IMG/VR virus record: IMGVR_UViG_3300033150_001234
Location: 1 to 64,000 of that record
Origin: a virus
Length of the DNA stretch: 64,000 nucleotides
Direction: 5' to 3' (one strand)
Shown: one piece after another, positions 1 through 64,000 of the stretch
Layout: every line of letters starts with the position of its first letter
How positions within the stretch are numbered: position 1 is the stretch's first letter
Program-made: the position numbers and the translations under genes
Notes under the pieces: generated by a model
What the model was told of the DNA's origin: nothing
Databases searched by the model: none
The model's input: the letters and a program-made list of their open reading frames with translations, nothing else

Positions 1-2
1 CG

Positions 3-1235
3 AAACACCCTAATGCTGATAGATTATCAATAGTCACTATCAAGGGATGGCATTGCATCGTAGGCTTGAACGACTATGTCGTGGGAGATGCGATAATCTT
101 TATACCTCCTGATAGTATTATGCCTTCAAATTTAATAGACGAGTATAATTTAGAATATTTGAAATCGAAAAGTCATAGGTCTCAAGGAAGGGTAAGAACG
201 GTAAAATTAAGAGGATGTATAAGTCAAGGATTAGTAATGCCATTATCTATTTTAAATAAAGGAAAACCTTGTAGATTAAAATTAGGAGGAATAGTAAGTA
301 ACATGAGTGATAAAGTAGTATATCCAAAATTCGGTTATGGTACTAATGTAGCTGAACTTTTAGGTATAACAAAATATGAACCCAGGGAACCAAGTTTTCA
401 AATGTTTAAACCTAAAATAACTGTAGGTAAGTTATTTAAGATGTTAGTAAAAAAAGAAATAACACTAAGAAGATTTATATTTAAAACAATAGGAATTATA
501 AAAGATTCTTTTAGAAAGAAAAAGAATATAAACCCTAATTTTAATCAATATACACATATCGAAAACATAAAACATTATAACACTGTTTTTGAGTTGGGAG
601 ATGTAGTTGACATAAGTGAAAAGATTCACGGTACAAATTTTAGGGCAGGTGTATTGAGAAAAGAATATAAAATACCAATGTGTTTTAAAAAGATATGCCA
701 AAAATGGTTTGGAGAATATGAATTTGTATATGGCAGTCATAAGGTTCAGATAACAGGTCATAGAGGTAGAAATTGTTTTTACGGAGAAGATGTATACGGT
801 CAGATAGCAAAAAGATATCAATTGAAGGACATCATACTCGAAGGGTATATAATATATGGAGAGATATATGGTAAGGGAATACAAAAGGGATACAACTACG
901 GATTACCAAGCGAATTAAGAGAATATGATATTGATGTAGTTTTCTTTGACCTTAAGAAAGATGGAGAATACGTATCTCACTATGAGTTTTATGAATTTTG
1001 TAGGGATAGAAAACTACCAACAGTACCAATACTATATCAGGGAATGTATCCCGGATTAGATAAAGTAAAAGAAATGACTAAAGGTAACTCAGTATTATGT
1101 GAAGAACAAAAGATGAGAGAGGGCGTTGTAGTAAAAAGCTACGTAGAAGAAAATAACCATAACTGCGGTAGGAAGATATTGAAAGCAATAAGCGAAGATT
1201 ATTTACTAATAAAAGACAATACAGAATTTCATTAA
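3..1235 (+). CDS. RNA ligase, DRB0094/Rnl5-like (5'-truncated by window edge)
   Basis: Frame is open from nt 3 (KHPNADRL...GW, typical N-terminal OB domain), then RVRTVKLRG-SQGL; nucleotidyltransferase motifs EKIHGTN, YGEIYG, FFDL, REGVVVK, ILKAISEDYLL. Confidence 0.9.
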   Translation, partial: KHPNADRLSIVTIKGWHCIVGLNDYVVGDAIIFIPPDSIMPSNLIDEYNLEYLKSKSHRSQGRVRTVKLRGCISQGLVMPLSILNKGKPCRLKLGGIVSNMSDKVVYPKFGYGTNVAELLGITKYEPREPSFQMFKPKITVGKLFKMLVKKEITLRRFIFKTIGIIKDSFRKKKNINPNFNQYTHIENIKHYNTVFELGDVVDISEKIHGTNFRAGVLRKEYKIPMCFKKICQKWFGEYEFVYGSHKVQITGHRGRNCFYGEDVYGQIAKRYQLKDIILEGYIIYGEIYGKGIQKGYNYGLPSELREYDIDVVFFDLKKDGEYVSHYEFYEFCRDRKLPTVPILYQGMYPGLDKVKEMTKGNSVLCEEQKMREGVVVKSYVEENNHNCGRKILKAISEDYLLIKDNTEFH

Positions 1236-1247
1236 GGGGGAAAAATA

Positions 1248-2626
1248 ATGACATTAGAAGAACAAAAAAACTTTATTTCTAATTTAGACCGTGCAACAAA
1301 AATAGTAAAATCTTGGCCAAAATGGAAACAAGATGTGTTAGCCGAAGCAATGGATGGTAATTATAAAAAATGTAATCATAAGGAGGGTAAGAATATGGAA
1401 GGAAAATATGAAGATAAGTTAGTAACTAGATTAATATATATCTATAAGCAAGTAGTAGACACTGCTAAATTGTTAGGAGATTTAAGAGAAGATGCTGAAG
1501 AGGTACAACCCGCAGAACCTATTCTACATTGTTTTAATTTAGTTGATATGATTGAAGCAAGGATTAGGTATATTGATGAGCAGGTCAAACATTTAAGATA
1601 GGTAGAAAAGGAGAGAAATAAAATAATGAAAAAGGCGATAAAATGGGTAGAGAAGTTAGAGTGGAACGAATTTAGAACTTCTGGTTTATTATGGTTTGTA
1701 AATAGAACTCTTCATCTATTTGGAAGAGCTATAGTATTCGACTACTATCGAAATGGAAAACTTAAAGAAGTATATTATGCTAAGTGCAAATTTAGAGGTT
1801 TTGGAGCATCGGCTGAAATAAAGGGGTTTAAAGCAGTTACTAAATTTTTAAAGAAAAATGTATCTTGTCTTAGCAAAGATACCTATCTTTAAGGAGGAAA
1901 AGTAATGTTAAATTCGTATGATTGTAAGGTAATAGATAGGGCAATAAGTTTAAAAAATAAATATTATTGTAGATATAATGAATACCCAAGGTTTTTACTT
2001 TTAGGCCAAACTGAAATGAAACAATTAATGGCATTTTGTGGCGCAACATCTGCAGAGGATATGAAAAAACTACATATAGCAAATATGTATATAAGGATAT
2101 CTTTAGAGGTAAAACACATGTCAGTAGTGGGAAAGGGGTATATGGAAGAACAATATGTAAAGAAAGAAGATATTTTACCAGGGTCATCTATGAAAGAGTT
2201 GGCAGACGGATGTTATAAAATGGCACAATGTGGTATAAGTATTGATGGAAAAGATTTAGGTAAAGCAGATGTTGAAATGACTTTAGAAGAAAGAAAAGAA
2301 GATATAAAAGATAAATTAATACATACATTTATGTATATAATAAGAATAATTAGATATATTAAACAATTTTTTAAATGGTTATTTAGGAGAGAAATAAAAT
2401 GAAATACAAAGACAAAAATGATTTTGCTGAAAAAGTGATTAATAAAATATCATTTGTTCAAAATTTAAACATTAAAGTGCGAGTTACTGAACATTCAATA
2501 GGTTATAGACCACTAGAAGGCGAAACATTTAATGGCGGTAATGAGATTACCCAATCTTTGATGGATAATTTAGGTGGAATAATTAATGGTTTGAGATATG
2601 CATATGAAAAATTAAAAAATAAATAA
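1248..2626 (+). CDS. Four small hypothetical phage proteins (1248-1601, 1626-1892, 1905-2402, 2399-2626)
   Basis: Tightly packed ORFs, mostly with GGGG/GGAG RBS; no recognisable motif. Confidence 0.65.
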
Positions 2627-2636
2627 TATGTAAAGC

Positions 2637-2665
2637 TTGTCAAAAAGGTAGAAATGATATATAAT
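2637..2665 (+). promoter_or_regulatory. sigma70-like promoter upstream of tRNA-Ala
   Basis: TTGTCA-17 nt-TATAAT in an intergenic gap. Confidence 0.75.
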
Positions 2666-2709
2666 AGAATTAGATGAATATTTTAAGAGGAGTGTTAACC
2701 TTTCAACCA

Positions 2710-2786
2710 GGGAGCGCATGTACCAAGGGTGGCGAGATTGCTTTGCAAGCAAACTGAGGTGGGTTCGATTCCCACCGTTTCCACCA
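2710..2786 (+). tRNA. tRNA-Ala(TGC), encoded CCA
   Basis: Acceptor GGGAGCG/CGTTTCC with G3:U70 alanine determinant, discriminator A plus CCA, anticodon loop TT-TGC-AA, T arm GTGGG-TTCGATT-CCCAC; atypical D arm. Confidence 0.88.
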
Positions 2787-2932
2787 ATCAAGGAGTATTA
2801 TGCAAAAATTTATCAGAAAAATAAAATATCGGTTACAAAATAAATGTTTAATGTGTGGGAGAAAAAAGATTTTATGGGGTTATTATTCAGGTGCGATGGT
2901 TTGTCCAAAACATGATTTAATTTAGGAGTATT

Positions 2933-3795
2933 ATGACAATAGACCAAAAATTAGAAATTATTTTAAATAAAGTTTTACCTAAAAAAAGTAAGATAAAATT
3001 AATGGTAGCACCTATACCTACAAGTAAAGGTTATTTTATTCAATTAGTAAAAAACCATATTGGTTTAGAGCATTTTTATATACCTTTTAGGGTAGCCGAA
3101 AGATTAATAGGAGGAAAGTAATGGTAACATATAAATTTCCATATAATGTATTTGAACGTGTAAATATATTAGCTATAAATATTGTTGGTAGAATTACTTG
3201 TATTAAAATTTCTGGTTCAGATATTTATTATATGGTAGAATATTGGTGGGATTGTAATATAAAGATAGTTTCCTTAATGGAAGATGAACTTGAAAAAATG
3301 GAGAAAGTAGAACCAAAATAATGATAACAAAGAAATTAAAAGAAACTTTACAAAATCCAATTAAATTTACTACATTAGCTTTAGCGATTACAATGTTTGA
3401 AAAATGTGTAAAAATATTTTATGAAAGCGGAATTAGTGAAAAAGCAATTTCATTTATAGCAGTAGGATTAGATAAAATTAGTGCGGAAATAAAAGAAGGT
3501 TATAAAGATATAAAAAATAAAGAAGATTTTAATGCATTAATGAAAGATAATTTTAAGAAAGGAAAAAATGAAAAACGCTGACGTAATGTGCCGACATTGT
3601 AACTATATATTTGATAGTAAGATATATGAAGTGGAAGAAGAGGTAGGGGCATTAGATAAAGCTTTTGAAGAAAATGAAACTATAAAAATAATGAATTGTC
3701 CAAGATGCGGTAAACCAAACAAAATCTATTATTTTAAAGATATAGTATTTTTAGCAGATAAGATTAAGGAGAAAAATGAAAAGGATAAAAGTTAA
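2933..3795 (+). CDS. Four small hypothetical proteins (2933-3121, 3121-3321, 3321-3581, 3568-3795; the last is a CxxC..CxxC zinc ribbon)
   Basis: TAATG-coupled or overlapping ORFs; CRHC and CPRC in the last. Confidence 0.65.
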
Positions 3796-4321
3796 ATCAA
3801 GTAATATAGAATCAATTGGGTATGAATTATCCTTAGCTGAAAGTGCTCCTATAGTACAAGAGAGATTAGGTACATTAGAAGTAGAATTCAGGGGTGGCAA
3901 GGTTTACCAATATATATATGTACCAGAAACCCAATACAATCAACTAATGAAAGCAGAATCAATAGGTAAATTCTTTGCAGCTAATATTAAGACAGGGGGA
4001 TATGCGTTTAAGAAAGTTGAAGAAGTAAAAGAAGGTTCAAAAAGGCCATTAGAAGCAGGGGCATCAAAGGCTAGAAGGGTAGACCCGAATGCTAAAAATC
4101 CTTTCGTAGAAGAAACTGAAAAAAATAAATGGCAAGAAGAATTTGAAGATGAAATAAAATTATTTTTAGGTATGAATGGAATAACATTAATTAATAGTAA
4201 TATAGAAAAGGTATTTTCCAAGTATATTGGGCGCTTACCATCAGTAGAAGGAAGTAATAATATCAAGGTAAGAATTAAATGTAAAGATGGAATGATACAA
4301 ATAGAAAGAATACACCAATGA
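3776..4321 (+). CDS. KTSC domain protein with C-terminal extension
   Basis: VKSSNIESIGY...LEVEFRGGKVYQY..VP...Y..LMKAESIGKFF. Confidence 0.88.
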   Translation: MKRIKVKSSNIESIGYELSLAESAPIVQERLGTLEVEFRGGKVYQYIYVPETQYNQLMKAESIGKFFAANIKTGGYAFKKVEEVKEGSKRPLEAGASKARRVDPNAKNPFVEETEKNKWQEEFEDEIKLFLGMNGITLINSNIEKVFSKYIGRLPSVEGSNNIKVRIKCKDGMIQIERIHQ

Positions 4322-4507
4322 ATAATTGCTCTAAAGAAAAAGAAAGTTTAGTTTATTTAGTAAAAGAATTATTTAAAATGTTAGATGCGAAAGAAGAATC
4401 AGATAATGGAAGAGTATTTAGACCAACTAATATTGAAACATGTAGAGTTTTACACTCCGTTAAATTAAAAGAAATACTACCAAAAATTAGAGAATTAGTG
4501 AAAGGTA

Positions 4508-4624
4508 ATGATGAAAACTAATATAATCATACTATTAATATTAAACTTTAGAAAAGGCATTAATATAATCATAGGCCAAACCGGTAGCGGTAAAGAGGAA
4601 TTATTAATTGCGTGGGAAAAATAA
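4508..4624 (+). pseudogene. 38-codon remnant of an SbcC/Rad50-like ABC ATPase N-terminus
   Basis: My translation: MMKTNIIILLILNFRKGINIIIGQTGSGKEELLIAWEK*; Walker A in SMC-type context then stop. Confidence 0.5.
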
Positions 4625-4625
4625 A

Positions 4626-5180
4626 ATGAATATATGGTTCACAGCAGATTTACATTTTGGGCACGGTAATATTATTAAATACTGTAATAGACCCTTTAGT
4701 AGTTTAGAAGAAATGCATATGTTGTTAATACGTAATTGGAATAGCAGAGTAAAGAAAGAAGATTTAGTAATACATAATGGAGATTTCTGTTTTAAGAATA
4801 CGCCAGGTGGAAAAATAGGTGAAGGATTACAAGTACCTGCAGCATATTGGGAAAAACAACTTAATGGTAAAATTATATTCATACAGGGTAATCACGATAA
4901 AAATAATTCATGTAAGACGCCAATACAAAACATAAAAGTGGCGATGGGGGGTAAAAGAATATTTATAACACACAATCCTGAACATGTGGGTATAGTAACG
5001 GGATGTGATTTAGCATTTACGGGACATGTACATAATAATTGGAAAATTAAAAGGGCAAAAAGAATGTTTGATTTTATTGACTGTATCAATATAGGTGTAG
5101 ATGTTTGGAAGTTCAGACCAGTTAGTTTTAATGAGATAATGGGTAGGTACAATAAATGGAAGAAATTAACGAACCGTTAA
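4626..5180 (+). CDS. Calcineurin-like metallophosphoesterase
   Basis: WFTADLHFGH, NGDF, GNHD, THNP, GHVH, INIGVD motifs; ATG at 4626 preferred over 4608. Confidence 0.92.
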   Translation: MNIWFTADLHFGHGNIIKYCNRPFSSLEEMHMLLIRNWNSRVKKEDLVIHNGDFCFKNTPGGKIGEGLQVPAAYWEKQLNGKIIFIQGNHDKNNSCKTPIQNIKVAMGGKRIFITHNPEHVGIVTGCDLAFTGHVHNNWKIKRAKRMFDFIDCINIGVDVWKFRPVSFNEIMGRYNKWKKLTNR

Positions 5181-5308
5181 AATTTTTAGAGTGTAATAGG
5201 TGCGGATACGAAGATTTAGTAGATAATTTTCCTTTAAATAAGAAGGAATCATATAAGTATTGTCCATTTTGTAATAGTACAGACTTGGGAGAGTTTGAAA
5301 CAAATTAA
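5156..5308 (+). CDS. Small zinc-ribbon protein (50 aa, not in ORF track)
   Basis: CNRCG...CPFCNS. Confidence 0.6.
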   Translation: MEEINEPLKFLECNRCGYEDLVDNFPLNKKESYKYCPFCNSTDLGEFETN

Positions 5309-5353
5309 CAAAGGTATATAATACTTATATAAGATTCTAAAAGGAGGTGTAAC

Positions 5354-5554
5354 ATGGCAGATGCAGTTAGACGCGGTGGTAAGAAAGGTAGAAAAATTGG
5401 TAGAAATGCTGCTAAGTGTAAAAAATATAGTACTGAAAAAAGACGTATAAAGAATAAAAGAAGAAAATTAACCAAGAGAATAAAAAATATAAAGCCTGAA
5501 ACACAGGAAAAAATATTGAGGGTTAATAAAATAGGTAGGAGGAAAGAAGGTTAA
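5354..5554 (+). CDS. Very basic small protein
   Basis: Strong AGGAGGT RBS; K/R-rich; preceded by TTGAAA-16-TATAAT at 5295-5322. Confidence 0.75.
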   Translation: MADAVRRGGKKGRKIGRNAAKCKKYSTEKRRIKNKRRKLTKRIKNIKPETQEKILRVNKIGRRKEG

Positions 5555-6066
5555 TGGGACCAATAGAAAAAAGAGCTTTAGAAATATTAAATAGTTTAGA
5601 TGGTTTTTTAGATATTCCAGCATCTATAAGTGGAAAATATCATTATGGGGAAAACATGGAAGACCATTTAATTAAGGTAGTAAAAATTATTAAAGATTTA
5701 TGTAGGGAATTTAAAGTAAGTGAAGAAGATACTGATATGTTATCAGCTGTAGGTTGGTTACATGATATAGGTAGATATATTATAACTGCTAAAGGTGATG
5801 TGAGTAAAAAAGCAAGTAACTGGACTTATTTTGAAAAGACAGGTTACAGTAGACAGAATGATATGATGGAAAAACACCCCATAATAGGAAGTAGAATGTT
5901 GTTAGAAAGTGATAAAAATATTCCCAGAAAAAAGGAAATTCAAAGATTAATAGAAATACATATGAGTCATTGGTATCCAGAACAACCTCAACCCGATTTA
6001 ACTAATTTATTTGAAATAATAATTTGTACGTCTGATTATTTAGCTTCGAGGAAAAAGTATGATTAA
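5554..6066 (+). CDS. HD-domain phosphohydrolase
   Basis: H...LHDIG...HP..G...HMSHW...SDYLAS. Confidence 0.85.
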   Translation: MGPIEKRALEILNSLDGFLDIPASISGKYHYGENMEDHLIKVVKIIKDLCREFKVSEEDTDMLSAVGWLHDIGRYIITAKGDVSKKASNWTYFEKTGYSRQNDMMEKHPIIGSRMLLESDKNIPRKKEIQRLIEIHMSHWYPEQPQPDLTNLFEIIICTSDYLASRKKYD

Positions 6067-6433
6067 CTACTATATAGGTCAAAGGTTTAAATTTAAAACA
6101 ATAATATGGGATGATAAGATATCAAAAAATAATTGTAGAATAACAAGAAAAGCTATGCGAAAAGCAGCAAAACAATTTAGTGGCACTATACCACTAACAA
6201 TTGATTTTAGAGTAGATAAAAAAAATCCAGTCATAGGACATATAGATAAGATTACGTATGAAGACGGTGTACTAATAGCGGATGTAAATGTCGGCGTTAA
6301 GGAATTAGAAGAGTGGTTTAGAAGTAGTGTTTTTAGACCCGCCATGCTAGTAAGAAAATATGGTAAGTCGAGAGAGATAACCGTCATCGAGGAGGGTGAA
6401 ATTACCCAGATAGGAATGATACTAAAAAAATGA
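6059..6433 (+). CDS. Hypothetical protein, weak prohead-protease-like fold
   Basis: IPLTIDF...VIGHIDKITYEDGVLIADV pattern. Confidence 0.35.
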   Translation: MINYYIGQRFKFKTIIWDDKISKNNCRITRKAMRKAAKQFSGTIPLTIDFRVDKKNPVIGHIDKITYEDGVLIADVNVGVKELEEWFRSSVFRPAMLVRKYGKSREITVIEEGEITQIGMILKK

Positions 6434-7029
6434 TAGAATTAATAATACTAGTAGGAAATATAGGTAGTGGAAAATCAACTACTGTTAAAAAATTAGTTAA
6501 AGAAGGCTATATTGTAATTTCCAGAGATGCTTTTAGATATATGATAGGAGCAGGCGAATATATATTCAATCCAAAACTCGAACCAATAATTCATAACATG
6601 AATATCGATTGTCTTATTAGATGTTTGCAAGTAGGTTTAGACGTAGTAGTAGATGAAACAAATGTATCAAGAGGAATGAGAAAAAGATATCTTGAATTAG
6701 GTAATGATTATGGATATATAACAACTGCATTAGTAATGCCAAGATTAAGTATGAAAGAAGCAGTTGATAGAAGAATGAATGACCCTCACGGTCAACCTGA
6801 TAGGAAAATGTGGGAAGGTGTTTGGAAAAAATTTGAAAGTAAATATTGTGAACCCACCATTGAAGAAGGATTCAATAAAGTTATCAAGTCAGGATACCAT
6901 AATATATGTAGTTTATATCCAACACCAGATGAGGAGACTTGTGTATGTGGTGGGGGCTCAGATATAAGTGGTGGAGAACCATGCACTAAAGAAGATGAGC
7001 GTAACTGCCCATGGGCGAAGATACCTTGA
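6430..7029 (+). CDS. Polynucleotide kinase-like P-loop kinase (AAA_33) with Cys-rich tail
   Basis: LIILVGNIGSGKST, SRDAFR, VVVDETN, AVDRR lid. Confidence 0.85.
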   Translation: MIELIILVGNIGSGKSTTVKKLVKEGYIVISRDAFRYMIGAGEYIFNPKLEPIIHNMNIDCLIRCLQVGLDVVVDETNVSRGMRKRYLELGNDYGYITTALVMPRLSMKEAVDRRMNDPHGQPDRKMWEGVWKKFESKYCEPTIEEGFNKVIKSGYHNICSLYPTPDEETCVCGGGSDISGGEPCTKEDERNCPWAKIP

Positions 7030-7242
7030 TATTTACAAACTAGAGGAGATAGATAATGAAACTATCAAAAGGCGAATATAAAATAAATATATCGAGTGTA
7101 ATTGCATTCCCAATTGGTATAATTGCCTTAATACATACGTCAGGTACAAATTTATTTTGGGTAATCCTTTTAATTATATTATACCATAGTAAATTTTACT
7201 TTAAGTGGGAGGAGCATAAGTCATAGGTTAATTATCGTTCCT

Positions 7243-7388
7243 TTTGTGCGCCAAATCAACCCCTACCAAAAATAAATATTCCTCATTGTCCTAAGTTGTT
7301 TAGTATCAATGGCTTAGAGACACAATCTTTTTAACAATAAGTTGTCAATTCTCCACAGTTATGGTATAATAGAATTGACGGTAAAGGA
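7243..7388 (+). repeat. Regulatory repeat copy A (palindrome plus promoter); copy B at 60240-60385
   Basis: 146 nt ungapped, 12 mismatches by hand count (~92%). Confidence 0.95.
7342..7370 (+). promoter_or_regulatory. Strong early promoter with extended -10
   Basis: TTGTCA-17 nt-(TGn)TATAAT, bracketed by inverted repeat GTCAATTCT/AGAATTGAC. Confidence 0.85.
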
Positions 7389-7428
7389 CACGGTTAAAAG
7401 GAAACAATAACAAGAGGAGGGTTTTAAA

Positions 7429-8102
7429 ATGAAAAAATTTATTTTATCATTAGCAGGCAAAGTTATAAAAGAGAATATATGGATTGAAAGAGTTAATAAT
7501 AAAACATATCGGATAATAGCTCGAGGCGATTTTTATAATATTTATTTGTTTGTTGTTTTAACATTAAAACAATATTTTAACGTGAGTTTTGATGATACTA
7601 CTACGTGTAATAATGTATGGATTATTAAACAAAAATAATATTGAAGTTAACCGTTAACAATAGGAGGATATAAAATGAAAGTAATAAATTATAAAATTAA
7701 TGGTAAAGTGTATGAAACAGACGGTATAAGTATTCGGTTAAAAAATAATCATAGAAATGGTTTTGTATATGTAAAACAATTATCAAAAAAACATCAAGAT
7801 GGTATTAATTTAAAAATAAGTCATATAAAATGAAAACAATCAAAAAGGAGGATAGAATGAAAAAGCAAAATAAACAGATAAAGTTATTAACCGCTATCCA
7901 GGGGGTATCTCTTACGGGTGAAAAGTTTAGAGTGCCACGAGGTACTAGAGGTAGAGTACTTAATGAAAATGCGAAATTTATTTCAATAGAATGGGAAAAG
8001 GATTTAGGGTTCGACAGTTTCAATAAAGACTTAACTTTAATTTTACATCATGATTTAATCTATACGCATACATACGTAGAAATTAAAATAGAAAGGATAT
8101 GA
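7429..8102 (+). CDS. Three small hypothetical early proteins (7429-7638, ~7675-7808, ~7857-8102)
   Basis: Each has an AGGAGG RBS. Confidence 0.65.
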
Positions 8103-8132
8103 TTCAGGTCAACAAAGGAGGTTTAAAATGAA
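8092..8132 (+). repeat. Leader/RBS repeat; second copy 60380-60420
   Basis: AAAGGATATGATTCAGGTCAACAAAGGAGGTTyAAAATGAA, 40/41 identical. Confidence 0.95.
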
Positions 8133-8481
8133 TAAGAAAGAAACAGTAATTAAAATTAAGGTAAAATTAGCAGATGTATTAGAGAAGGCAATGGAGCATG
8201 AATTACTCGTAACTAAAAATATGTTCAGCATTGATGTTAAAACTAGATACGATAAAGGATTAATGGGTTTGGCATCAGTGGATTTTCAAAAAGAAGACTT
8301 TAGGAATCCAGCTAATAAAACATATAGCGTAGGACGAATATCATTAGGGTGTTCAAGTTCTTGGTCAAATATTGAGGAAAAGAAAGCTATAAAAGATATT
8401 TTAACAGAGTTTAGAAAACATGAATATGCAATGCAAAAGATACGTGAATTTTTAAATGATTTATTAGAATTGACAAAATAA
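8128..8481 (+). CDS. Hypothetical early protein
   Basis: AGGAGG RBS, 117 aa. Confidence 0.75.
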   Translation: MNKKETVIKIKVKLADVLEKAMEHELLVTKNMFSIDVKTRYDKGLMGLASVDFQKEDFRNPANKTYSVGRISLGCSSSWSNIEEKKAIKDILTEFRKHEYAMQKIREFLNDLLELTK

Positions 8482-8510
8482 GTTGACAATTTTCAAAAAA
8501 TCATTATAAT
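8481..8510 (+). promoter_or_regulatory. sigma70-like promoter sharing 21 nt with the promoter at 60803
   Basis: AGTTGACAATTTTCAAAAAAT then TATAAT (16-nt spacer). Confidence 0.8.
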
Positions 8511-8530
8511 TGAATTAAAGGAGAAAAATA

Positions 8531-8923
8531 ATGGAAAAATTAAAACAAGCTTTAAAGGATTTAGGAGTAAGTAGTAAAACCATTGATGAATTAGATGAGC
8601 AAATAGATTATACTCGTTTAATAGTACATGATGAGTTTAATCGTAGAGGTGTTAAGGGAGATTATAGGAATAGAGCAATTAAGAAAATGATAAACCTAAA
8701 CCTTAACTTTAGTTCAGAACAAAATATAATTTACAATATGACTGTAGATTATATTAAAGTAATATGTCCAAAATGTAATGCAGTACTTAATGGTTCGACG
8801 GGTGGCGGAACTTATAATAGTAATAGTACACATTATAAATGTGAAAAATGTGGTACTAGGGTTATTTTAACTTTTCCAAATGACGGTATTTCAGTTCAAT
8901 TTAAAGATTCTTTAGGGTATTAA
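8531..8923 (+). CDS. Zinc-ribbon hypothetical protein
   Basis: CPKC...CEKC. Confidence 0.7.
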   Translation: MEKLKQALKDLGVSSKTIDELDEQIDYTRLIVHDEFNRRGVKGDYRNRAIKKMINLNLNFSSEQNIIYNMTVDYIKVICPKCNAVLNGSTGGGTYNSNSTHYKCEKCGTRVILTFPNDGISVQFKDSLGY

Positions 8924-8952
8924 GAAAGTTAAAAGAAAGAGGATAATAAACA

Positions 8953-9423
8953 ATGTCAAAAAACAAAAGTTATATAAGACATAAAATAGCATGTAAGGAA
9001 AAAAGAAAAAGAAAAGCAAGACTTGAAGGAAGAAGCGGATATGCAACATTAAAGGTTTATCCGGTAGATACAATATTACCATTAGTAGTAAAGAAAGACA
9101 AAGCAAATAATTACAGAAGTGTAAGAGTGGAATTAGATGGTTTTAAAGTAGTAATAGATAGCACGAGACTAAGATTATTTAAGAAGTCATTAAAGTGTGT
9201 AGAGTGTGGATTAGAGGGAAGTATATTTTTATTACAGAGAGGTAAGGGAGAGAAGAAACAACATGAACCACCGCACTTAAATTTATATGGTAAAGATTTA
9301 ACAGGTAATTTAGTATTAATGACTAAGGACCACATAATCCCAAAATCAAAAGGTGGGCATGGTTGCTTAAGTAATCTTCAAACAATGTGTACAATATGTA
9401 ATTGCAAGAAAGGAGATTCATAA
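8953..9423 (+). CDS. HNH endonuclease
   Basis: CVECG...TKDHIIPKSKGG...NLQTMCTICNCKKG. Confidence 0.9.
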   Translation: MSKNKSYIRHKIACKEKRKRKARLEGRSGYATLKVYPVDTILPLVVKKDKANNYRSVRVELDGFKVVIDSTRLRLFKKSLKCVECGLEGSIFLLQRGKGEKKQHEPPHLNLYGKDLTGNLVLMTKDHIIPKSKGGHGCLSNLQTMCTICNCKKGDS

Positions 9424-9616
9424 TGGAAACAGAGAAATGTATAGTGTGTTTAAAAAAGGCAGAGGTATATACTGGACATCTTATTGAGTATGTAGGGCAG
9501 GTTTTTGTAAAGAGCATATTGGTACGCCTTGCCCGAATAGTTACGGTAGCGGTGGTTGCTTTGGGTTATATAAACCTGAATTTGGTATACAGGTAGAGTT
9601 TGAAGATAGAATTTAG
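9423..9616 (+). pseudogene. Frameshifted small Cys/His protein
   Basis: METEKCIVCLKKAEVYTGH continues plausibly in the -1 frame at ~9495 as AGFCKEH...GCFGLYKPEFG...RI*. Confidence 0.45.
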
Positions 9617-9877
9617 GTAAGTAATAAATTAAGATAAGAAAGGAGATACATAATGGATTTGATTCAAGGTCGAGCAGTAGTAGTTAATACACCAACAATG
9701 AATATCGTAGGATGTATTGTCGGTAAAGCTACAACTGACTTAACTCAAACATATATTGTAAAATGTCTTGACGATCAATTACCTAATTTAATTTACCCAT
9801 ACGATACTATGGTTGCACCAAGGGCTATTATTACAGTAAGGTGAGCCATTAGATGTAATTGCAAAAATGAATTTAGT

Positions 9878-9906
9878 TTGACTTTTTTGAAAAAGTAGTA
9901 TATAAT
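9878..9906 (+). promoter_or_regulatory. sigma70-like promoter
   Basis: TTGACT-17 nt-TATAAT followed by AGGAGG RBS. Confidence 0.8.
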
Positions 9907-9929
9907 TAAATAAAGGAGGGTGAGAAAAG

Positions 9930-10727
9930 ATGGTAGAAGAAATTAAAAACAATTGGGATTTTCCAGTAGAATTAAAGGAGTTAAAAGTAAACAGTGCATC
10001 AAACGGTAAGATTGTTAGAACACACAATGCTGTTGTAGATGCAGAAACTCAAGAAGTTTTAGGCGTTGTGAGAAAGAATTATAATTTGATTCAAACACGC
10101 GATATCAATAATGCAATAATTGAATCAAACTCCGGATTGCAATTGACAGATGCGCATCTTGTGAGAAATAGAGGTTTAATTGTGATGGATTACAAGCTAG
10201 ACGAACAACATGATGTTGAAATAAAGGGAATCGAGCCAAATGACAGGATAAATTTCGGGATTAGGATTTATAACCCATTTGATTATCGATTCGGGAGTCA
10301 AAGAGGAAGCGCTTTTGCAAATAGATTGGTTTGTACAAATGGGATGACGATTCCGAAAGCCGTAGGAAGATTTAATCTAAAGGACCTGGCGGGATTTGAC
10401 TCGGCGGCAATCCGCAATGCAGTTGTGGGAAGATTGAAACCAATAACAGATACCGCAAAAGTATGGAATAAATGGGCACAGACAACGCCCACAGTTGATA
10501 AAGTAAATCAGTTCATAGGTGACAACGTTCATAGTAAGAAGGTTCGGGAGGCATTATCAAGCGAATATGTAAAGGGTAAAGATAAGTCGGTTTGGGGGTT
10601 ATATAACTTAATTACGTATTATATAACCCATCAGGCAACAACCCGAAATATTGATATGCTCACTGTGAAGCAGGAATATTTGCATGCAACGATTGGAAAT
10701 CTATATGATGTTGAACATTGGAATTAA
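9930..10727 (+). CDS. DUF932/DUF945-family protein
   Basis: VLGVV...Y.LIQ, IYNPFD, RLVCTNGM, SVWGLYNLITYYITH. Confidence 0.85.
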   Translation: MVEEIKNNWDFPVELKELKVNSASNGKIVRTHNAVVDAETQEVLGVVRKNYNLIQTRDINNAIIESNSGLQLTDAHLVRNRGLIVMDYKLDEQHDVEIKGIEPNDRINFGIRIYNPFDYRFGSQRGSAFANRLVCTNGMTIPKAVGRFNLKDLAGFDSAAIRNAVVGRLKPITDTAKVWNKWAQTTPTVDKVNQFIGDNVHSKKVREALSSEYVKGKDKSVWGLYNLITYYITHQATTRNIDMLTVKQEYLHATIGNLYDVEHWN

Positions 10728-10731
10728 AAAT

Positions 10732-10810
10732 AATATCGTAGTTTAATGGTAAAATAACTCAAAGGGTTTACCCAGCTGAGAAGATATGAGTTCGAATCTC
10801 ATCGATATTT
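10732..10810 (+). ncRNA. tRNA-like element with aberrant, elongated anticodon arm
   Basis: Acceptor AATATCG/CGATATT, T8A9, D arm GTTT-AATGGTA-AAAT, T arm ATGAG-TTCGAAT-CTCAT; 15-nt loop in place of the 7-nt anticodon loop; no encoded CCA. Confidence 0.8.
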
Positions 10811-11420
10811 CTATATTATTTATATTGAGGACATAGAGAGGATTAAGATGAATAAAATAATAGAACAAGATGTAATTTTAAGGTCAAACGTAGACATGTC
10901 AGGCTGCTTAACTAAGGGAAGGTTATATAGGGGAAGAACTGAAAAAAATATAGTTGATATTCAATTTATATTTGTAAATGATATAGGTAATTTACGTAGT
11001 TGGCCTATTTCTCATTTTGAAAGGAAATAATAATGGGTAAAGGATTTGCATGTGGTAGTTGCGAACATTTAATTCAAGGAAAAGAACCTTTACCTAAATG
11101 GTGGTATTGTAAAAAATATGAAGTATTTTTAAATACCCAGCCAAGAATGTATTTAGAAACAGCTACAAGAATTAATGAGTGTGTACAAGGAGAAAGTGGT
11201 ATATAATATATTAAAAGAAAGGTACTAAAATGTCTAAAAATTTAACAATTAAAGAAGCAAAAGAAAAAGGATATGAAATAGATGAAATATGTTATCCGCA
11301 TGTAGGATATAAGGGACCAAGATTTAACCCTATTGAAATAGTAGAAGTATATACTAAATTAGAAACAGAGTTAAAAGACGCTTTAATTGAACTAGGGGCG
11401 AATCATTAAGGATTTTAAGT

Positions 11421-12404
11421 ATGATAAAAGAACAAATAATTCTTAAAACAATATTTGGTAGTCATTTATACGGTACGGATACTCCTGAATCAGATAAGGA
11501 TTACAAGGTAATTTACGTGCCAAGTAAACGGGATATCCTTTTAAATAAAAATTTATATACTTCTAAACATGAACAAACCAAGGTAGGTGAAGGAAAAAAT
11601 ACAAAAGATGATACTGATATAGAATACATACCATTACATCAATTTATTAAATTAGCTTGTCAGGGTGATACAATGGCATTAGATTTATTACATGTACCAG
11701 AAAGTATAATATTAGAAAAGAATTATATTTGGGATGAAATTCAAAAAAGAAGACAAACATTTTATACAAAAAATTTAAAAGCATTTGTAGGTTATGCAAG
11801 AAAACAAGCCTCTAAATATGGTATAAAAGGAAGTAGATTGGATACCTGTAAAAAGGTAATGGATATATTAAAATCAGAATCCGAGGAAACACGTGTTAGA
11901 CAGGTATTCGATAACATACCTGAATGGGAACATACTCATAAGTTAGTTAATAAAAATGGAATAAGGGAATTAAAAGTATGCGGTAAAACAATACAAGAAA
12001 CACAATCATGTGAATATGCATATGATATTATAAGAAGATATTATTGCGAATATGGTACAAGGGCAAAAGATGCTTCGGAAAATAAAAATATTGATTGGAA
12101 AGCAGTAAGTCATGCAATAAGAGCAGCATATGAAGTCTTAAGTATATATAATAATAATGAGATAGTATTTCCATTAGAACAAGCTGAATTTTTAAAGAAT
12201 GTGAAATTAGGTAAGTTAAATTATTTAATAAAAGTAGCACCAAAGTTAGAATCATTAATGGAAGAGATTGAAGAAAAATCTAAAACAGTAGATTTACCAG
12301 AAGAAGTAAATAAAGAATGGTGGGAGTATTGGTTAATGGAAACAGTTGAAAAATATTATTGGTGTGAAGAATATAACCCAGGAATAAGTATTAGCCAAAT
12401 ATGA
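11421..12404 (+). CDS. Pol-beta-fold nucleotidyltransferase (RlaP/YcgL/T4 NrdC.11-like)
   Basis: FGSHLYGTDTPESDKDYK, FVGYA..QA.KYG, DWKAVSHAIR. Confidence 0.88.
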   Translation: MIKEQIILKTIFGSHLYGTDTPESDKDYKVIYVPSKRDILLNKNLYTSKHEQTKVGEGKNTKDDTDIEYIPLHQFIKLACQGDTMALDLLHVPESIILEKNYIWDEIQKRRQTFYTKNLKAFVGYARKQASKYGIKGSRLDTCKKVMDILKSESEETRVRQVFDNIPEWEHTHKLVNKNGIRELKVCGKTIQETQSCEYAYDIIRRYYCEYGTRAKDASENKNIDWKAVSHAIRAAYEVLSIYNNNEIVFPLEQAEFLKNVKLGKLNYLIKVAPKLESLMEEIEEKSKTVDLPEEVNKEWWEYWLMETVEKYYWCEEYNPGISISQI

Positions 12405-12522
12405 AAAAAGTATTTCAAGAGTTATTACAAATTTTAAGGGAATGGTATTGTATAGTAAAAGGACATAATTGGTATTTCAATAAAGGTATAATAAAATGTA
12501 CAAGCTGTAGAAAGGTAAAAAA

Positions 12523-13047
12523 ATGAAATTAATTTATACAATAGAAAATACAAGAGAAATATTTATGCTAGTTGAAAGATTGTCAGGAATAGAACAATCA
12601 GAAAAGTGGCATCCGGAAGGAGATGCATTTCAACATACATTGCAGGTAGTAAACTGGGCATTTAAAGAAAGTGATGATATTGATTTAATATTAGCAGCAT
12701 TATTACATGATGTAGGTAAATTTAAGGGAACGTTAGGACATGATTTATATAGTGCCGAGATGATTGACAATTACGTTTCCCGGAAAACCTATTGGTTAGT
12801 AAAAAATCATATGAGAGTTCTTTGGTATATAGATGGTAAAATGAAAAGAAAGTTTAAGATAAGGGGATTAGTAGACCAACCATGGTTTCCATCAGCCGTT
12901 GAATTATATAGATGGGATAGGTTAGGTAGGGATTCACATATAATATTAGATTATGAAAAGTTAGTAATAATTTCTAAATTAAATAAGGCAGCAGAAAGAC
13001 ATTTTAAAAAGGGTTATGATTATGTGGGAGAAAATAAAACTAAGTGA
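12523..13047 (+). CDS. HD-domain protein (type seen in CCA-adding/RNA end-healing enzymes)
   Basis: Q..KWHPEGDAFQHT, AALLHDVGK, GH...SA, LVKNHM. Confidence 0.85.
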   Translation: MKLIYTIENTREIFMLVERLSGIEQSEKWHPEGDAFQHTLQVVNWAFKESDDIDLILAALLHDVGKFKGTLGHDLYSAEMIDNYVSRKTYWLVKNHMRVLWYIDGKMKRKFKIRGLVDQPWFPSAVELYRWDRLGRDSHIILDYEKLVIISKLNKAAERHFKKGYDYVGENKTK

Positions 13048-13438
13048 AGAAGAAAAATGGTTTAAATTAGGGTTTAAAAAATACGGTATAGATAGAACAG
13101 AAGATTTAATAAAAAAACACGCAGGATATACGAAGAGAAAAAAAGAAGAATTATTAGAAATTAGAAAAAAATTAATTCAAAAATTATTATGGAAAAATTA
13201 AGGGGGAGAAAATGATTAAAGTAGGTTTATTAAGAGTAGAAAAAATAGTAGAACATAAGGACGGTTCTATGAACGTTATTTTTATTATATCAACTGAATT
13301 AAAAAAATTCATTAGAGATTCTTATGGTAAAAGGAGATTTAGTCAAAAAATATTTAAAGAGTTTGTAATAGAGAGTATTTGTAATCATGCTAAGGAAGTG
13401 ATAAAGAAAGAAATAAAAAAGGAAAATGGTTTAAAAAC

Positions 13439-13966
13439 ATGATTATAAAATCTTTATTACTAATAATACTTGGTGGTTTAGTTTGGGCATGGAGAGGCTG
13501 GAGTAAACCTAAAAATATTGGTGGTTATTTAAGAGGATTTATAACCTCTTTAATAATGATAGGTTCTTATGTATATTGTTTTGGAGGAAATTGGGTAAAT
13601 ACCGGTATAGCAGTAGTAAATTTAACTGTCTTAGAAGGCATTTTAGGATATGGTGCAGTTTGTGCCATGTTAAATATACACTATTTAGCAGAATTATATG
13701 GCAAAGTACAAAAAGAAATATGGGTATATTTAGGATTAATTTCAATGAGTTATAGTTTATTACCTGCTTTATTCTTATTACCTGGAAAACATCCATTTGT
13801 ATATATAATAATAGCAATGGTAGGATTTACGGGCTTTCCTTTAGCAAAATATGTTGATATAAGGTTGAGAGAAAAGAATTTTAAGGGAGATGCATGGAAG
13901 ATAGCCGAAGCAATTATAGGTATAACAATAATTATAAGTTGGATTGCAGGGAGGTTTTTACAATGA
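13439..13966 (+). CDS. Multi-pass membrane protein
   Basis: Several hydrophobic segments; W..AEAIIG near C-terminus. Confidence 0.7.
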   Translation: MIIKSLLLIILGGLVWAWRGWSKPKNIGGYLRGFITSLIMIGSYVYCFGGNWVNTGIAVVNLTVLEGILGYGAVCAMLNIHYLAELYGKVQKEIWVYLGLISMSYSLLPALFLLPGKHPFVYIIIAMVGFTGFPLAKYVDIRLREKNFKGDAWKIAEAIIGITIIISWIAGRFLQ

Positions 13967-14119
13967 TACAAGATTTGATAATAGACGAAGAATTAAAAAG
14001 GATAAAGCGAAATGTAGAAGATTTAGAACTAAAAAGTAAATGGGGTACTAATATGAATACTGCATTAGAAGCCGATGAAGAATTAGAACAAATTTATAAT
14101 AAATTAAAGGAGGTATAAA

Positions 14120-14830
14120 ATGCCATATGTACCGAGTGAGAAAACTAAAAATCCAAGTGGAATAGTAAAAGATGGAAAAGCACAGGATAGAATATTAATT
14201 GATAGAGATGTAAAAGCATTATCTGGAGTAATGGCTAATTATATTAATACTAATAATGATATTGCTAAACAATTATTTTGGTCATTTAAAGTCATAGGTA
14301 AGTATCTTCAGGGTAAAAGATTTTCAAACGCTGGAATAGCAGAAGAAAAATTAGCAGAAACCATTAAACAAGTAGGAGATGCTTATAAATACGAGGGAGC
14401 TTTTTTAGGTGAGTTAAATTATGCTATTACTCGATTAATTCAGGAAGTACCAAAAAGATTAGTTGAAAAAGAAAAACAGAAAAGTGAATTGAGATATTTT
14501 ATTTATGCTTTAACAGTAGAAGCATTAGTAAGAGCAGCTAATTATTTTAATAACAAAGAAGAAATGATAGGTATTGGTGGAGTATTTACAGATATTAAAG
14601 ACGAATATAAACGTAGAGTAAACCCGGCATATGAGGCAGCACAAATTGTTAAGTCGGGTGATTGTTATGACACCCCTTATCTCACCAAGTTGATTGAGGT
14701 TGTAGACCAAAATGGAGATGTCATAGGCCACCAAGAAGTTATGATTAAAAGAGAAGATGACAATGGTTTAGATGTATTTGGAGGTATAAAAATTCAAATA
14801 TACTCTGAAGGATTGAGAGAAGAAAAATGA
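14120..14830 (+). CDS. Conserved phage protein (DUF6899-like)
   Basis: MPY...GELNYAITRL...EYKRRV.PAYE...I.K.GD. Confidence 0.55.
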   Translation: MPYVPSEKTKNPSGIVKDGKAQDRILIDRDVKALSGVMANYINTNNDIAKQLFWSFKVIGKYLQGKRFSNAGIAEEKLAETIKQVGDAYKYEGAFLGELNYAITRLIQEVPKRLVEKEKQKSELRYFIYALTVEALVRAANYFNNKEEMIGIGGVFTDIKDEYKRRVNPAYEAAQIVKSGDCYDTPYLTKLIEVVDQNGDVIGHQEVMIKREDDNGLDVFGGIKIQIYSEGLREEK

Positions 14831-15057
14831 CAAGTTTAGACATAATTAAAATATTAGATATTATAGCAAGTATATTGATAGTTCTTAGTTTAAACTTAGT
14901 GGTTAAGGGTTATAAATGGTGGTTGCTATATATCTTTTCAAATATTTTCTTTATTATAGTAGTAGCCTCAAAAGGATTAATGGGAATGACAGTAATGGGT
15001 TCTATATTAATGTGCACAGGTATAAAAAATTATATAGTGGGTAGGAAAAATGGATAA
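14827..15057 (+). CDS. Small PnuC-like three-helix membrane protein
   Basis: Three hydrophobic helices, WLL.I.SN motif, G..NY end. Confidence 0.5.
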   Translation: MTSLDIIKILDIIASILIVLSLNLVVKGYKWWLLYIFSNIFFIIVVASKGLMGMTVMGSILMCTGIKNYIVGRKNG

Positions 15058-15583
15058 TCCGAAATTTGCATACTGGCAAGTAGACATTGATACTGTGATT
15101 GAAGTATTTGAATTAGCAAAGAGTCACGGTAAAAAGCAGGGTGACAACTGTCAAGAGGAGTTTGAAGAAGTACTTAAAAAGAAGAAAGATAAATTTAAGT
15201 TATTAGGAACAGGGAGTAAGGATTTAGATTTACTTACAGGTGACTTAAGGGAGCAGGGTAAAAAAGTATTCAATTTAAACGAATGGGAACGACGGCAAAA
15301 GAAGGAAGAAAATGAAAATTAGATTAGGTGAGTTGATAAAGTTACCAGAGAAAGTGAATAAAAGAGATAGGTTCGATAAGGAGATGCCCTTGTCTTACCA
15401 TAGTTGGAATAAAGCTATCGACAAAATCTCAAACATAGAGGTAGAGGTTGATAAGGCTGAATTAATGTTATTAATGGATAAGTTATCTATAAATGATTTT
15501 TTAGCAAATAAGGAAATAGATATAATAGCCAATAACATAAACTCAATAATAAAGACGGTGACAAAATAGAGAGAATAAAATAA

Positions 15584-16210
15584 ATGCAAAAATTTAACTA
15601 TAAAAAACTCATAGGCGGTCTTACAGATATAAGGAGTAAGACAGATTGGGCGAAAGATTTTGTCCAGATATTTAATCTCCGCAAGTTATTTATGTATATA
15701 ATAATAATAGGATTATTCGCCGGATATTTTTATTGGAAGGGATTACAGAATACAGAAGCAATAATTGATATAGGATATAAGGATGAAATAACGATGTCGG
15801 CACCGAAAGGATATGAATATCTTGAAGCATTAGCAGTGCATAAATCTAAGGATTCAAACAAATGGGATTGGATTAACGCGGACAATAAGGACATATATGC
15901 TAAAGTAAAGGTGGGAGACATACCACAATCAGCTAAATTACGCTCATATGGCTTTGAGAACAAACTTATTGGATTTTATGGTGTTGGTTCAGGATTAACT
16001 TATACAGGAGTTGAAGCTGGGGTTGGATATAGATTTGCTCGGCTATGGCAATTTAGGTCTGAATTAATTGCTACAAATAAAGGTGGGTATATTTCAGTTA
16101 GTTATAAAATTAAAAAGTTTATATTTGAGAATACATATATAGGTGTAGGTATTGGTAAAGGATATAAAGGGGATGATAGAGGTATAATTGGGTTTAACGT
16201 GGAGTTTTAA
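15584..16210 (+). CDS. Membrane-anchored protein with beta-strand-rich C-terminus ending in Phe
   Basis: TM LFMYIIIIGLFAGYFYW; Gly/aromatic amphipathic strands; terminal GIIGFNVEF. Confidence 0.6.
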   Translation: MQKFNYKKLIGGLTDIRSKTDWAKDFVQIFNLRKLFMYIIIIGLFAGYFYWKGLQNTEAIIDIGYKDEITMSAPKGYEYLEALAVHKSKDSNKWDWINADNKDIYAKVKVGDIPQSAKLRSYGFENKLIGFYGVGSGLTYTGVEAGVGYRFARLWQFRSELIATNKGGYISVSYKIKKFIFENTYIGVGIGKGYKGDDRGIIGFNVEF

Positions 16211-16524
16211 TTATGTGGCGAATAACTATAAAATATAGAGATAATAAAAAAGATGATATTATAGAAGAACAAGATTACCGTAAAGCTTATCAAGAGGCAA
16301 ATGTATGGGGTGGAAATATTAAAAGCGTTCATGTAAAGGAAATAAAATAATATGTTAAAAACTGATTGGGAATATACCTATATTGATAATTTTAAAAATC
16401 TAAATAAAACAATAGAACCAATGAATTGGAAATCCTTTGAATATTATTTTCGATTATATATTGGTGCAGGAAAAGTTAGTATAAAGGTTAAAGAAGGTGC
16501 AATATTAATTGAAAGGCTTAAAAA

Positions 16525-16893
16525 ATGATTAAAGAAGTTACTAAACTTTGGGGGAAAGAAGAGTGGTTAGTCAATAATGAAGTTTATTGTGCTAAGTATC
16601 TAAATTTAATAAGGGGCTATCAATGTAGTTTACATTTTCATAAAATAAAGGATGAAACTTTTTATGTAGTAGAAGGTGTAGTTAAGTTAGAAGTTTTGAA
16701 ATCAATGCAGCCATGTGATATATATAATAAAAATACGGTTATGATGAATAAGGGGGAACAATTTAGACTTAGACCCGGTACAATACATAGATTCAGTGCG
16801 TACACTCCTAAGGCAAAAATATTAGAAATAAGTACAACTCACTTTGATTCGGATAGTTACCGTATAAAAAAGGCTTGTAAAATAAAGGTGTAA
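16525..16893 (+). CDS. Cupin, mannose-6-phosphate/D-lyxose isomerase-like
   Basis: KLWGKEEW, CSLHFHKIKDETFYV, PGTIHRF, EIST...DSYR. Confidence 0.88.
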   Translation: MIKEVTKLWGKEEWLVNNEVYCAKYLNLIRGYQCSLHFHKIKDETFYVVEGVVKLEVLKSMQPCDIYNKNTVMMNKGEQFRLRPGTIHRFSAYTPKAKILEISTTHFDSDSYRIKKACKIKV

Positions 16894-17306
16894 AGAAATG
16901 ATTATTAAGGTATTGGAATCGATGTGAAGAGAAAAGTATGTAGTTTATTAACCGAAAGATATTGGGAGAAAAGGTGATGACACCATATTATTTAATTGTA
17001 CTTTTGGGATGTTTAGTATTATTGGCATTATGTGATTGGTTAGAAAGTAAGGGGTGGTAAATGTATAGTAAGCAAAAAATATTTGATACTATATTAGGAT
17101 TTATAGTTTTATTAATTTTACCTGTAATAGTTTATGAGGTAACCTTATTTTCAATTCCATTAGGTTTAGCAATAATAGTTTTTATATTTCAAATTATGGC
17201 TATAATAATAGTAGAAAAAATTAAAGAGGTGAAAGAAACTGGACCTAAAAAAGAATCTTTTCGAATGTTCAATGTGCAAACAGATGATGAATTTAGAGGA
17301 TAGAAA

Positions 17307-18383
17307 ATGATAAAACCCAATATTGACTTATTAAAAAATTTAATGACAGTACCTTGTCCCAGTGGCTTTGAAGAAAAATTAGCAACTTATATTATAAAAT
17401 ATTTTAAAAATAAAAGGGGGAAAACATATATAGTCGAAAAAGATTTTCAAAATAATGTTATAGTAACTATTCCCGGTAAGGGTAAGGGTACAATAATGAT
17501 AGATGCCCATTTAGATGAAATAGGTTTTGTAGTAACAAATATTGACAGGGATGGTTTAATAAGTTTACAGTATATAGGTGGAGGGGATAGTAGTATTATA
17601 AGTGCAAGAGAGTTGATAATATTAACAGAAAAAGGAATTATTAATGCAGTTGTAAATAGAAAACATTCTCATTTAGTTACAGATGAAGAAGACGAAAATA
17701 TAATAAATATTCAAGATGCTCAAGTAGATATTGGACTTAGGGGAAGAAAGGCAGTATCAAGGGTTGTAAAAATTGGCGACCCTATAATTTATAAATCAAC
17801 GTTATTTCCATTATTGGGAAATGCATTATCAGGATATGGTTTTGATGATAAATCAGGCTGTTATATTTTAATGAGAGCGATTGAAGAATTAAGAAAAATG
17901 AAAAGAAAACCAATTCCTACATTAATATTTACTTTTAGTGCCCAAGAAGAAACTTGGGGCAGTAAAGCACATCCGTTGGTAATGAAATATAATCCAGATT
18001 TATTTATAGAGGTAGATGTAACATTTGCTACTGATTATGGTACTAATGATGAAATGGAAAGAGAAGTAGGTAGATGTAGATTGGGTCAAGGAATAGTATT
18101 ATATAGGGGCGTAGATATACATAAGGAAGGATTAAAGATAGCTGAGGGAGTAGCTAGAAGAAATAAAATAAAAATACAATATCAAGCAAGTACGGGTATG
18201 GCAGGTTATACTGCGACTGAAGTTACTAAATTATTAGGTACAAGAGCAATGATAGTAGGTATTCCATTAAGAAATATGCACTCCCCGGTAGAAATTATAG
18301 ATATAAGAGATTTAGAAGCGGGTTCAAAATTATTAAGTTATTTTTTATTAAGTAAAAAATTAGCTAAAGTGTTAGAAAAATAG
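17307..18383 (+). CDS. M42 family metallo-aminopeptidase
   Basis: PSGFE, DAHLDEIG, DDKSG, AQEE, VDVTFA, IPLRNMHSPVE. Confidence 0.93.
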   Translation: MIKPNIDLLKNLMTVPCPSGFEEKLATYIIKYFKNKRGKTYIVEKDFQNNVIVTIPGKGKGTIMIDAHLDEIGFVVTNIDRDGLISLQYIGGGDSSIISARELIILTEKGIINAVVNRKHSHLVTDEEDENIINIQDAQVDIGLRGRKAVSRVVKIGDPIIYKSTLFPLLGNALSGYGFDDKSGCYILMRAIEELRKMKRKPIPTLIFTFSAQEETWGSKAHPLVMKYNPDLFIEVDVTFATDYGTNDEMEREVGRCRLGQGIVLYRGVDIHKEGLKIAEGVARRNKIKIQYQASTGMAGYTATEVTKLLGTRAMIVGIPLRNMHSPVEIIDIRDLEAGSKLLSYFLLSKKLAKVLEK

Positions 18384-18396
18384 ATATTTAAAAAGG

Positions 18397-18404
18397 TTTC
18401 TTTA
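18397..18404 (+). promoter_or_regulatory. Candidate late-promoter motif TTTCTTTA (also 29594, 36811, 47248)
   Basis: Same 8-mer in four intergenic gaps heading virion modules. Confidence 0.55.
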
Positions 18405-18409
18405 TAAAA

Positions 18410-20131
18410 ATGAGTATAAATAATTTATGGCAAGATTATTGTGATAAAGCAATTCAAAAAGAAGAAAGTAAAGATGAACTCTTTCTTATCAAACCGGTAT
18501 CGCCTGAGATATTTTTTAAAGAATGGTTAAAACCAGGCTTAAGTCCTGTACAGTTAGAAGCTATAAATAGTATTTTTAAGTTAAGCGATAAGGGTGAATT
18601 AGAATGGAATGACCAATTTCAGGAGTACCTCCTATTATGGGGGGAAGGGTCAGGCAAGGATTTTTTATGTTCAAGAATATTAATATATTGTGCATATTGG
18701 ATGATGTGCTTAAGAAATCCTCAACAACACTTTGGAATAGCTGACAATGAAAATATAGACTTAGTTAATGTTTCAGTTTCTGCAACACATGCAAAAGATA
18801 TCTTTTTTTATAAATTTACGAATGCTCTCAAGAATGTAGTGAATCCAGACACAGGAAAGAATTGGTTTGAAGAACAGGGAATGGATTTAAGAGATGGAAA
18901 AGATATCCAAGCACAAACTGTAAACTTTAAGAATAACATAAGAGCACACTCAAAACATTCTGAAAAGTATGCAGGAGAAGGCTTAAATGTTTTAATTGCA
19001 GTATTTGATGAGGTGGGTGAGTTTAAGGTTAAAAAAGCAAAAGCATTATACGAAGCTCTTTGGCATAATGAAACAAGTAGATATGGAAATAAATTCAAGT
19101 TGTTTTTAATCTCATATATGAGAGACCCATTTGATTTTATGATGCATCGCTGGAATCAAACTGTAAATGCGAAAGATGTATACAGGAGTTTAGAATGCAC
19201 TTGGGAAGTAAACCCATTAAAGAAAAAAGAAGATTTTAAAAAAGCTTACGAAAAAAATCCAGAAGATTCAGCAAGAAGATATGAAAATAAGGATATAGCA
19301 GGAGCAGGAAATAGGTTCTTTAAATATAAGGAAAGAATTGTTCAATTTGCTAATAAAACAAGAAATAGTCCTCTATCAACAGTTAAGGGATTATATACTG
19401 ATAATTTAATGAATGAATTATTTCATAAATGGTTTTTACCCAATACTACGGAAAAACATTATATATTAGTACAAAAAATTAAAAATAATGTAAGGTTAAC
19501 TGAGGAAGAGGTACGTTTAAAGAAATTATGGGACAAACAGCATACTGATAATAAATACCATGTGCATATTGATTTAGCAAAAGCTAATACTGAAGAATTT
19601 AAGCAGGATTGTGCAGGATTTGCTATGGTACATACTTTTCCTATAAACCCATTTGCAGAGGAAATAGAAAAAGGGATATACGTAGATTTAGCGATACAAT
19701 TGAGGGTAAAAAAGGGTGAGTTAGATTTTGAAATGGTACGTAAATTTATATATAGGTTACAGGATAAGGGTTTTACAATAGTAAAGGTTACATTAGATGG
19801 TTGGCAATCGGTTGATTTTATACAAAGATTACAGGATAGAGGTATTGAAGCAGAGGTTTTAAGTGTTGATAAGACATTAGAACCATATAATACTACGAAA
19901 GGATTGTTATATACTAAACAATTAGATTATTACCATTACCCAGTATTAATAAGGGAGTGGGAAGAATTAATAGTTGAAAAAAATAAGGTAGACCACCCTG
20001 AAATTTCAAATAGAAGAGCTTTAGAGGAAGATTTAGAGTACGGCAGTAAAGATGTTGCAGATGCAGTGGCGGGTGCTACTTATTCAGCATTAAAAGCAGA
20101 ACCGCAAAGTTCAAGTTGGTTCGGTATGTAA
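18410..20131 (+). CDS. terL: Terminase large subunit
   Basis: Walker A-like WGEGSGKD, Walker B IAVFDE, RNase H-like HIDLA, TLDGWQS, KVDHP, KDVADAV; directly upstream of portal. Confidence 0.93.
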   Translation: MSINNLWQDYCDKAIQKEESKDELFLIKPVSPEIFFKEWLKPGLSPVQLEAINSIFKLSDKGELEWNDQFQEYLLLWGEGSGKDFLCSRILIYCAYWMMCLRNPQQHFGIADNENIDLVNVSVSATHAKDIFFYKFTNALKNVVNPDTGKNWFEEQGMDLRDGKDIQAQTVNFKNNIRAHSKHSEKYAGEGLNVLIAVFDEVGEFKVKKAKALYEALWHNETSRYGNKFKLFLISYMRDPFDFMMHRWNQTVNAKDVYRSLECTWEVNPLKKKEDFKKAYEKNPEDSARRYENKDIAGAGNRFFKYKERIVQFANKTRNSPLSTVKGLYTDNLMNELFHKWFLPNTTEKHYILVQKIKNNVRLTEEEVRLKKLWDKQHTDNKYHVHIDLAKANTEEFKQDCAGFAMVHTFPINPFAEEIEKGIYVDLAIQLRVKKGELDFEMVRKFIYRLQDKGFTIVKVTLDGWQSVDFIQRLQDRGIEAEVLSVDKTLEPYNTTKGLLYTKQLDYYHYPVLIREWEELIVEKNKVDHPEISNRRALEEDLEYGSKDVADAVAGATYSALKAEPQSSSWFGM

Positions 20132-20753
20132 TGGAGATATATAATATGAAACAGACACACATGGTTGAATGTTTATTATGTAAAAAGATGAGAGCTCTTG
20201 AGCAGATAGAAATGTTATTTGAAGACGGTTCCCCCATGTGTAAAATATGCGGTGATGAAATCAGAGGTTCATTCCATTACTACATAGAAGGCAATGAGAT
20301 TTCCGAGGAAGACTTTGACAAGAGAACTAAAAAGGAGAAGTAAGGTGGAAAAGAAAACAATAATTTATTCTTTTGGGTATTGCAGAGGTTGCGGAAAAGT
20401 AGAAGCCCTTCAAAATGGGTATTGTATAAAATGTACAAAAAAATTAGATTTTCCAGATATATTTAATGAATTATTAGGAGGTTTTAGAGATGCTAGATAG
20501 AAAAGAAAAATTAAAATTGAAAAGATTTACAATTGGCACTAATGTAATAAAGTATACAATAGGTTTACCATTATTGGTATGGTGGTCTTTCATATTTATT
20601 TATAAGATAATTAAACAGTTAATTTCATTATACATAAGTATTTCTTTATATCCGGAGACATTGCGAGAAAAATTAGAGTATTATCACCGATTAACGAGTG
20701 GATTGACTCAATTATGGTCACCTAATAAACTTGAATTTGAGAAGAGGTAAATC

Positions 20754-22160
20754 ATGGGTTGGAAGAATTCTTTAGATAGGAAAGATATTAGTAGCAATTC
20801 AGAGGGTAGAGATATAAATATAGCACCGTCAGAAAGATTATTAAAAGATAGCCGGGGACACATCGATGAATCTACTTCTTGGGTAATTACTGCAGGAGCA
20901 GGTTATATAGATAGAGATTTAAAGGTTGCGGGTGCATCAGAAGAAGATTTATGGAAAAAATATGTACTAAGTTCTTGGACAAGGGCATGTGTAGATAAGA
21001 TTATAAAGGAAACAGTTAAATATAGAATCAGGGTAGAAGCAAAAGATTCTGATAAGGCAGAGGACGCTCAAGTAAAAAGACATATCACGGAAGTAGAAAA
21101 ATTATTAGAAAATCCAAATAAAAAAGTTGAATCTTTTGATGATTTAAGAAGAAAATATTTAAGAGATATTTTAGTATATGATGCAGGAGCATTGGAAATA
21201 GTATATACCGGAAAAATACCTGTAGAAATATATGATTTAAAAGGTGCTAATATAAGATTGAATTTAGATAAGCATGGTAACTTCTTAAATCCTGACAAGA
21301 GTGCCTATAAATTAATCGACCAAAATAATTATGTAAAACCATTAGCAGATTTTTCAATTAAAGAATTAATATATATGATATCCAATCCAGTATCAGGTTC
21401 GGCTTACGGATTAAGTCCAATAGAAACGTTATGGGATGATATATGCAATGAAATAGAAGCTGCACAGTTTAACCAACGAATATTACACAATTCAGGATTA
21501 TTGAGTGGTGTGTTAGCCTTCCAGGGTATGTCGGAGCCTGAATTAAAAAAGAATCGTAGATACTGGATGGAAGAATTAAGGAGAAAGGGTCAAAAACTAA
21601 TAATCACAAATAATCCGAATGTAACCTTCACAAGAGTATCTGAAACGCAAAAGGATATGCAATTTTTAGAGTATCAGAAATGGTTGTTGAATAAAATAAT
21701 GGCAGTATATGGTATGCAGCCGATGGTATTAGGTGTAGTAGATATTACTACGGGTAAATTAAATTCATCTGAACAGAGAGAACAATTTAAACAAGATGCA
21801 ATACTACCATTATTAAAATTAGAAGCGCATAGGTTAACGGATGTATTGGTTAAGCAGGGATTTGGATTCGAGGACATAAAAATAACTCACATAGAACCTG
21901 AAAATGTTAATGAAGAATTTGATTTAGAAAAGATGAAAGAAGGCGGGAAGTTGGGGGTCATAACCATTAATGAAGCAAGAAGATTTATGAATTTACAACC
22001 ATTAGAAGATGGTGGAGACGTATTAATCGCACCATCAACAATGGCAAAGATTAAAGCATTGGTAGAAAAACAAGAATCACATGATGAAATAGTAGATATT
22101 AGAAATAGGATTAGAGATTTATTAGATACAGACGAAACAGTAGAATTATCAGAGGAATAA
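20754..22160 (+). CDS. Portal protein (HK97 family)
   Basis: RACVDKI, YGLSPIE, DMQFLE, VYGMQPMVLG, ITINEAR...L.PLEDGGD. Confidence 0.93.
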   Translation: MGWKNSLDRKDISSNSEGRDINIAPSERLLKDSRGHIDESTSWVITAGAGYIDRDLKVAGASEEDLWKKYVLSSWTRACVDKIIKETVKYRIRVEAKDSDKAEDAQVKRHITEVEKLLENPNKKVESFDDLRRKYLRDILVYDAGALEIVYTGKIPVEIYDLKGANIRLNLDKHGNFLNPDKSAYKLIDQNNYVKPLADFSIKELIYMISNPVSGSAYGLSPIETLWDDICNEIEAAQFNQRILHNSGLLSGVLAFQGMSEPELKKNRRYWMEELRRKGQKLIITNNPNVTFTRVSETQKDMQFLEYQKWLLNKIMAVYGMQPMVLGVVDITTGKLNSSEQREQFKQDAILPLLKLEAHRLTDVLVKQGFGFEDIKITHIEPENVNEEFDLEKMKEGGKLGVITINEARRFMNLQPLEDGGDVLIAPSTMAKIKALVEKQESHDEIVDIRNRIRDLLDTDETVELSEE

Positions 22161-22161
22161 C

Positions 22162-24411
22162 ATGGCAAATAAAATATACCCATTCACAATACCCTCAAAT
22201 TATACTTATGACGATACCAAAATAGAAGTGGTAGATGGAAAAGCCAAATTAAAAGTACAAACAAATCCAAATATTTATGCTCATTATCATTTGAATGAAG
22301 CAACGGGTGAAACGGTTATAGATTCTTCTGGAAATGGAAGAAGCGGAATTCCCGCAAATAGTCCTATTTCTGTTGCTGGCAAATTAAATAATAGTTTATC
22401 TTTTAATGGAAGTAGTCAATATATAAATTGTGGAAATATTGCTAAATTTGAAAGAACAGACTCATTTTCTATAGAATATTGGTTAAAAACAACATCAACT
22501 CGCCAAGAGATGATAATTTCTACGATAACTGATTCTCCGCATACTGGTTATCAAGTTCATATGACCGCAGGGAAAATTATACTTTGGCTTTGTAATAATT
22601 CAACGGGTAATTATTTAATGATAACTACGATAAATGCTGTTAATGATAATTTATTTCATCATATTATTATAACTTATGATGGTTCAAGTTCTTCTACAGG
22701 TGTTAATATTTATATAGATAATGTTTTACAAGCATTATCTGTTATTCAAAACAACTTAACTGCTACAATTTTAAATTCTAATAATTTTACTATAGCTCAA
22801 AAACCTAGCACACCTTCTAATCAATATTTTACAGGTTTAATAGATGAAGTAGTAATTTATGATAAAGAATTAGCACAGGAAGAAGTAACAGAAAGATGGA
22901 ATAACGGTAGTGGAACAGAAAATCTTTTAAATAGTGGTTATCCAACAGACAAGCCAACAATAAAATCCACAACTTCTTGGGAAATATCTGGACTTTCTCA
23001 ATTTACAGCATTTGTAGAAATTTTAGGTGGAGGAAATCAAGGAAGTGTAGTTTATCAATTATCAGATGATGAAGGTGTCAATTGGAGATACTGGAATGGA
23101 AGTTCATGGGCGATTACTGACGACCAATATAATGATATTTCAACGGTTCATACTAACATTGGGAGTTTTCCGGTAAGCAATGAGAAAATAATGTTTAGAG
23201 CATTCTTAATAAGTGATGGGTTACAACAATGCGAATTAGACACTTTAGAATTTACAATACTTGTAGGAGACCCTCCAGTAGTTTATGCGGGTGCAGACAA
23301 AATTTGCTATGACCATGAAACTATAAAATTATTTAGTGATGCAACTATTTCAGACCCTGACGGGGATATTGAACAAGCGAGTGTTTGGTATAATATAGAA
23401 GGAAGCGGGTGGATTCATATTCTTAAAGGTGAATATGGTACGTTACAAGAAGCTGTTAGAAATTTTCAATATACTTTTGATAATATAGGAGTAATAAATT
23501 ATCAACTAAAAGTTATAGACCAAACAAGTAAAGAAACAATAGATGACTTAAATATGACAGTTCAAAAATATACCGTAACTTTTAATGTTAAAGATAAAGA
23601 TGGAAATTATTTAGCAAATTTTCAATTTTTACCAGATGATGGTTCAGATTGGCAAACTTTAAATAGTCCTTTTACTTGGGATTATGTTTGGAAATCAGGT
23701 GATTATAAAGTTATTTTTGATAAGGTAGGTTTTCAGACAGCAAAGGCAGATGTAGAAGTAAGTGTACACATTGAAAATATAACCATGACTGTTTTAGGGG
23801 CAGTGAGTCCAGAAGAAGTAGCAGATGCAGTATGGGATGAATTAAGAAGTGGACATGTAATAGTAAATTCATTCGGCGATACAAATCAAAAGAAAGTTCC
23901 AAGTGAAAATATAAATGATTATAAAGCAGATGTATCTGATTTAAACGGTATTAAAATAAATACTGATAAGATACAAGACATAAAAACAGAAACTGATAAA
24001 TTAGATAGTATTAGAACTGAAACAGACAAAATACCGGATGTAAAAATAGAAACTGATAAAATGGATAGTGTAAAGACAGAAACAAATAAGATTCAATCTA
24101 TTAAATCTAAAACGGATAATATACCTACAGACCCAACAAGTGAGACGAATGCTATTATAAATAAAAATGAAACAGAAGTAAAGATAGATAATAGTGAGAC
24201 ATTGATAAGAAGGGTATTAGGATTGGTACAAGAAAACTTTAGAATATTTTCACCTGTATTTGATGAAAATGGTAATTTGCTTTCAAGTACTGTTAAAATA
24301 TATAGTTCAAAGGGTGATTGTGATACAGATGTTAATTCAATAGCTATTTATAACTTGGTAGCAACATATACCAATGGCTTATTAGCAACATATAAGGTTA
24401 CAAAGGAGTAA
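22162..24411 (+). CDS. LamG/concanavalin-like domain virion protein with Ig/PKD-like domains and 10-aa repeats
   Basis: YHLNE..G..VIDSSGN, FSIEYW, HHIIITYD, FTGLIDEVVIYDKEL; PVVYAGAD; IKTETDK repeats ~23950-24125. Confidence 0.85.
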   Translation: MANKIYPFTIPSNYTYDDTKIEVVDGKAKLKVQTNPNIYAHYHLNEATGETVIDSSGNGRSGIPANSPISVAGKLNNSLSFNGSSQYINCGNIAKFERTDSFSIEYWLKTTSTRQEMIISTITDSPHTGYQVHMTAGKIILWLCNNSTGNYLMITTINAVNDNLFHHIIITYDGSSSSTGVNIYIDNVLQALSVIQNNLTATILNSNNFTIAQKPSTPSNQYFTGLIDEVVIYDKELAQEEVTERWNNGSGTENLLNSGYPTDKPTIKSTTSWEISGLSQFTAFVEILGGGNQGSVVYQLSDDEGVNWRYWNGSSWAITDDQYNDISTVHTNIGSFPVSNEKIMFRAFLISDGLQQCELDTLEFTILVGDPPVVYAGADKICYDHETIKLFSDATISDPDGDIEQASVWYNIEGSGWIHILKGEYGTLQEAVRNFQYTFDNIGVINYQLKVIDQTSKETIDDLNMTVQKYTVTFNVKDKDGNYLANFQFLPDDGSDWQTLNSPFTWDYVWKSGDYKVIFDKVGFQTAKADVEVSVHIENITMTVLGAVSPEEVADAVWDELRSGHVIVNSFGDTNQKKVPSENINDYKADVSDLNGIKINTDKIQDIKTETDKLDSIRTETDKIPDVKIETDKMDSVKTETNKIQSIKSKTDNIPTDPTSETNAIINKNETEVKIDNSETLIRRVLGLVQENFRIFSPVFDENGNLLSSTVKIYSSKGDCDTDVNSIAIYNLVATYTNGLLATYKVTKE

Positions 24412-24412
24412 A

Positions 24413-24571
24413 ATGAGTATCTCATTATTAACAAAAGGATTTATAGGCGCAGGAGATATAACAATTCAACGTATTCAAAGGTTAGAATTTAATGTAGAAA
24501 TAGATTTTACAAGACTTGAGGTAGAGATTACAGCACCAAGGTTTGAGGTAGATGTAGAAATGGATAATTAA
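24413..24571 (+). CDS. Small acidic beta-strand protein (52 aa, not in ORF track)
   Basis: AGGAG RBS; alternating E/V/I pattern. Confidence 0.65.
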   Translation: MSISLLTKGFIGAGDITIQRIQRLEFNVEIDFTRLEVEITAPRFEVDVEMDN

Positions 24572-24582
24572 AAGGAGATAAA

Positions 24583-24903
24583 ATGAAGGTATTAGTAGTT
24601 ACCCAAAACGATAAGGGCTATGATATTTTATTTACGATAAAAGATAGTACTGGAGTAGTTGTAGGATTAACGGATGTAACTGGGATTAAGTTTCAGGTTG
24701 CTACTCAAAATGACTATACTACATTATTAGATGGCGCATGTGTAATTACAGACGTACTAAGCGGTAAGTGTAAATATACTGTAAAAGAAGGTAATTTTCC
24801 AAACTGTCAGAATTATTATGGTGTGTTACGATTAACATATTCAGATGGCAGAATATTATCAGTAAAGAAATTTTATGTAAATGTTGAACCTGAGATGGCT
24901 TAA
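24583..24903 (+). CDS. BppU N-terminal-like Ig-fold protein
   Basis: VTQND....FTIKD..G..V.LT, GKCKY, Y.G.L.LTY.DG. Confidence 0.75.
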   Translation: MKVLVVTQNDKGYDILFTIKDSTGVVVGLTDVTGIKFQVATQNDYTTLLDGACVITDVLSGKCKYTVKEGNFPNCQNYYGVLRLTYSDGRILSVKKFYVNVEPEMA

Positions 24904-24921
24904 AAATAGTTTGGTAAAGCT

Positions 24922-26541
24922 ATGAAAAATAAACAAGATAATTTATTTATATTATTAAATCTGTTAGAAGAATTAGAAGATACGATAGATTACGATAAAT
25001 ATTATACTCCATTTGACAAAATAGTTAGTAGAGATAAGAAATCTTTAATTAATTTAGATAGAGAAGAAGCCGAATTAATCAAATTAATAAGAGCATATAT
25101 TAGAGAAAGTATTTCAGTAGGTATAAATCTTCTCACCACAACAAAAGAAGAACCTCAAATAGAAATCTCACCTGTAGTAACAGAAACCAAAGCAATTGAT
25201 TTATCTAAGGCCTATTCTTGGCAACAATTTGAAAGATGGAATAGAGAGATAAATGACAAGATGGGTCAAGTGCGTCAAGATTTTGCAAATAAAATGGTTA
25301 TACCCGTATCAGTATCTTATGGAAAAGGTTTTGAAAAAGCAATGAAAGATGTAGGAGTTAAACCTAATACCAATTGGATGTATATGGATGTATACCAGGT
25401 ACCGAGATTAAAAAATATATTATTGCTACAACATATAAATATGGATTTACAATTAGAGATGCGTACAGCGATAGTAGATGGTATAAGAGCAGGTGAAGGT
25501 ACGAGTAAAATAGCTAAAAGATTAAGGAGAGTTCAAGATACTCCCAAGCACGTGACAGTACCTCCCAAGCTAGACCCTAAGACAGGTGCAATAATACGTA
25601 AGGGATACGAGTATGACATATCTAGTAAAAGATATTCTGAAATAGTAGCTAGAACAGAAACTAGTAAGGCAGTAAATATGGGTAGGATAGATTCTTATAA
25701 AAAAAGTGAGGTTGTGAAAAGTGTAGAAGTATTAACCGCAGGAGATAACAGAGTATGTGACATATGTGAACCATTAGATAGACAAATTTTTAGTTTAGCA
25801 GAAGCTGAAGCGGTAATACCAATCCATGCACAATGTAGATGTACTTGGACGATACATGATTATAAAGAGGGTGAAGAAGATAAAGAAAAAATTCAAGAAA
25901 GATATGAAGTAGATGATATAAGTAAAGTAGTTAACACTTCGCCGATAGGAGTACCGGAAGGAATTAAACAAACTACTGCAGATATATTAAGATTTAAAAA
26001 TCATTTAAAACATTTTGGATTAGATAATGTTAGGGGTAAAGAATTATATAAAAATAAATTAAAAGAACAGTTAAAGAAATTAAATATAACATTTGGAAAG
26101 AGTTTCATATCAGATGATATAAATCATTTATATACATTACATACTATTAAGAATACTACTATTAATTTAAAAAATAGTATTAAATTACCAATACCAAAAA
26201 CGTATTTAAGGTATACCCCTAAATTAGATAAGGTAAAAAATATTTTAGGACGACATTTATATGAACCTGATTTTAAGTTACACAATATTACAATTACCGA
26301 TAAAGGTATACACACTCATCTAACAAGAACTTTTTCGCACGAGATGGGACATTCTTTAGAGTATCATTTAAAGTATGGTATGCCCAGGACAAATAACTAT
26401 ATTACAAGTTATGCAAAGAAAAATACATCGGAAGATTTTGCAGAAACATTCGCCCATATGTTATTAAATCCAAGTAAGGTTAAAAGAATATGTCCAGAAA
26501 AATATAAGTTTTTTCAAGAATATGTATTAAAGGGTATATAA
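24922..26541 (+). CDS. MuF/SPP1 gp7 minor head protein with C-terminal zincin metallopeptidase
   Basis: VARTET, TAGDNRVCDIC, PIHAQCRC; C-terminal HEMGH...TSYAKKN.SEDFAETF. Confidence 0.88.
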   Translation: MKNKQDNLFILLNLLEELEDTIDYDKYYTPFDKIVSRDKKSLINLDREEAELIKLIRAYIRESISVGINLLTTTKEEPQIEISPVVTETKAIDLSKAYSWQQFERWNREINDKMGQVRQDFANKMVIPVSVSYGKGFEKAMKDVGVKPNTNWMYMDVYQVPRLKNILLLQHINMDLQLEMRTAIVDGIRAGEGTSKIAKRLRRVQDTPKHVTVPPKLDPKTGAIIRKGYEYDISSKRYSEIVARTETSKAVNMGRIDSYKKSEVVKSVEVLTAGDNRVCDICEPLDRQIFSLAEAEAVIPIHAQCRCTWTIHDYKEGEEDKEKIQERYEVDDISKVVNTSPIGVPEGIKQTTADILRFKNHLKHFGLDNVRGKELYKNKLKEQLKKLNITFGKSFISDDINHLYTLHTIKNTTINLKNSIKLPIPKTYLRYTPKLDKVKNILGRHLYEPDFKLHNITITDKGIHTHLTRTFSHEMGHSLEYHLKYGMPRTNNYITSYAKKNTSEDFAETFAHMLLNPSKVKRICPEKYKFFQEYVLKGI

Positions 26542-26558
26542 TATATATAGAGGATAAT

Positions 26559-26831
26559 ATGAAAAATAAAATTATATTAAGAGGAAGTGAAGTCATTATA
26601 ATACATGATAAGAATAAGGTTAAAGAATATAAGGGAGATGAAACACTTATTTCTTTAATTAAACCTTATTTTGAACAACCCATAGAAACAATTACAGGCA
26701 GCAGTCACAGGGAAAAGGATATCGTAACATACATTGAAGAGGTAGTAACTCTAAAACCAGGTGATGAAAATTATATTGATGCAATATTATTAGATATACT
26801 TCAAAATAAATTGGGGATGACAATAGAATAA
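26559..26831 (+). CDS. Small protein following MuF-peptidase (candidate immunity)
   Basis: Position 18 nt downstream, 90 aa, GAGGA RBS; function inferred only. Confidence 0.5.
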   Translation: MKNKIILRGSEVIIIHDKNKVKEYKGDETLISLIKPYFEQPIETITGSSHREKDIVTYIEEVVTLKPGDENYIDAILLDILQNKLGMTIE

Positions 26832-29529
26832 TGGGTGAAAGAATTAAATGTGATAAATGTAAAAAAGAATTTAATGAAAAAGATTGGAAAGGAAAAATAC
26901 ATGAAATAATTGATGAATTTGATACTGAGTATCGTTTTGATATTTGTTACGAATGCGAACAAACTTTAACAGCAGATTTTTTAAAAACAGCAGCTTCATT
27001 TTTTACATTATCAAATAACATAACAGTTTGGAGAGTAGTTCAATAATAATCGATTTAAAGGGAGGGTTAAGAGAATGGCAGAAGAAGTAAAAAAAAGTAT
27101 GGGAGAAGATGCAGCACTTAAGGCAGCACAACTCAAGGCAAGAATGAAACTTATTATAAAACGAAGGAAACATTATAAAATATTAAAGTTTTTCAACGTT
27201 ATACCCTTAATGCATGATTGTCAAGTAGCTATAAAGTTATTAGGTGCCCCTGTAAGTATAAGCACACAGTTATATACAGCATGTCCTATATGCAAAAAAA
27301 CATTTACAGTTGAGCCCCCGAAAAAGCAAGTACAGCAAGGTCCTCAGCCGACAAATGCAACGGCACCAATCAGAAAGAAAGCTGCAAAAAGAAGTTAACC
27401 TTTAGTATATAATAAATATATTAAAGAGTATTAAGTTGAGGGGAATATTGTAATGTTCCAAATAAAAATTATACGTGATGATAGATGTAAAAATCATTTT
27501 TGTCAGGATTCTAAACACCCTTCTATTTATAGGTGTAGTGAATCGCTATTTATAAAATTTCAGCGTAGTCCATTGATTTTGACAGATGATAAACTTAAAA
27601 AACACCCTAATCACTTTTGGTTAGATATCAATAAACAAGGGATAATAGGATGATTGAGGGTAGGGAATTTAAAAGTGGAAAAAAAGAAAAACGTAGTAGA
27701 AGAGATTAAAAAAATAATTTGCGGTGATTGTAAGGCAATAGTAACTGAATGTAAATTATGTTTAAAAAATAGACAAGTTATATGTTTAAATAATTTGTTT
27801 TACAATATTTTAAAAGGTGAACGCCAAAGAATTCAAGTAAATATTGAGGGTCTTAATGTTGAGAAAGTACTTGAAGATATGTATAAAAATAAGGGGAGTG
27901 CAGATTTACTTAAGAACATTTTAATTTGGATTGTTAATGGAAAACCTATTTTAAAGGGCACTCAAAATGAAAAAAGTATTAAGGATAAAAAAGAAACTGG
28001 ATGAAGTAGTAACTAATTTTAATAATCAAATAACAATATTGGAAGCCACTAATGATTGTAAAATACATCACTTTTCCTATTTAGACATTATAATCAAAGA
28101 TATGAAGCAACATATTTTTTATTCAAAGAAGGGCAAATCATTATGATATGGCAAATAAAAAAACTCAATAGTTATACAGTTTCTAATACAATTTGGAGTA
28201 CACTCTAAAATGTGTAAACCCATTGAGTTATCAGAATTATTAGAACTTAGAGAAATATCTTTAAAATTAAGAGAATATGCTGCAAGATTAGTTGAGTTTG
28301 AAGATAAGCACATATTTGCAAAAGCAATGAGAGAAAGTCTTGATGAATGCATAACAGAATTAGATAAGGTGCACCATGCACTCGATATAGATATTTATAG
28401 AATAGAAAAGAGTGAATAATATATGAGCAGAGTTACAGTTATGAAAGACGTATTACAAAATCTATATATCCTGTGGAAAAGTCATCCTAAGTTGAGATTG
28501 GGTCAAGTTATAACTGTGCTCAATGCTGATTTAAAAAAAGAATTGTATGATATTTCCGATAAGGAGTTTTTAGTACAGATTAAACGGGAGTTGCAAAAGT
28601 GTTAAAAACTAAATTTAAATGTCCTAAATGCGGTCAGAAAGTAGTTATCGAGGGTACGACTAAGCAAATGTGCCCTTATTGCGGTTATATTAAGAAAGAA
28701 AGACCTGATAAAACCGTAAGGAGAACCTGGAATATAAATCCATTTGAGAAAATACTTCAAAAGAAATCTAAAGAATTACCTGAGCAAGAAGACATCGAGG
28801 AGAGGCTTGATTAATTATGAAATATGTCGGACATATTAATATAGGGAATAATCAGGCAGGTAAGGGAGACGGTTATCGCCCAAAATCAAAATGTCCTAAT
28901 GAAAAACTCTTCTTTACATTAAAGCAAGTTAAGGAATTTGAGAGTAAGCATAAAGGGATGCATTGTTATTTGTGTAAAAGAAGAATTCACATTTCAAGAA
29001 CCTTTTTACTATACGGAAAAAAGCTCGTAGTTTGCGACAAATGTGAAAAAGGGGTGTATATGTAATGAGAATGTCCTATTGCGATTTATGTGGTGCACCC
29101 GTACGCGATACAAGGTATTTCATGTTGATAGTAAAAGGAACAAGTGATGATAGTTACGCTATACCCAAAATAAATAACTTATATGATGTAGACAGAAAAG
29201 AAATTTGTGGAAATTGTAAAAAGATTTTAGATAGGTTGTTCGTAGGTAAATTACAGGCTTTAAAGGATATTAATAAGGAAATTGAAAGACTTTTTAGGTT
29301 ATCTAGTTAGGGAGAACATACTATGAAAAAAAAGAAGAAAAAGGAAGTAAGATATGTCAGATATCCAAAAGAAGCTTATCGCAACACAATAAAATTGAGA
29401 TGCTATATCTGTAAAGAAGTATCTCATATAACTGTAAATCACGATTGGGAAAAAACATATACTGAAGAAGTCATTAAACGCTGGACTTGCTGGAAATGTC
29501 GCCCGAGGAAAAGTGGAAAGATATATTAG
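26831..29529 (+). CDS. Run of about 11 small ORFs, most with CxxC pairs
   Basis: e.g. CDKC/CYEC, CPIC, CGDC/CKLC, CPKC/CPYC, CYLC/CDKC, CDLC/CGNC, CYIC/CWKC. Confidence 0.65.
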
Positions 29530-29606
29530 AGAACCGCTCTTAAAGCCCTGCCCGTAATATTAATCTAAATATAAAATACCCACTTATTTATAGTTTCTTT
29601 ACTAAT

Positions 29607-29936
29607 ATGGAAACTATCTTAATCCCAATACTTATACAAATATTATTAGTTATACTATGTATGGGTATAACTATTCTTGTTATAAAATTAAATAATTTAT
29701 TCAAGAAAAAACATATTGAAATTGAGCAAGAATTATTAGCAAGAGTAGTAGGGGTAGCAGTATCTTGGGTAGAACAAGAACATTTTGATGATGATAATTC
29801 TAATAAATATTCTTTAGTATATCAGTATGTAGAGGATAAATTAGATGTATGGGGTTGCAAGATTGAACCAGAAGATATACAAAAGGTAATCGAAGCTACA
29901 CTGAATACATTTAAGAGACTAAAAGGGAAAAAATAA
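29607..29936 (+). CDS. Holin, LL-H-like
   Basis: Single N-terminal TM, AVSWVEQ, K...V..Y....L, IEA, basic C-terminus. Confidence 0.7.
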   Translation: METILIPILIQILLVILCMGITILVIKLNNLFKKKHIEIEQELLARVVGVAVSWVEQEHFDDDNSNKYSLVYQYVEDKLDVWGCKIEPEDIQKVIEATLNTFKRLKGKK

Positions 29937-29938
29937 TT

Positions 29939-30280
29939 ATGGCTAATTTGAACGATTTTTATCGAGGCGATACTAAAGTATATAATTTAACCTTCAAAGA
30001 TGGTGACGGCGTAGTGATAGACATTACGGGTTGGGTAATATTAATGACCTTTAAGGTAAGTCCACACGATGCTGATGCAGAAGCAGCAGTACAGGAAACA
30101 GCAGTATTAACAAATCCTACTGCAGGGGAAGCTAGGGTTACACTGTCATATGAGGTGACAGATGATTTACTCGGTAGATATTTTTACGGTATACAGGCTA
30201 AAAAAGAAGGTGGTAGTATAGGTACCGTAACAAGTGGTTTTGTTATTGTTAAATATGATGCAACAAGGAGTACAGTATAA
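29939..30280 (+). CDS. BppU N-terminal-like Ig-fold protein
   Basis: FYRGDT....TFKD.DG..IDITGW...T.K, G...VTLS...T, Y.YGIQ. Confidence 0.75.
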   Translation: MANLNDFYRGDTKVYNLTFKDGDGVVIDITGWVILMTFKVSPHDADAEAAVQETAVLTNPTAGEARVTLSYEVTDDLLGRYFYGIQAKKEGGSIGTVTSGFVIVKYDATRSTV

Positions 30281-33200
30281 TGCCAGAAGATATTAATGTA
30301 ACCATAACAGAAGAAACAATAGCTGTAGGGATAGAAGGTAGTTCTTTTTCAATTGCAATGATAGACATAACTGATGTTGACTTGACAGGGTTAGTCGATG
30401 GTAACTTATTACAATATAATCTAAGTACTAAAAAATGGGAAGTAGCAGATTATCCAACAAGTGCTATTTGGGGAAGTATTACAGGAACCCTAGACGACCA
30501 AACTGATTTACAAAATGCTTTAGATGCAAAAGCAGCTTTAATACACACACACACCGAATCAAATATCACAGATTTAGATAAATATACACAAGCAGAAGTA
30601 GATGCTTTAATTGCTGCAATCGGGAAGGGTTCTATAGCAGAACTATCTGATGTAGATGTTACTTTAATTGCTAATGATAAGATTTTAAAATATAATTCTA
30701 CCACTAGTAAGTGGGAATGCAAGGATGATAGTTCGGGTACAAGTGCTATTTGGGGAAATATTACAGGAACTCTTTCTAATCAAACAGATTTACAATTAGT
30801 TTTGGATGATAAAGCATCCTTAGTTCATACACATGTTGAAGCTAATATAACTGATCTCGATAAATATACACAGGCAGAAGTTAATTTGTTAGTCGCCAAT
30901 GCAAGTAATTGGGATTTGGCATATGGGTGGGGTGACCATGCTTTGGCTGGATATCTTACAGTTGAAACGGACCCAATATTTTTAGCCTCAGAAGCAGCTA
31001 ATTTTGCCGCAGGAGATAAATCGAAACTAGATGCAATAGAAGCAGGTGCAGAAGTAAACGTACAAAGTGATTGGGATGCGGTATCTGGTGATAGTAAAAT
31101 ATTAAATAAACCCACTATTCCAACAGCATTATCTGAATTAAGTGATGACTCTACACATAGATTAGTTACCGATTCAGAAAAATCAACTTGGAATGCTAAA
31201 TCAGATTTAACATTAACCGAAGTAAAGAGTGATGCTGATATAGCTTCTGCAATTTCATTAAAACACTCTAATGCTTTAGACCATGTTCAAAATAGTGACA
31301 CCGATTTAGACCCAACATTTGAAGCAACCTTTGTTAAAAAAGTTGACACCGTAAATGTATTGTCGGATATTACTTCAGCAGGAGCAGACATTGAAGATGC
31401 TGTTTCTAAAAAACATGACGGCGGAACCCAAGACACTGCAATAGGTTTAAATACTGCGCATAGGGGTTTGGTATCAGGTAACCCTCACAGTGTAACTCCA
31501 ACTGAATTATCTTTGGTTATTGGCACAGATGTACAAGCCTATGATGAAGCATTATCAAGTATCGCAGGATTAACTTATGTGACTGATTCATTTATTAAAA
31601 TGACAGCAGAAAATGTTTATGGAGTCAGAACAATAGCAGAAACAAAGTCAGATTTAAGTTTGAATAATGTAGATAATGTTCAGCAAATGCCATTAACTTA
31701 TTTAGATACAGATGCTACTTTAGCGGCAGATTCTGATGTAAGGGTTCCTTCACAAAAAGCAGCAAAAACTTATATCGATGCATTAATAGCAGCACAAGAC
31801 GCTATGGTTTATAAAGGAGTCATTGATGCAAGTGGTAATCCTAATTATCTTGCTGCAGATGCAGGTCATACATACAGAATTAGTGTGGCTGGAAAGATTG
31901 GTGGAGCTTCTGGAATAAATGTTGAAGTAGGTGATTTAGTACTGTGTAATACAGATAGTACGGCATCGGGTGACCAAGCTACCGTAGGAGCTTATTGGAA
32001 TATCATACAAACGAATTTAGATGGTGCTGTAATAGGCTGCGCGTCCGCTGTAGATAGTAATTTAGTAGCCTTTGATGGTGTTACGGGTAAACTAATCAAA
32101 GATTCTCTATTAACTTCGACTAATGTGTCTGATGCAGTTTCTAAAAAACACACACAAAATACTGATACAGATTTAGATTCTACATTTGAAGAAACCTTTG
32201 TTAAAAAACTAGATACAGTAAATGTACTTTCTGACATTACTTCACCTGGTGCTGATATTGAAGATGCAGTAACTAAAAAACACACTCAAGGTTCGGATAC
32301 AGCATTGGGGGCACAAGCAGAAAACCTTGATATGAATTCCCATAAAATAGTTTCATTATCTGTTCCAAGTTCTAATGGAGATTCAATTAGAGCTACAACT
32401 AAAATAACCGAAGCAAATTTAGAAAGTGCTATAGACTTAAAACATAGTAATGCAAGTGACCATACACAAGGAACTGACCAGAAATTAGATGATGGCGGTG
32501 CAAACGAAGTTACTGTAGCAAACGTAAAAGATGCTGTAGATAAAAAACACGCACAAAATAGTGACACCGATTTAGACCCAACATTTGAAGCGACATTTGT
32601 TAAAAAACTTGATACAGTTAATGTATTATCAGATATCACTTCACCTGGTGCTGACATAGAATCCGCAGTTAGTTTAAAACATGACGGCGGAACCCAAGAT
32701 ACTGCTATAGGTTTAAATACTTCACATAGAACCTCTAGTGGTGTTGACCATAGTTATATTGACCAAAGTGTAGTTAGCGGCGCAACCCCTGTTTTTGGAA
32801 TTGATAATCTTACTGATGGTGGTGGATTGGTTTTAATTACATCCACTCAAGAAACTCATTTTGAAACCGCTTATTCACATAGTCAGATTGTAGTAGGGAA
32901 TCCCCACGCAATCGATATTACAGACCTTACATCCTATGCGCATAATTCATTATCCAATTTAAACGAAGGAGAATATTTACATTTATCATCTGCTGAATAT
33001 GCTGCATTACATCCTGCGGTTACAGTAGCTGGAGCACCATTAACATTATCTACACAAGAAATAACCTTTAATTATGATAGTAATCATTTTGGATTAAGTG
33101 GAAATAATTTACAAATAAAAGAAGATGGAATTGATGAAACATTAATAGACTGGGGAGATGGAGCAAATCAAGTTAATTCAGACAGTATTCCTGACCATAA

Positions 33201-35475
33201 CGGTCATAGCATTTTAGATACCTTTAATCATATAATTAATAGGGGTAAAGCAGCAACAATAACAATTTCTTTAACAGGAGGATTGGGAATTAGTTGGACT
33301 TCAGGTGAAGTTTATGATAAAGCAAATTATTTATTTGTTGCTACAGATGCAGGAAGCGGTAATGTATCTGATAATAAAGTTAATTATCTTAAATGGGTTA
33401 GTGGAACCGCACTTACTATTTCTACTGATGGCACATCTGGTGATGAGATTTTAATAGCGAAAATTACTGTTTATGATGGTATTATAAATGGATACCGTGA
33501 AACAGTATTAGAGAATGAAACTGTAGCTAATACACGTAGAGCATTAAGGGAATCTTTTCCAACAAGGGTAATTAGCGGAATGGTTGTTAGTGAAGATACC
33601 AATGTTTATTCCCCTACAGCAGATTTAGATGTTATAATGAGTGCTGGAGTAGTATATAAAGATGGTATTGAAAGAGTAACACCAGTTGAAATTAAATCAC
33701 ATGATACTGTATTAGTAAGACATTTTCATACAGCAGGTGTATTAGATTATGATACTGATGATGAAGTCGATATGGCTAATTATGATAATCCAGATAAGGC
33801 TGGTGGGCAAGGATTAGAAGCACTTCCAGGTAATAAATGGGTTAAATCTTATTTTATTTTTATGAATGGTAAGATAGGTTGGATTTATCCAACAGAGTAT
33901 TTTAATACTAAGGCACAAGCATTAGATGCAGCTTTATCAGCTATACCTCCCGGATTAGCTATAGCTCCAAAATTAACTGCAATAGTTTATAATTCAAATG
34001 ATACAGATTTTACAAATACAATCTGGCAAGATATAAGAGCTGGAATAAGCGAAGAAAGTTTTAATTTAGTTACAAATCATAATGATTTAGCTGGTTTAGA
34101 TAGTGGTGATTATCAACATTTAACTCAAGCAGAACATGATGAATTAACTCAATGGATGGATGATGTTACTTTAGGCGCGAGTGGGTCATTAACCTTACCA
34201 ACAGGTCAAAATTTTACAATAGGTTCAACTCAATGGAATACTGGTGATAATATAGATGCTTCTAAATTATCAGGCACAATTCCCGCAGCAGTTTTACAAG
34301 CCGAATGGGATGCAGCTTATAGTCATATTTCAAACGATGGAACAGACCATTCTTATATTGACCAAGATTTACAACAAGCAGCAAGTCCTACTTTTGCGGG
34401 ATTAACAGTAACAAATGCTATTACAGAATTTTCAACTGACGGAACATTAGGTGATGATTCTGATTCAGCATTACCAACAGAAAAAGCTGTTAAAACATAT
34501 GTAGATAATGCTGTAAGCGGAGAAGATTTTTGGGATAGAGCAGACACAACATTAAGCCCCCATAATGCAAATGATAATGTAGATATTGGTTCAGGTGATT
34601 TTTTAACAACCGGAAAATTACAGATTAGAGATGCAAATATTTATATTAATTCAAATGATGATGGGCATCTTGATTTAACTGCCGATACTAGTATTGATTT
34701 AAATTCAAATACAAGTATATATGGTAGTTTACTAGTTGAAGAAACAAATTCAGGCGGATATGAATATGTTCAATTAAGAAACCTAGGTACATCTGGTTAT
34801 GGTATTGGTATAAATTTTTATGATGCTTACGCAGGAGGAACAGCTACTCCAAATATTAGAGCTATGATGAGAGGACAACCAAACGGTAGTCTTCCGGGTG
34901 GTAAGCTTGGTATATGGACAGCCGATTCCAATGATGTTTTACAAGAAAGATTATTAATAAATGCAAGTGGAACTTTAAGTATACCTACAACAGCGAAATT
35001 ACAATTAAGAGATGCTGGTATTTATATAAATTCAAATGATGATGGACACTTAGATTTAACAGCAGATACAAGTATAGATTTAAATTGTGATGTTGAGGTG
35101 TCTGGTGAAATAAATACAGTAGGGTGGACAGATTATTCAGGTACTACTATTGTTACTGGATTTTTATCTACTTCAGTTCTTCAAGTATATTTTAAAAAAA
35201 TAGGTAAGCTTGTTTTTTGTACATATTATATATCGGGTGTAAGTAATCTGGCAACTTTAACATTTACTGTTCCATATACTAGTAGTAATACAATAGATAA
35301 TTATACATTAGCTACACAAGCTTCTGATAATGGACATGCTTTAACTGCTCAAGCGATGGCGGTATTAGAAAAAAATTCTGCTATTGTTGATTGTTATAAA
35401 ACTATAGCAGCAGGGGCATGGACAGCAAGTGATACGAAATCAATATTAGGTCAATTTTGGTATGAAACATCTTAA
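30280..35475 (+). CDS. Large fibre protein (1731 aa) with internal repeats
   Basis: WG.ITGTL..QTDLQ x2, HTH.E.NITDLD x2, DTDLD.TFE.TFVKK.DTVNVLSDITS.GADIE x3, IYINSNDDGHLDLTADTSIDLN x2; receptor-binding-like C-terminus. Confidence 0.85.
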   Translation: MPEDINVTITEETIAVGIEGSSFSIAMIDITDVDLTGLVDGNLLQYNLSTKKWEVADYPTSAIWGSITGTLDDQTDLQNALDAKAALIHTHTESNITDLDKYTQAEVDALIAAIGKGSIAELSDVDVTLIANDKILKYNSTTSKWECKDDSSGTSAIWGNITGTLSNQTDLQLVLDDKASLVHTHVEANITDLDKYTQAEVNLLVANASNWDLAYGWGDHALAGYLTVETDPIFLASEAANFAAGDKSKLDAIEAGAEVNVQSDWDAVSGDSKILNKPTIPTALSELSDDSTHRLVTDSEKSTWNAKSDLTLTEVKSDADIASAISLKHSNALDHVQNSDTDLDPTFEATFVKKVDTVNVLSDITSAGADIEDAVSKKHDGGTQDTAIGLNTAHRGLVSGNPHSVTPTELSLVIGTDVQAYDEALSSIAGLTYVTDSFIKMTAENVYGVRTIAETKSDLSLNNVDNVQQMPLTYLDTDATLAADSDVRVPSQKAAKTYIDALIAAQDAMVYKGVIDASGNPNYLAADAGHTYRISVAGKIGGASGINVEVGDLVLCNTDSTASGDQATVGAYWNIIQTNLDGAVIGCASAVDSNLVAFDGVTGKLIKDSLLTSTNVSDAVSKKHTQNTDTDLDSTFEETFVKKLDTVNVLSDITSPGADIEDAVTKKHTQGSDTALGAQAENLDMNSHKIVSLSVPSSNGDSIRATTKITEANLESAIDLKHSNASDHTQGTDQKLDDGGANEVTVANVKDAVDKKHAQNSDTDLDPTFEATFVKKLDTVNVLSDITSPGADIESAVSLKHDGGTQDTAIGLNTSHRTSSGVDHSYIDQSVVSGATPVFGIDNLTDGGGLVLITSTQETHFETAYSHSQIVVGNPHAIDITDLTSYAHNSLSNLNEGEYLHLSSAEYAALHPAVTVAGAPLTLSTQEITFNYDSNHFGLSGNNLQIKEDGIDETLIDWGDGANQVNSDSIPDHNGHSILDTFNHIINRGKAATITISLTGGLGISWTSGEVYDKANYLFVATDAGSGNVSDNKVNYLKWVSGTALTISTDGTSGDEILIAKITVYDGIINGYRETVLENETVANTRRALRESFPTRVISGMVVSEDTNVYSPTADLDVIMSAGVVYKDGIERVTPVEIKSHDTVLVRHFHTAGVLDYDTDDEVDMANYDNPDKAGGQGLEALPGNKWVKSYFIFMNGKIGWIYPTEYFNTKAQALDAALSAIPPGLAIAPKLTAIVYNSNDTDFTNTIWQDIRAGISEESFNLVTNHNDLAGLDSGDYQHLTQAEHDELTQWMDDVTLGASGSLTLPTGQNFTIGSTQWNTGDNIDASKLSGTIPAAVLQAEWDAAYSHISNDGTDHSYIDQDLQQAASPTFAGLTVTNAITEFSTDGTLGDDSDSALPTEKAVKTYVDNAVSGEDFWDRADTTLSPHNANDNVDIGSGDFLTTGKLQIRDANIYINSNDDGHLDLTADTSIDLNSNTSIYGSLLVEETNSGGYEYVQLRNLGTSGYGIGINFYDAYAGGTATPNIRAMMRGQPNGSLPGGKLGIWTADSNDVLQERLLINASGTLSIPTTAKLQLRDAGIYINSNDDGHLDLTADTSIDLNCDVEVSGEINTVGWTDYSGTTIVTGFLSTSVLQVYFKKIGKLVFCTYYISGVSNLATLTFTVPYTSSNTIDNYTLATQASDNGHALTAQAMAVLEKNSAIVDCYKTIAAGAWTASDTKSILGQFWYETS
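31288..32720 (+). repeat. Three ~140-nt intragenic repeats (~31288, ~32155, ~32554)
   Basis: CAAAATAGTGACACCGATTTAGACCCAACATTTGAAGC identical in copies 1 and 3. Confidence 0.9.
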
Positions 35476-35491
35476 AAATTAAGGATAAATA

Positions 35492-35785
35492 ATGTTTTGG
35501 TATACAGATTGGAAATTTTTAGGTTTAGTAACTTTATTTATAGCTAATATTTTAGGACAAATTGGTAGTATTATAGCAAGTAATTCTGCTAAAAAAATAA
35601 GTACTAAAATTATGACTAATGATTTAAAACATTTATCAGGGGATGTTAAAGATTTAAAAAAAGATATAGGTGAAACAAATAAAATCGTAAACAATATATG
35701 GACAGCTATAGATGATTTAGGAAAAAAGCAATCAGCTCGAGATGCTATTTGCGAGGAAAGACATAAAAATGATGGGAGGAAATAA
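35492..35785 (+). CDS. TM plus coiled-coil protein (holin/XhlA-like)
   Basis: N-terminal hydrophobic helix, NDLKHL, heptad region. Confidence 0.5.
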   Translation: MFWYTDWKFLGLVTLFIANILGQIGSIIASNSAKKISTKIMTNDLKHLSGDVKDLKKDIGETNKIVNNIWTAIDDLGKKQSARDAICEERHKNDGRK

Positions 35786-36783
35786 TGCCTACACCAAAAA
35801 AGAATGAAAAGAAAAAAGATTTTATTGGAAGATGTATTAAATATATTATTGAGAATGAAGGAAAAGAACAAAAACAAGCAGCAGCAATGTGTTATTCTAT
35901 TTGGGAAGAGAGTAAGAAAAAAGAGCAGGAAGAAATTATAAATAAAGGTAGAGGTGATGGACAAGGGCAAGGAGGTTCACGTCAGGGTGACGGAGGGGCT
36001 AATAAGTGTGTCTGCACAAGTTGTGGTAAGGAAATATCTCACGTAAAAGGCACACCCTGTACAAAAACTAAGTGTCCTGATTGTGGTTCTTCAATGGTGG
36101 GAAAAAGTAAAGATGATACTAAATCTCTAATCGTCAAAGTACTTAATCATAGTATTAATAAAAGTGAACCTTCTATATTAATAAATGATTCTATTTTAAT
36201 TAATGCACCTGAATTTGAAAAGAAAATAAAAGTAGATAATTTATTATTAACACATTGTCACGGCATCAATTTAGAAGGAATGGATAAGGCAAAAGTAAAA
36301 AATCTGTATGTCTTAGATACTCAAAAACATCTTCACTTTTTAGATTATCATGTAAAAGGATATGACCAAAAATATAATACAACTCTTATTAAAGAATATA
36401 AGAATGTAGAAATTGAAGGTTTAGAAGTAATGCCAATTATAATAAAGCATCAAGTCCAGGAAATATATGGAGATGATTGTTTGGGGTTTATATTTAATAA
36501 GAAAGTGGCGTATATTTCACCATGTCACAGTATTCCTAAAAAATCAATGGAATATTTAAAGGAGATAGATGTATTAATTATTGATGGTGGTTATGAAAAT
36601 AAAGAACTCTATCAAGACCATAAATCAATATATAAAACATTAAAAGAATTTAAAGATTGTGGGATAAAGCGCATCTATTTCTTAGGAACATTTAAAAATT
36701 ATAAAATACAGGGTATTTTGAAAGGGACAAGCATAAGAGTAGATACCTTATTCAAAGGTGATATATTAAAAATAGGGATATAA
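35785..36783 (+). CDS. Fusion: small helical phage domain, Gly/Cys zinc-binding module, degenerate MBL-fold hydrolase
   Basis: MPTPKKNE...FIGRC...QAAAMCYS.W; CVCTSCG...H.KG.PC....CPDCG; LLTHCHGIN, KH, CLGF, LIIDG, DH. Confidence 0.65.
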   Translation: MPTPKKNEKKKDFIGRCIKYIIENEGKEQKQAAAMCYSIWEESKKKEQEEIINKGRGDGQGQGGSRQGDGGANKCVCTSCGKEISHVKGTPCTKTKCPDCGSSMVGKSKDDTKSLIVKVLNHSINKSEPSILINDSILINAPEFEKKIKVDNLLLTHCHGINLEGMDKAKVKNLYVLDTQKHLHFLDYHVKGYDQKYNTTLIKEYKNVEIEGLEVMPIIIKHQVQEIYGDDCLGFIFNKKVAYISPCHSIPKKSMEYLKEIDVLIIDGGYENKELYQDHKSIYKTLKEFKDCGIKRIYFLGTFKNYKIQGILKGTSIRVDTLFKGDILKIGI

Positions 36784-36855
36784 AAAGATAAAAAAAGTAA
36801 GCACATATAGTTTCTTTACTTTAAGGATATTTATAGTTAACTATTGGGAGAAAAA

Positions 36856-38064
36856 ATGGAACCGGTTAAATTTGAATTTTTCACTAATAAATTAGAATTC
36901 GGTAGTTTATCAAAAGGTCAGGGTAAAACAGACGAAAAGTTTTATGTAAGAGGTTATGCTTCTACGCCTGATTTAGATAGACAAGATGAATTAATCACCT
37001 GGGAAGCTCTTAAAAAGGTTGAAGACCACTTAGTTAAAAATAGTACTTTATTCTTTGACCATAATTACGGTAAACCTATTGGAAGAGTAGTAAAGAGTAA
37101 AGTAGATGAAGTTGGATTATTTATTGAAGCATATATTTCAAAAACACAACCTGATATACGTACCCTTATAGAAGAGGGTATTTTAAATAGGTTTTCTATA
37201 GGTGGAAGAATTTTAGAAATGGAACCGGCACCTGATTTAGGAAAGGAAGCTGCAAGAGTTTTAGATTTAGAATTATTTGAAGTATCTCTGGTAGGTGTAC
37301 CTGCTAATTCAGAAGCTAAGGTGACAGACTATATCAGAAAAGCAATTAGTGATGCGAGAAAAATTGAAAACGAGGAGGAAAAAGTGGCCGATAAGGATAC
37401 AAAATTAGAGAACGAAGAAAAGAAAGAAGAAAAAGTCGAAGAAAAGAAAGAAGAAAAAGTCGAAGATTTGGTAATTAAAACTACTGAGGAAGAGGTCGAG
37501 TCAGTTAAAGACGTCAAAGATACACTAAAGCAAATTTTAGACAGTGTCACTAAACAATCAGAGGTAGTTGAACAGTATAAGCCGACTATTTATATATCTT
37601 CTGAGGATTTTAGTAAGGTTAATAAGATGGAAGTTGGCGACAAAGTCAAGATGGAAATTATAGGTAAAGTTAAATATCTATCAGAGGATGAGACTTCTAA
37701 ATCTGTATCTATCGAGCTAGACGATATAGAATTTGTAGCAAAGAAATTAGAAGTCGAAGAAAAGAAAGAAGAAAAAGTCGAAGAAAAGAAAGAAGAAAAG
37801 GTCGAAGAAAAGAAAGAAGAAAAAGTCGAAGAAAAGAAAGAAGAGGTAGTGGAGGAAAAGAAGCCCGAAGTCAAAGAAGAGGCAGCTACAAGAAAAGGAG
37901 TTCAGGCTGAGGAAAAAGAAGAAGATACTGATAATGCAGTCGTTAAAAAACTTGAAGGCAAATCACTGTCTCAAGTTATAAATGATGAAACATTATTTGA
38001 ATCATTACCTGAAGATATTCAAGAAGAGATTAAAAAACAATACAAATTAAGTATTATAAAATAA
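36856..38064 (+). CDS. HK97-family prohead protease with C-terminal charged scaffold-like region
   Basis: GYAST..LDR..E, FFDHN...PIG, FSIGG, LFEVSLVGVPAN; GGGAG RBS before ATG 36856. Confidence 0.92.
   Translation: MEPVKFEFFTNKLEFGSLSKGQGKTDEKFYVRGYASTPDLDRQDELITWEALKKVEDHLVKNSTLFFDHNYGKPIGRVVKSKVDEVGLFIEAYISKTQPDIRTLIEEGILNRFSIGGRILEMEPAPDLGKEAARVLDLELFEVSLVGVPANSEAKVTDYIRKAISDARKIENEEEKVADKDTKLENEEKKEEKVEEKKEEKVEDLVIKTTEEEVESVKDVKDTLKQILDSVTKQSEVVEQYKPTIYISSEDFSKVNKMEVGDKVKMEIIGKVKYLSEDETSKSVSIELDDIEFVAKKLEVEEKKEEKVEEKKEEKVEEKKEEKVEEKKEEVVEEKKPEVKEEAATRKGVQAEEKEEDTDNAVVKKLEGKSLSQVINDETLFESLPEDIQEEIKKQYKLSIIK
37753..37848 (+). repeat. 24-nt tandem repeat x4 (VEEKKEEK); further copies ~37411-37464
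   Basis: GTCGAAGAAAAGAAAGAAGAAAAr units. Confidence 0.95.
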
Positions 38065-38105
38065 TAAAGATTTAAAGAGAATATATTAAGAGGAGGTGTA
38101 ATAGA

Positions 38106-39086
38106 ATGTTAAACAAAGAACTCAAACTAAAAATCTTAAAGGGATTACTAGTTCCGGATGCAGTGGAAACTGAAGGTTCGGCTCAAGCTACAGGATTGTT
38201 ACCTAAACCTATTGCTGATGAGATGATTAAAGTTATTGAGGAAACTAATTATATGCGCAAGATTTTTCGCACTATAAAGGTTCCCGCTAGGACATTAACT
38301 ATTCCTACAGTTACTTTAGATTACTCAGGTGTTTTGCAGGCGAAGACAGGTTACGCACCAAGCGGCCTATCTAATACAGCACCATCGGTGGGTAGTATTC
38401 TTTTAGAACCGGGCAAATTAGCGGCTAAAGGAGCTCTTCAGATTGATGATATTAATGATTCTTCTGTTGATGTTATTGATTTGTTACTTCAGAATTTCGC
38501 TATAGCTTTTGGTAGAGCTGAAGAAAGGGCTATGTTATTGGGTGCCGAGAGAGATAGAACAAAGACTGCTTTGCTATCGATTTTCTTAGGACTCTATACT
38601 ATAGCAGCTGACCACTCAACCACTACTGCGGTTACATATAATCCTTCAACAGCTTATGCTGTTGCAGATTGTCTTAGTTCAGCTATTAAAGAACTGGGAG
38701 TATATGGCAGAAATAAAGGGGAGTTAGTACTAATTGCTTCACCTGATTTTTGTGATTATATGAGAAGGGATAAATCTCTAAGAGATAATATGTACGGTAG
38801 TGCTGAGGTTATTAGAAAAGGCGAATTACCTAAAGTTTTTGGAATCGAGATTTTAGAAACCACTTACTTAGACGGTCAAGGACAGGGTAGTAATAAAGCT
38901 TGTGCGATATTGATACCTAAAGCTGAAGCTATCATAGGTGACAGACGCCAGTTCAAAGTAACGCCAGACGCAGACCCAGCATCAGATGCAATGAATTACT
39001 ATGCTTATGAGAGTGTAGATTTCAGACTACAACATATGACCAGTTCAACTTATGACGCAATCGTGCTTATAGACCAGGCATCTTAA
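38106..39086 (+). CDS. Major capsid protein (HK97 fold)
   Basis: GLLPKPIA..MI, KLAA, DS..D....L...FA.AFGRAEE..ML.G, VFGIEI, IGDRR; strong AGGAGGT RBS after protease. Confidence 0.9.
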   Translation: MLNKELKLKILKGLLVPDAVETEGSAQATGLLPKPIADEMIKVIEETNYMRKIFRTIKVPARTLTIPTVTLDYSGVLQAKTGYAPSGLSNTAPSVGSILLEPGKLAAKGALQIDDINDSSVDVIDLLLQNFAIAFGRAEERAMLLGAERDRTKTALLSIFLGLYTIAADHSTTTAVTYNPSTAYAVADCLSSAIKELGVYGRNKGELVLIASPDFCDYMRRDKSLRDNMYGSAEVIRKGELPKVFGIEILETTYLDGQGQGSNKACAILIPKAEAIIGDRRQFKVTPDADPASDAMNYYAYESVDFRLQHMTSSTYDAIVLIDQAS

Positions 39087-39103
39087 TGAGAATGTAAAAA
39101 TTA

Positions 39104-39137
39104 TGGGAGCCGACAATTTTTGTTGGCTCTCAATTTT
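39104..39137 (+). terminator. Rho-independent terminator after capsid gene
   Basis: Stem GGGAGCCGACA/TGTTGGCTCTC followed by AATTTT. Confidence 0.75.
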
Positions 39138-39179
39138 CAAAGAAAATTACTAGGTTTAGTAAAATAAAGGTTATATAAT

Positions 39180-40544
39180 ATGTTAAGATTGTCAGTAGCT
39201 CTTACGATTTATCACGTCAGAAAAGGTAAACTGATAGACCAAACAACTTCAACAGTAGTTACCCCATTTGAACCTCATCCATATGCATTAATTTATGCTA
39301 GTCATCTTTTTAATCGAGAATATCAAACGAAACTTATCAATAAATTAGTTAATAAAAATTTTATAATTATATATTTCTGCGATAAACTTCCCGATAATCC
39401 AATAATACATAAGAATATAATTTATATATTGTCTCCCTGGAGATATTTTGACACGAATACAATTCAAGATGTTAATTTATTCAGTTGTGTTTCAGGTACG
39501 GGTAGGAAAGGAAAAGTAGTAGCAGCGCAATATGCTAGAAAATTTCACAAACCTTTGATATATACGGTAGAGGACATTAAGAGAGTAACTAAGCAAATTG
39601 TCGAACGCAAAAATGAAAAGACGACTATATTATTTGATACCATATATCAATGTTCAGACAGAGGTTTGGGCGACATTTTAATGACCACTGCTATCTTAGA
39701 AGGATTAAAGAAAAAATTTAATGCCGATATTACTTATGTGTGTAAACCGAGAGCAGTACCTTTATTAGAATGTAATCCAACTATTTCAAAAGTAATCACT
39801 AAATATGAAGATGCAGATGTAATGAACTATACGTACCATTTACCCCTCATACGACATACTGAAGATTATAAAATAGTTAGGAATCGTCAAAACAGATATG
39901 ATTCTATGCAAGAACTTTTCATGATAAATCTAGCAGATAAAGACAAGCATCCAAAATTTTATTTAACCGAGGCCGAATCAACGTGGAGTTGCGAACAAAT
40001 ATCAGAAGACAATAGTAACATCAAGATAGGCATAAACGTAGAAGCCACCTCACCGTCAAGACGCTGGACATACGATTACCTATTAAAGTTAATGACTTTA
40101 TTGAATAGAAGTAATAAATATACTTTTGAGATATATCTATTTGGGCAAGGTCAATTCATTAAGTTAGATGATAGAGTGCCCGTAGATATAAATAACTATG
40201 TTGGAAAAACAACTCTAAGACAGATGATTGCACTTACCTCCAGGATGGATGTGGTACTAGCTGCGGATTCATTATATGGACATATTGCTGCAATATTTGA
40301 CATACCTTCAGTAATAATATATACGGTAATTCCAGCAGAATGGCGAAATAAATATTATAGAAGTATAGGTATTCAGGGTAAAACTAAGTGCTGTCCGTGC
40401 ATTGACTTTCAGTTTGTTTCACAAGAGGATTATATGAATTGCAATAGATACGGTAATCCTCCATGTGTTAAAACTATTACCCCTTATAAGGTATTAGACA
40501 GTATTTATAAATGTATTAAGAAATATAAGGTGGCTAAAAGATGA
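39180..40544 (+). CDS. Glycosyltransferase family 9 (heptosyltransferase-like) with N-terminal extra domain
   Basis: RGLGDILMTT, LLECNP.I..VI, RRW, GKTTLRQ, ADSLYGHIAA...PSV. Confidence 0.88.
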   Translation: MLRLSVALTIYHVRKGKLIDQTTSTVVTPFEPHPYALIYASHLFNREYQTKLINKLVNKNFIIIYFCDKLPDNPIIHKNIIYILSPWRYFDTNTIQDVNLFSCVSGTGRKGKVVAAQYARKFHKPLIYTVEDIKRVTKQIVERKNEKTTILFDTIYQCSDRGLGDILMTTAILEGLKKKFNADITYVCKPRAVPLLECNPTISKVITKYEDADVMNYTYHLPLIRHTEDYKIVRNRQNRYDSMQELFMINLADKDKHPKFYLTEAESTWSCEQISEDNSNIKIGINVEATSPSRRWTYDYLLKLMTLLNRSNKYTFEIYLFGQGQFIKLDDRVPVDINNYVGKTTLRQMIALTSRMDVVLAADSLYGHIAAIFDIPSVIIYTVIPAEWRNKYYRSIGIQGKTKCCPCIDFQFVSQEDYMNCNRYGNPPCVKTITPYKVLDSIYKCIKKYKVAKR

Positions 40545-41575
40545 AACCAAAAAGAGCATTAATATTACACGCCAATAATGATTATAATTCAGGAGATTTA
40601 CTTACATATTGGGGAACAAAGTATTTGCTCACTAAAGCTCTTCAAGGTGCTCAAAATTTAGATATTGTACAATTTGACATGATAAGAGCACATGATACCG
40701 AGCCTAAAACCTATATTAAAGAGTACGCATGGGGAGATATAGATATAATAGTCTTGGCAGGTTCTCCCTGGATATGGAATACATGTGATAAAAGTAAAAA
40801 ATATAAATTGTTAACAGATGCTCTTAAGAGATGGCCCAAAGCTAAAGTTATAGGTTTAGGAATAGGTAGCTGTTTTAGCAATGAAGTTTATAGAAATATG
40901 AGACAGGATGAGGTGGATAGATACTTTTTCAATGACCCCACTAGAAAGCAGCGGCTACATGATATTTATAAAAGGTTTAATTACATACTGGTAAGAGATA
41001 ATTTTGCTAAATATATTTTAGAAAGATGTAATGTAAAATCAACTTATTCTTATGATACTAGTATTTTTGCGCATCATAGATTTGGAAAAAGTAAATATAA
41101 AGGTCAAAGGAAGAAAAGAGCTTTATTTTTTTATAAGCCGGACGACGGTATATCTAAAAATTGTTTAAACTTTAAAGCTAGTGAGTATATTCAGTTTCAA
41201 TTAGATTGGGCTAAAAAATATAATGCAGATATTTATTGTAATGGTGTGGGGGAAAAGATTTTTTTAGAAGATAAGGGTATTAAAGCGTCCTTTTCAGTAG
41301 ATTTAGATTTTTTATCTAGTAAATTTACAGAATATAACGATTTATTATCTGGTAGAGTTCACATGGCAATATTAGGTTTTATGACGGGTATACCCAATAT
41401 TACCTTGTTACCCATAGATACTAGATTTATGACAGTATTGAAGTTTGGTATTACTTTAAAGTTTGTGGGACATTCTTTTAATTACTCACCTATTAAAGTA
41501 GCTCCAGCTATTTGGAAGGACATTAATAAGGAAGAGGTAAAAATTATTAAGGGGATTAGAAATGCGATTGCATGA
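40541..41575 (+). CDS. Polysaccharide pyruvyltransferase-like protein
   Basis: NSGD, GLGIG, ILVRD, SGRVHMAI....GIP, DTRF. Confidence 0.8.
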   Translation: MKPKRALILHANNDYNSGDLLTYWGTKYLLTKALQGAQNLDIVQFDMIRAHDTEPKTYIKEYAWGDIDIIVLAGSPWIWNTCDKSKKYKLLTDALKRWPKAKVIGLGIGSCFSNEVYRNMRQDEVDRYFFNDPTRKQRLHDIYKRFNYILVRDNFAKYILERCNVKSTYSYDTSIFAHHRFGKSKYKGQRKKRALFFYKPDDGISKNCLNFKASEYIQFQLDWAKKYNADIYCNGVGEKIFLEDKGIKASFSVDLDFLSSKFTEYNDLLSGRVHMAILGFMTGIPNITLLPIDTRFMTVLKFGITLKFVGHSFNYSPIKVAPAIWKDINKEEVKIIKGIRNAIA

Positions 41576-42140
41576 AAAAACCTTAATTTTAAAGTATTTA
41601 ACAAAAGATATTACACCTGAGAATGGTATAGATATAGGATGTGGACCACGTATAAAAAAGGGACAAAATTGTGACGGTCAAGAATTTCAGGGAAAACTAT
41701 TGGGGGTAGATAAAAATAGATTATTTGAGCCCGACTTATGTTGCGACATTTTAGATATAAATAAACATATCAACCCTAGTTCTCTTAAATTAGTCACATT
41801 TGTGCATACGTTAGAAGATTTAGAAAATCCATATGAATGTTTAAGAAGATTAATCAAACTCATAGCTAAAGACGGTATATTAATTATTATTTGTCCATAT
41901 CGGGGTAAATATCCGCGTATAGGCACTAAAAACGCTAACGGTGGGCATAAGTTTGACTTTGACCCGCATGATGTTGAATATATGTTGTGGAGGACATTCG
42001 TTAAACAAAAATCGAACTATAGGACGCTGAGCGTAAATACATTGGGCACAGATTCCTTTGAAGTTATTATACAGAAAAAATTTGTTAAATTAAATTATAA
42101 GTATTGGCCAGGACATCAAATGTGTGATGATAAGGAGTAA
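41562..42140 (+). CDS. Class I SAM methyltransferase
   Basis: IDIGCG, GVD, HTLEDL.NP, G.LIIICP. Confidence 0.85.
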   Translation: MRLHEKTLILKYLTKDITPENGIDIGCGPRIKKGQNCDGQEFQGKLLGVDKNRLFEPDLCCDILDINKHINPSSLKLVTFVHTLEDLENPYECLRRLIKLIAKDGILIIICPYRGKYPRIGTKNANGGHKFDFDPHDVEYMLWRTFVKQKSNYRTLSVNTLGTDSFEVIIQKKFVKLNYKYWPGHQMCDDKE

Positions 42141-42143
42141 AAC

Positions 42144-43250
42144 ATGGAAGCTAAGGAAATTTGTCTAATAGATGCGGGAATTAATGGCAAGGAAATATTC
42201 TTTAAATTTTCAGGCTTAGAAAAGCTATTTAATGTTACGGAAATTGTAATAAAATATGATGATAATGTAGATTTTTTATCTAGTGATGTATTGGCTAATA
42301 TGTTCTTATCATTTACATTGCCCGTGCTTGCAAGAATAGTGTCTAATAATATTATATTAAAAACAAAATTAAAACTTCATAACGATACAAAATTATTTTG
42401 GGAGAGGTATATAAATAAGGTTCAAAAATATAATAAACATTTGGGTATTTTTAATTTAAAATTAGATGCTGATATAATCACGAACCATGAGGTATTGTAT
42501 AACCCTGAAAAACCATCCAAAATTGCTGTTCTCTATGGTGGGGGGGTTGAGAGTAATTATACTCTAGCAAGTTTTATTTCTTTGAAACCAATATTACTTG
42601 TTTTTGAAGGTAAAAACTATATGAATAATCGCACTGGGCAAAACCAAATAAAACAACAACTTTTAGACGAAGTTTGTAAAGAAAATAATATAGAATATAA
42701 GAGAGTTTATGTACCATTTCGAGAGGAAAATGTATCGATAATGACCGAAGTAGATTTTAATAATTTCTTAATGGGTCCATTATTTTACTTTCTATCTTTA
42801 CCCATTATAAAAAGACATAATATTTCAATAATATTTTCGGGCCAAGAGCAAGAAGATTTACCTCCCTTTCACTCTACTACTATTTGGGATTATTCTTTTA
42901 GTTCACACTTTATTAATCAACTATATATAGGTAATGGACCGACGATGAAGGGCTTTGGGGGATATGCGAGTAAATGCAGTTTAATATATGATTTATATCA
43001 CTTATTTCCAAAGTTTTATAAGTATATTTATAGTTGTTATTGTTGCGGCAAAGATAGGTGGGAAGGCAAATGCTTAAAATGTAATCGAATTGCTTATTAT
43101 TGTGATAAATTAAAATTGGACAAAAAACCTCTAGGATTACCTGATACAATAACGAATGAACTTATTAGTCCAGAAGTATTATTAGCAGAGAAGAAAAAAT
43201 ATTTGAAAAATTGTGATGAGTTTGCTAGAAATTTAGGATTTGGTAAATAA
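42144..43250 (+). CDS. PP-loop/adenine nucleotide alpha-hydrolase-like protein (MurL/QueC-like)
   Basis: AVLYGGGVES (variant of SGGxDS), YSCY...W.GKCLKC.R. Confidence 0.55.
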   Translation: MEAKEICLIDAGINGKEIFFKFSGLEKLFNVTEIVIKYDDNVDFLSSDVLANMFLSFTLPVLARIVSNNIILKTKLKLHNDTKLFWERYINKVQKYNKHLGIFNLKLDADIITNHEVLYNPEKPSKIAVLYGGGVESNYTLASFISLKPILLVFEGKNYMNNRTGQNQIKQQLLDEVCKENNIEYKRVYVPFREENVSIMTEVDFNNFLMGPLFYFLSLPIIKRHNISIIFSGQEQEDLPPFHSTTIWDYSFSSHFINQLYIGNGPTMKGFGGYASKCSLIYDLYHLFPKFYKYIYSCYCCGKDRWEGKCLKCNRIAYYCDKLKLDKKPLGLPDTITNELISPEVLLAEKKKYLKNCDEFARNLGFGK

Positions 43251-43273
43251 TAGAGAAAAGAAGGCGATTAGAG

Positions 43274-44629
43274 ATGGCTTTAAATGAACTACAGCAAAGA
43301 CTAATAGGTGAGACTTATCCTCACAATCATAGGTATGAATTTGATGACCAGTTTAACTTAACTCCCATTGGTCAGATAGTAAGGCGAGACAAATTATGGG
43401 ATGATAAATTTGCTAACATAATAAAAGAATCTAAATCATTTTTAAGCCTCGGGAGCAATAAGGGGTATTTTTGTTTTAAAATGAATAAATCAGGATTAAG
43501 AACAGTCGGGGTGGAGCCGAGTAAAAGCCAAGTTGATTTATGCAGTGATATAGTAAAATACTTTAAATTAGAGAACATTAGCTTTATTAGGTCAGAATTC
43601 AATAAGAAAGTATTAGCGCAGTTAGACGGTTATGATTTAGTTTACATGGGCAACATGTATCACTACATCTTTAATCAATTTCATAATCATCAACCTATTT
43701 GGGAATTACTGTATAAGATAGCGAATAAATATATTATATTTGAGAATCCCTTAGATAATACAGATACAGTAGTTCAAGGAAACTTTTTTAATCCTGATAG
43801 ACCAAAAAATCTATGGTGTCCAGATGTCCAAAGGGAATACACTAAAGAGAAATTCCTACAAGTAGTTAGCCAGTATTTCACTATACAGGATTTAGGAGTC
43901 TCAGCTACTTCCAGTACAAGAAATCTTTATTTATTGACACGAAAAGGACCGGGACTTAGAAAAAGGGAGGATTTTAAGTTACTTAATAACTTGTCTAAAG
44001 TAGAAATTTATTCTGCTATTGATAATATCACTAATAGAAAAGTGTGTGTTAAATTTCTAGGAACTAAGGAGAAACCAATAAATCAGTTTTTATTCTATGA
44101 GGAACATTTGAGAGGCCTGTGTATATTAAATAAAAGAGGACTATCTCCAGAGATATACGCAATTATTTTAAATCAAGACAAAGAAATAATTGGATATTCA
44201 ATGGAACTCATTGAAGATTTTAATTTGGGTAGGTGGATTAAATTCCTTAAGGAGAAACCACTTGAAGAGAGAAAGCAAATTGTAATTAAAATACTGAATT
44301 CTCAGGTTATTTTATTACAAAATAATTTAGTTATGACAGATATAACTATTAGCAATACAATAGGTAATGATGATAAATTTTATATTATAGACGCTGAAAG
44401 TTGGCAATCTATTGAGCATATGCAATATTTAATAGACAAAGACAGTGTTTATGACCTTGCTTTAATAATTGTTAAACTTGAAAGAATAATCTTAAGGTTG
44501 TTAAGCCTGAGAGGTTATACTAAATCAGGAATAGAAAAATGTTTTCAACAGATGACGTGTAAATCTTTAATATCTGAAAATTTTTATTTAGATTTAATTA
44601 AGGTTATAGAGAGGTATCAAGATGAATAA
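43274..44629 (+). CDS. Methyltransferase-kinase fusion (WbdD-like architecture)
   Basis: N-half FLSLGSNKGYF, VGVEP, YDLV..GNMYHY, IIFE; C-half VCVKF, PEIY, MELIE, TDITISN, YIIDAE. Confidence 0.75.
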   Translation: MALNELQQRLIGETYPHNHRYEFDDQFNLTPIGQIVRRDKLWDDKFANIIKESKSFLSLGSNKGYFCFKMNKSGLRTVGVEPSKSQVDLCSDIVKYFKLENISFIRSEFNKKVLAQLDGYDLVYMGNMYHYIFNQFHNHQPIWELLYKIANKYIIFENPLDNTDTVVQGNFFNPDRPKNLWCPDVQREYTKEKFLQVVSQYFTIQDLGVSATSSTRNLYLLTRKGPGLRKREDFKLLNNLSKVEIYSAIDNITNRKVCVKFLGTKEKPINQFLFYEEHLRGLCILNKRGLSPEIYAIILNQDKEIIGYSMELIEDFNLGRWIKFLKEKPLEERKQIVIKILNSQVILLQNNLVMTDITISNTIGNDDKFYIIDAESWQSIEHMQYLIDKDSVYDLALIIVKLERIILRLLSLRGYTKSGIEKCFQQMTCKSLISENFYLDLIKVIERYQDE

Positions 44630-45443
44630 AGCAAAATTAGCTGTATGGATAGTTGTAAGAGATGATGTATATTATATTGACATGGCAATAAAGAGTGTAC
44701 TGCCATATGTAGATAGTATTTATATTCTTGATAATGGTTCAACAGATGGCACCCTTGAACTTATTGAGTCTTTTAAGAGTGATAAAATATTTTTAGAAAA
44801 AATAAAATATGATTTTGACAAGGCTGACTTTGATAAAGGGTATCACACCTGGAATCACCCTTATTGGATGTGGGATGAGACCAAGGACGGTAATAGTATG
44901 GAAGCACAAACAAGGAATCAGTGCATGAAGAATTGCATAGAGAAATTTAAACCCGACTGGTTGATACAATTAGATGCAGATGAGGTTTATACCCCGTTGT
45001 TTTTTGCACAGTTAAAGCAGCATGATTTAAGTAAGATAGTGGCTATTAGACATTCGACAGACAATTTTATCACCCCGAATTATATTATGAGGAGACCAAA
45101 CCAGGATTGCTTTGACCCGCATCACAGGTCCTGGAATCCAACCCTAGATATTAGTTGGAAAAAGACGAGTAAGACTTGCGGACATGTAGCACCAGATATG
45201 AGTAAGTTCACCGAAGGTAAGATTTGGATGGATGGTATTGTACACGTACACTTACACAGAACATTTGGCCCAAAGTGTGAGAAGTATTGGGGTGCAGAGA
45301 GGGAAGCGAATAAATTATATAATCCAAAAAATATAAATCCTGAACTCTTTGATGGTCTTATAAAAAATGCTAAAAAGGTTAACTTTAATTGGGATGAATT
45401 ATCTTTTGTACTTGAAAAATGGAAAAAGTGGGGTATAGTATAG
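44622..45443 (+). CDS. Glycosyltransferase family 2
   Basis: SVLPYVD.IYILDNGSTDGT, RN, WLIQLDADE. Confidence 0.9.
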   Translation: MNKAKLAVWIVVRDDVYYIDMAIKSVLPYVDSIYILDNGSTDGTLELIESFKSDKIFLEKIKYDFDKADFDKGYHTWNHPYWMWDETKDGNSMEAQTRNQCMKNCIEKFKPDWLIQLDADEVYTPLFFAQLKQHDLSKIVAIRHSTDNFITPNYIMRRPNQDCFDPHHRSWNPTLDISWKKTSKTCGHVAPDMSKFTEGKIWMDGIVHVHLHRTFGPKCEKYWGAEREANKLYNPKNINPELFDGLIKNAKKVNFNWDELSFVLEKWKKWGIV

Positions 45444-46030
45444 TGGATATAAATAAATACGAAAATTATGAAAAAGAACCCTTTGCTGCATGTGAAAATC
45501 CGGATGTACCAATGGGAAAATGGTTATTGAAAAATTTGCAGACCAAACCAAACACACTTTTAGATGTAGGATGTGGAATAGGTGTACATACAAAATGGTT
45601 TAATGAACAGGGTATAATTACTCAAGGTATTACGGTAAATTCAAAAGAGGTTGAGAAAAGAATACATAAAAATGTTCAATTGGGTAATATGCTGAGTATT
45701 CCTTTCGAAGATAGTACATTCGATTGTGTATTCTGTCTGGGTACTCTTGAGCACACACACTCTCCCTTTATAGCGTTAAGTGAATTTAATAGGGTGCTTA
45801 AAGATTCAGGTTATTTATTTTTAGACATGTGTGGTATTAACTGTATGATGGTTATTAATAAAATTTATTGGTATCATAAGAATGTACTTTTTCCAATACA
45901 AATACGGGATATGCTCCTCAGGTCAAATTTTGAATTAGTAGGTGGGAGTTGGAATGAGACTATAAAGGAAGATGGTACATATACAAGTGTGGCAAGGGCA
46001 CATTATTTAGCAAAGAAGTTAGAGGTATAG
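45419..46030 (+). CDS. Class I SAM methyltransferase (type 11)
   Basis: LLDVGCGIG, IPFEDSTFD, LEH, RVLKDSG. Confidence 0.92.
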   Translation: MEKVGYSIVDINKYENYEKEPFAACENPDVPMGKWLLKNLQTKPNTLLDVGCGIGVHTKWFNEQGIITQGITVNSKEVEKRIHKNVQLGNMLSIPFEDSTFDCVFCLGTLEHTHSPFIALSEFNRVLKDSGYLFLDMCGINCMMVINKIYWYHKNVLFPIQIRDMLLRSNFELVGGSWNETIKEDGTYTSVARAHYLAKKLEV

Positions 46031-46031
46031 T

Positions 46032-47222
46032 ATGCAATTAATTTTAATACTCCCCAAAAATAGTTTTTTAGATGAAGACAATTTCGTGCCTCCATTGGGA
46101 TTATTATATGTTGCCGCTGCGTTAAAGCCATCTTTTAAGTTAATAAAAATTTTAAGTTGGGAAAAGGGTTTAAGATATTCTTTTCAAAAAGAAGATATAC
46201 TTGGATTTGGGGGAAGTAGTATACATGAAGAGCAATTTCAAGAATTGGGTAAGCGGTTTCAAGGAATATTTAAAATAGCCGGTGGACCACTGCCCTCCAT
46301 ACGTCCTAAGAAGATTCAGGATTACGGTTTTGATATAGTAGTTACTAGAGAAATAGAAGGCATAGTAGAATTATTGATAGAAAAGATTTTAAAACGTGAA
46401 AAGGGGATTATACGGGGACACCCTAACTTTAAATTAGATGATATTCAAACCATAGACTTCTCATTAGTGGAAAATAAGTTTAATTTTTCCAAGCGTTTGC
46501 CCGTTATGACATCAAGAGGTTGTCCATATAAGTGTGCATTTTGTGCAAAGATTATAGATAAGGTCAGATTAAGAAACGTAGTTAGTTTAAGAAAAGAAAT
46601 AGAAGTATTGAAGGAAAAATATAATCCAAAAATGTTCATATTTTATGATGATAATATCTTAATGAGTAAGCCGCGATTCATACAATTATGTAAAGAATTA
46701 CAAAAGATAAAGATTGCTTGGAGGTCTCAGGCTCGTAGTGATTATGTAGATAGTACTGTTATAAAATATGCACTAGATGCAGGCTGTAAATATCTAAGTT
46801 TTGGAATAGAGAGTGGTAGTCAAAAAATTTTAAATGTTGTAAATAAGTCAAATAGTGTACAAACAAACACAAAAGCGATAAGTATCTGCAAAAAACTAGG
46901 TTTAAAGACTAAGGTTTTCTTAATGATTGGCTTACCAGGTGAGACATTAGACACATTGGAGGCTACCAAAAAATGGGTATTGGAGAATCAACCTGATAGA
47001 GTAAGTCTTTATATATTCCATCCCTTTCCGGGATGTGACATTTATGAGAATATTCAACAATATGATATTCAAATAGTGGGTAAACAAATGAATTATTATG
47101 CAGGGAAAGGAAGCTCTTCACCCTGCATCATTAGGACATCCCATCTAACTTCTACAGAGTTACAGCAGGCTAGAGAAGAGATGGTTAAGTTGTTCCAAAA
47201 AAACGATATTATAGTTTATTAG
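46032..47222 (+). CDS. B12-binding radical SAM protein
   Basis: PPLGLLYVAA, GGP.PS, TSRGCPYKCAFC, YDDN, GIESGSQ, IGLPGET. Confidence 0.93.
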   Translation: MQLILILPKNSFLDEDNFVPPLGLLYVAAALKPSFKLIKILSWEKGLRYSFQKEDILGFGGSSIHEEQFQELGKRFQGIFKIAGGPLPSIRPKKIQDYGFDIVVTREIEGIVELLIEKILKREKGIIRGHPNFKLDDIQTIDFSLVENKFNFSKRLPVMTSRGCPYKCAFCAKIIDKVRLRNVVSLRKEIEVLKEKYNPKMFIFYDDNILMSKPRFIQLCKELQKIKIAWRSQARSDYVDSTVIKYALDAGCKYLSFGIESGSQKILNVVNKSNSVQTNTKAISICKKLGLKTKVFLMIGLPGETLDTLEATKKWVLENQPDRVSLYIFHPFPGCDIYENIQQYDIQIVGKQMNYYAGKGSSSPCIIRTSHLTSTELQQAREEMVKLFQKNDIIVY

Positions 47223-47271
47223 GTGTAAAATAGGTTATGCTAAATATTTTCTTTATATAAGAGGTATAAAC

Positions 47272-47874
47272 ATGGATATTCTACTTATTTTGAATAAACT
47301 CGATTTAGAGTGTAAGATGTTTAATAAGGATTTATTAGAATTTACATTAGCTAGATTAGAACCCGTCTATAGGGTTAAAATCTATACAGATGAGAAAATA
47401 ATACCTAGATATGTAGAAGAGAAGTGCATTAAAGCGACCAATAAGATGGAAGCTGCCAGTAAGTTTGCAGAAGGGAAGGAAGAATTTATTATTATATCTA
47501 GATTATCTTTGACTAATATAAATTTTGGAGGCTTAATAACATATCATAGAAACCACACTAAAAAGGTAACAGTAGTTGCTAAAAATTTTGTAGTTAATAA
47601 ATCAATACCTATTTATAAATTAGATGATAAGAAAAATATAACAGCAGTAACTAGAAAGAGATTTGCAGATTGTGGAATTTATTTATTTAAAAAAGGAATT
47701 GATTTTAAAAAATATAAAAATATTTTCACAATTATTCTAGATATGATTGATAAAAAAGAAATTAAGGGATTTATACATAAGGGATATTTTTGGACATCTC
47801 ATAACACAAAAAGAGAGAGAAATCATGGTATTGTTAACACGAGCAGAAGTCGCAGACATATTGGGAATAAGTGA
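47272..47874 (+). CDS. Degenerate sugar-phosphate nucleotidyltransferase-like protein
   Basis: TNINF..LI.YH, DCGIYLF, HKGYFW; lacks the N-terminal GGxGTR motif. Confidence 0.55.
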   Translation: MDILLILNKLDLECKMFNKDLLEFTLARLEPVYRVKIYTDEKIIPRYVEEKCIKATNKMEAASKFAEGKEEFIIISRLSLTNINFGGLITYHRNHTKKVTVVAKNFVVNKSIPIYKLDDKKNITAVTRKRFADCGIYLFKKGIDFKKYKNIFTIILDMIDKKEIKGFIHKGYFWTSHNTKRERNHGIVNTSRSRRHIGNK

Positions 47875-48418
47875 TACGAGTATTCCCTGGGATGTGGTTA
47901 CTTGGGCAGAAGAAGAAGTTAAGAAACTAACAGGTAAATCATATACTGAAGTTTCTACAAGTAAGACATTCTGCTTACGTATGGACAAACAGGCATATTT
48001 AGATTTACCAGACATGAATATTACCGAAGTTACAAAGATAGAATATTCAACTGATAATGGAGATACTTGGAATGAAATAGTAGGTGAATACTGGTATTTT
48101 GAGGATGAGGGTATAGTAGTATTTGATTTTTTATTAACTGAGTTATATTTATATAAAGTTACTTATAAATACGGTAAATGTGCAGTAGACCCTTTAGAAA
48201 AAAAATTACAATTTCTATTAGTATTCAAATACTTATTAAATTATAAACCTGATTTATTCACAGGCGATACTGAAACAAAGCAAGAAAAAATCGGGGATTA
48301 TGCAATCACATATAATGTACAATCTGCAGTATCGAAACCAGAATTAATTAATAAAGATATAGCAGAATTGAAGAGAGTAATGGGGGCCGGAGACGGTTTC
48401 TCGTATGGGATGATGTAA
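47825..48418 (+). CDS. Head-tail adaptor
   Basis: LLT.AEV, AEE.VKKLTG, VTYKYG, EKIGDYAITY; position before head-closure gene. Confidence 0.75.
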   Translation: MVLLTRAEVADILGISDTSIPWDVVTWAEEEVKKLTGKSYTEVSTSKTFCLRMDKQAYLDLPDMNITEVTKIEYSTDNGDTWNEIVGEYWYFEDEGIVVFDFLLTELYLYKVTYKYGKCAVDPLEKKLQFLLVFKYLLNYKPDLFTGDTETKQEKIGDYAITYNVQSAVSKPELINKDIAELKRVMGAGDGFSYGMM

Positions 48419-48419
48419 G

Positions 48420-48740
48420 ATGATAAGTACTTATTTTAATAAAAGTGCAACACGTACTAGAAAGTCAGTAGTAAGTACAAATGATTTTGGAGAACCAACT
48501 TTTAGCGATAACACATCTGCAAGTTTTGATTGTGCTTTACAACCCGATAATGGTGATTATACGGTAGAGGAATCGGGTAAGGTAATAACAAGTACACATA
48601 GACTTTATTGTGCAATTACAGTAGATATAACTCAGGGTGATATAATTACAATAGAAAGTGAAAAGTATAAAGTATTAGCTGTAATGGATGACGCCGGACG
48701 AGGAAATCATCTGAAAATAATGTTAAGGATAGTGAGCTAA
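48420..48740 (+). CDS. Head-closure protein
   Basis: NDFGEP, CALQP, DITQGDII, Y.V..V.D......HL. Confidence 0.78.
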   Translation: MISTYFNKSATRTRKSVVSTNDFGEPTFSDNTSASFDCALQPDNGDYTVEESGKVITSTHRLYCAITVDITQGDIITIESEKYKVLAVMDDAGRGNHLKIMLRIVS

Positions 48741-49112
48741 GTGTCTCAAGCTACAGAAATAAAAGTTAGAGGTGTAGAACAACTTTTAAAAAAATTAGCT
48801 GTAATAAGTGCAAAAACACCTAAAAAAGTAGAAGATGGTATGTATCGTCTAACTTCTATGGCAGCAGAAATGACAAGGCAATCTTTTCCAGGGTGGATTT
48901 GGGATACAGGTAGATTAGCAGGAAGTGTAGATAATACGGTTAAATGGTATAAGGGTCAAATAGAAGGATATGTTTTTACGATGGTAGATTACGGTATTTA
49001 TGTACACTTCGGTACTTATAAAATGAGAGCAAGACCATTTATGAATATTGCGATGAATGTATTAAGAGACCCAATACGTCATAAGTGGGCATTCGGAAAG
49101 ATATTAGAATAA
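48741..49112 (+). CDS. HK97 gp10-like neck protein
   Basis: GVEQLLKKL, DTGRLAGSV, YGIYVHFGTYKMRARPFM. Confidence 0.88.
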   Translation: MSQATEIKVRGVEQLLKKLAVISAKTPKKVEDGMYRLTSMAAEMTRQSFPGWIWDTGRLAGSVDNTVKWYKGQIEGYVFTMVDYGIYVHFGTYKMRARPFMNIAMNVLRDPIRHKWAFGKILE

Positions 49113-49513
49113 TGGAATTATTAAAAACGATAAGAGACAAACTAATAAGTACAGCGGCAGTGACTACCTTAGTATCTGCTTCAGATATACGTGTACGAGA
49201 TATGCCACTTAGTCGAACTAATAAGCAAATAATTTTGAGCGAAACATTGGGAGATTCTCATTCTACACTAGAGGCAGAAAGTGGTACCTTTACAATAATA
49301 ATTTATGTAAAAGATACCGTAACAGAGGCATATAGTATTTTAAAACAAATAATAGCAGTAGTTTTAGATACATTAGATAAGAAAAATGAAACATTAGCAG
49401 ATAGTAATGCATATGTAAGATTATTTAGAAAAACAGATGGTGAACCAGTACACAATGATAGTGAAGAATTTTGGATGTGCCCAATTGTATTTGATACAGT
49501 TGTGGGTGAATAA
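49112..49513 (+). CDS. Tail terminator/completion protein
   Basis: Synteny; I...L...AAVTTLV start; TAATG coupling. Confidence 0.65.
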   Translation: MELLKTIRDKLISTAAVTTLVSASDIRVRDMPLSRTNKQIILSETLGDSHSTLEAESGTFTIIIYVKDTVTEAYSILKQIIAVVLDTLDKKNETLADSNAYVRLFRKTDGEPVHNDSEEFWMCPIVFDTVVGE

Positions 49514-49540
49514 AAATAAATAAAAAGGAGGGGAGAAAAA

Positions 49541-49939
49541 ATGTACACTTTTAAATTTAGTGCAGGTAAAGCAAAGATTGGCGATGATTATGTAGCACCG
49601 TGTCAAGGGATTACAGTAGCATTTGCCGGAAATCCTTCCGAACTTTTTGGCGGGGATTACAGATATCCTTTAGCTATTGAGCTAGGAAATCAAAGTTGCG
49701 AAATCACAATCGAGAGTGCCGAATTCGGATTGGAAAATTTTCCGGGAGACGACGGCGGGGATGCTGCAACGTTTTTAAAAAATACCTTGATTGACTTGAC
49801 ATTGGAAGCAGGGGCTAACGGTGGCGGTTTAGCAGGTACTATTAAAAATTGTAAGGTAACTAATTATGAAGTTATTTCAGTGCAGGATGATTTTGTAAAA
49901 GCTACACTTACTTTAAAGAAAGTTCAATATTTAACGTAA
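49541..49939 (+). CDS. Probable tail tube protein (132 aa)
   Basis: Position between terminator and chaperones, strong RBS, beta-rich, YPLAIELG motif. Confidence 0.6.
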   Translation: MYTFKFSAGKAKIGDDYVAPCQGITVAFAGNPSELFGGDYRYPLAIELGNQSCEITIESAEFGLENFPGDDGGDAATFLKNTLIDLTLEAGANGGGLAGTIKNCKVTNYEVISVQDDFVKATLTLKKVQYLT

Positions 49940-50003
49940 TGAATATTTGAACATATTCCAAGATTACTCATAGTAATTGAGTTAATAAAAGGAGGTATAT
50001 ATC

Positions 50004-50710
50004 ATGGGTAAAACTAAAAGAATTACTCAAGTGGATTACACGATTACACTAGAAGACGGAAAGGATTATATCATAAAACCTTTGAGTTTAGTAGAAGTTA
50101 AACAATTTACTTCACAATTAAAGGGATTAGATAAACTATCCGCAGATACAGACCTTGAGGAAATTCCAGGATTGATGGATAAACTAATCAAGGTCTGTTC
50201 TACTATTTTAGTGAAATCTAATAAGCAGTTAACAGAGGAAATAGTAGGTAAATTAGTTGCAGTTGCAGATATTAAAAGTATTTTAGCTGTTGGACTCGGA
50301 GGAAGTGTTGAAACCGAGGAAGATGCTGAAATATAATGGAATTTTCACATGATTTTGAAGTAATTGATATTTTAGCAAGTGAATATGGTTGGAGTATAGA
50401 TTATATTCAAGAATTAGATATCAATGAAATTCAAGGTTTGATTCAAGAAATTAATACAAGGAACGTAGAGCATTATAAAATGTTATCCTATATTTCTGTT
50501 TTAGCATTTTCAGGTAAAACAATAGATAGTATTTTAAATGTTCAACCTGTAATAAATAAAGAGGTAGTCGAAAGTAAAGAAGATAAAGAAAAAATAGACA
50601 AGCGACGTGAAAAACAACAGGAACAAATGATGATTAAATTATTTACATCTTTAGGAATGAAACCAAAAAAACTTAAAGAAAGTTTAGATAAAGGGAAGTT
50701 GGAAATATAA
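50004..50710 (+). CDS. Two tail assembly chaperones (50004-50336, 50336-50710)
   Basis: Synteny before tape measure; LASEYGWSIDYI..L motif in the second. Confidence 0.7.
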
Positions 50711-52830
50711 TGCGCGTAGGAGAAATCCAGGTAATCTTAAAATTAGCATATAGAGGTTTTCAATCAGCCTTAAGAGGAATTAGAGGTCAAATTCTTTCCT
50801 TTAAAAATTCTATAACTTCTTTAGGAAGAGGTATCAGTCGTATATTTAGTAGTTTATTCAGAGTTATACGTAATGTGGGTATAGTGGCGGGTATAGCTTT
50901 TGGTGCGATGATTATAGCAGGGGCAAGATTTGAAGATGCTATGAATAGAACCTTCGCCATTATATCAGGTGGTTCTAAAATGGCAGCTGCGGGTATGTCT
51001 GCTTTGACAGAGGAAGCAAGAAGATTGGGTCGTGAGACATTATATTCGAGTACACAAGCAGCAAAGGGTATGCAAGTTTTAGCATTGGCAGGTTTTAATA
51101 CCAGAGAGATTTTAAAAACTATAGGACCCGTTTTAAATATGGCTATAGTAGGTAACATTGAATTAGCAGAGGCATCTTCAATAGCTATTACTGCTTTAAG
51201 GTCATTCCAAATGGATGCGAGTAAGACAGTAAGAGTATCTGATATTCTGGCAAAAGCAGCTGTATCTGCTAACATAACTATAAGCTCCTTAGGAGAGTCA
51301 TTGAAATATTCAGCAGCAGTGGCAAATGCAGCAGGGTGGTCAATAGAAGAATTAACAGCGGCTATAGGTCAAATGGGTAATGCAGGTTTTCAAGGTTCCA
51401 TGGCAGGTTCATCATTAAGAAGAGCTATTTCAATGATGTTAAGTCCAACTTCTCAGGCGCAAAAAATAATGAACAAGTTGGGATTAACCTTTACAGATTC
51501 TACGGGTAAATTAAAACCGTTCGTAGAGATAATAAGTGCTTTAGAAGTAGCAGGTATTGGCGCTGCAGATATGTTTAAACTATTTGGATTAAGGGCAGCA
51601 CCAGCAATGACGGCAGTAGTATCTATGGGAGTAGGTAGCTTAACAAAATTACAGAAAAAATTAGAAGATTCAGCAGGTACTGCAGATAAAATGAGTCAAA
51701 AATTTAGAGAAACAATAGTTGGAAGATTTAAGGATTTAATGGCTACGGTAAATGAGTTAGCCATTACATTTACAAAAGCTTTTGGTACATCTATAGCAGA
51801 TGCATTATTTGGTATGAGGAATTGGTTAAATGAAATCAATGACGCCATACAAGCACACGGTAGATTAGCAAAGATAATTGATTCTCTTAAAGAAGGTCTA
51901 AGTCCGTTAACGGAAAAATTCAAAGAACTGGGACAAAGTATGATAGACTGGATTAAGGATGCAGACTTTGATGCAATATCAAAGAGTATTAAAGAATTTG
52001 TAGCTAGTGCAATGACTAGTGTAGCAAAGCTTATAGAATTTCTCAAGGATGTAGAGTGGGGAGCATTATTTAAAGGACTCGCAGGCGCAGTACAATTTAT
52101 ATCAGATACTTTTTTGAATATACAAACAGCAGTAGAGAAATTTTCCAAATATATTTCAGAAGATTTACCCACAAGTTTAGCGGCCGGATTTGCTAAATCC
52201 TTTAATATAATAGTGCAAGGTTTAACCAAGATACAAAGATTTATTTTACCATTTTTAAAATTACCTATACCTCAATTAGTAAGTAAAGAATCTGCAGGGC
52301 AGTATGGTGAAACAGAAATTTCTACGCCCAGAGGAAAAGGTAAGTTGCCGAAAGGAATGCACGAAAGAGATGATGTAATAGGTAATATGCCAGCAGGCTT
52401 ACCTGGGGGGATGTCAGATATAGGAGGAGTATTAGGTAATTTTAAAAAAAATTTAGTAGAATTAAATGGTGAAATTACTAATTTAGCAGGTACATTAAAA
52501 GTAACTAAAGCACCCATCACCGAGAGTATCAAGCGTCAACTAACACCCGAAGAAGAATTCAGTAAAAGAACAGGATTAGGCTCCCCGGCAAGGGAGTATC
52601 TTAAGTTATTAGCCGATTCAAGTACGGAAGAAAAAGAAGTACAAGAAAGATTATTGGGGAGATGGATAGAGGGACGTAAGGGAATAATAGACATAAATCA
52701 AAAAATAATAGATGAAATAATTAGAATGAATGAAGCTATTGCGACAAACACTCAACAAATAGGTAATGCAAAAGTAGAAGACAGAGCAAAAAATAGTAAT
52801 TATTTAAGAAATCTTAAAATAGGTGGCTAA
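50710..52830 (+). CDS. Tape measure protein (TP901 core family)
   Basis: T.YS..QAA.GM..LALAGF, LGESLKY, G.QGS.AG..LR, LFG.RA. Confidence 0.92.
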   Translation: MRVGEIQVILKLAYRGFQSALRGIRGQILSFKNSITSLGRGISRIFSSLFRVIRNVGIVAGIAFGAMIIAGARFEDAMNRTFAIISGGSKMAAAGMSALTEEARRLGRETLYSSTQAAKGMQVLALAGFNTREILKTIGPVLNMAIVGNIELAEASSIAITALRSFQMDASKTVRVSDILAKAAVSANITISSLGESLKYSAAVANAAGWSIEELTAAIGQMGNAGFQGSMAGSSLRRAISMMLSPTSQAQKIMNKLGLTFTDSTGKLKPFVEIISALEVAGIGAADMFKLFGLRAAPAMTAVVSMGVGSLTKLQKKLEDSAGTADKMSQKFRETIVGRFKDLMATVNELAITFTKAFGTSIADALFGMRNWLNEINDAIQAHGRLAKIIDSLKEGLSPLTEKFKELGQSMIDWIKDADFDAISKSIKEFVASAMTSVAKLIEFLKDVEWGALFKGLAGAVQFISDTFLNIQTAVEKFSKYISEDLPTSLAAGFAKSFNIIVQGLTKIQRFILPFLKLPIPQLVSKESAGQYGETEISTPRGKGKLPKGMHERDDVIGNMPAGLPGGMSDIGGVLGNFKKNLVELNGEITNLAGTLKVTKAPITESIKRQLTPEEEFSKRTGLGSPAREYLKLLADSSTEEKEVQERLLGRWIEGRKGIIDINQKIIDEIIRMNEAIATNTQQIGNAKVEDRAKNSNYLRNLKIGG

Positions 52831-53769
52831 ATGGCAAACCCAAATTTGGAAATGTTTCGCAGTGATACTCTAGCAGAAGTAGGTACTTCAGTAGTACCAA
52901 TTGATTTTGGATTATGTGATGCAGGAGAAGAAACTTTATTGGCATACGATATCTTACTTTATAATGATAAAACGGGTGCATTAGGTTCAGAAGATGCTAA
53001 AAGTATTGAAATAGAATTATTAAGAATGATTATAGAACAAAATGAAACAGGTGACGGTACTGCAAGTCAAACACATACATTAGTATATATTCCAGTGATT
53101 AGTGGTACAGACGAGGTAACAGTAGACGGCACTGAGTGGAGAAGAGTAACAAGTTTTGCAGGTCTTGGTGCGAGTGATAAAGTGTATACGCTTAATTATA
53201 CTACGGGTGTAATATTATTTGGAAATGGTGTAGAAGGTGAGAAACCAGGTGCAGGAGAGGCAATAGTAATTAGTTACACACCTGATTTGAATACTTATGG
53301 GAAAACAATTTACACTGATAAATGGATTTCAGTAAAATCAGATGGTGTAGTGCAGGTTGAATTACATATCGGGGCAGTTACTCCAGAACATTCAGCTAAA
53401 ATAGATAATGATAATATACAAGTTTTACATTATCCAGGATTAACAGATGTAGTGGGTGTTTGGGATAATGCTAGTAAAACAGGTACTAACTATTATACAA
53501 GCGGTTCATATGATTCAGATACTGGAATTATAACTCTAGGTGCTTCTTTAGTAGGAGCAGATGCCTATACAGAGTATAAATATGAAATAAAAGATGATAA
53601 CGAAGGAGTTTATTCTGCCATAGGTAATGGGGATAAACATAGTTTTGATAATAGAATACCAAGTAAAAATGCTAAAAAATTATCTTTTAAAGTAGACGTA
53701 CCTACAACTGCAAGTACTGAGGGTGGTTCATATTTAAAAGCAATTTTTAGAATACTTTATAGTTTTTAA
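52831..53769 (+). CDS. Tail/baseplate protein with wedge-like FGxG..G..P motif
   Basis: VDG.EW.RV.SF...G.ILFGNGVEGEKP. Confidence 0.6.
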   Translation: MANPNLEMFRSDTLAEVGTSVVPIDFGLCDAGEETLLAYDILLYNDKTGALGSEDAKSIEIELLRMIIEQNETGDGTASQTHTLVYIPVISGTDEVTVDGTEWRRVTSFAGLGASDKVYTLNYTTGVILFGNGVEGEKPGAGEAIVISYTPDLNTYGKTIYTDKWISVKSDGVVQVELHIGAVTPEHSAKIDNDNIQVLHYPGLTDVVGVWDNASKTGTNYYTSGSYDSDTGIITLGASLVGADAYTEYKYEIKDDNEGVYSAIGNGDKHSFDNRIPSKNAKKLSFKVDVPTTASTEGGSYLKAIFRILYSF

Positions 53770-53796
53770 AACGTTAAAATAAAGAGGTGAGAAATA

Positions 53797-54756
53797 ATGC
53801 CAGCAGTACATGCATTTTCAGAAAGTAATGGTGCAGGAGAAGTTGTACAGGATAGTATATCTAATCTTAATATGGGTGATAATGATTCATATGAGATAGT
53901 GGTAGCAACTCATCCAGTATTAGCAAGTGAAAATACTTATGAAAAATATATTAGGGCTAAGTTTAGCGGTACCTTTACTGAGATATCTAATATGAAGTTT
54001 TGGAAGTCTAGTGGTGCATATTTAACAGGTGAATTAATTAAAGCAGCTGCAAATGTAGTATATACACAACCAGTAAAAACGAATTCAACAGTAGCTACGG
54101 TAGATATTCCTATAATTGAAGGTTCAGCTTTAAGTATTCAATCTGCAGCAGGTACAGCTACTATAGTAGCAACAGGTTATACTAAGTATATATGTTTACA
54201 ATTACAGACAACGGTAAGTACACCATCAGGTGATTTGAATCAAAAAGTATTTTTATTTCAGTATGATGAGGTGTAAAAGTTATTTTAATTCAATAAAATA
54301 AAAAATAGGAGATTTAATACAATGAGTCTTTTAAACATCGATAGTAAGAAACCGGAATTACAAATACATTGGGAAGCTATTTTTGCAGATGGTTCTTCTA
54401 TATCCCAATTTAAAAATGGAGAAGAAAATCTATTTAAAGAAGTACAAAATAAATATGATAGTCTTCTCTATTTTTCTTTAATTCATAAATCTAAACCTGT
54501 TAAAATTACTGTAGACCTTAAACAAGGTATTATATCTTTAAATCAGGCTACTCAGTTAGAAGATGTTTTAGTTATTGGTAAAAATAATACTAGACTTATA
54601 TATTTTAGAAGAAATAGAGTTAAATTAACAAATAGTGAAATAATTAATCATGAAATTATATATTTTTTAGGTTATCAATATTTAGATTCGAACGGAAGAA
54701 ATAAGAAAGTAATCTTACAAATAACCCAAGATGGAAAGATTGTAATAGGTGGATAG
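53797..54756 (+). CDS. Two tail-region proteins (53797-54276, 54322-54756)
   Basis: RBSs present; YEKYIR...FQYDE in the first; LIYFRR...YFLGYQ in the second. Confidence 0.6.
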
Positions 54757-54805
54757 AATGTTAAACAAAATTGCTATTAATATAGTATATTATGGAGTAT
54801 AATAA

Positions 54806-56929
54806 ATGAGTGAACAAAAAACTATAAACTCAGATAGTAGAATTTATGTACAAGAACAAAAAACAATAAATTCTAATACTTTTATAAGGTATAAAAAGGA
54901 TTTTTACGCACGTGTAGAAGTAGAGAATACTAGTCAAAAAGATTTTTATAATCAATTAAAGGTAAACCAGCCTACCCCTACAGATATATTAGGATTAACA
55001 GCTACGGACCCTGAAACAGGCGATTCAATAATTTTAGATTGGAATGACGATTCTAATTACGGTTATAATATATATAAGGATGTAGGTGCAGTTTGGGTAA
55101 AACAAAATGAAACAGTATTACAAACAAATAGTTGCGCTATAGGTAGTTTAACAACAGGTATTCAATATACTTTTCAAGTAAGGGCGGTAAATGGTGCAGG
55201 AAGTGAAAGTTCAGGGGTAACTATTACAGGTACAGCCTATCCAAATGATACTCAGCCTTCATTTGATATGTCACACTATACGGGGGCTGATTTTACAATT
55301 GGTATAGATGGAGTAGAACAAACGGATGCTGTTTTAGAAAAAGTAGAATTGGTTTACGGTACTTCATTATCAAATGCAAGTTTTTACATACCTAAAAATC
55401 CAACTACTCCAGGGTTACCCGAAGCTACTAGACAAGAGGTTATAGTTTATATCAGAGGTAGAAAAGTATTTACGGGATTATTAATTTCCCGAGGTAATAA
55501 TTATGATTCAACTTCTTTAAGAGTTAATTATGTAGCAGTAGATAAAAGATATGAAGAAACATTATATTCTATGGGTATAGACGTAACTATGCCAACAGGT
55601 TATCCAGAAGATTTATGGGACCCAGTTCAAGCAGCAGATTTAACGGGTTTAAATTATAGGGCTTTTGGATTAAAGTACAAGGGAAATTATAAAATATATT
55701 GTGATGAAAATGGTAATATAGGTTATTATGAGATAGGTAAACCAATAACTGTACGTACTTTTGAAGTAGGTAAACATATTTTAAAATCTAATATTAAAAC
55801 CGATTGGTCAAATCCTCCGAAACAAGTTACGGTATATAGTGCAGAAACTCAAAAAACAGTATATAAATCTTGGGCTAAATCAGGTAATACTAAAAGTATA
55901 AGTGCAAAAGATATTTCAAATGTACAAGTATTTGCAAAAATAAATAATAAACCTCAAGTAGTTAGTTATTTAGAAGATATAGAAGTATTACCAGGACATA
56001 TAGAAAATATATACGGTAGTTTTAAATTTACATCTCCTTCAATTACTATTAGACAATTTGGAGAAACTCAAACGGAATATGAAACACGTGTAGCAGAATC
56101 AGAAGCAGATAAAGTACAAGTAAGATGGGGTGACGGCGGTTCTGATGGTAGGCATCCAATATCGAGTTATTCGTCTTATTTTAGTTCTTGGCAACCAGTA
56201 AGTGCTAAAATAGAATACGATGAAGATGGTGATGGTTGTACAATTGAAGTTTCACCTACACCTAAGAAATGGCATAAAAATGTTCAAAGTGGTACAGTTA
56301 AATTTATTACAATGGATGGAGATACTCCCGTAAATACTTATTTATATGTAAATATTTGGAATGAACCTTATTGGTCAACTGCAGTTAAAAAAGTAGTTTA
56401 TACTTATAAAACAACTCGCAGGTCAAAACAAGCAGGAAGCGGTATAGCTACAAAGACAATACATGAAAATATAGTTCCAGCATTTATAAATGTTCCGAGT
56501 GATATACCGTACCAATATGAATCAGATAATAATTATGATACAGTTGATATTTATTTACAAAATAGGGCAGACATAGAAGCTGCGAAATCGGCTTCAGGTA
56601 CAACTAAGGGAACTATGACTGTTTTAGGAGATGAAACCTTGAATTTAAGAATGAAAGTAAACGGGTTAGAAGTAGTAAAAGTGGTACATGATTTTTCAAG
56701 TGGTTTAGGATATGTATGTCATTTAGATTTAACAGATGAAGCATTTTATCCCGGTGTAATTGCATACATTGGAGATGAACTTGAGGTACATAAAAATAAT
56801 GAAGTTACAAATAATAGTTTTATAACTACGTATCAATATAATCAAAAGAAAATAGAAGCAATAGTAGGTGAACAATTAAGTGACCAGGGGGATGACCCTA
56901 AAGCAGGTATAGCTCATTATGCAGATTAA
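54806..56929 (+). CDS. Tail tip/hub protein with fibronectin type III domain
   Basis: LDW...YGYNIY...LTTG.QYTFQVRAVN.AG.ES; KVFTG, VVKVVHDF. Confidence 0.7.
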   Translation: MSEQKTINSDSRIYVQEQKTINSNTFIRYKKDFYARVEVENTSQKDFYNQLKVNQPTPTDILGLTATDPETGDSIILDWNDDSNYGYNIYKDVGAVWVKQNETVLQTNSCAIGSLTTGIQYTFQVRAVNGAGSESSGVTITGTAYPNDTQPSFDMSHYTGADFTIGIDGVEQTDAVLEKVELVYGTSLSNASFYIPKNPTTPGLPEATRQEVIVYIRGRKVFTGLLISRGNNYDSTSLRVNYVAVDKRYEETLYSMGIDVTMPTGYPEDLWDPVQAADLTGLNYRAFGLKYKGNYKIYCDENGNIGYYEIGKPITVRTFEVGKHILKSNIKTDWSNPPKQVTVYSAETQKTVYKSWAKSGNTKSISAKDISNVQVFAKINNKPQVVSYLEDIEVLPGHIENIYGSFKFTSPSITIRQFGETQTEYETRVAESEADKVQVRWGDGGSDGRHPISSYSSYFSSWQPVSAKIEYDEDGDGCTIEVSPTPKKWHKNVQSGTVKFITMDGDTPVNTYLYVNIWNEPYWSTAVKKVVYTYKTTRRSKQAGSGIATKTIHENIVPAFINVPSDIPYQYESDNNYDTVDIYLQNRADIEAAKSASGTTKGTMTVLGDETLNLRMKVNGLEVVKVVHDFSSGLGYVCHLDLTDEAFYPGVIAYIGDELEVHKNNEVTNNSFITTYQYNQKKIEAIVGEQLSDQGDDPKAGIAHYAD

Positions 56930-56937
56930 GGAAAAAT

Positions 56938-59415
56938 ATGGCAAAATGTCCAATTTGTAAAAATACAATAAATAATATTAGAGGTTTACGGGGAGAAGAT
57001 GGTTTAGATGAAAACGGTGACCCAATACCTTTTTGGACAGACGACCCAATATTAACACAACGGGGTTTAGCAGGAAATGATTATAAAGGAAAGAATCCTG
57101 CAAGATGGGTACACATAATAGAATTACAAAATTATTATGCTGAATTAGAAATTCTTTTAGGTATAACCCCTACTACTTGGTTAGATATTTCAAATGCAGA
57201 ACCTTTAAGACACGCACATATAGTGCAGTTAAGAATAGCAGTAGAGTTTATTTTAACACATCTAGGTAAAACTATTGCAGATTATTTTAAGTATGATAGA
57301 CAAGGAGGTGAAGTAACTACAACTCAAAGTGATTGGACAGATGTAGATAGAAGTGGCAGCGGAAGTTACCCTGTGTTACTGGGTAATGTACCAATAAGGG
57401 CTTTACATATAGAAGAACTTAGAAGGGGAATGCTAACTATGCCTAACGCTATTATAATGGCGTTTGATAATGCATTAGGTCAAAATGTATATGCCAACTA
57501 CTCTACAGGAGCTACCCCGTTTTTTATAAACACAGATACTTTAAACGCATTCGACTTAGATGATATGCGTTATGTAGAAATACATAAATTTCAACATGAT
57601 AAAATATCTATTTTTGAAGGTCCATTCTTTTCCTGGTTATCTAATGATGAGTTAACTCTTACAGATTCTTGGAGTGAGCATATGACGGAAACCACAAATT
57701 TTATGCCTCTAAGTTACTATTATGAATCTGGCGGCGTATGGTACTACAATTACTCCTATGAAAACCATTGGATTTCTACCGAACCTATAAGTAGTGAGGC
57801 AGATGAAGAAGAACATGATTACGTATTTTATGGTGCATCTAGAGATTTTGGTGGTAACTATGTAGATAAATTTACTTGTCCCTGGAAGAAGAATATAGGA
57901 ACTAGTGATGGTTCACCTACACAAGTTTTTCCTACTAGTAGAACGTATCCAGCGTTACTACCTGAAGTTTCTTATCCAATAACTTTTAATAACACTGAAA
58001 TGTATATTTATGTAGATGGAGTATTATGGGAGAGAGTAGATAGTTTTGACGGACAAGATTGGGATGCTAAAGTATGTACAATATCAACAGCAGTAGTAGC
58101 TAGGGTAGGTACAGCCACTATAACTTTTGGTGATGGCGAAAGTGAAACGGGTAACGGTTTAATACCCCCAAATGGAGTTAGTATAGTAATCGAGTTTGCA
58201 ATAGGAGTTTCAATACTTTGGGAGCACGAAGCTAAGGTACTAGATACTATAACCAATAGTCAGTATACAAAAATGACTTCAGTAGATGGGGTTAGGAATT
58301 CTTTATTTGTAAATCTAAATGACCCTTACCATATGAATATAACGGCAAATGCTGATTTAGATATATACCATGACCGAATGGAGATAACTCTTAGAGACCA
58401 AGTCAAAACAGGTACATTTACCAATCCAAATATATATGCTAGGGAATACGGTAGTATTAATGATTTCGATAGTGCTTGGGGAAATAAGACTATTACTAAT
58501 AGCCATTCTTATAGGAGACAATATTGGTTCGATGTTTATAATTCATTATTTGGGGAATTTCATCTTACACATCCAACTGCTACTATGAGTCCGGTTATTA
58601 AAGAATTTACTTGTAGTCGAGTAGTAGGAACTCCAACCGTAGAACATAGCAACATTAAAATTACCCAATTGCCCTACAATATAAGTGGTAGTGTTGTAAC
58701 TTTTCCTTATACTATTTTTTTCGGAATTACGCAAGCAGATTGGTTAGCTAATTACGCCTACGCTAGTGAGGATTACAATAATGTTTACTATGAGAAAGAT
58801 GGCGGGGGCGATTTCGGCGGTATGACTTTAGCATTTTCTAGGAGGACATATAGATATATTCATATTTGGGGAGACTTTATTCCCGGAGCAACTGAAATTA
58901 TAGAAACTCTAACAGGTGATACCGTAACTTATCATGGTTTAGACCAAATGGTTTCCATAAATATTCCCTTCCAGGCCGGAGAAAGTTGGGATTTAGGTTC
59001 AGGATGCTACTCAACCTCAACAAGGGAATGCTTGCCTTTAACTTTTACTTGGCAAGTAGTAAATATGTGGTTTAATGATAGTTTGTATAAATATAATAGC
59101 GTGGATGATTTAACGCTACTTTCAACATTCTCAGACCTATCACAGGGTGAACAAGGATTATTTACTGCTTTTAAATCGGGTGATAGTGGGTTTAACTTGT
59201 ATGTAATCAATGCATCTGCAATTACTTATGATGGACATACTAAACCAACCGCAGATGATTATACTTATCTATACGTAAGTGAAGATGGAATTACTTGGAC
59301 AAATCCAGGAATATATAAAGGAAGGGCATATAGCTCAGTTCCAGTAGACTTAGGAGCGTATGTTCCTACTCTATTCATAAATAAAGCCATAACTGTGGAA
59401 GATGCTTGGGCTTAA
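56938..59415 (+). CDS. Large tail protein
   Basis: Three H I.(E/Q)L(R/Q) repeats with WTD; wedge-like VDG..W.RV.SF...FGDG..G..P motif. Confidence 0.65.
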   Translation: MAKCPICKNTINNIRGLRGEDGLDENGDPIPFWTDDPILTQRGLAGNDYKGKNPARWVHIIELQNYYAELEILLGITPTTWLDISNAEPLRHAHIVQLRIAVEFILTHLGKTIADYFKYDRQGGEVTTTQSDWTDVDRSGSGSYPVLLGNVPIRALHIEELRRGMLTMPNAIIMAFDNALGQNVYANYSTGATPFFINTDTLNAFDLDDMRYVEIHKFQHDKISIFEGPFFSWLSNDELTLTDSWSEHMTETTNFMPLSYYYESGGVWYYNYSYENHWISTEPISSEADEEEHDYVFYGASRDFGGNYVDKFTCPWKKNIGTSDGSPTQVFPTSRTYPALLPEVSYPITFNNTEMYIYVDGVLWERVDSFDGQDWDAKVCTISTAVVARVGTATITFGDGESETGNGLIPPNGVSIVIEFAIGVSILWEHEAKVLDTITNSQYTKMTSVDGVRNSLFVNLNDPYHMNITANADLDIYHDRMEITLRDQVKTGTFTNPNIYAREYGSINDFDSAWGNKTITNSHSYRRQYWFDVYNSLFGEFHLTHPTATMSPVIKEFTCSRVVGTPTVEHSNIKITQLPYNISGSVVTFPYTIFFGITQADWLANYAYASEDYNNVYYEKDGGGDFGGMTLAFSRRTYRYIHIWGDFIPGATEIIETLTGDTVTYHGLDQMVSINIPFQAGESWDLGSGCYSTSTRECLPLTFTWQVVNMWFNDSLYKYNSVDDLTLLSTFSDLSQGEQGLFTAFKSGDSGFNLYVINASAITYDGHTKPTADDYTYLYVSEDGITWTNPGIYKGRAYSSVPVDLGAYVPTLFINKAITVEDAWA

Positions 59416-59429
59416 CTTAAGGAGAAAAA

Positions 59430-60203
59430 ATGCAGAATTTTAAATTTAGTGTTGCAAAAGTAGAATTGAAACAAGGTGCAGTATCAAAAAAAGAAATAAA
59501 TTTAACTACTGATATTTCTATAGAGTATGATATGAGTACTGTAAAGAAACATGGTCAAGATGGTTTAGTACAGGATGAATTTAGTGATACCAAACAAATA
59601 AACATATCTTTAACATATGCATCAGAAGATATTGAACCTACTCTTATTGAAGATGAAGATTATGATTTACATTTTACTACTGGATTTAACGACGGTGGAA
59701 TAGCAGTTACTTTAGCAGATTGTAAATTACTTAAATATTTAGTAATACAATCTCAAAGTGGTTTTGCAATGACTAATTTAACATTTTCAAAGAAAAATGA
59801 AATGAATTCAGTAGTAGGAGCTTCTATTACAAAACAAAGAGTTAAATTTGGAAGTAACTATATTGGAGATTCTGCATATGTAAATGTTAATTATGTAGGA
59901 AACGCTCAACCCATTGTTGTACCTACTGCTTTAGGAATATTAATTCAGTCTACTTCAGATTTAGGAGGTGGACAATTAGAAGTTAGGGTTAGAGGTTATG
60001 TAAAAAAAGATACTAGATTAGAATTAGAACAATATCTTATAAATTTATATACTGCATTAGCTACGGGTTCAGGTACCTTAACAGTGGAATACGGTGCGAC
60101 CTCGTATACCATAACTAATTGTTATTGGAGAAGTGGTTCTCCCAGTATTAGTAATAAGAACTTTACAGATTTTGAATTAACGTTCATCAAGAGTGCCTAT
60201 TGA
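59430..60203 (+). CDS. Tail-tube-like two-domain protein
   Basis: N-half resembles 49541 ORF (FKFS, G.N.GG.A.T...CK). Confidence 0.5.
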   Translation: MQNFKFSVAKVELKQGAVSKKEINLTTDISIEYDMSTVKKHGQDGLVQDEFSDTKQINISLTYASEDIEPTLIEDEDYDLHFTTGFNDGGIAVTLADCKLLKYLVIQSQSGFAMTNLTFSKKNEMNSVVGASITKQRVKFGSNYIGDSAYVNVNYVGNAQPIVVPTALGILIQSTSDLGGGQLEVRVRGYVKKDTRLELEQYLINLYTALATGSGTLTVEYGATSYTITNCYWRSGSPSISNKNFTDFELTFIKSAY

Positions 60204-60217
60204 TAGTGTATAAAGGA

Positions 60218-60242
60218 AGGACGACAAAATATCGTCCTCTTT
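60218..60242 (+). terminator. Terminator ending the late operon
   Basis: AGGACGA-CAAAATA-TCGTCCT then CTTT. Confidence 0.7.
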
Positions 60243-60420
60243 GTGCGCCGAACCAACCTTCACCAAAAATAAATATTCCTCATTGTCCTAAGTTATTTAG
60301 TTTCAATGGCTTAGAGACACAATTCTTTTAACAATAAGTTGTCAATTTCCCCCAGTTATGGTATAATAGAATTGACGGTAAAGGATATGATTCAGGTCAA
60401 CAAAGGAGGTTCAAAATGAA
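60240..60420 (+). repeat. Regulatory repeat copy B (equals 7243-7388 joined to 8092-8132), promoter at 60339-60367
   Basis: Direct comparison; TTGTCA-17-(TGn)TATAAT. Confidence 0.95.
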
Positions 60421-60652
60421 AGTAAAAGCAATTAAGAAAGTAGTAGAAAAAATTAGTGAAAGATTTTTATTACCGAAACCAGTAGTAACTGCTTTTAAAA
60501 GAGATGGTGAAACACAGTTAGAATTAAGAACAGAAATTAGTGGATATGATATGGCATATAGTAATTTAATTGAAGATATTGAAAAAATTGACAAGGATTA
60601 TATTTGTGAACCTCAAGGTGGATGTGTTTACGTAGTATATAAACCTTGTTAA
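60416..60652 (+). CDS. Hypothetical early protein
   Basis: AGGAGG RBS. Confidence 0.7.
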   Translation: MKVKAIKKVVEKISERFLLPKPVVTAFKRDGETQLELRTEISGYDMAYSNLIEDIEKIDKDYICEPQGGCVYVVYKPC

Positions 60653-60664
60653 GGAGGTAATAAA

Positions 60665-60799
60665 ATGTTGAGTGTACAGGAGTGTAAAAATTGTGCAGGT
60701 ACAGGTTGGTACCCAGAGAAAGGTGAAATTATTTCTTTTAAAAATTACCGCTGTAAAAAATGTAAGGGTACAGGCAATATAATTAAAAAGAGAAAGTAA
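60665..60799 (+). CDS. DnaJ-type CxxCxGxG zinc-finger microprotein (44 aa, not in ORF track)
   Basis: CKNCAGTG and CKKCKGTG; AGGAGGT RBS. Confidence 0.75.
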   Translation: MLSVQECKNCAGTGWYPEKGEIISFKNYRCKKCKGTGNIIKKRK

Positions 60800-60802
60800 A
60801 AG

Positions 60803-60833
60803 AGTTGACAATTTTCAAAAAATATGCTATACT
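60803..60833 (+). promoter_or_regulatory. sigma70-like promoter
   Basis: TTGACA-17 nt-(TGn)TATACT. Confidence 0.82.
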
Positions 60834-60852
60834 TATATTAGAGGAGAAAAAA

Positions 60853-61834
60853 ATGAAATATATATTAAAAAGAAAAACGGATGTTAGGGATAAAAGGTTA
60901 CCAATAATAATAATCAAGAAATTTAAGGTATTTGGATATGTTATAACAATATCACGTCACGCATTAAATGCAGGTTATAAATATAGAAATGAAATTAATG
61001 TTAATATAAGTAAGGGTTGGGAGGATTAAAATGTATTGTAAGCACGGTATTACTAAGGAAAGTTGTGCAATATGTAATGGTACAATGATACAAAAAGAAT
61101 GTAAACAAGAGCAATATCGTGATGAAAGATTAAGGAAAAAGGAATACATAAAACAACGCAGTAAATTACAGGAAGATAGTAAAATGTTTGCAAAGAGACA
61201 TCGAGACGATGTCATGGATGAAGATATAAAATATGTTATAGTTAATACCGTAAATGTAGAAAAGGAAGAAATAGAAATACTGTTTAATATAGCTAAAGAA
61301 TTAGAAAGAACATTGCATGCGATTGAATGGATTTATAAATATGCCTGGAATGAAAATATAACTGAATTTATAAAAAATGCAGATGATAATAAATGGTATT
61401 TAAGAATTCAACATATAAAAATGGAGTTGGGATTATGATAGATACTGCAGAGCATATAAAGCAAAAATTAAAAGAACATTTTAAATTATATGGTATAGAA
61501 TATACGGGAGAATTAATTAAGCGCACTTATAAAAATAATAAGAAAGCATTAAGTTCACTACTCTACTACTACAATGGGCTAATAAGGAGGAAGTAAAATG
61601 TGGGTTAAGATAAATATTAGGACAAAAGAACAAAAGGAAAGAAAACAATATTCACGGGTTACTAAACCGTATACATTAAAGGATGCAAAAGAATTATCTA
61701 AAAGATACGTAGAAGATGATAATATAGTAGATGTATTTATAACTCACTTTGCTACATGGCATAATTATTTAGTTTGTTATTTAAAGAAAGATGGTAAAAA
61801 GGGATATATAAAAGAAAGTGCAAGAATAGATTAA
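60853..61834 (+). CDS. Four small hypothetical proteins (60853-61029, 61031-61438, ~61435-61596, 61598-61834)
   Basis: RBSs and tight packing; CKHG....CAIC in 61031. Confidence 0.6.
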
Positions 61835-62284
61835 GGAGTACAATATGTCAGAATGGTCAAAGGTAATTATTACATGTGAAAGTGGTAAGGTGGTAGAATT
61901 TGACCCAGAGGACTGGAATGAAACACAAGTGCTCAAAAGATTAGAAAAAGAAGGTGAAAAAATAGTCGGTATTAAACATATTGATGAGTATAAACAATAT
62001 AGAAATAAGGACTAGCAAAATGAAAGATGTACATAAAGAATTTATGGAAAAAATGTGCCCTAGGTGTCATAAAGAATGTGTAACTAAAAAAGAAGTTAAA
62101 GAGTGTATGTTAGCATATAATGATTTTGAAATAGATTACTTAGAGGAGGAATTGAAATGAATAAAGAACTTGGAAATAGATAAGATAGTAAGAAAGAGTG
62201 TTTGGAACTATTGCGTAACTGCAAATAAATTTTATAGCGCATGTTTGCATGTTGAAATATTCAAAACTGAGAAGGGGGCACAAG

Positions 62285-62710
62285 ATGACTAAGGAAAAAT
62301 TAAAAGAGATTTTAGTAGAAGCAAAATCAACATTTGAGATGATAGACATAATAGGTAGGGAGTTTCGTGAGTCAGATACTCTTAATTTAGAATATTATCA
62401 CAAAACACTCGATAAGTTATCAGGCTGTTATACGTATTTAATGCCAATTTATTTAAAAATCGAAGCAATCAAGAAAAACACAGAAGTGAGTAAGTATATG
62501 GACCTGAAACTTAAATTTGTGCCCAATGATATAGAGAAAAAATTTGTAAGCACTGTTGCAGATAAGGAAGCATCTTATGAGGTGAGAGATTTACGTATGG
62601 CTAGAAATATAATCGAGGGATATGTAAAGGTCACGGAAACCGATATCAATACATGCAAAAAACATATCGGAGGAAATGAAAAGGAAAGGCAGGTTCAACA
62701 TAATGGGTAG
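62285..62710 (+). CDS. Helical protein, possibly UvsY-like recombination mediator
   Basis: Size, helical pattern and position near replication genes; GGGGG RBS. Confidence 0.35.
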   Translation: MTKEKLKEILVEAKSTFEMIDIIGREFRESDTLNLEYYHKTLDKLSGCYTYLMPIYLKIEAIKKNTEVSKYMDLKLKFVPNDIEKKFVSTVADKEASYEVRDLRMARNIIEGYVKVTETDINTCKKHIGGNEKERQVQHNG

Positions 62711-63149
62711 AAAAAAGAGTATAGATAAACTAACACCTCTTGTGTTAGAATATGGCGTGACGCATGATGATAACTTAATCGCTCAATTGATAAAGGAATC
62801 ATCAGGATTAATTTATGTGGTAATGAAATATTATCGAATGGATTATTTCCCGGGACTAATACAGGAAGAAGTTGTAGGAGCATGTAAATCTATAATATTA
62901 TTAAAGGCGATTAAAGGATTCGATGCAAAGAAGGGAAGGTTTTCAACTTATTATACATGGAAATTAAAAAGTTTTATAAAGTGCAAACAAAAATATTTTT
63001 TAAGAAGGAAGAAATTATTGGAACATCTCTCAATTGATGAAAAAATACCGGGAGCAGAGAATATGACACTAGCAGATTTTATGCACAATTTCGACTTATT
63101 GTTAAAACAAAAATTAAGTGCTAAAATGGCACAGATTTTTAACCTTTGA
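62703..63149 (+). CDS. Phage sigma-factor-like protein (regions 2-3 only)
   Basis: LLKAIKGFDAKKGRFSTYYTWKLK matches sigma70 region 2.2-2.4; LSIDEKI...TLADF resembles region 3.2; no region 4 HTH. Confidence 0.75.
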   Translation: MGRKKSIDKLTPLVLEYGVTHDDNLIAQLIKESSGLIYVVMKYYRMDYFPGLIQEEVVGACKSIILLKAIKGFDAKKGRFSTYYTWKLKSFIKCKQKYFLRRKKLLEHLSIDEKIPGAENMTLADFMHNFDLLLKQKLSAKMAQIFNL

Positions 63150-63164
63150 TATATAATATAATTA

Positions 63165-64000
63165 ATGATGGATATAATTCACAAATTTAATTCAAAAATC
63201 GAAAAGGTAAAATCGGATAAGATTTGTCTTCGATGTAAAAATAAAACTGCAAGCATTGCAGTAGTTGAAAATGCTGAATACTTTATTTGTTCAGAGTGTA
63301 GTATAAGAATATCGATGCACGATTTATTAATGAAGACGTTGCTCAATGCATATAAACAACTGAAATGGAGTATAGTTCCCGAAAAGAATAAGTCTGCATT
63401 AGAAGAAGAATGGACGACAATTAATCATTATGACATAAGTGAGTGGAGTAAGTGGCTTAAAGAGGGATATTATGTCAAGCATAAGAAATATTGGGCAAAG
63501 AACATAGGATTGGGAGTAAGGACTGGGAGCGCTAGTAATATTACAGTAATCGATGTTGATGAACTTGATAAATTTCCCGAAAAGTGGCTCGACTCAACCA
63601 TCGTTCAGAAAACTCCGAGCGGAGGTTATCATTTATTTTTTCAATATGAGCCAGACATGAGAACAACACAAGCAACAAAAGGAAAATTAGGTATAGAGGT
63701 ATGCGGCGACGGTAAAAAGGTTACGATATATCCTTCGAATAATTATCTATGGAAGAACTTTACGCTAAAAATGCCAAAAATGCCGAAAGAATTAAAAGAG
63801 CTAATACTCGCTAATTGTAAAAAATCTGAAAATCTATCTGATGATATATATAAGGAGATAGATATTCCTGAGGGACAAAGGAATAATCAGCTAGTGACAA
63901 TCGGAGGTGTTCTTAGAAAATTTTTGCCAAAGCAGCAGCTAAATAACACATTGAGAGTAATTAATCAATCATTGTGTAATCCTTCGTTACCGCAGATGGA
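63165..64000 (+). CDS. Bifunctional primase-polymerase with N-terminal zinc ribbon (3'-truncated by window edge; not in ORF track)
   Basis: My translation: CLRC..CSEC; LGVRTG..SNITVIDVD; QKTPSGGYHLFFQY; IYPS; PriCT-like IPEGQRNN.L...GG.L. Confidence 0.88.
   Translation, partial: MMDIIHKFNSKIEKVKSDKICLRCKNKTASIAVVENAEYFICSECSIRISMHDLLMKTLLNAYKQLKWSIVPEKNKSALEEEWTTINHYDISEWSKWLKEGYYVKHKKYWAKNIGLGVRTGSASNITVIDVDELDKFPEKWLDSTIVQKTPSGGYHLFFQYEPDMRTTQATKGKLGIEVCGDGKKVTIYPSNNYLWKNFTLKMPKMPKELKELILANCKKSENLSDDIYKEIDIPEGQRNNQLVTIGGVLRKFLPKQQLNNTLRVINQSLCNPSLPQM

What the first reader, a model, noticed from the sequence alone, without database searches (positions are those of the whole stretch)
10732..10813. 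tRNA mimic with intact elbow but a hairpin replacing the anticodon loop
Seen: perfect 7-bp acceptor stem, canonical D-loop GG and TTCGAAT T-loop, but the anticodon arm is CTCA-aa-GGG(TTTA)CCC-agc-TGAG, with no U33/7-nt loop, and the 3' end is T-CTA. An alternative pairing GGTAAA/TTTACC would display ACTCAAA. Intact stems with a structured insert argue against random decay. Inference: decoy for anticodon nucleases or tRNA-sensing defences, a Y-RNA-like mimic, or a substrate for the nearby ligase, kinase, HD and nucleotidyltransferase enzymes.
Basis: partly seen in the sequence, partly recalled or inferred. Interest (0 to 1): 0.7.

Follow-up and report, generated by a model that had tools for sequence, protein, structure and literature searches.

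The report
Phage tRNA look-alike with sealed anticodon
A 91-kb phage carries a gene with a complete tRNA body whose codon-reading loop is replaced by a small closed hairpin, so it cannot decode; it is either a purpose-built tRNA mimic or a freshly broken tRNA, and no relatives were found to settle which.

Summary
Window 10732-10810 (+) scores 50.9 bits against Rfam tRNA (cut-off 29). It has a perfect 7-bp acceptor stem, a canonical D arm and T arm, a 4-nt variable loop and discriminator U, and no encoded CCA. The anticodon "loop" is 15 nt instead of 7 and folds as CUCA/UGAG, an internal loop, GGG/CCC and a UUUA tetraloop. There is no U33, and ARAGORN at default settings finds nothing. No deletion of 8 contiguous bases restores a canonical loop, and there is no bulge-helix-bulge motif, so the RNA cannot decode.

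The gene sits 4 nt behind a DUF932 gene. It lies downstream of a strong promoter-like site, in the early region of a complete DTR phage that also carries an RNA heal-and-seal kit.

No homologue was found in IMG/VR, JGI metagenomes or GTDB genomes. The two closest relatives that cover the locus lack it but keep the repair genes. Selection therefore cannot be shown for this copy.

Other phages carry the same body design with enlarged or sealed anticodon arms. One such family shows compensatory changes in the sealed arm. Unchecked earlier notes of this scan describe similar mimics on other DNA.

My reading: a selected non-decoding tRNA mimic 0.40, a recently inactivated tRNA 0.33, and the remainder split among smaller rivals.

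The parts
10732..10810 (+). tRNA-shaped gene, from acceptor position 1 to discriminator U; no encoded CCA (10811-10813 is CTA)
   Evidence: Rfam RF00005 50.9 bits against cut-off 29, model 1-71. ARAGORN at default settings gives no call.
10732..10738 (+). Acceptor stem, 5' strand; pairs 7/7 with 10803-10809
   Evidence: Sequence; cmscan alignment
10741..10755 (+). D arm: 4-bp stem (G-U plus three A-U pairs) and a 7-nt loop with G18 G19
   Evidence: The same 18-nt D arm occurs in ordinary phage tRNA-Trp genes L009-L011.
10757..10781 (+). Enlarged anticodon arm: A.A mismatch, CUCA/UGAG (4 bp), 15 nt in place of the 7-nt loop
   Evidence: cmscan shows 15 nt where the model has 7. The MFE fold pairs CUCA/UGAG and GGG/CCC.
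10764..10773 (+). Mini-hairpin GGG-UUUA-CCC that seals the loop
   Evidence: Fold. An all-GC 3-bp hairpin is expected in 0.3% of 15-mers of this genome.
10786..10802 (+). T arm: 5-bp stem and canonical UUCGAAU loop
9878..9906 (+). Promoter-like site (11 of 12 consensus matches) upstream of the DUF932 gene and the tRNA-like gene; no terminator-like site between 9400 and 11500
   Evidence: consensus scan only
9930..10727 (+). DUF932 gene ending 4 nt before the tRNA-like gene. Both lie in a 1.4-kb segment (about 9424-10846) that relative L008 lacks.
   Evidence: Pfam PF06067 6.9e-13; indel shown

Best explanation
The gene makes a tRNA-shaped RNA that cannot decode and is kept as a mimic.

Shown: a complete tRNA upper body and elbow, and an anticodon arm closed by a GC mini-hairpin, with no 7-nt loop and no U33.

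Inferred from what is known of RNase P, RNase Z and the CCA-adding enzyme, which recognise the acceptor/T-arm half and the elbow: the RNA is co-transcribed with the DUF932 gene from the early promoter-like site at 9878-9906. It is then cut out of the transcript and given a CCA end like any tRNA, yielding a stable RNA of about 80 nt.

Inferred: it is not aminoacylated. It lacks the identity marks of the synthetases that ignore the anticodon (no G3:U70, no long variable arm, U73).

Most likely role (inference, not tested): an off-ribosome competitor for a host or phage protein that recognises tRNA by shape. The phage plainly expects attacks on tRNA, since it encodes a ligase, kinase-like protein, phosphoesterases, RlaP and HD proteins.
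For: - The body is fully intact: 7/7, 4/4 and 5/5 stem pairs, all elbow nucleotides present, 50.9 bits. A long-dead gene would have drifted.
- The defect is one compact GC hairpin, expected in 0.3% of 15-mers here, and the loop is 53% GC in a 31% GC genome.
- The gene is tightly packed in an early operon, 4 nt after a stop codon and 35 nt before the next start.
- The same body design recurs with enlarged or sealed anticodon arms in other phages:
  - L032/L040 has the same layout of 4 bp, internal loop, 3 bp and tetraloop.
  - L051/L085/L097 have a variable loop and T arm up to 21/21 identical to ours, with U73.
  - A seven-contig family has a 4-bp, tetraloop-capped anticodon arm with 3 compensatory pairs and 100% pairing.
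- A relative, G008, carries a 115-nt tRNA-like gene with an insert at the same place.
- The RNA repair kit is in the same early region. RlaP biochemistry on damaged tRNA is described in bioRxiv 10.64898/2025.12.29.696909.
Against: - It is a singleton. No copy of this arm or close body was found in IMG/VR, JGI metagenomes or GTDB genomes.
- The nearest relatives lack it, so there is no conservation or covariation for this element.
- The comparators were fetched with patterns taken from this element, so their body similarity is partly built in.
- The anticodon stem has only 4 pairs beside an A.A mismatch, and the overall fold is no more stable than shuffles.
- A snap-back or palindromic insertion would create a hairpin without any selection.
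- No protein partner was identified.
Confidence: 0.4

Rival explanations
1. A recently inactivated ordinary tRNA gene. An 8-nt insertion or rearrangement in the anticodon loop killed a decoder of the common AT-rich phage body type (Trp-like D arm), and the rest has not yet decayed. Any processing is a leftover.
For: - No homologue with this arm exists anywhere searched.
- The whole 1.4-kb segment is dispensable in relative L008, and the DUF932 homologue in L005 has no tRNA behind it.
- The D arm is identical to that of normal phage tRNA-Trp genes.
- The anticodon stem is weakened by an A.A mismatch, and the fold z-score is -0.31.
Against: - All other stems and conserved nucleotides are intact.
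- Compact phage genomes lose dead DNA quickly, so the time window for seeing a fresh wreck is short.
- A GC-only hairpin is unlikely by chance (0.3%).
- Sealed arms on this body type are conserved elsewhere.
Confidence: 0.33
2. An mRNA punctuation element. The tRNA shape serves only as an RNase P/RNase Z cutting site that separates the DUF932 message from the downstream small-ORF, RlaP and HD message. The excised RNA itself has no role.
For: It lies 4 nt after the DUF932 stop codon and 35 nt before the next start. No terminator-like site lies between 9400 and 11500, and a promoter-like site lies upstream. Only the upper body, which is what these nucleases need, is canonical (enzyme specificity from established knowledge).
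Against: It does not explain the GC hairpin. L008 joins the same neighbouring genes without any such element.
Confidence: 0.1
3. A tRNA-scaffolded antisense RNA. Nucleotides 10754-10771, which include the 5' side of the odd loop, pair with codons 2-7 of ORF 28210-28419 and damp its translation.
For: There is 17/18 complementarity to + strand 28214-28231, starting 4 nt after the ATG at 28210. Only about 2% of shuffled sequences reach this anywhere in the genome.
Against: - The match was found after the fact, among many comparisons.
- By duplex energy the site is not unique: -33.4 kcal/mol against -36.1 and -33.3 elsewhere.
- Pairing needs the D and anticodon stems to unfold.
- The target ORF has no known family, and no relatives are available to test co-variation.
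Confidence: 0.07
4. A pre-tRNA with a small intervening sequence that is removed (or a loop that is remodelled) to give a working decoder, for example Trp(CCA) or Gly(CCC). The phage ligase and kinase would reseal it.
For: - With introns allowed, ARAGORN proposes Gly(CCC) with a 6-nt intron.
- Other contigs on this body type carry inserts exactly at 37/38 that leave a canonical loop (L021 Phe, L051 UAU).
- A nested tRNA-Lys case exists.
- The phage has ligase and end-healing genes.
Against: - No removal of contiguous bases yields U33 plus a purine at 37 (sequence).
- There is no bulge-helix-bulge motif.
- The insert position in the ARAGORN model is 31/32, with A33 and a mismatched stem.
- No bacterial or phage enzyme is known to excise such an insert.
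Confidence: 0.05

Closest known systems
Ordinary phage-encoded tRNA (Rfam RF00005), AT-rich body type as in tRNA-Trp of L009-L011
   Same: Cloverleaf body, an identical 18-nt D arm, a canonical T loop, a similar variable loop, and placement between early genes.
   Different: A 15-nt sealed loop instead of a 7-nt anticodon loop, no U33, U73 instead of G73, and not called by ARAGORN.
Bacillus cereus tRNA-Other, a pseudo-tRNA acting outside translation (PMC3399842)
   Same: A tRNA-derived RNA that does not serve in translation but has a cellular role, as described in that paper.
   Different: tRNA-Other keeps a Trp anticodon, which it uses on a T-box. The phage RNA has no anticodon at all, is phage-borne, and has no shown role.
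Bacterial Y RNA (YrlA) with Ro60/Rsr (PMC4201824)
   Same: A non-coding RNA that mimics the tRNA elbow and acceptor/T region and is linked to RNA repair and quality control.
   Different: In YrlA the RNA ends form the Ro-binding stem and the tRNA-like part is internal. Here the ends form a normal acceptor stem. The genome has no TROVE gene, and there is no Rfam hit other than tRNA.
Phage T4 small stable RNAs, species 1 and 2 (rnaC, rnaD); from my own knowledge, not tested here
   Same: Phage-encoded, tRNA-processing-dependent stable RNAs of unknown function that are not decoders.
   Different: The T4 RNAs are longer and sit in a tRNA cluster. No sequence or structure comparison was run here.
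Uncatalogued phage tRNA look-alikes with closed anticodon arms, seen here (L032/L040; inner element of L071-type loci) and in unchecked earlier notes of this scan
   Same: A tRNA body with the same variable loop and T arm, and an anticodon arm ending in a short helix capped by a tetraloop.
   Different: Those have family members, and one has covariation. This element has none. The arms differ in sequence and length, and common descent is not shown.

Membership tests
Canonical tRNA (RF00005) | Cloverleaf scoring above the Rfam gathering cut-off | tested here: met
   50.9 bits against 29, model 1-71
Canonical tRNA (RF00005) | 7-nt anticodon loop with U33 and a purine at 37 | tested here: not met
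   15 nt between CUCA and UGAG. No register gives U33.
Canonical tRNA (RF00005) | Called by a standard tRNA finder at default settings | tested here: not met
   ARAGORN finds 0 genes in the window. It reports one only with introns allowed or a lowered threshold.
Intron-bearing pre-tRNA (archaeal/eukaryal type) | Bulge-helix-bulge motif, or an insert at 37/38 that leaves a canonical loop | tested here: not met
   The arm is a helix, a 2x3 internal loop, a 3-bp helix and a tetraloop. There are no staggered 3-nt bulges, and the forced ARAGORN intron sits at 31/32.
Intron-bearing pre-tRNA (archaeal/eukaryal type) | A splicing endonuclease available in the phage or host | not tested
   The host is unknown and no search was run for it. 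The phage looks bacterial: Shine-Dalgarno-like sites and sigma-70-like promoter matches.
Y RNA / YrlA | Ro60 (TROVE) partner gene | tested here: not met
   No PF05731 match in the complete 91-kb genome
Y RNA / YrlA | RNA ends form a long Ro-binding stem, with the tRNA-like module internal | tested here: not met
   The ends form a 7-bp acceptor stem. No Y-RNA family hit.
tmRNA | tRNA-like domain plus tag reading frame and pseudoknots | tested here: not met
   No tmRNA call by ARAGORN or Rfam at this locus
Selected phage tRNA mimic with sealed anticodon arm (uncatalogued) | tRNA body with an anticodon arm closed by a short capped helix | tested here: met
Selected phage tRNA mimic with sealed anticodon arm (uncatalogued) | Conservation or covariation of the sealed arm among relatives | tested here: inconclusive
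   No relatives carrying the element were found.
Selected phage tRNA mimic with sealed anticodon arm (uncatalogued) | A stable processed transcript | not testable with these tools
   No transcript data are available

The most novel reading that the evidence does not exclude
The element is one member of a broad, undescribed class of phage RNAs. These use a tRNA body as a self-processing, stable scaffold and replace the anticodon with a closed or custom arm. They would act off the ribosome in the phage-host conflict over tRNA, for example by occupying host enzymes or defence proteins that recognise tRNA by its elbow and acceptor end.
Probability: 0.3. Interest if true: 0.75.

Novelty: new variant of a known kind. 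Interest (0 to 1): 0.42.

Why it matters
Phage tRNAs have recently been shown to rescue infection from tRNA-cutting defences (for example eLife 2023, PMC10264068; Nature 2024, PMC11464382). A tRNA look-alike that cannot decode would be a different tactic: mimicry rather than replacement.

If such RNAs are processed and stable, they point to host or phage proteins that read tRNA shape. They would also offer a natural counterpart of the engineered "tRNA scaffold".

This single copy cannot carry that claim alone. It has no relatives, so its value is as one more example of a design that recurs on other phage DNA.

Tried and rejected
- **Stop-codon suppressor or alternative code:** rejected. Long ORFs read through under table 11, and there is no 7-nt loop.
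- **Repeated motif or promoter inside the insert (as in relative G008):** rejected. No word of the arm recurs significantly in the genome.
- **Local duplication (10-mer and 9-mer shared with ORF 9653-9844):** chance level in a genome-wide word search.
- **Extended antisense duplex with ORF 28210:** by duplex energy it is not unique. A first attempt timed out.
- **Integration site (attP):** not supported. A whole tRNA is present rather than a 3' half, I noticed no integrase among the neighbouring genes I annotated, and the genome has DTR ends.
- **DUF932 as a partner:**
  - Its homologues in L005 and L003/L004 have no tRNA-like gene behind them.
  - A single-sequence AlphaFold model was useless (pLDDT 35).
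  - There was no PDB sequence match.
  - The papers searched gave no function.
- **Homology searches that found nothing:**
  - blastn against 50,697 phage records.
  - A protein word search for DUF932 returned only itself.
  - Relatives found through TerL carry 0-1 ordinary tRNA.

Full report
**What is there.** The window is the first 64 kb of a complete 91,306-bp virus record with direct terminal repeats. It has about 31% G+C and all genes are on the + strand.

At 10732-10810 the Rfam tRNA model scores 50.9 bits (cut-off 29) over its whole length. It is the only gathering-level RNA hit in the window. The structure read from the sequence and the cmscan alignment is:
- A 7/7 acceptor stem (10732-10738 with 10803-10809), then U8 and A9.
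- A D arm with a 4-bp stem and a GG-bearing loop (10741-10755).
- An anticodon arm (10757-10781).
- A 4-nt variable loop.
- A T arm with a canonical loop (10786-10802).
- Discriminator U (10810), followed by CTA rather than CCA.

The anticodon arm is abnormal. It has only four Watson-Crick pairs (CUCA/UGAG) beside an A.A mismatch. It has 15 nt where a tRNA has 7. These fold as AA, GGG-UUUA-CCC, AGC.

ARAGORN at default settings finds no tRNA in the window. With introns allowed it forces a Gly(CCC) model with a 6-nt insert at 31/32, A33 and a mismatched stem. With a lowered threshold it forces a different, also non-canonical model. No removal of contiguous bases gives U33 with a purine at 37, and there is no bulge-helix-bulge motif.

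**Is it more than chance?** The tRNA body certainly is (E about 1e-10 locally). The hairpin is less clear:
- A 3-bp all-GC hairpin occurs in 0.3% of 15-mers at this genome's composition.
- The arm's energy (-6.5 kcal/mol) is reached by 6.6% of random genomic loops.
- The whole molecule folds no better than shuffles (z = -0.31), as is common for AT-rich tRNAs.

**Surroundings.** The gene lies 4 nt after the stop codon of a DUF932 gene (9930-10727) and 35 nt before the next small ORF. A promoter-like site matching 11 of 12 consensus positions lies at 9878-9906. No terminator-like site lies between 9400 and 11500.

The early region holds an RNA heal-and-seal kit:

| Coordinates | Product |
|---|---|
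| 66-1235 | RNA ligase |
| 4608-5180 | metallophosphoesterase |
| 5554-6066 | HD protein |
| 6430-7029 | polynucleotide-kinase-like P-loop protein |
| 11421-12404 | RlaP nucleotidyltransferase |
| 12523-13047 | HD protein resembling the HD part of tRNA nucleotidyltransferases |

RlaP enzymes add one or two nucleotides to damaged RNA 3' ends and help restore repaired tRNA (bioRxiv 10.64898/2025.12.29.696909; PMC7824862). The genome has no TROVE/Ro60 gene and no class II CCA-enzyme head domain.

A second tRNA-shaped gene at 2710-2786 is a divergent but plausible tRNA-Ala(UGC). It has G3:U70, A73, an encoded CCA and a normal 7-nt loop. The phage can therefore carry a normal decoder.

**Relatives.** The phage has no close cultured relative. 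Nine related IMG/VR contigs were found through RlaP and TerL.
- L008 (RlaP 75% identical) joins the HNH gene directly to the small ORF that follows our element. The 1.4-kb segment carrying DUF932 and the tRNA-like gene is absent.
- L005 (RlaP 67% identical) has a DUF932 homologue followed by a plain long hairpin.
- Both keep RlaP and HD, so the element is not an obligatory partner of those enzymes.
- More distant relatives carry no tRNA, or one ordinary tRNA-Met(CAU) just upstream of an RNA ligase gene.
- One relative, G008, has a 115-nt tRNA-like gene (58 bits) with an insert of about 43 nt at the same place.

Pattern scans found no other copy. They were built on the D arm, T loop and the odd arm and were run over IMG/VR, JGI metagenomes and GTDB genomes. 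For this copy there is therefore no conservation or covariation evidence either way.

**The same design elsewhere.** The scans did return other tRNA-like genes on the same body type with enlarged or closed anticodon arms.
- L032/L040 lies in a phage replication module and has the same layout of 4 bp, internal loop, 3 bp and tetraloop.
- L051 (Clostridium phage D-1873), L085 and L097 carry a tRNA(UAU)-like gene with an insert of about 19 nt after position 37. Their variable loop and T arm are up to 21/21 identical to ours and they share U73.
- L021 is a tRNA-Phe-like gene with a 10-nt GNRA hairpin after position 37.
- A seven-contig family has a 4-bp, tetraloop-capped anticodon arm. It shows three compensatory pair changes and 100% pairing.

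One hit with such an insert (L044 = L055) is simply an archaeal tRNA-Trp intron.

These comparators were fetched with words from our element, so their body similarity is partly built in. They show that the design recurs and can be under selection. They do not show that our copy is.

Earlier notes of this scan describe similar sealed-anticodon mimics on other phage DNA. I did not check those. In the papers I could search I found phage tRNAs as replacements for cleaved host tRNAs, pseudo-tRNAs such as B. cereus tRNA-Other, and Y RNAs. I found no description of this design.

**Mechanism.** Shown: a tRNA upper body and elbow, and no decoding loop.

Inferred from the known specificity of RNase P, RNase Z and CCA-adding enzyme for the acceptor/T half: excision from the early transcript and CCA addition, giving a stable RNA of about 80 nt.

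Inferred: no aminoacylation. The marks used by anticodon-independent synthetases are absent.

My best reading (0.40) is a selected mimic acting off the ribosome on a protein that reads tRNA shape. A strict anticodon-nuclease decoy is unlikely because the loop those enzymes read is missing.

Rivals:
- A freshly inactivated tRNA (0.33).
- A mere RNase P/Z punctuation site (0.10).
- A tRNA-scaffolded antisense RNA (0.07). This rests on 17/18 complementarity of 10754-10771 to codons 2-7 of ORF 28210-28419. About 2% of shuffles reach that level, and the site is not unique by duplex energy.
- A spliced decoder (0.05).

**Verdict.** It is unsupported in function. The element is a new variant of a known kind (tRNA-derived non-decoding RNA). 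Its interest is moderate because this copy stands alone.

Noticed in passing
window 2710-2786 (+): A second tRNA-shaped gene. ARAGORN at a lowered threshold calls it tRNA-Ala(UGC). It has G3:U70, A73, an encoded CCA, a normal 7-nt loop, a weak D stem and 56% GC. Rfam tRNA scores only 23.6 bits, and its 3' part also resembles the tmRNA 3' end.
   Followed up: partly
L071 about 713-856 (-); also L077, L083, L089, L091, L068 9602-9745 (+), L094: Nested tRNA. An outer tRNA is interrupted inside its anticodon loop by a complete 64-65-nt mini tRNA-like gene plus a 3-nt tail (CCA, CAA or CCG). Removing the insert leaves CUUUUAA, a perfect tRNA-Lys(UUU) loop. The inner sealed anticodon arm shows 3 compensatory pairs between variants. 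ARAGORN calls neither part. The loci are in large phage contigs (100-214 kb). This may be a tRNA-shaped intervening sequence cut out by tRNA-processing enzymes; that is untested.
   Followed up: partly
L051 1848-1937 (-) = Clostridium phage D-1873 ACSJ01000017.1 31906-32020; L085 5765-5855 (-); L097 1514-1604 (+): An unannotated tRNA(UAU)-like gene with an insert of about 19 nt after position 37. The insert extends the anticodon stem and contains a stretch resembling the 16S rRNA anti-Shine-Dalgarno tail. It sits next to a normal tRNA-Trp and is conserved in three records.
   Followed up: partly
L067 2485-2599 (-) (record G008, a relative with RlaP 49% identical): A 115-nt tRNA-like gene (58 bits) with an insert of about 43 nt in the anticodon loop. 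A 14-nt motif (GTTCCTATAAAAAT) occurs exactly three times in that record: just upstream, inside the insert and just downstream.
   Followed up: partly
L007 3091-3179 (= L039), L042, L029, L015: A family of phage tRNA(UAU) genes with a long, covarying variable arm (conserved loop CUAGAUUGG). This is unusual for an isoleucine-type anticodon. In L007 it lies about 820 nt upstream of the RlaP gene.
   Followed up: no
window 28214-28231 (+), in ORF 28210-28419: Codons 2-7 of a 69-aa ORF of unknown family are 17/18 complementary to 10754-10771 of the tRNA-like RNA. About 2% of shuffles reach this level.
   Followed up: partly
window 9424-10846: A 1.4-kb cassette (small ORFs, the DUF932 gene with its own promoter-like site, and the tRNA-like gene) is present here. 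It is absent from relative L008, where the HNH gene abuts the next small ORF.
   Followed up: yes
L050 about 6909-7040 (genome about 88.9 kb, outside the window): A roughly 120-nt RNA candidate downstream of a TATAAT box, with long paired ends around a branched core. It has no Rfam hit at E up to 0.5.
   Followed up: partly
L066 1501-1575 (record G003, a distant relative): An ordinary tRNA-Met(CAU) lies 3 nt after a trypsin-like protease gene and just upstream of an RNA ligase gene.
   Followed up: no

Follow-up and report, generated by a model that had tools for sequence, protein, structure and literature searches.

Nine genes for enzymes of the kind that build and decorate glycans lie among the head genes of an uncultured phage, which raises the question of what these enzymes act on. 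The window (64,000 nt, positions 1 to 64,000 of IMG/VR record IMGVR_UViG_3300033150_001234) is part of a complete viral record of 91,306 bp with terminal repeats. The cassette (39180-47874) consisted of nine ORFs (o1 to o9), all on the + strand and all coding for soluble proteins, with an HK97-type capsid gene on its left and a head-tail adaptor gene on its right; the initial annotation had placed a nine-gene block between the capsid and neck genes, and this was confirmed with the same limits. The composition of the cassette was the same as that of the remaining phage genome. The phage is of low G+C content and belongs to an uncultured clade.

The flanking genes encoded a prohead protease, the HK97 capsid protein, the adaptor, a head completion protein and a tape measure protein. 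The major capsid protein, a candidate acceptor with an HK97 fold, was identified at 38106..39086 on the + strand (PF05065, 5e-14); it gave no match by tblastn against 50,697 phage records, and no obvious Ser/Thr-rich tail was found in it. On the right flank, the adaptor was located at 47825..48418 on the + strand (phrog_442, 1e-6) with an uncertain start (ATG at 47825 or TTG at 47747), followed by the head completion protein at 48420..48740, also on the + strand (PF05521, 5e-5).

The tight coupling claimed for the block held for the cassette itself, where the ORFs were spaced by -25 to +49 nt, but the capsid gene was not fused to it. The 93-nt gap between the two contained a G+C-rich hairpin with a 13-bp stem followed by a short U-run (39104..39132, + strand), which was terminator- or attenuator-like (MFE -24.7 kcal/mol, z = -4.59). 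A consensus terminator scan missed it, as only 4 T are present. Hairpins with a U-tract, though not homologous, were present at the same site in 6/6 relatives tested, which makes 7/7 loci including the window. Such a structure 3' of the capsid gene would keep the levels of the enzymes far below those of the capsid protein.

Comparison with related loci showed that GT9 came directly 3' of the capsid gene in all 17 viral loci, and likewise in L032, a contig binned in an archaeal MAG. The capsid identity of the relatives to the window was 37-94%, with GT9 next downstream in all of them; this arrangement was broken only by small insertions, for example of an HNH endonuclease. An o9-type gene was found directly 5' of the adaptor in every contig reaching that far. 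The content between these two anchors ranged from nothing (2.0 kb) up to 9.4 kb, and the minimal locus contained GT9 and o9 only (L024). In eight cassettes compared, 32 protein families were counted, of which 19 occurred in a single locus and only GT9 and o9 were universal. The genes of the variable middle encoded a sulfotransferase, FkbM methyltransferase, LicD, cytidylyl/adenylyltransferase, SDR, GNAT and a PhnW/AepZ-like (phosphonate-type) aminotransferase, which are typical surface-glycan tailoring enzymes. The initial annotation had proposed to check whether related contigs retain a variable block of glycosyltransferases where the capsid and neck genes meet, and they did. The divergence of the cassette tracked that of the capsid gene, and the cassette stayed with the head genes while the replication module varied (DnaE-type in the window, PolA-type in another genome of the clade, G001).

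The comparison excluded a recent passenger or a misassembly: the arrangement recurs in the 17 viral loci and L032, the composition is phage-like, and the cassette has diverged together with the capsid gene. A bacterial LPS locus of high identity, named beforehand as the result that would speak for a passenger or a misassembly, was not found; GT9 genes of this type were found only in the phage clade.

The left anchor, o1 (39180..40544, + strand), is a GT9-family glycosyltransferase (PF01075, Glyco_transf_9, 1e-9; 38.5 bits against a cut-off of 22, and 39.6 bits in a six-frame search) and is the proposed priming transferase. Its AF2 model (pLDDT 79) had a predicted GT-B/GT9 fold, with Z of 24.5 to 3tov, 22.3 to WaaF (1psw), 20.8 to WaaC (2h1h) and 19.6 to TibC over 307 residues, while unrelated GT-B structures came next at a Z of about 14. 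TibC is a protein O-heptosyltransferase of the GT9 family (BAHT family, like AAH) with an iron-finger in its C-lobe formed by Cys-339, 342, 358 and 370 (PMC4358343). No match between o1 and TibC was obtained at the sequence level. Both have an additional domain at the N-terminus and, ahead of the last helix, a 4-Cys motif; in o1 this motif is formed by the conserved C404, C407, C421 and C429 at a comparable site. As the motif is also present in an unrelated bacterial GT2-GT9 fusion, it does not discriminate BAHTs. The N-terminal domain of TibC is a beta-barrel, whereas the extension of about 150 residues in o1, found only within this phage clade, was predicted to be a beta-hairpin with an alpha/beta domain, so that o1 lacks the beta-barrel expected of BAHTs. 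The shared GT-B fold (Z 19.6-24.5 to the GT9 structures) did not separate protein-acting from LPS-acting members, and the LPS enzymes scored slightly above TibC. Other GT9 enzymes use ADP-heptose as donor. Two related loci (L008, L010) carried an SDR and a nucleotidyltransferase that was ambiguous between rfaE-domain-II-like and TagD-like (9e-24 to 5e-26).

The right anchor, o9 (47272..47874, + strand), was assigned from a structure atlas to the sugar-1-phosphate nucleotidyltransferase fold, with the signature motifs lost. It matched NTP_transferase clusters (PF00483 fold) over its whole length at a TM of 0.76-0.81, with predicted models on both sides, and all its atlas neighbours were NTP_transferase. 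The GGxGTR(L) nucleotide-binding loop was missing, the window having ILNKLDLECK where the orthologue in L032 has LAGGKGTR; o9 of the subclade of the window lacked 11 residues at the G-rich loop and had SRL in place of the GD motif. The protein may descend from a nucleotide-sugar synthase that once supplied the GT9 enzyme and lost its catalytic motifs in this subclade, and it is now probably a non-catalytic partner.

Between the anchors, o5 (43274..44629, + strand) was identified as a WbdD-like bifunctional methyltransferase-kinase. WbdD is a chain-terminating methyltransferase-kinase. A profile built from 13 family members matched WbdD in the PDB at 5e-20, with the methyltransferase domain at 2.9e-13 and the kinase domain at 2.2e-3 in the same order, while o5 as a single sequence reached only an E-value of about 1 at low identity. 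Compared with WbdD of E. coli O9a (4azs, 4azw, 4uw0), the order of domains and the catalytic Asp and Asn of the kinase were kept (D356 and D373 invariant, N361 nearly invariant). Unlike WbdD, o5 had neither the coiled-coil ruler nor the membrane-binding C-terminus; it has 451 residues, its tail was neither amphipathic nor hydrophobic, and the kinase alignment stopped at about residue 390 of the WbdD chains, which are 471-569 residues long.

The second ORF, o2 (40541..41575, + strand), was polysaccharide pyruvyltransferase-like (PF04230, PS_pyruv_trans, 1.3e-10; 42.1 bits with the cut-off at 25.3, covering positions 1-276 of the 280 in the profile), with homologues of 23% identity in L004 and L005. 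The GT2 (GT-A) glycosyltransferase o6 (44622..45443, + strand) scored barely above the cut-offs of PF00535 and PF13704, matched phrog_13126 and contained the motifs YILDNGSTDGT and LDADE, with DAD at residue 118. A class I SAM methyltransferase was identified at o7 (45419..46030, + strand; PF08241, Methyltransf_11, 6.7e-18), while o3 (41562..42140, + strand) is a small putative SAM methyltransferase with sub-threshold matches only (Methyltransf_23, 3.5e-5; 24 bits against 27). The enzyme at o8 (46032..47222, + strand) was a radical SAM enzyme (PF04055, Radical_SAM, 2.6e-19, 70 bits), putatively of the B12 type (class B), with the CxxxCxxC motif as CPYKCAFC at residue 164. Its matches to HpnJ, PhpK and BchE-type models (1e-29 to 1e-35) all fell far short of the family cut-offs, and its best NCBIfam neighbours were all B12-radical SAM families; the B12-binding domain PF02310 was weak (16.4 bits against 32.1), and o8 is probably a C- or P-methyltransferase. 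Finally, o4 (42144..43250, + strand) gave no match with Pfam, NCBIfam or PHROG and is a candidate PP-loop-like (adenylating) enzyme by its YGGGVES motif, compared with SGGxDS of PP-loop ATP pyrophosphatases, and its C-terminal Cys cluster. Its neighbours in a language-model/structure atlas were QueC-like and MurL-like, with one neighbouring cluster fused to PS_pyruv_trans, and it was kept in P0154 (95%) and P0155 (67%); its AF2 model (pLDDT 44) was unusable and its function is proposed only tentatively.

Overall, most enzyme identities in the initial annotation (GT9, pyruvyltransferase, methyltransferase-kinase, GT2, o7, the radical SAM core and the degenerate nucleotidyltransferase) were upheld, and those of o3, the PP-loop of o4 and the B12 domain of o8 stayed weak. 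The set fits glycan synthesis and tailoring by methyl, pyruvyl and methyl-phosphate capping, as had been suggested. The most likely function of the cassette, to which we give a probability of about 0.5, is the attachment of a short tailored glycan to a virion protein, of which the capsid protein is the first candidate. The cassette would be a late-expressed, cytoplasmic part of the head module across an uncultured siphophage clade. From family membership, the N-terminal domain of o1 would recognise the acceptor and o1 would add the first sugar from a nucleotide sugar; o6 would extend the chain; and o2 would add a pyruvate ketal, the carboxylate of which may then be activated by o4. O- and C-methyl groups would come from o3, o7 and o8, and o5 would end the chain by phosphorylating the terminal sugar and methylating the phosphate.

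Virion glycosylation is favoured because GT9 lies beside the capsid gene in all loci, down to 37% capsid identity, because the anchors are fixed around a variable middle with surface-glycan tailoring genes, and because the cassette stays with the head genes while the replication module changes. The chemistry appeared cytoplasmic and carrier-free, which points the same way: no transmembrane segments were found among the nine cassette proteins, and profile searches with Pfam, PHROG and NCBIfam gave no match among them for a flippase, polymerase or priming transferase. The relation of o5 to WbdD, the membership of the protein-acting TibC in the GT9 family and the hairpin found 3' of the capsid gene in each of the seven loci also argue for it, as does a precedent: genes 35-38 of mycobacteriophage Corndog, for a sugar O-methyltransferase and three glycosyltransferases, lie in the head gene run beside the head protease gene. 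In Che8-type phages, which glycosylate their capsids too, the glycosyltransferase genes are at the far genome end and not near the head genes, so the premise that actinobacteriophages carry such genes in structural operons applied to Corndog-type phages but not to Che8-type phages, and gene position is as much historical as functional. The GT9 fold, which does not discriminate, the capsid protein without an obvious Ser/Thr-rich tail and the modified-pyrimidine module without another recognisable glycosyltransferase also count against the virion reading.

The exchange of the middle between lineages around fixed anchors, as in bacterial O-antigen loci, would give related phages differing surface chemistries. 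It is possible, though at somewhat less than an even chance, that the cassette is an O-antigen-like serotype locus for the particles of the phage itself, in which GT9 and the (pseudo)nucleotidyltransferase flank swapped tailoring genes and close relatives have differing glycan coats. Its tailoring set would comprise, with the same reserve, methyl-phosphate capping, sulfation, pyruvylation, LicD-type phospho-alcohol or phosphonate addition and radical C-methylation.

Hypermodification of DNA is unlikely but remains a live alternative, because a modified-pyrimidine module is present and, when the whole genome was scanned for glycosyltransferases with the general Pfam models PF00534, PF13692 and PF00535, none turned up beyond the cassette. 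A hydroxyl-bearing pyrimidine made by the nucleotide module (64.8-73.4 kb) would be glycosylated by GT9 before packaging and the sugar then tailored; o9 would ancestrally have supplied the nucleotide sugar, and the variability of the middle would stem from an arms race against restriction enzymes and DNA glycosylases. The genome has a ThyX-like gene, a dNMP kinase, a small thymidylate-synthase-fold gene, an SDR and a UDG-fused polymerase, and the cassette-bearing L032 also has a ThyX-like gene and the kinase. However, G001 (70% complete) has the cassette but no such module, its primase being directly followed by the polymerase, and we know of no GT9 enzyme that acts on DNA. Anionic groups (sulfate, phosphate, pyruvate) would be expected to charge the packaged DNA, and that the DNA of this phage carries a sugar at all is conjectural. 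The known clusters for glycosyl-5-hydroxycytosine/5hmC DNA (RB69, DLP3, RL38J1) similarly contain a glycosyltransferase together with a MurU-like nucleotidyltransferase and act late, before packaging, but their glycosyltransferases are GT4/BshA-like and mostly lie beside a thymidylate-synthase-like gene and a kinase (PMC13326640), whereas the cassette is in the head module, at least 17 kb from the nucleotide genes. Should the acceptor be DNA, no more elaborate DNA-glycan pathway than that of this locus would be known to date.

Remodelling of a host envelope glycan (LPS core, lipid-linked O-antigen or teichoic acid) at the inner membrane face late in infection is improbable, although the closest characterised relatives act on such glycans (WaaC/WaaF for o1, WbdD for o5, the CsaB/WcaK type for o2). 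WbdD-like premature capping of the O-antigen, for example, would stop progeny from adsorbing to debris or exclude rivals. Against this, o5 has no membrane anchor, amphipathic tail or WbdD-like coiled coil, the cassette stays tied to the head module throughout the clade, the extra GT9 domain is restricted to the phage clade, phage seroconversion genes are usually linked to lysogeny, and the host need not be one with LPS. Another acceptor, either a protein outside the virion or a soluble metabolite derived from a nucleotide sugar, is very improbable: natural-product pathways also contain class B radical SAM and PP-loop enzymes, methyltransferases and kinases, but two glycosyltransferases and a chain terminator suggest a glycan built on an acceptor, and a free metabolite fits poorly with the late operon and with the conserved anchoring among the head genes.

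To our knowledge, only some actinobacteriophages are documented to glycosylate their virions with enzymes of their own, which shields the particles from antibodies. If the serotype-locus reading is correct, virion glycosylation would no longer be limited to a few actinophages but would be a programmable and diversifying trait of uncultured phages, which would diversify their particle surface chemistry as bacteria do their O-antigens. The locus would also provide soluble, carrier-independent forms of otherwise membrane-associated enzymes, among them a WbdD-like capping enzyme that stands alone and a GT9 that carries a new targeting domain, and a compact toolbox for capsid glycoengineering. Giant viruses have their own glycosyltransferases and methylating enzymes, and the glycans of Mimivirus are also pyruvylated; these are eukaryotic viruses with unrelated capsids and enzymes. 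Autonomous glycosylation of the capsid or fibrils is described for chloroviruses and Mimivirus (PMC8456856). Among mycobacteriophages, virion glycosylation is reported for Corndog, Che8 and Myrna, with Corndog-type glycans on the capsid and tail tube (Freeman et al. 2023, as cited in PMC11600133, PMC12619734). These phages and the cassette are alike in having phage-encoded glycosyltransferases and a sugar methyltransferase conserved in the lineage. The cassette, with its proposed role in glycosylation, differs in its GT9 priming enzyme, in its fixed anchors around a clade-wide hypervariable middle and in seven further tailoring or accessory genes, including the WbdD-like capping enzyme, the pyruvyltransferase and the B12-radical SAM enzyme.

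The record was complete (91,306 bp, with direct terminal repeats) and the window forms its first 64 kb. The G+C content was ~31% and the + strand held nearly all genes. The late genes began with an M42 peptidase (aminopeptidase) gene (17307-18383) just before a probable terminase, followed by the portal, a 749-residue Laminin_G_3 protein (22162-24411), a MuF-like protein, a 1,731-residue repeat protein with phage-tail-repeat motifs inside the head gene run (30280-35475), an MBL-fold protein, the prohead protease and the HK97 capsid protein (38106-39086). The Laminin_G_3 and 1,731-residue proteins may have a surface or decoration role, which would make them alternative candidate glycan acceptors. 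The nine cassette ORFs (o1 to o9, 39180-47874, + strand) were located next, and the adaptor, head completion protein, tape measure and tail genes were found 3' of them. Replication genes beyond 63 kb included a primase, a nucleotide module, a UDG-fused DnaE, a ThyX-like gene, RecA and SbcCD-like genes. A bacterial host is suggested by several domains of bacterial type: RecA, DnaB-like helicase, primase and polymerase. No tRNA was found by the tRNA search and no enrichment by the sigma-70 promoter scan. Overall, the motif TTTCTTTA was enriched, with 30 copies where 14.8 were expected, most of them on the minus strand; the starts of the probable terminase, an ORF at 29607, the protease gene and o9 each had a + strand copy 13-33 nt upstream (18397-18404, 29594-29601, 36811-36818 and 47248-47255, respectively).

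The nine ORFs were as described by the initial annotation and were tightly packed, with intergenic gaps of -25 to +49 nt. Family-level support was obtained for seven of them: GT9 (o1), PS_pyruv_trans (o2), GT2 (o6), Methyltransf_11, Radical_SAM with class-B neighbours (o8) and two methyltransferase-like N-domains, one of which scored below threshold. No transmembrane-like segment was found in any of the nine proteins, nor were lipid-carrier, flippase or polymerase functions found within the block. The AlphaFold model of o1, built from 11 clade members (pLDDT 79), showed a GT9 fold (Z of 24.5 with 3tov, 22.3 with WaaF, 20.8 with WaaC and 19.6 with the protein O-heptosyltransferase TibC) and an additional N-terminal alpha/beta domain of ~150 residues. 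A 4-Cys motif is common to o1 and TibC, but a bacterial GT2-GT9 fusion has it as well; it is not diagnostic and was rejected as proof that o1 is a protein heptosyltransferase of the TibC type. Word-index searches with o1 returned this phage clade and two weak outliers, and those with o4 and o5 only close relatives. A full HMMER scan with o5 against 1.84 billion representatives gave 206 relatives, several covering both halves, and the top match of a profile from 13 of these was E. coli WbdD, a chain-terminating methyltransferase-kinase (5e-20). Both domains, methyltransferase and kinase, aligned with those of WbdD in matching order, and the kinase Asp/Asn/Asp residues were conserved; however, the coiled-coil tail of WbdD was absent from o5. 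The assignments of o3 (methyltransferase) and o4 are weak. A PP-loop-like motif with QueC-like and MurL-like neighbours was identified in o4 (42144-43250), and its AF2 model (pLDDT 44) was too poor for structure search. One Atlas structure-neighbour cluster of o4 (Planctomycetota, 635 residues) had an o4-like domain fused to a PS_pyruv_trans domain, a hint that the substrate of o4 is what the adjoining pyruvyltransferase o2 makes.

The last ORF, o9, had a sugar-1-phosphate nucleotidyltransferase fold with the G-rich loop missing. The orthologue of the most distant contig had the canonical LAGGKGTR loop, whereas in the subclade of the window this loop had been lost together with 11 residues next to it and the GD motif. 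Thus o9 appears to derive, by degeneration, from an active nucleotide-sugar synthase. With 54-59% identity inside the subclade, it is still under constraint. Between the capsid stop and the GT9 start, the window had a hairpin rich in G+C with a U-tract behind it (z = -4.6). Hairpins with U-tracts of differing sequence stood at the same place in six of six relatives, which indicates a conserved function as a terminator or attenuator.

Megablast and tblastn searches of 50,697 deposited phage records gave no match to the nine-ORF block or to the capsid protein, and GT9 had one weak match, in an uncultured 595-kb phage. Searching 185,579 species genomes with a GT9 (o1) alignment gave no hit. Capsid-based and GT9-based scans of IMG/VR produced 17 distinct loci, all metagenomic fragments, with capsid identities of 37-94%. 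The proposed variable glycosyltransferase block at the capsid-neck junction was borne out in these contigs. A GT9 with the N-terminal extension was present 3' of the capsid gene in every locus, after a gap of 67-164 nt, or of ~700-940 nt in loci with a small inserted gene (an HNH endonuclease, for example), and an o9 homologue was directly 5' of the adaptor in all contigs reaching that far. The span between these two anchors ranged from 2.0 kb with no gene between (L024) through 5.9 kb (L004, L005) and 8.7 kb (window) to 9.2-9.4 kb (L008, L010). Protein clustering of eight cassettes gave 32 families, 19 of them in a single locus; only GT9 and o9 were universal, and the window's six middle families were all private to its lineage. 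Variable genes encoded a second GT9 domain, a sulfotransferase, an FkbM methyltransferase, LicD, a small cytidylyl/adenylyltransferase, SDR, GNAT and a PhnW/AepZ-like aminotransferase. The GT9 profile had no hhalign match among genes 3' of the capsid gene in L015 and L016; GT9 domains were present in the closely related L032.

Several relatives showed further features in this region. An HNH/NUMOD3 homing endonuclease was identified between the capsid gene and GT9 in L005 (L005:11051-11620), and gaps of 700-940 nt or small ORFs occupied this position in L003, L006, L028 and L031. GT9 of L003 was 79% identical to that of the window, with 92-94% for the capsid gene and o2 on either side, which looks like local mosaicism near an insertion site. 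LicD and the small cytidylyl/adenylyltransferase occurred together in two cassettes (L010:6633-9141, L008:11646-13214), the former also with the PhnW/AepZ-like aminotransferase (6.5e-36); these sets suggest a possible phosphocholine-, phosphoglycerol- or aminoethylphosphonate-type decoration. The species-genome scan added one contig of 80.9 kb (L032, JBHLKP010000003.1, locus 1-20879), binned in a 'Candidatus Hodarchaeota' MAG and sharing the whole head module (portal, MuF, protease and capsid, the last with 39% identity). In its cassette, where GT9 again came after the capsid gene, there were two GT9 domains along with an intact nucleotidyltransferase; the contig also carried bacterial-type RecA and ThyX-like genes. 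L032 probably represents a phage genome that was placed in an Asgard MAG by mis-binning.

In the relative G001 (capsid identity 70%), the primase-helicase was directly followed by a UDG-fused family A polymerase (L019:11123-15909), and the corresponding position of the window's genome (63165-72431) held the nucleotide module and the UDG-fused DnaE. The replicase has been swapped between the two with the UDG fusion retained. An RmlD/SDR-type sugar-nucleotide enzyme in the nucleotide module (genome 66954-67781, L017:2954-3781), far from the cassette, could feed the pathway of that module or that of the cassette.

Overall, the cassette is a real and conserved feature and its organisation is settled. 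A recent passenger or a misassembly was ruled out by the complete record with terminal repeats, by cassette GC and GC3 that matched the neighbouring genes and the rest of the phage, and by the divergence of the anchors in step with the capsid gene. The enzyme set points to a short glycan made directly on a cytoplasmic acceptor and later capped and decorated. A virion protein is the best-supported candidate acceptor, based on the clade-wide position of the cassette within the head module, its retention there while the replication module was exchanged (DnaE-type in the window's genome, PolA-type in G001) and the mycobacteriophage precedent.

The main rival reading, which is less likely, is that the cassette serves glycosylation of DNA carrying a modified pyrimidine. 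The nucleotide module of the same genome does include a ThyX-like gene, a dNMP kinase and a small thymidylate-synthase-fold gene, the ThyX-like gene and kinase recur in L032, and a genome scan with three general models found no glycosyltransferase beyond the cassette. In known DNA glycosylation, which is late in timing, a glycosyltransferase works as a pair with a MurU-like nucleotidyltransferase, but these glycosyltransferases usually adjoin a thymidylate-synthase-like gene (PMC13326640). Moreover, the nucleotide module was absent at the syntenic place in G001 (70% complete), and anionic caps would be hard to square with packaged DNA. The small thymidylate-synthase-fold protein had no relatives in viral contigs and no match in five relatives' records (21-70% complete). 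Remodelling of the host envelope is more improbable still, as localisation signals give it no support and it leaves the clade-restricted N-terminal domain of GT9 unexplained.

For the virion protein reading, the closest comparison is mycobacteriophage Corndog, in which a TylF-like sugar O-methyltransferase (gene 35) and three glycosyltransferases are just upstream of the head protease gene; both the capsid and the tail tube are modified by them, an experimental precedent (PMC11600133). Gene position by itself is no proof of a virion acceptor: in Che8-type phages the glycosyltransferases lie at the genome's far end (PMC11256854). The layout of fixed anchors and variable middle is similar to that of bacterial surface-polysaccharide loci, and suggests that diversifying selection may act on an exposed structure. 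The cassette would represent a new variant of phage-encoded glycosylation, and a much richer one.
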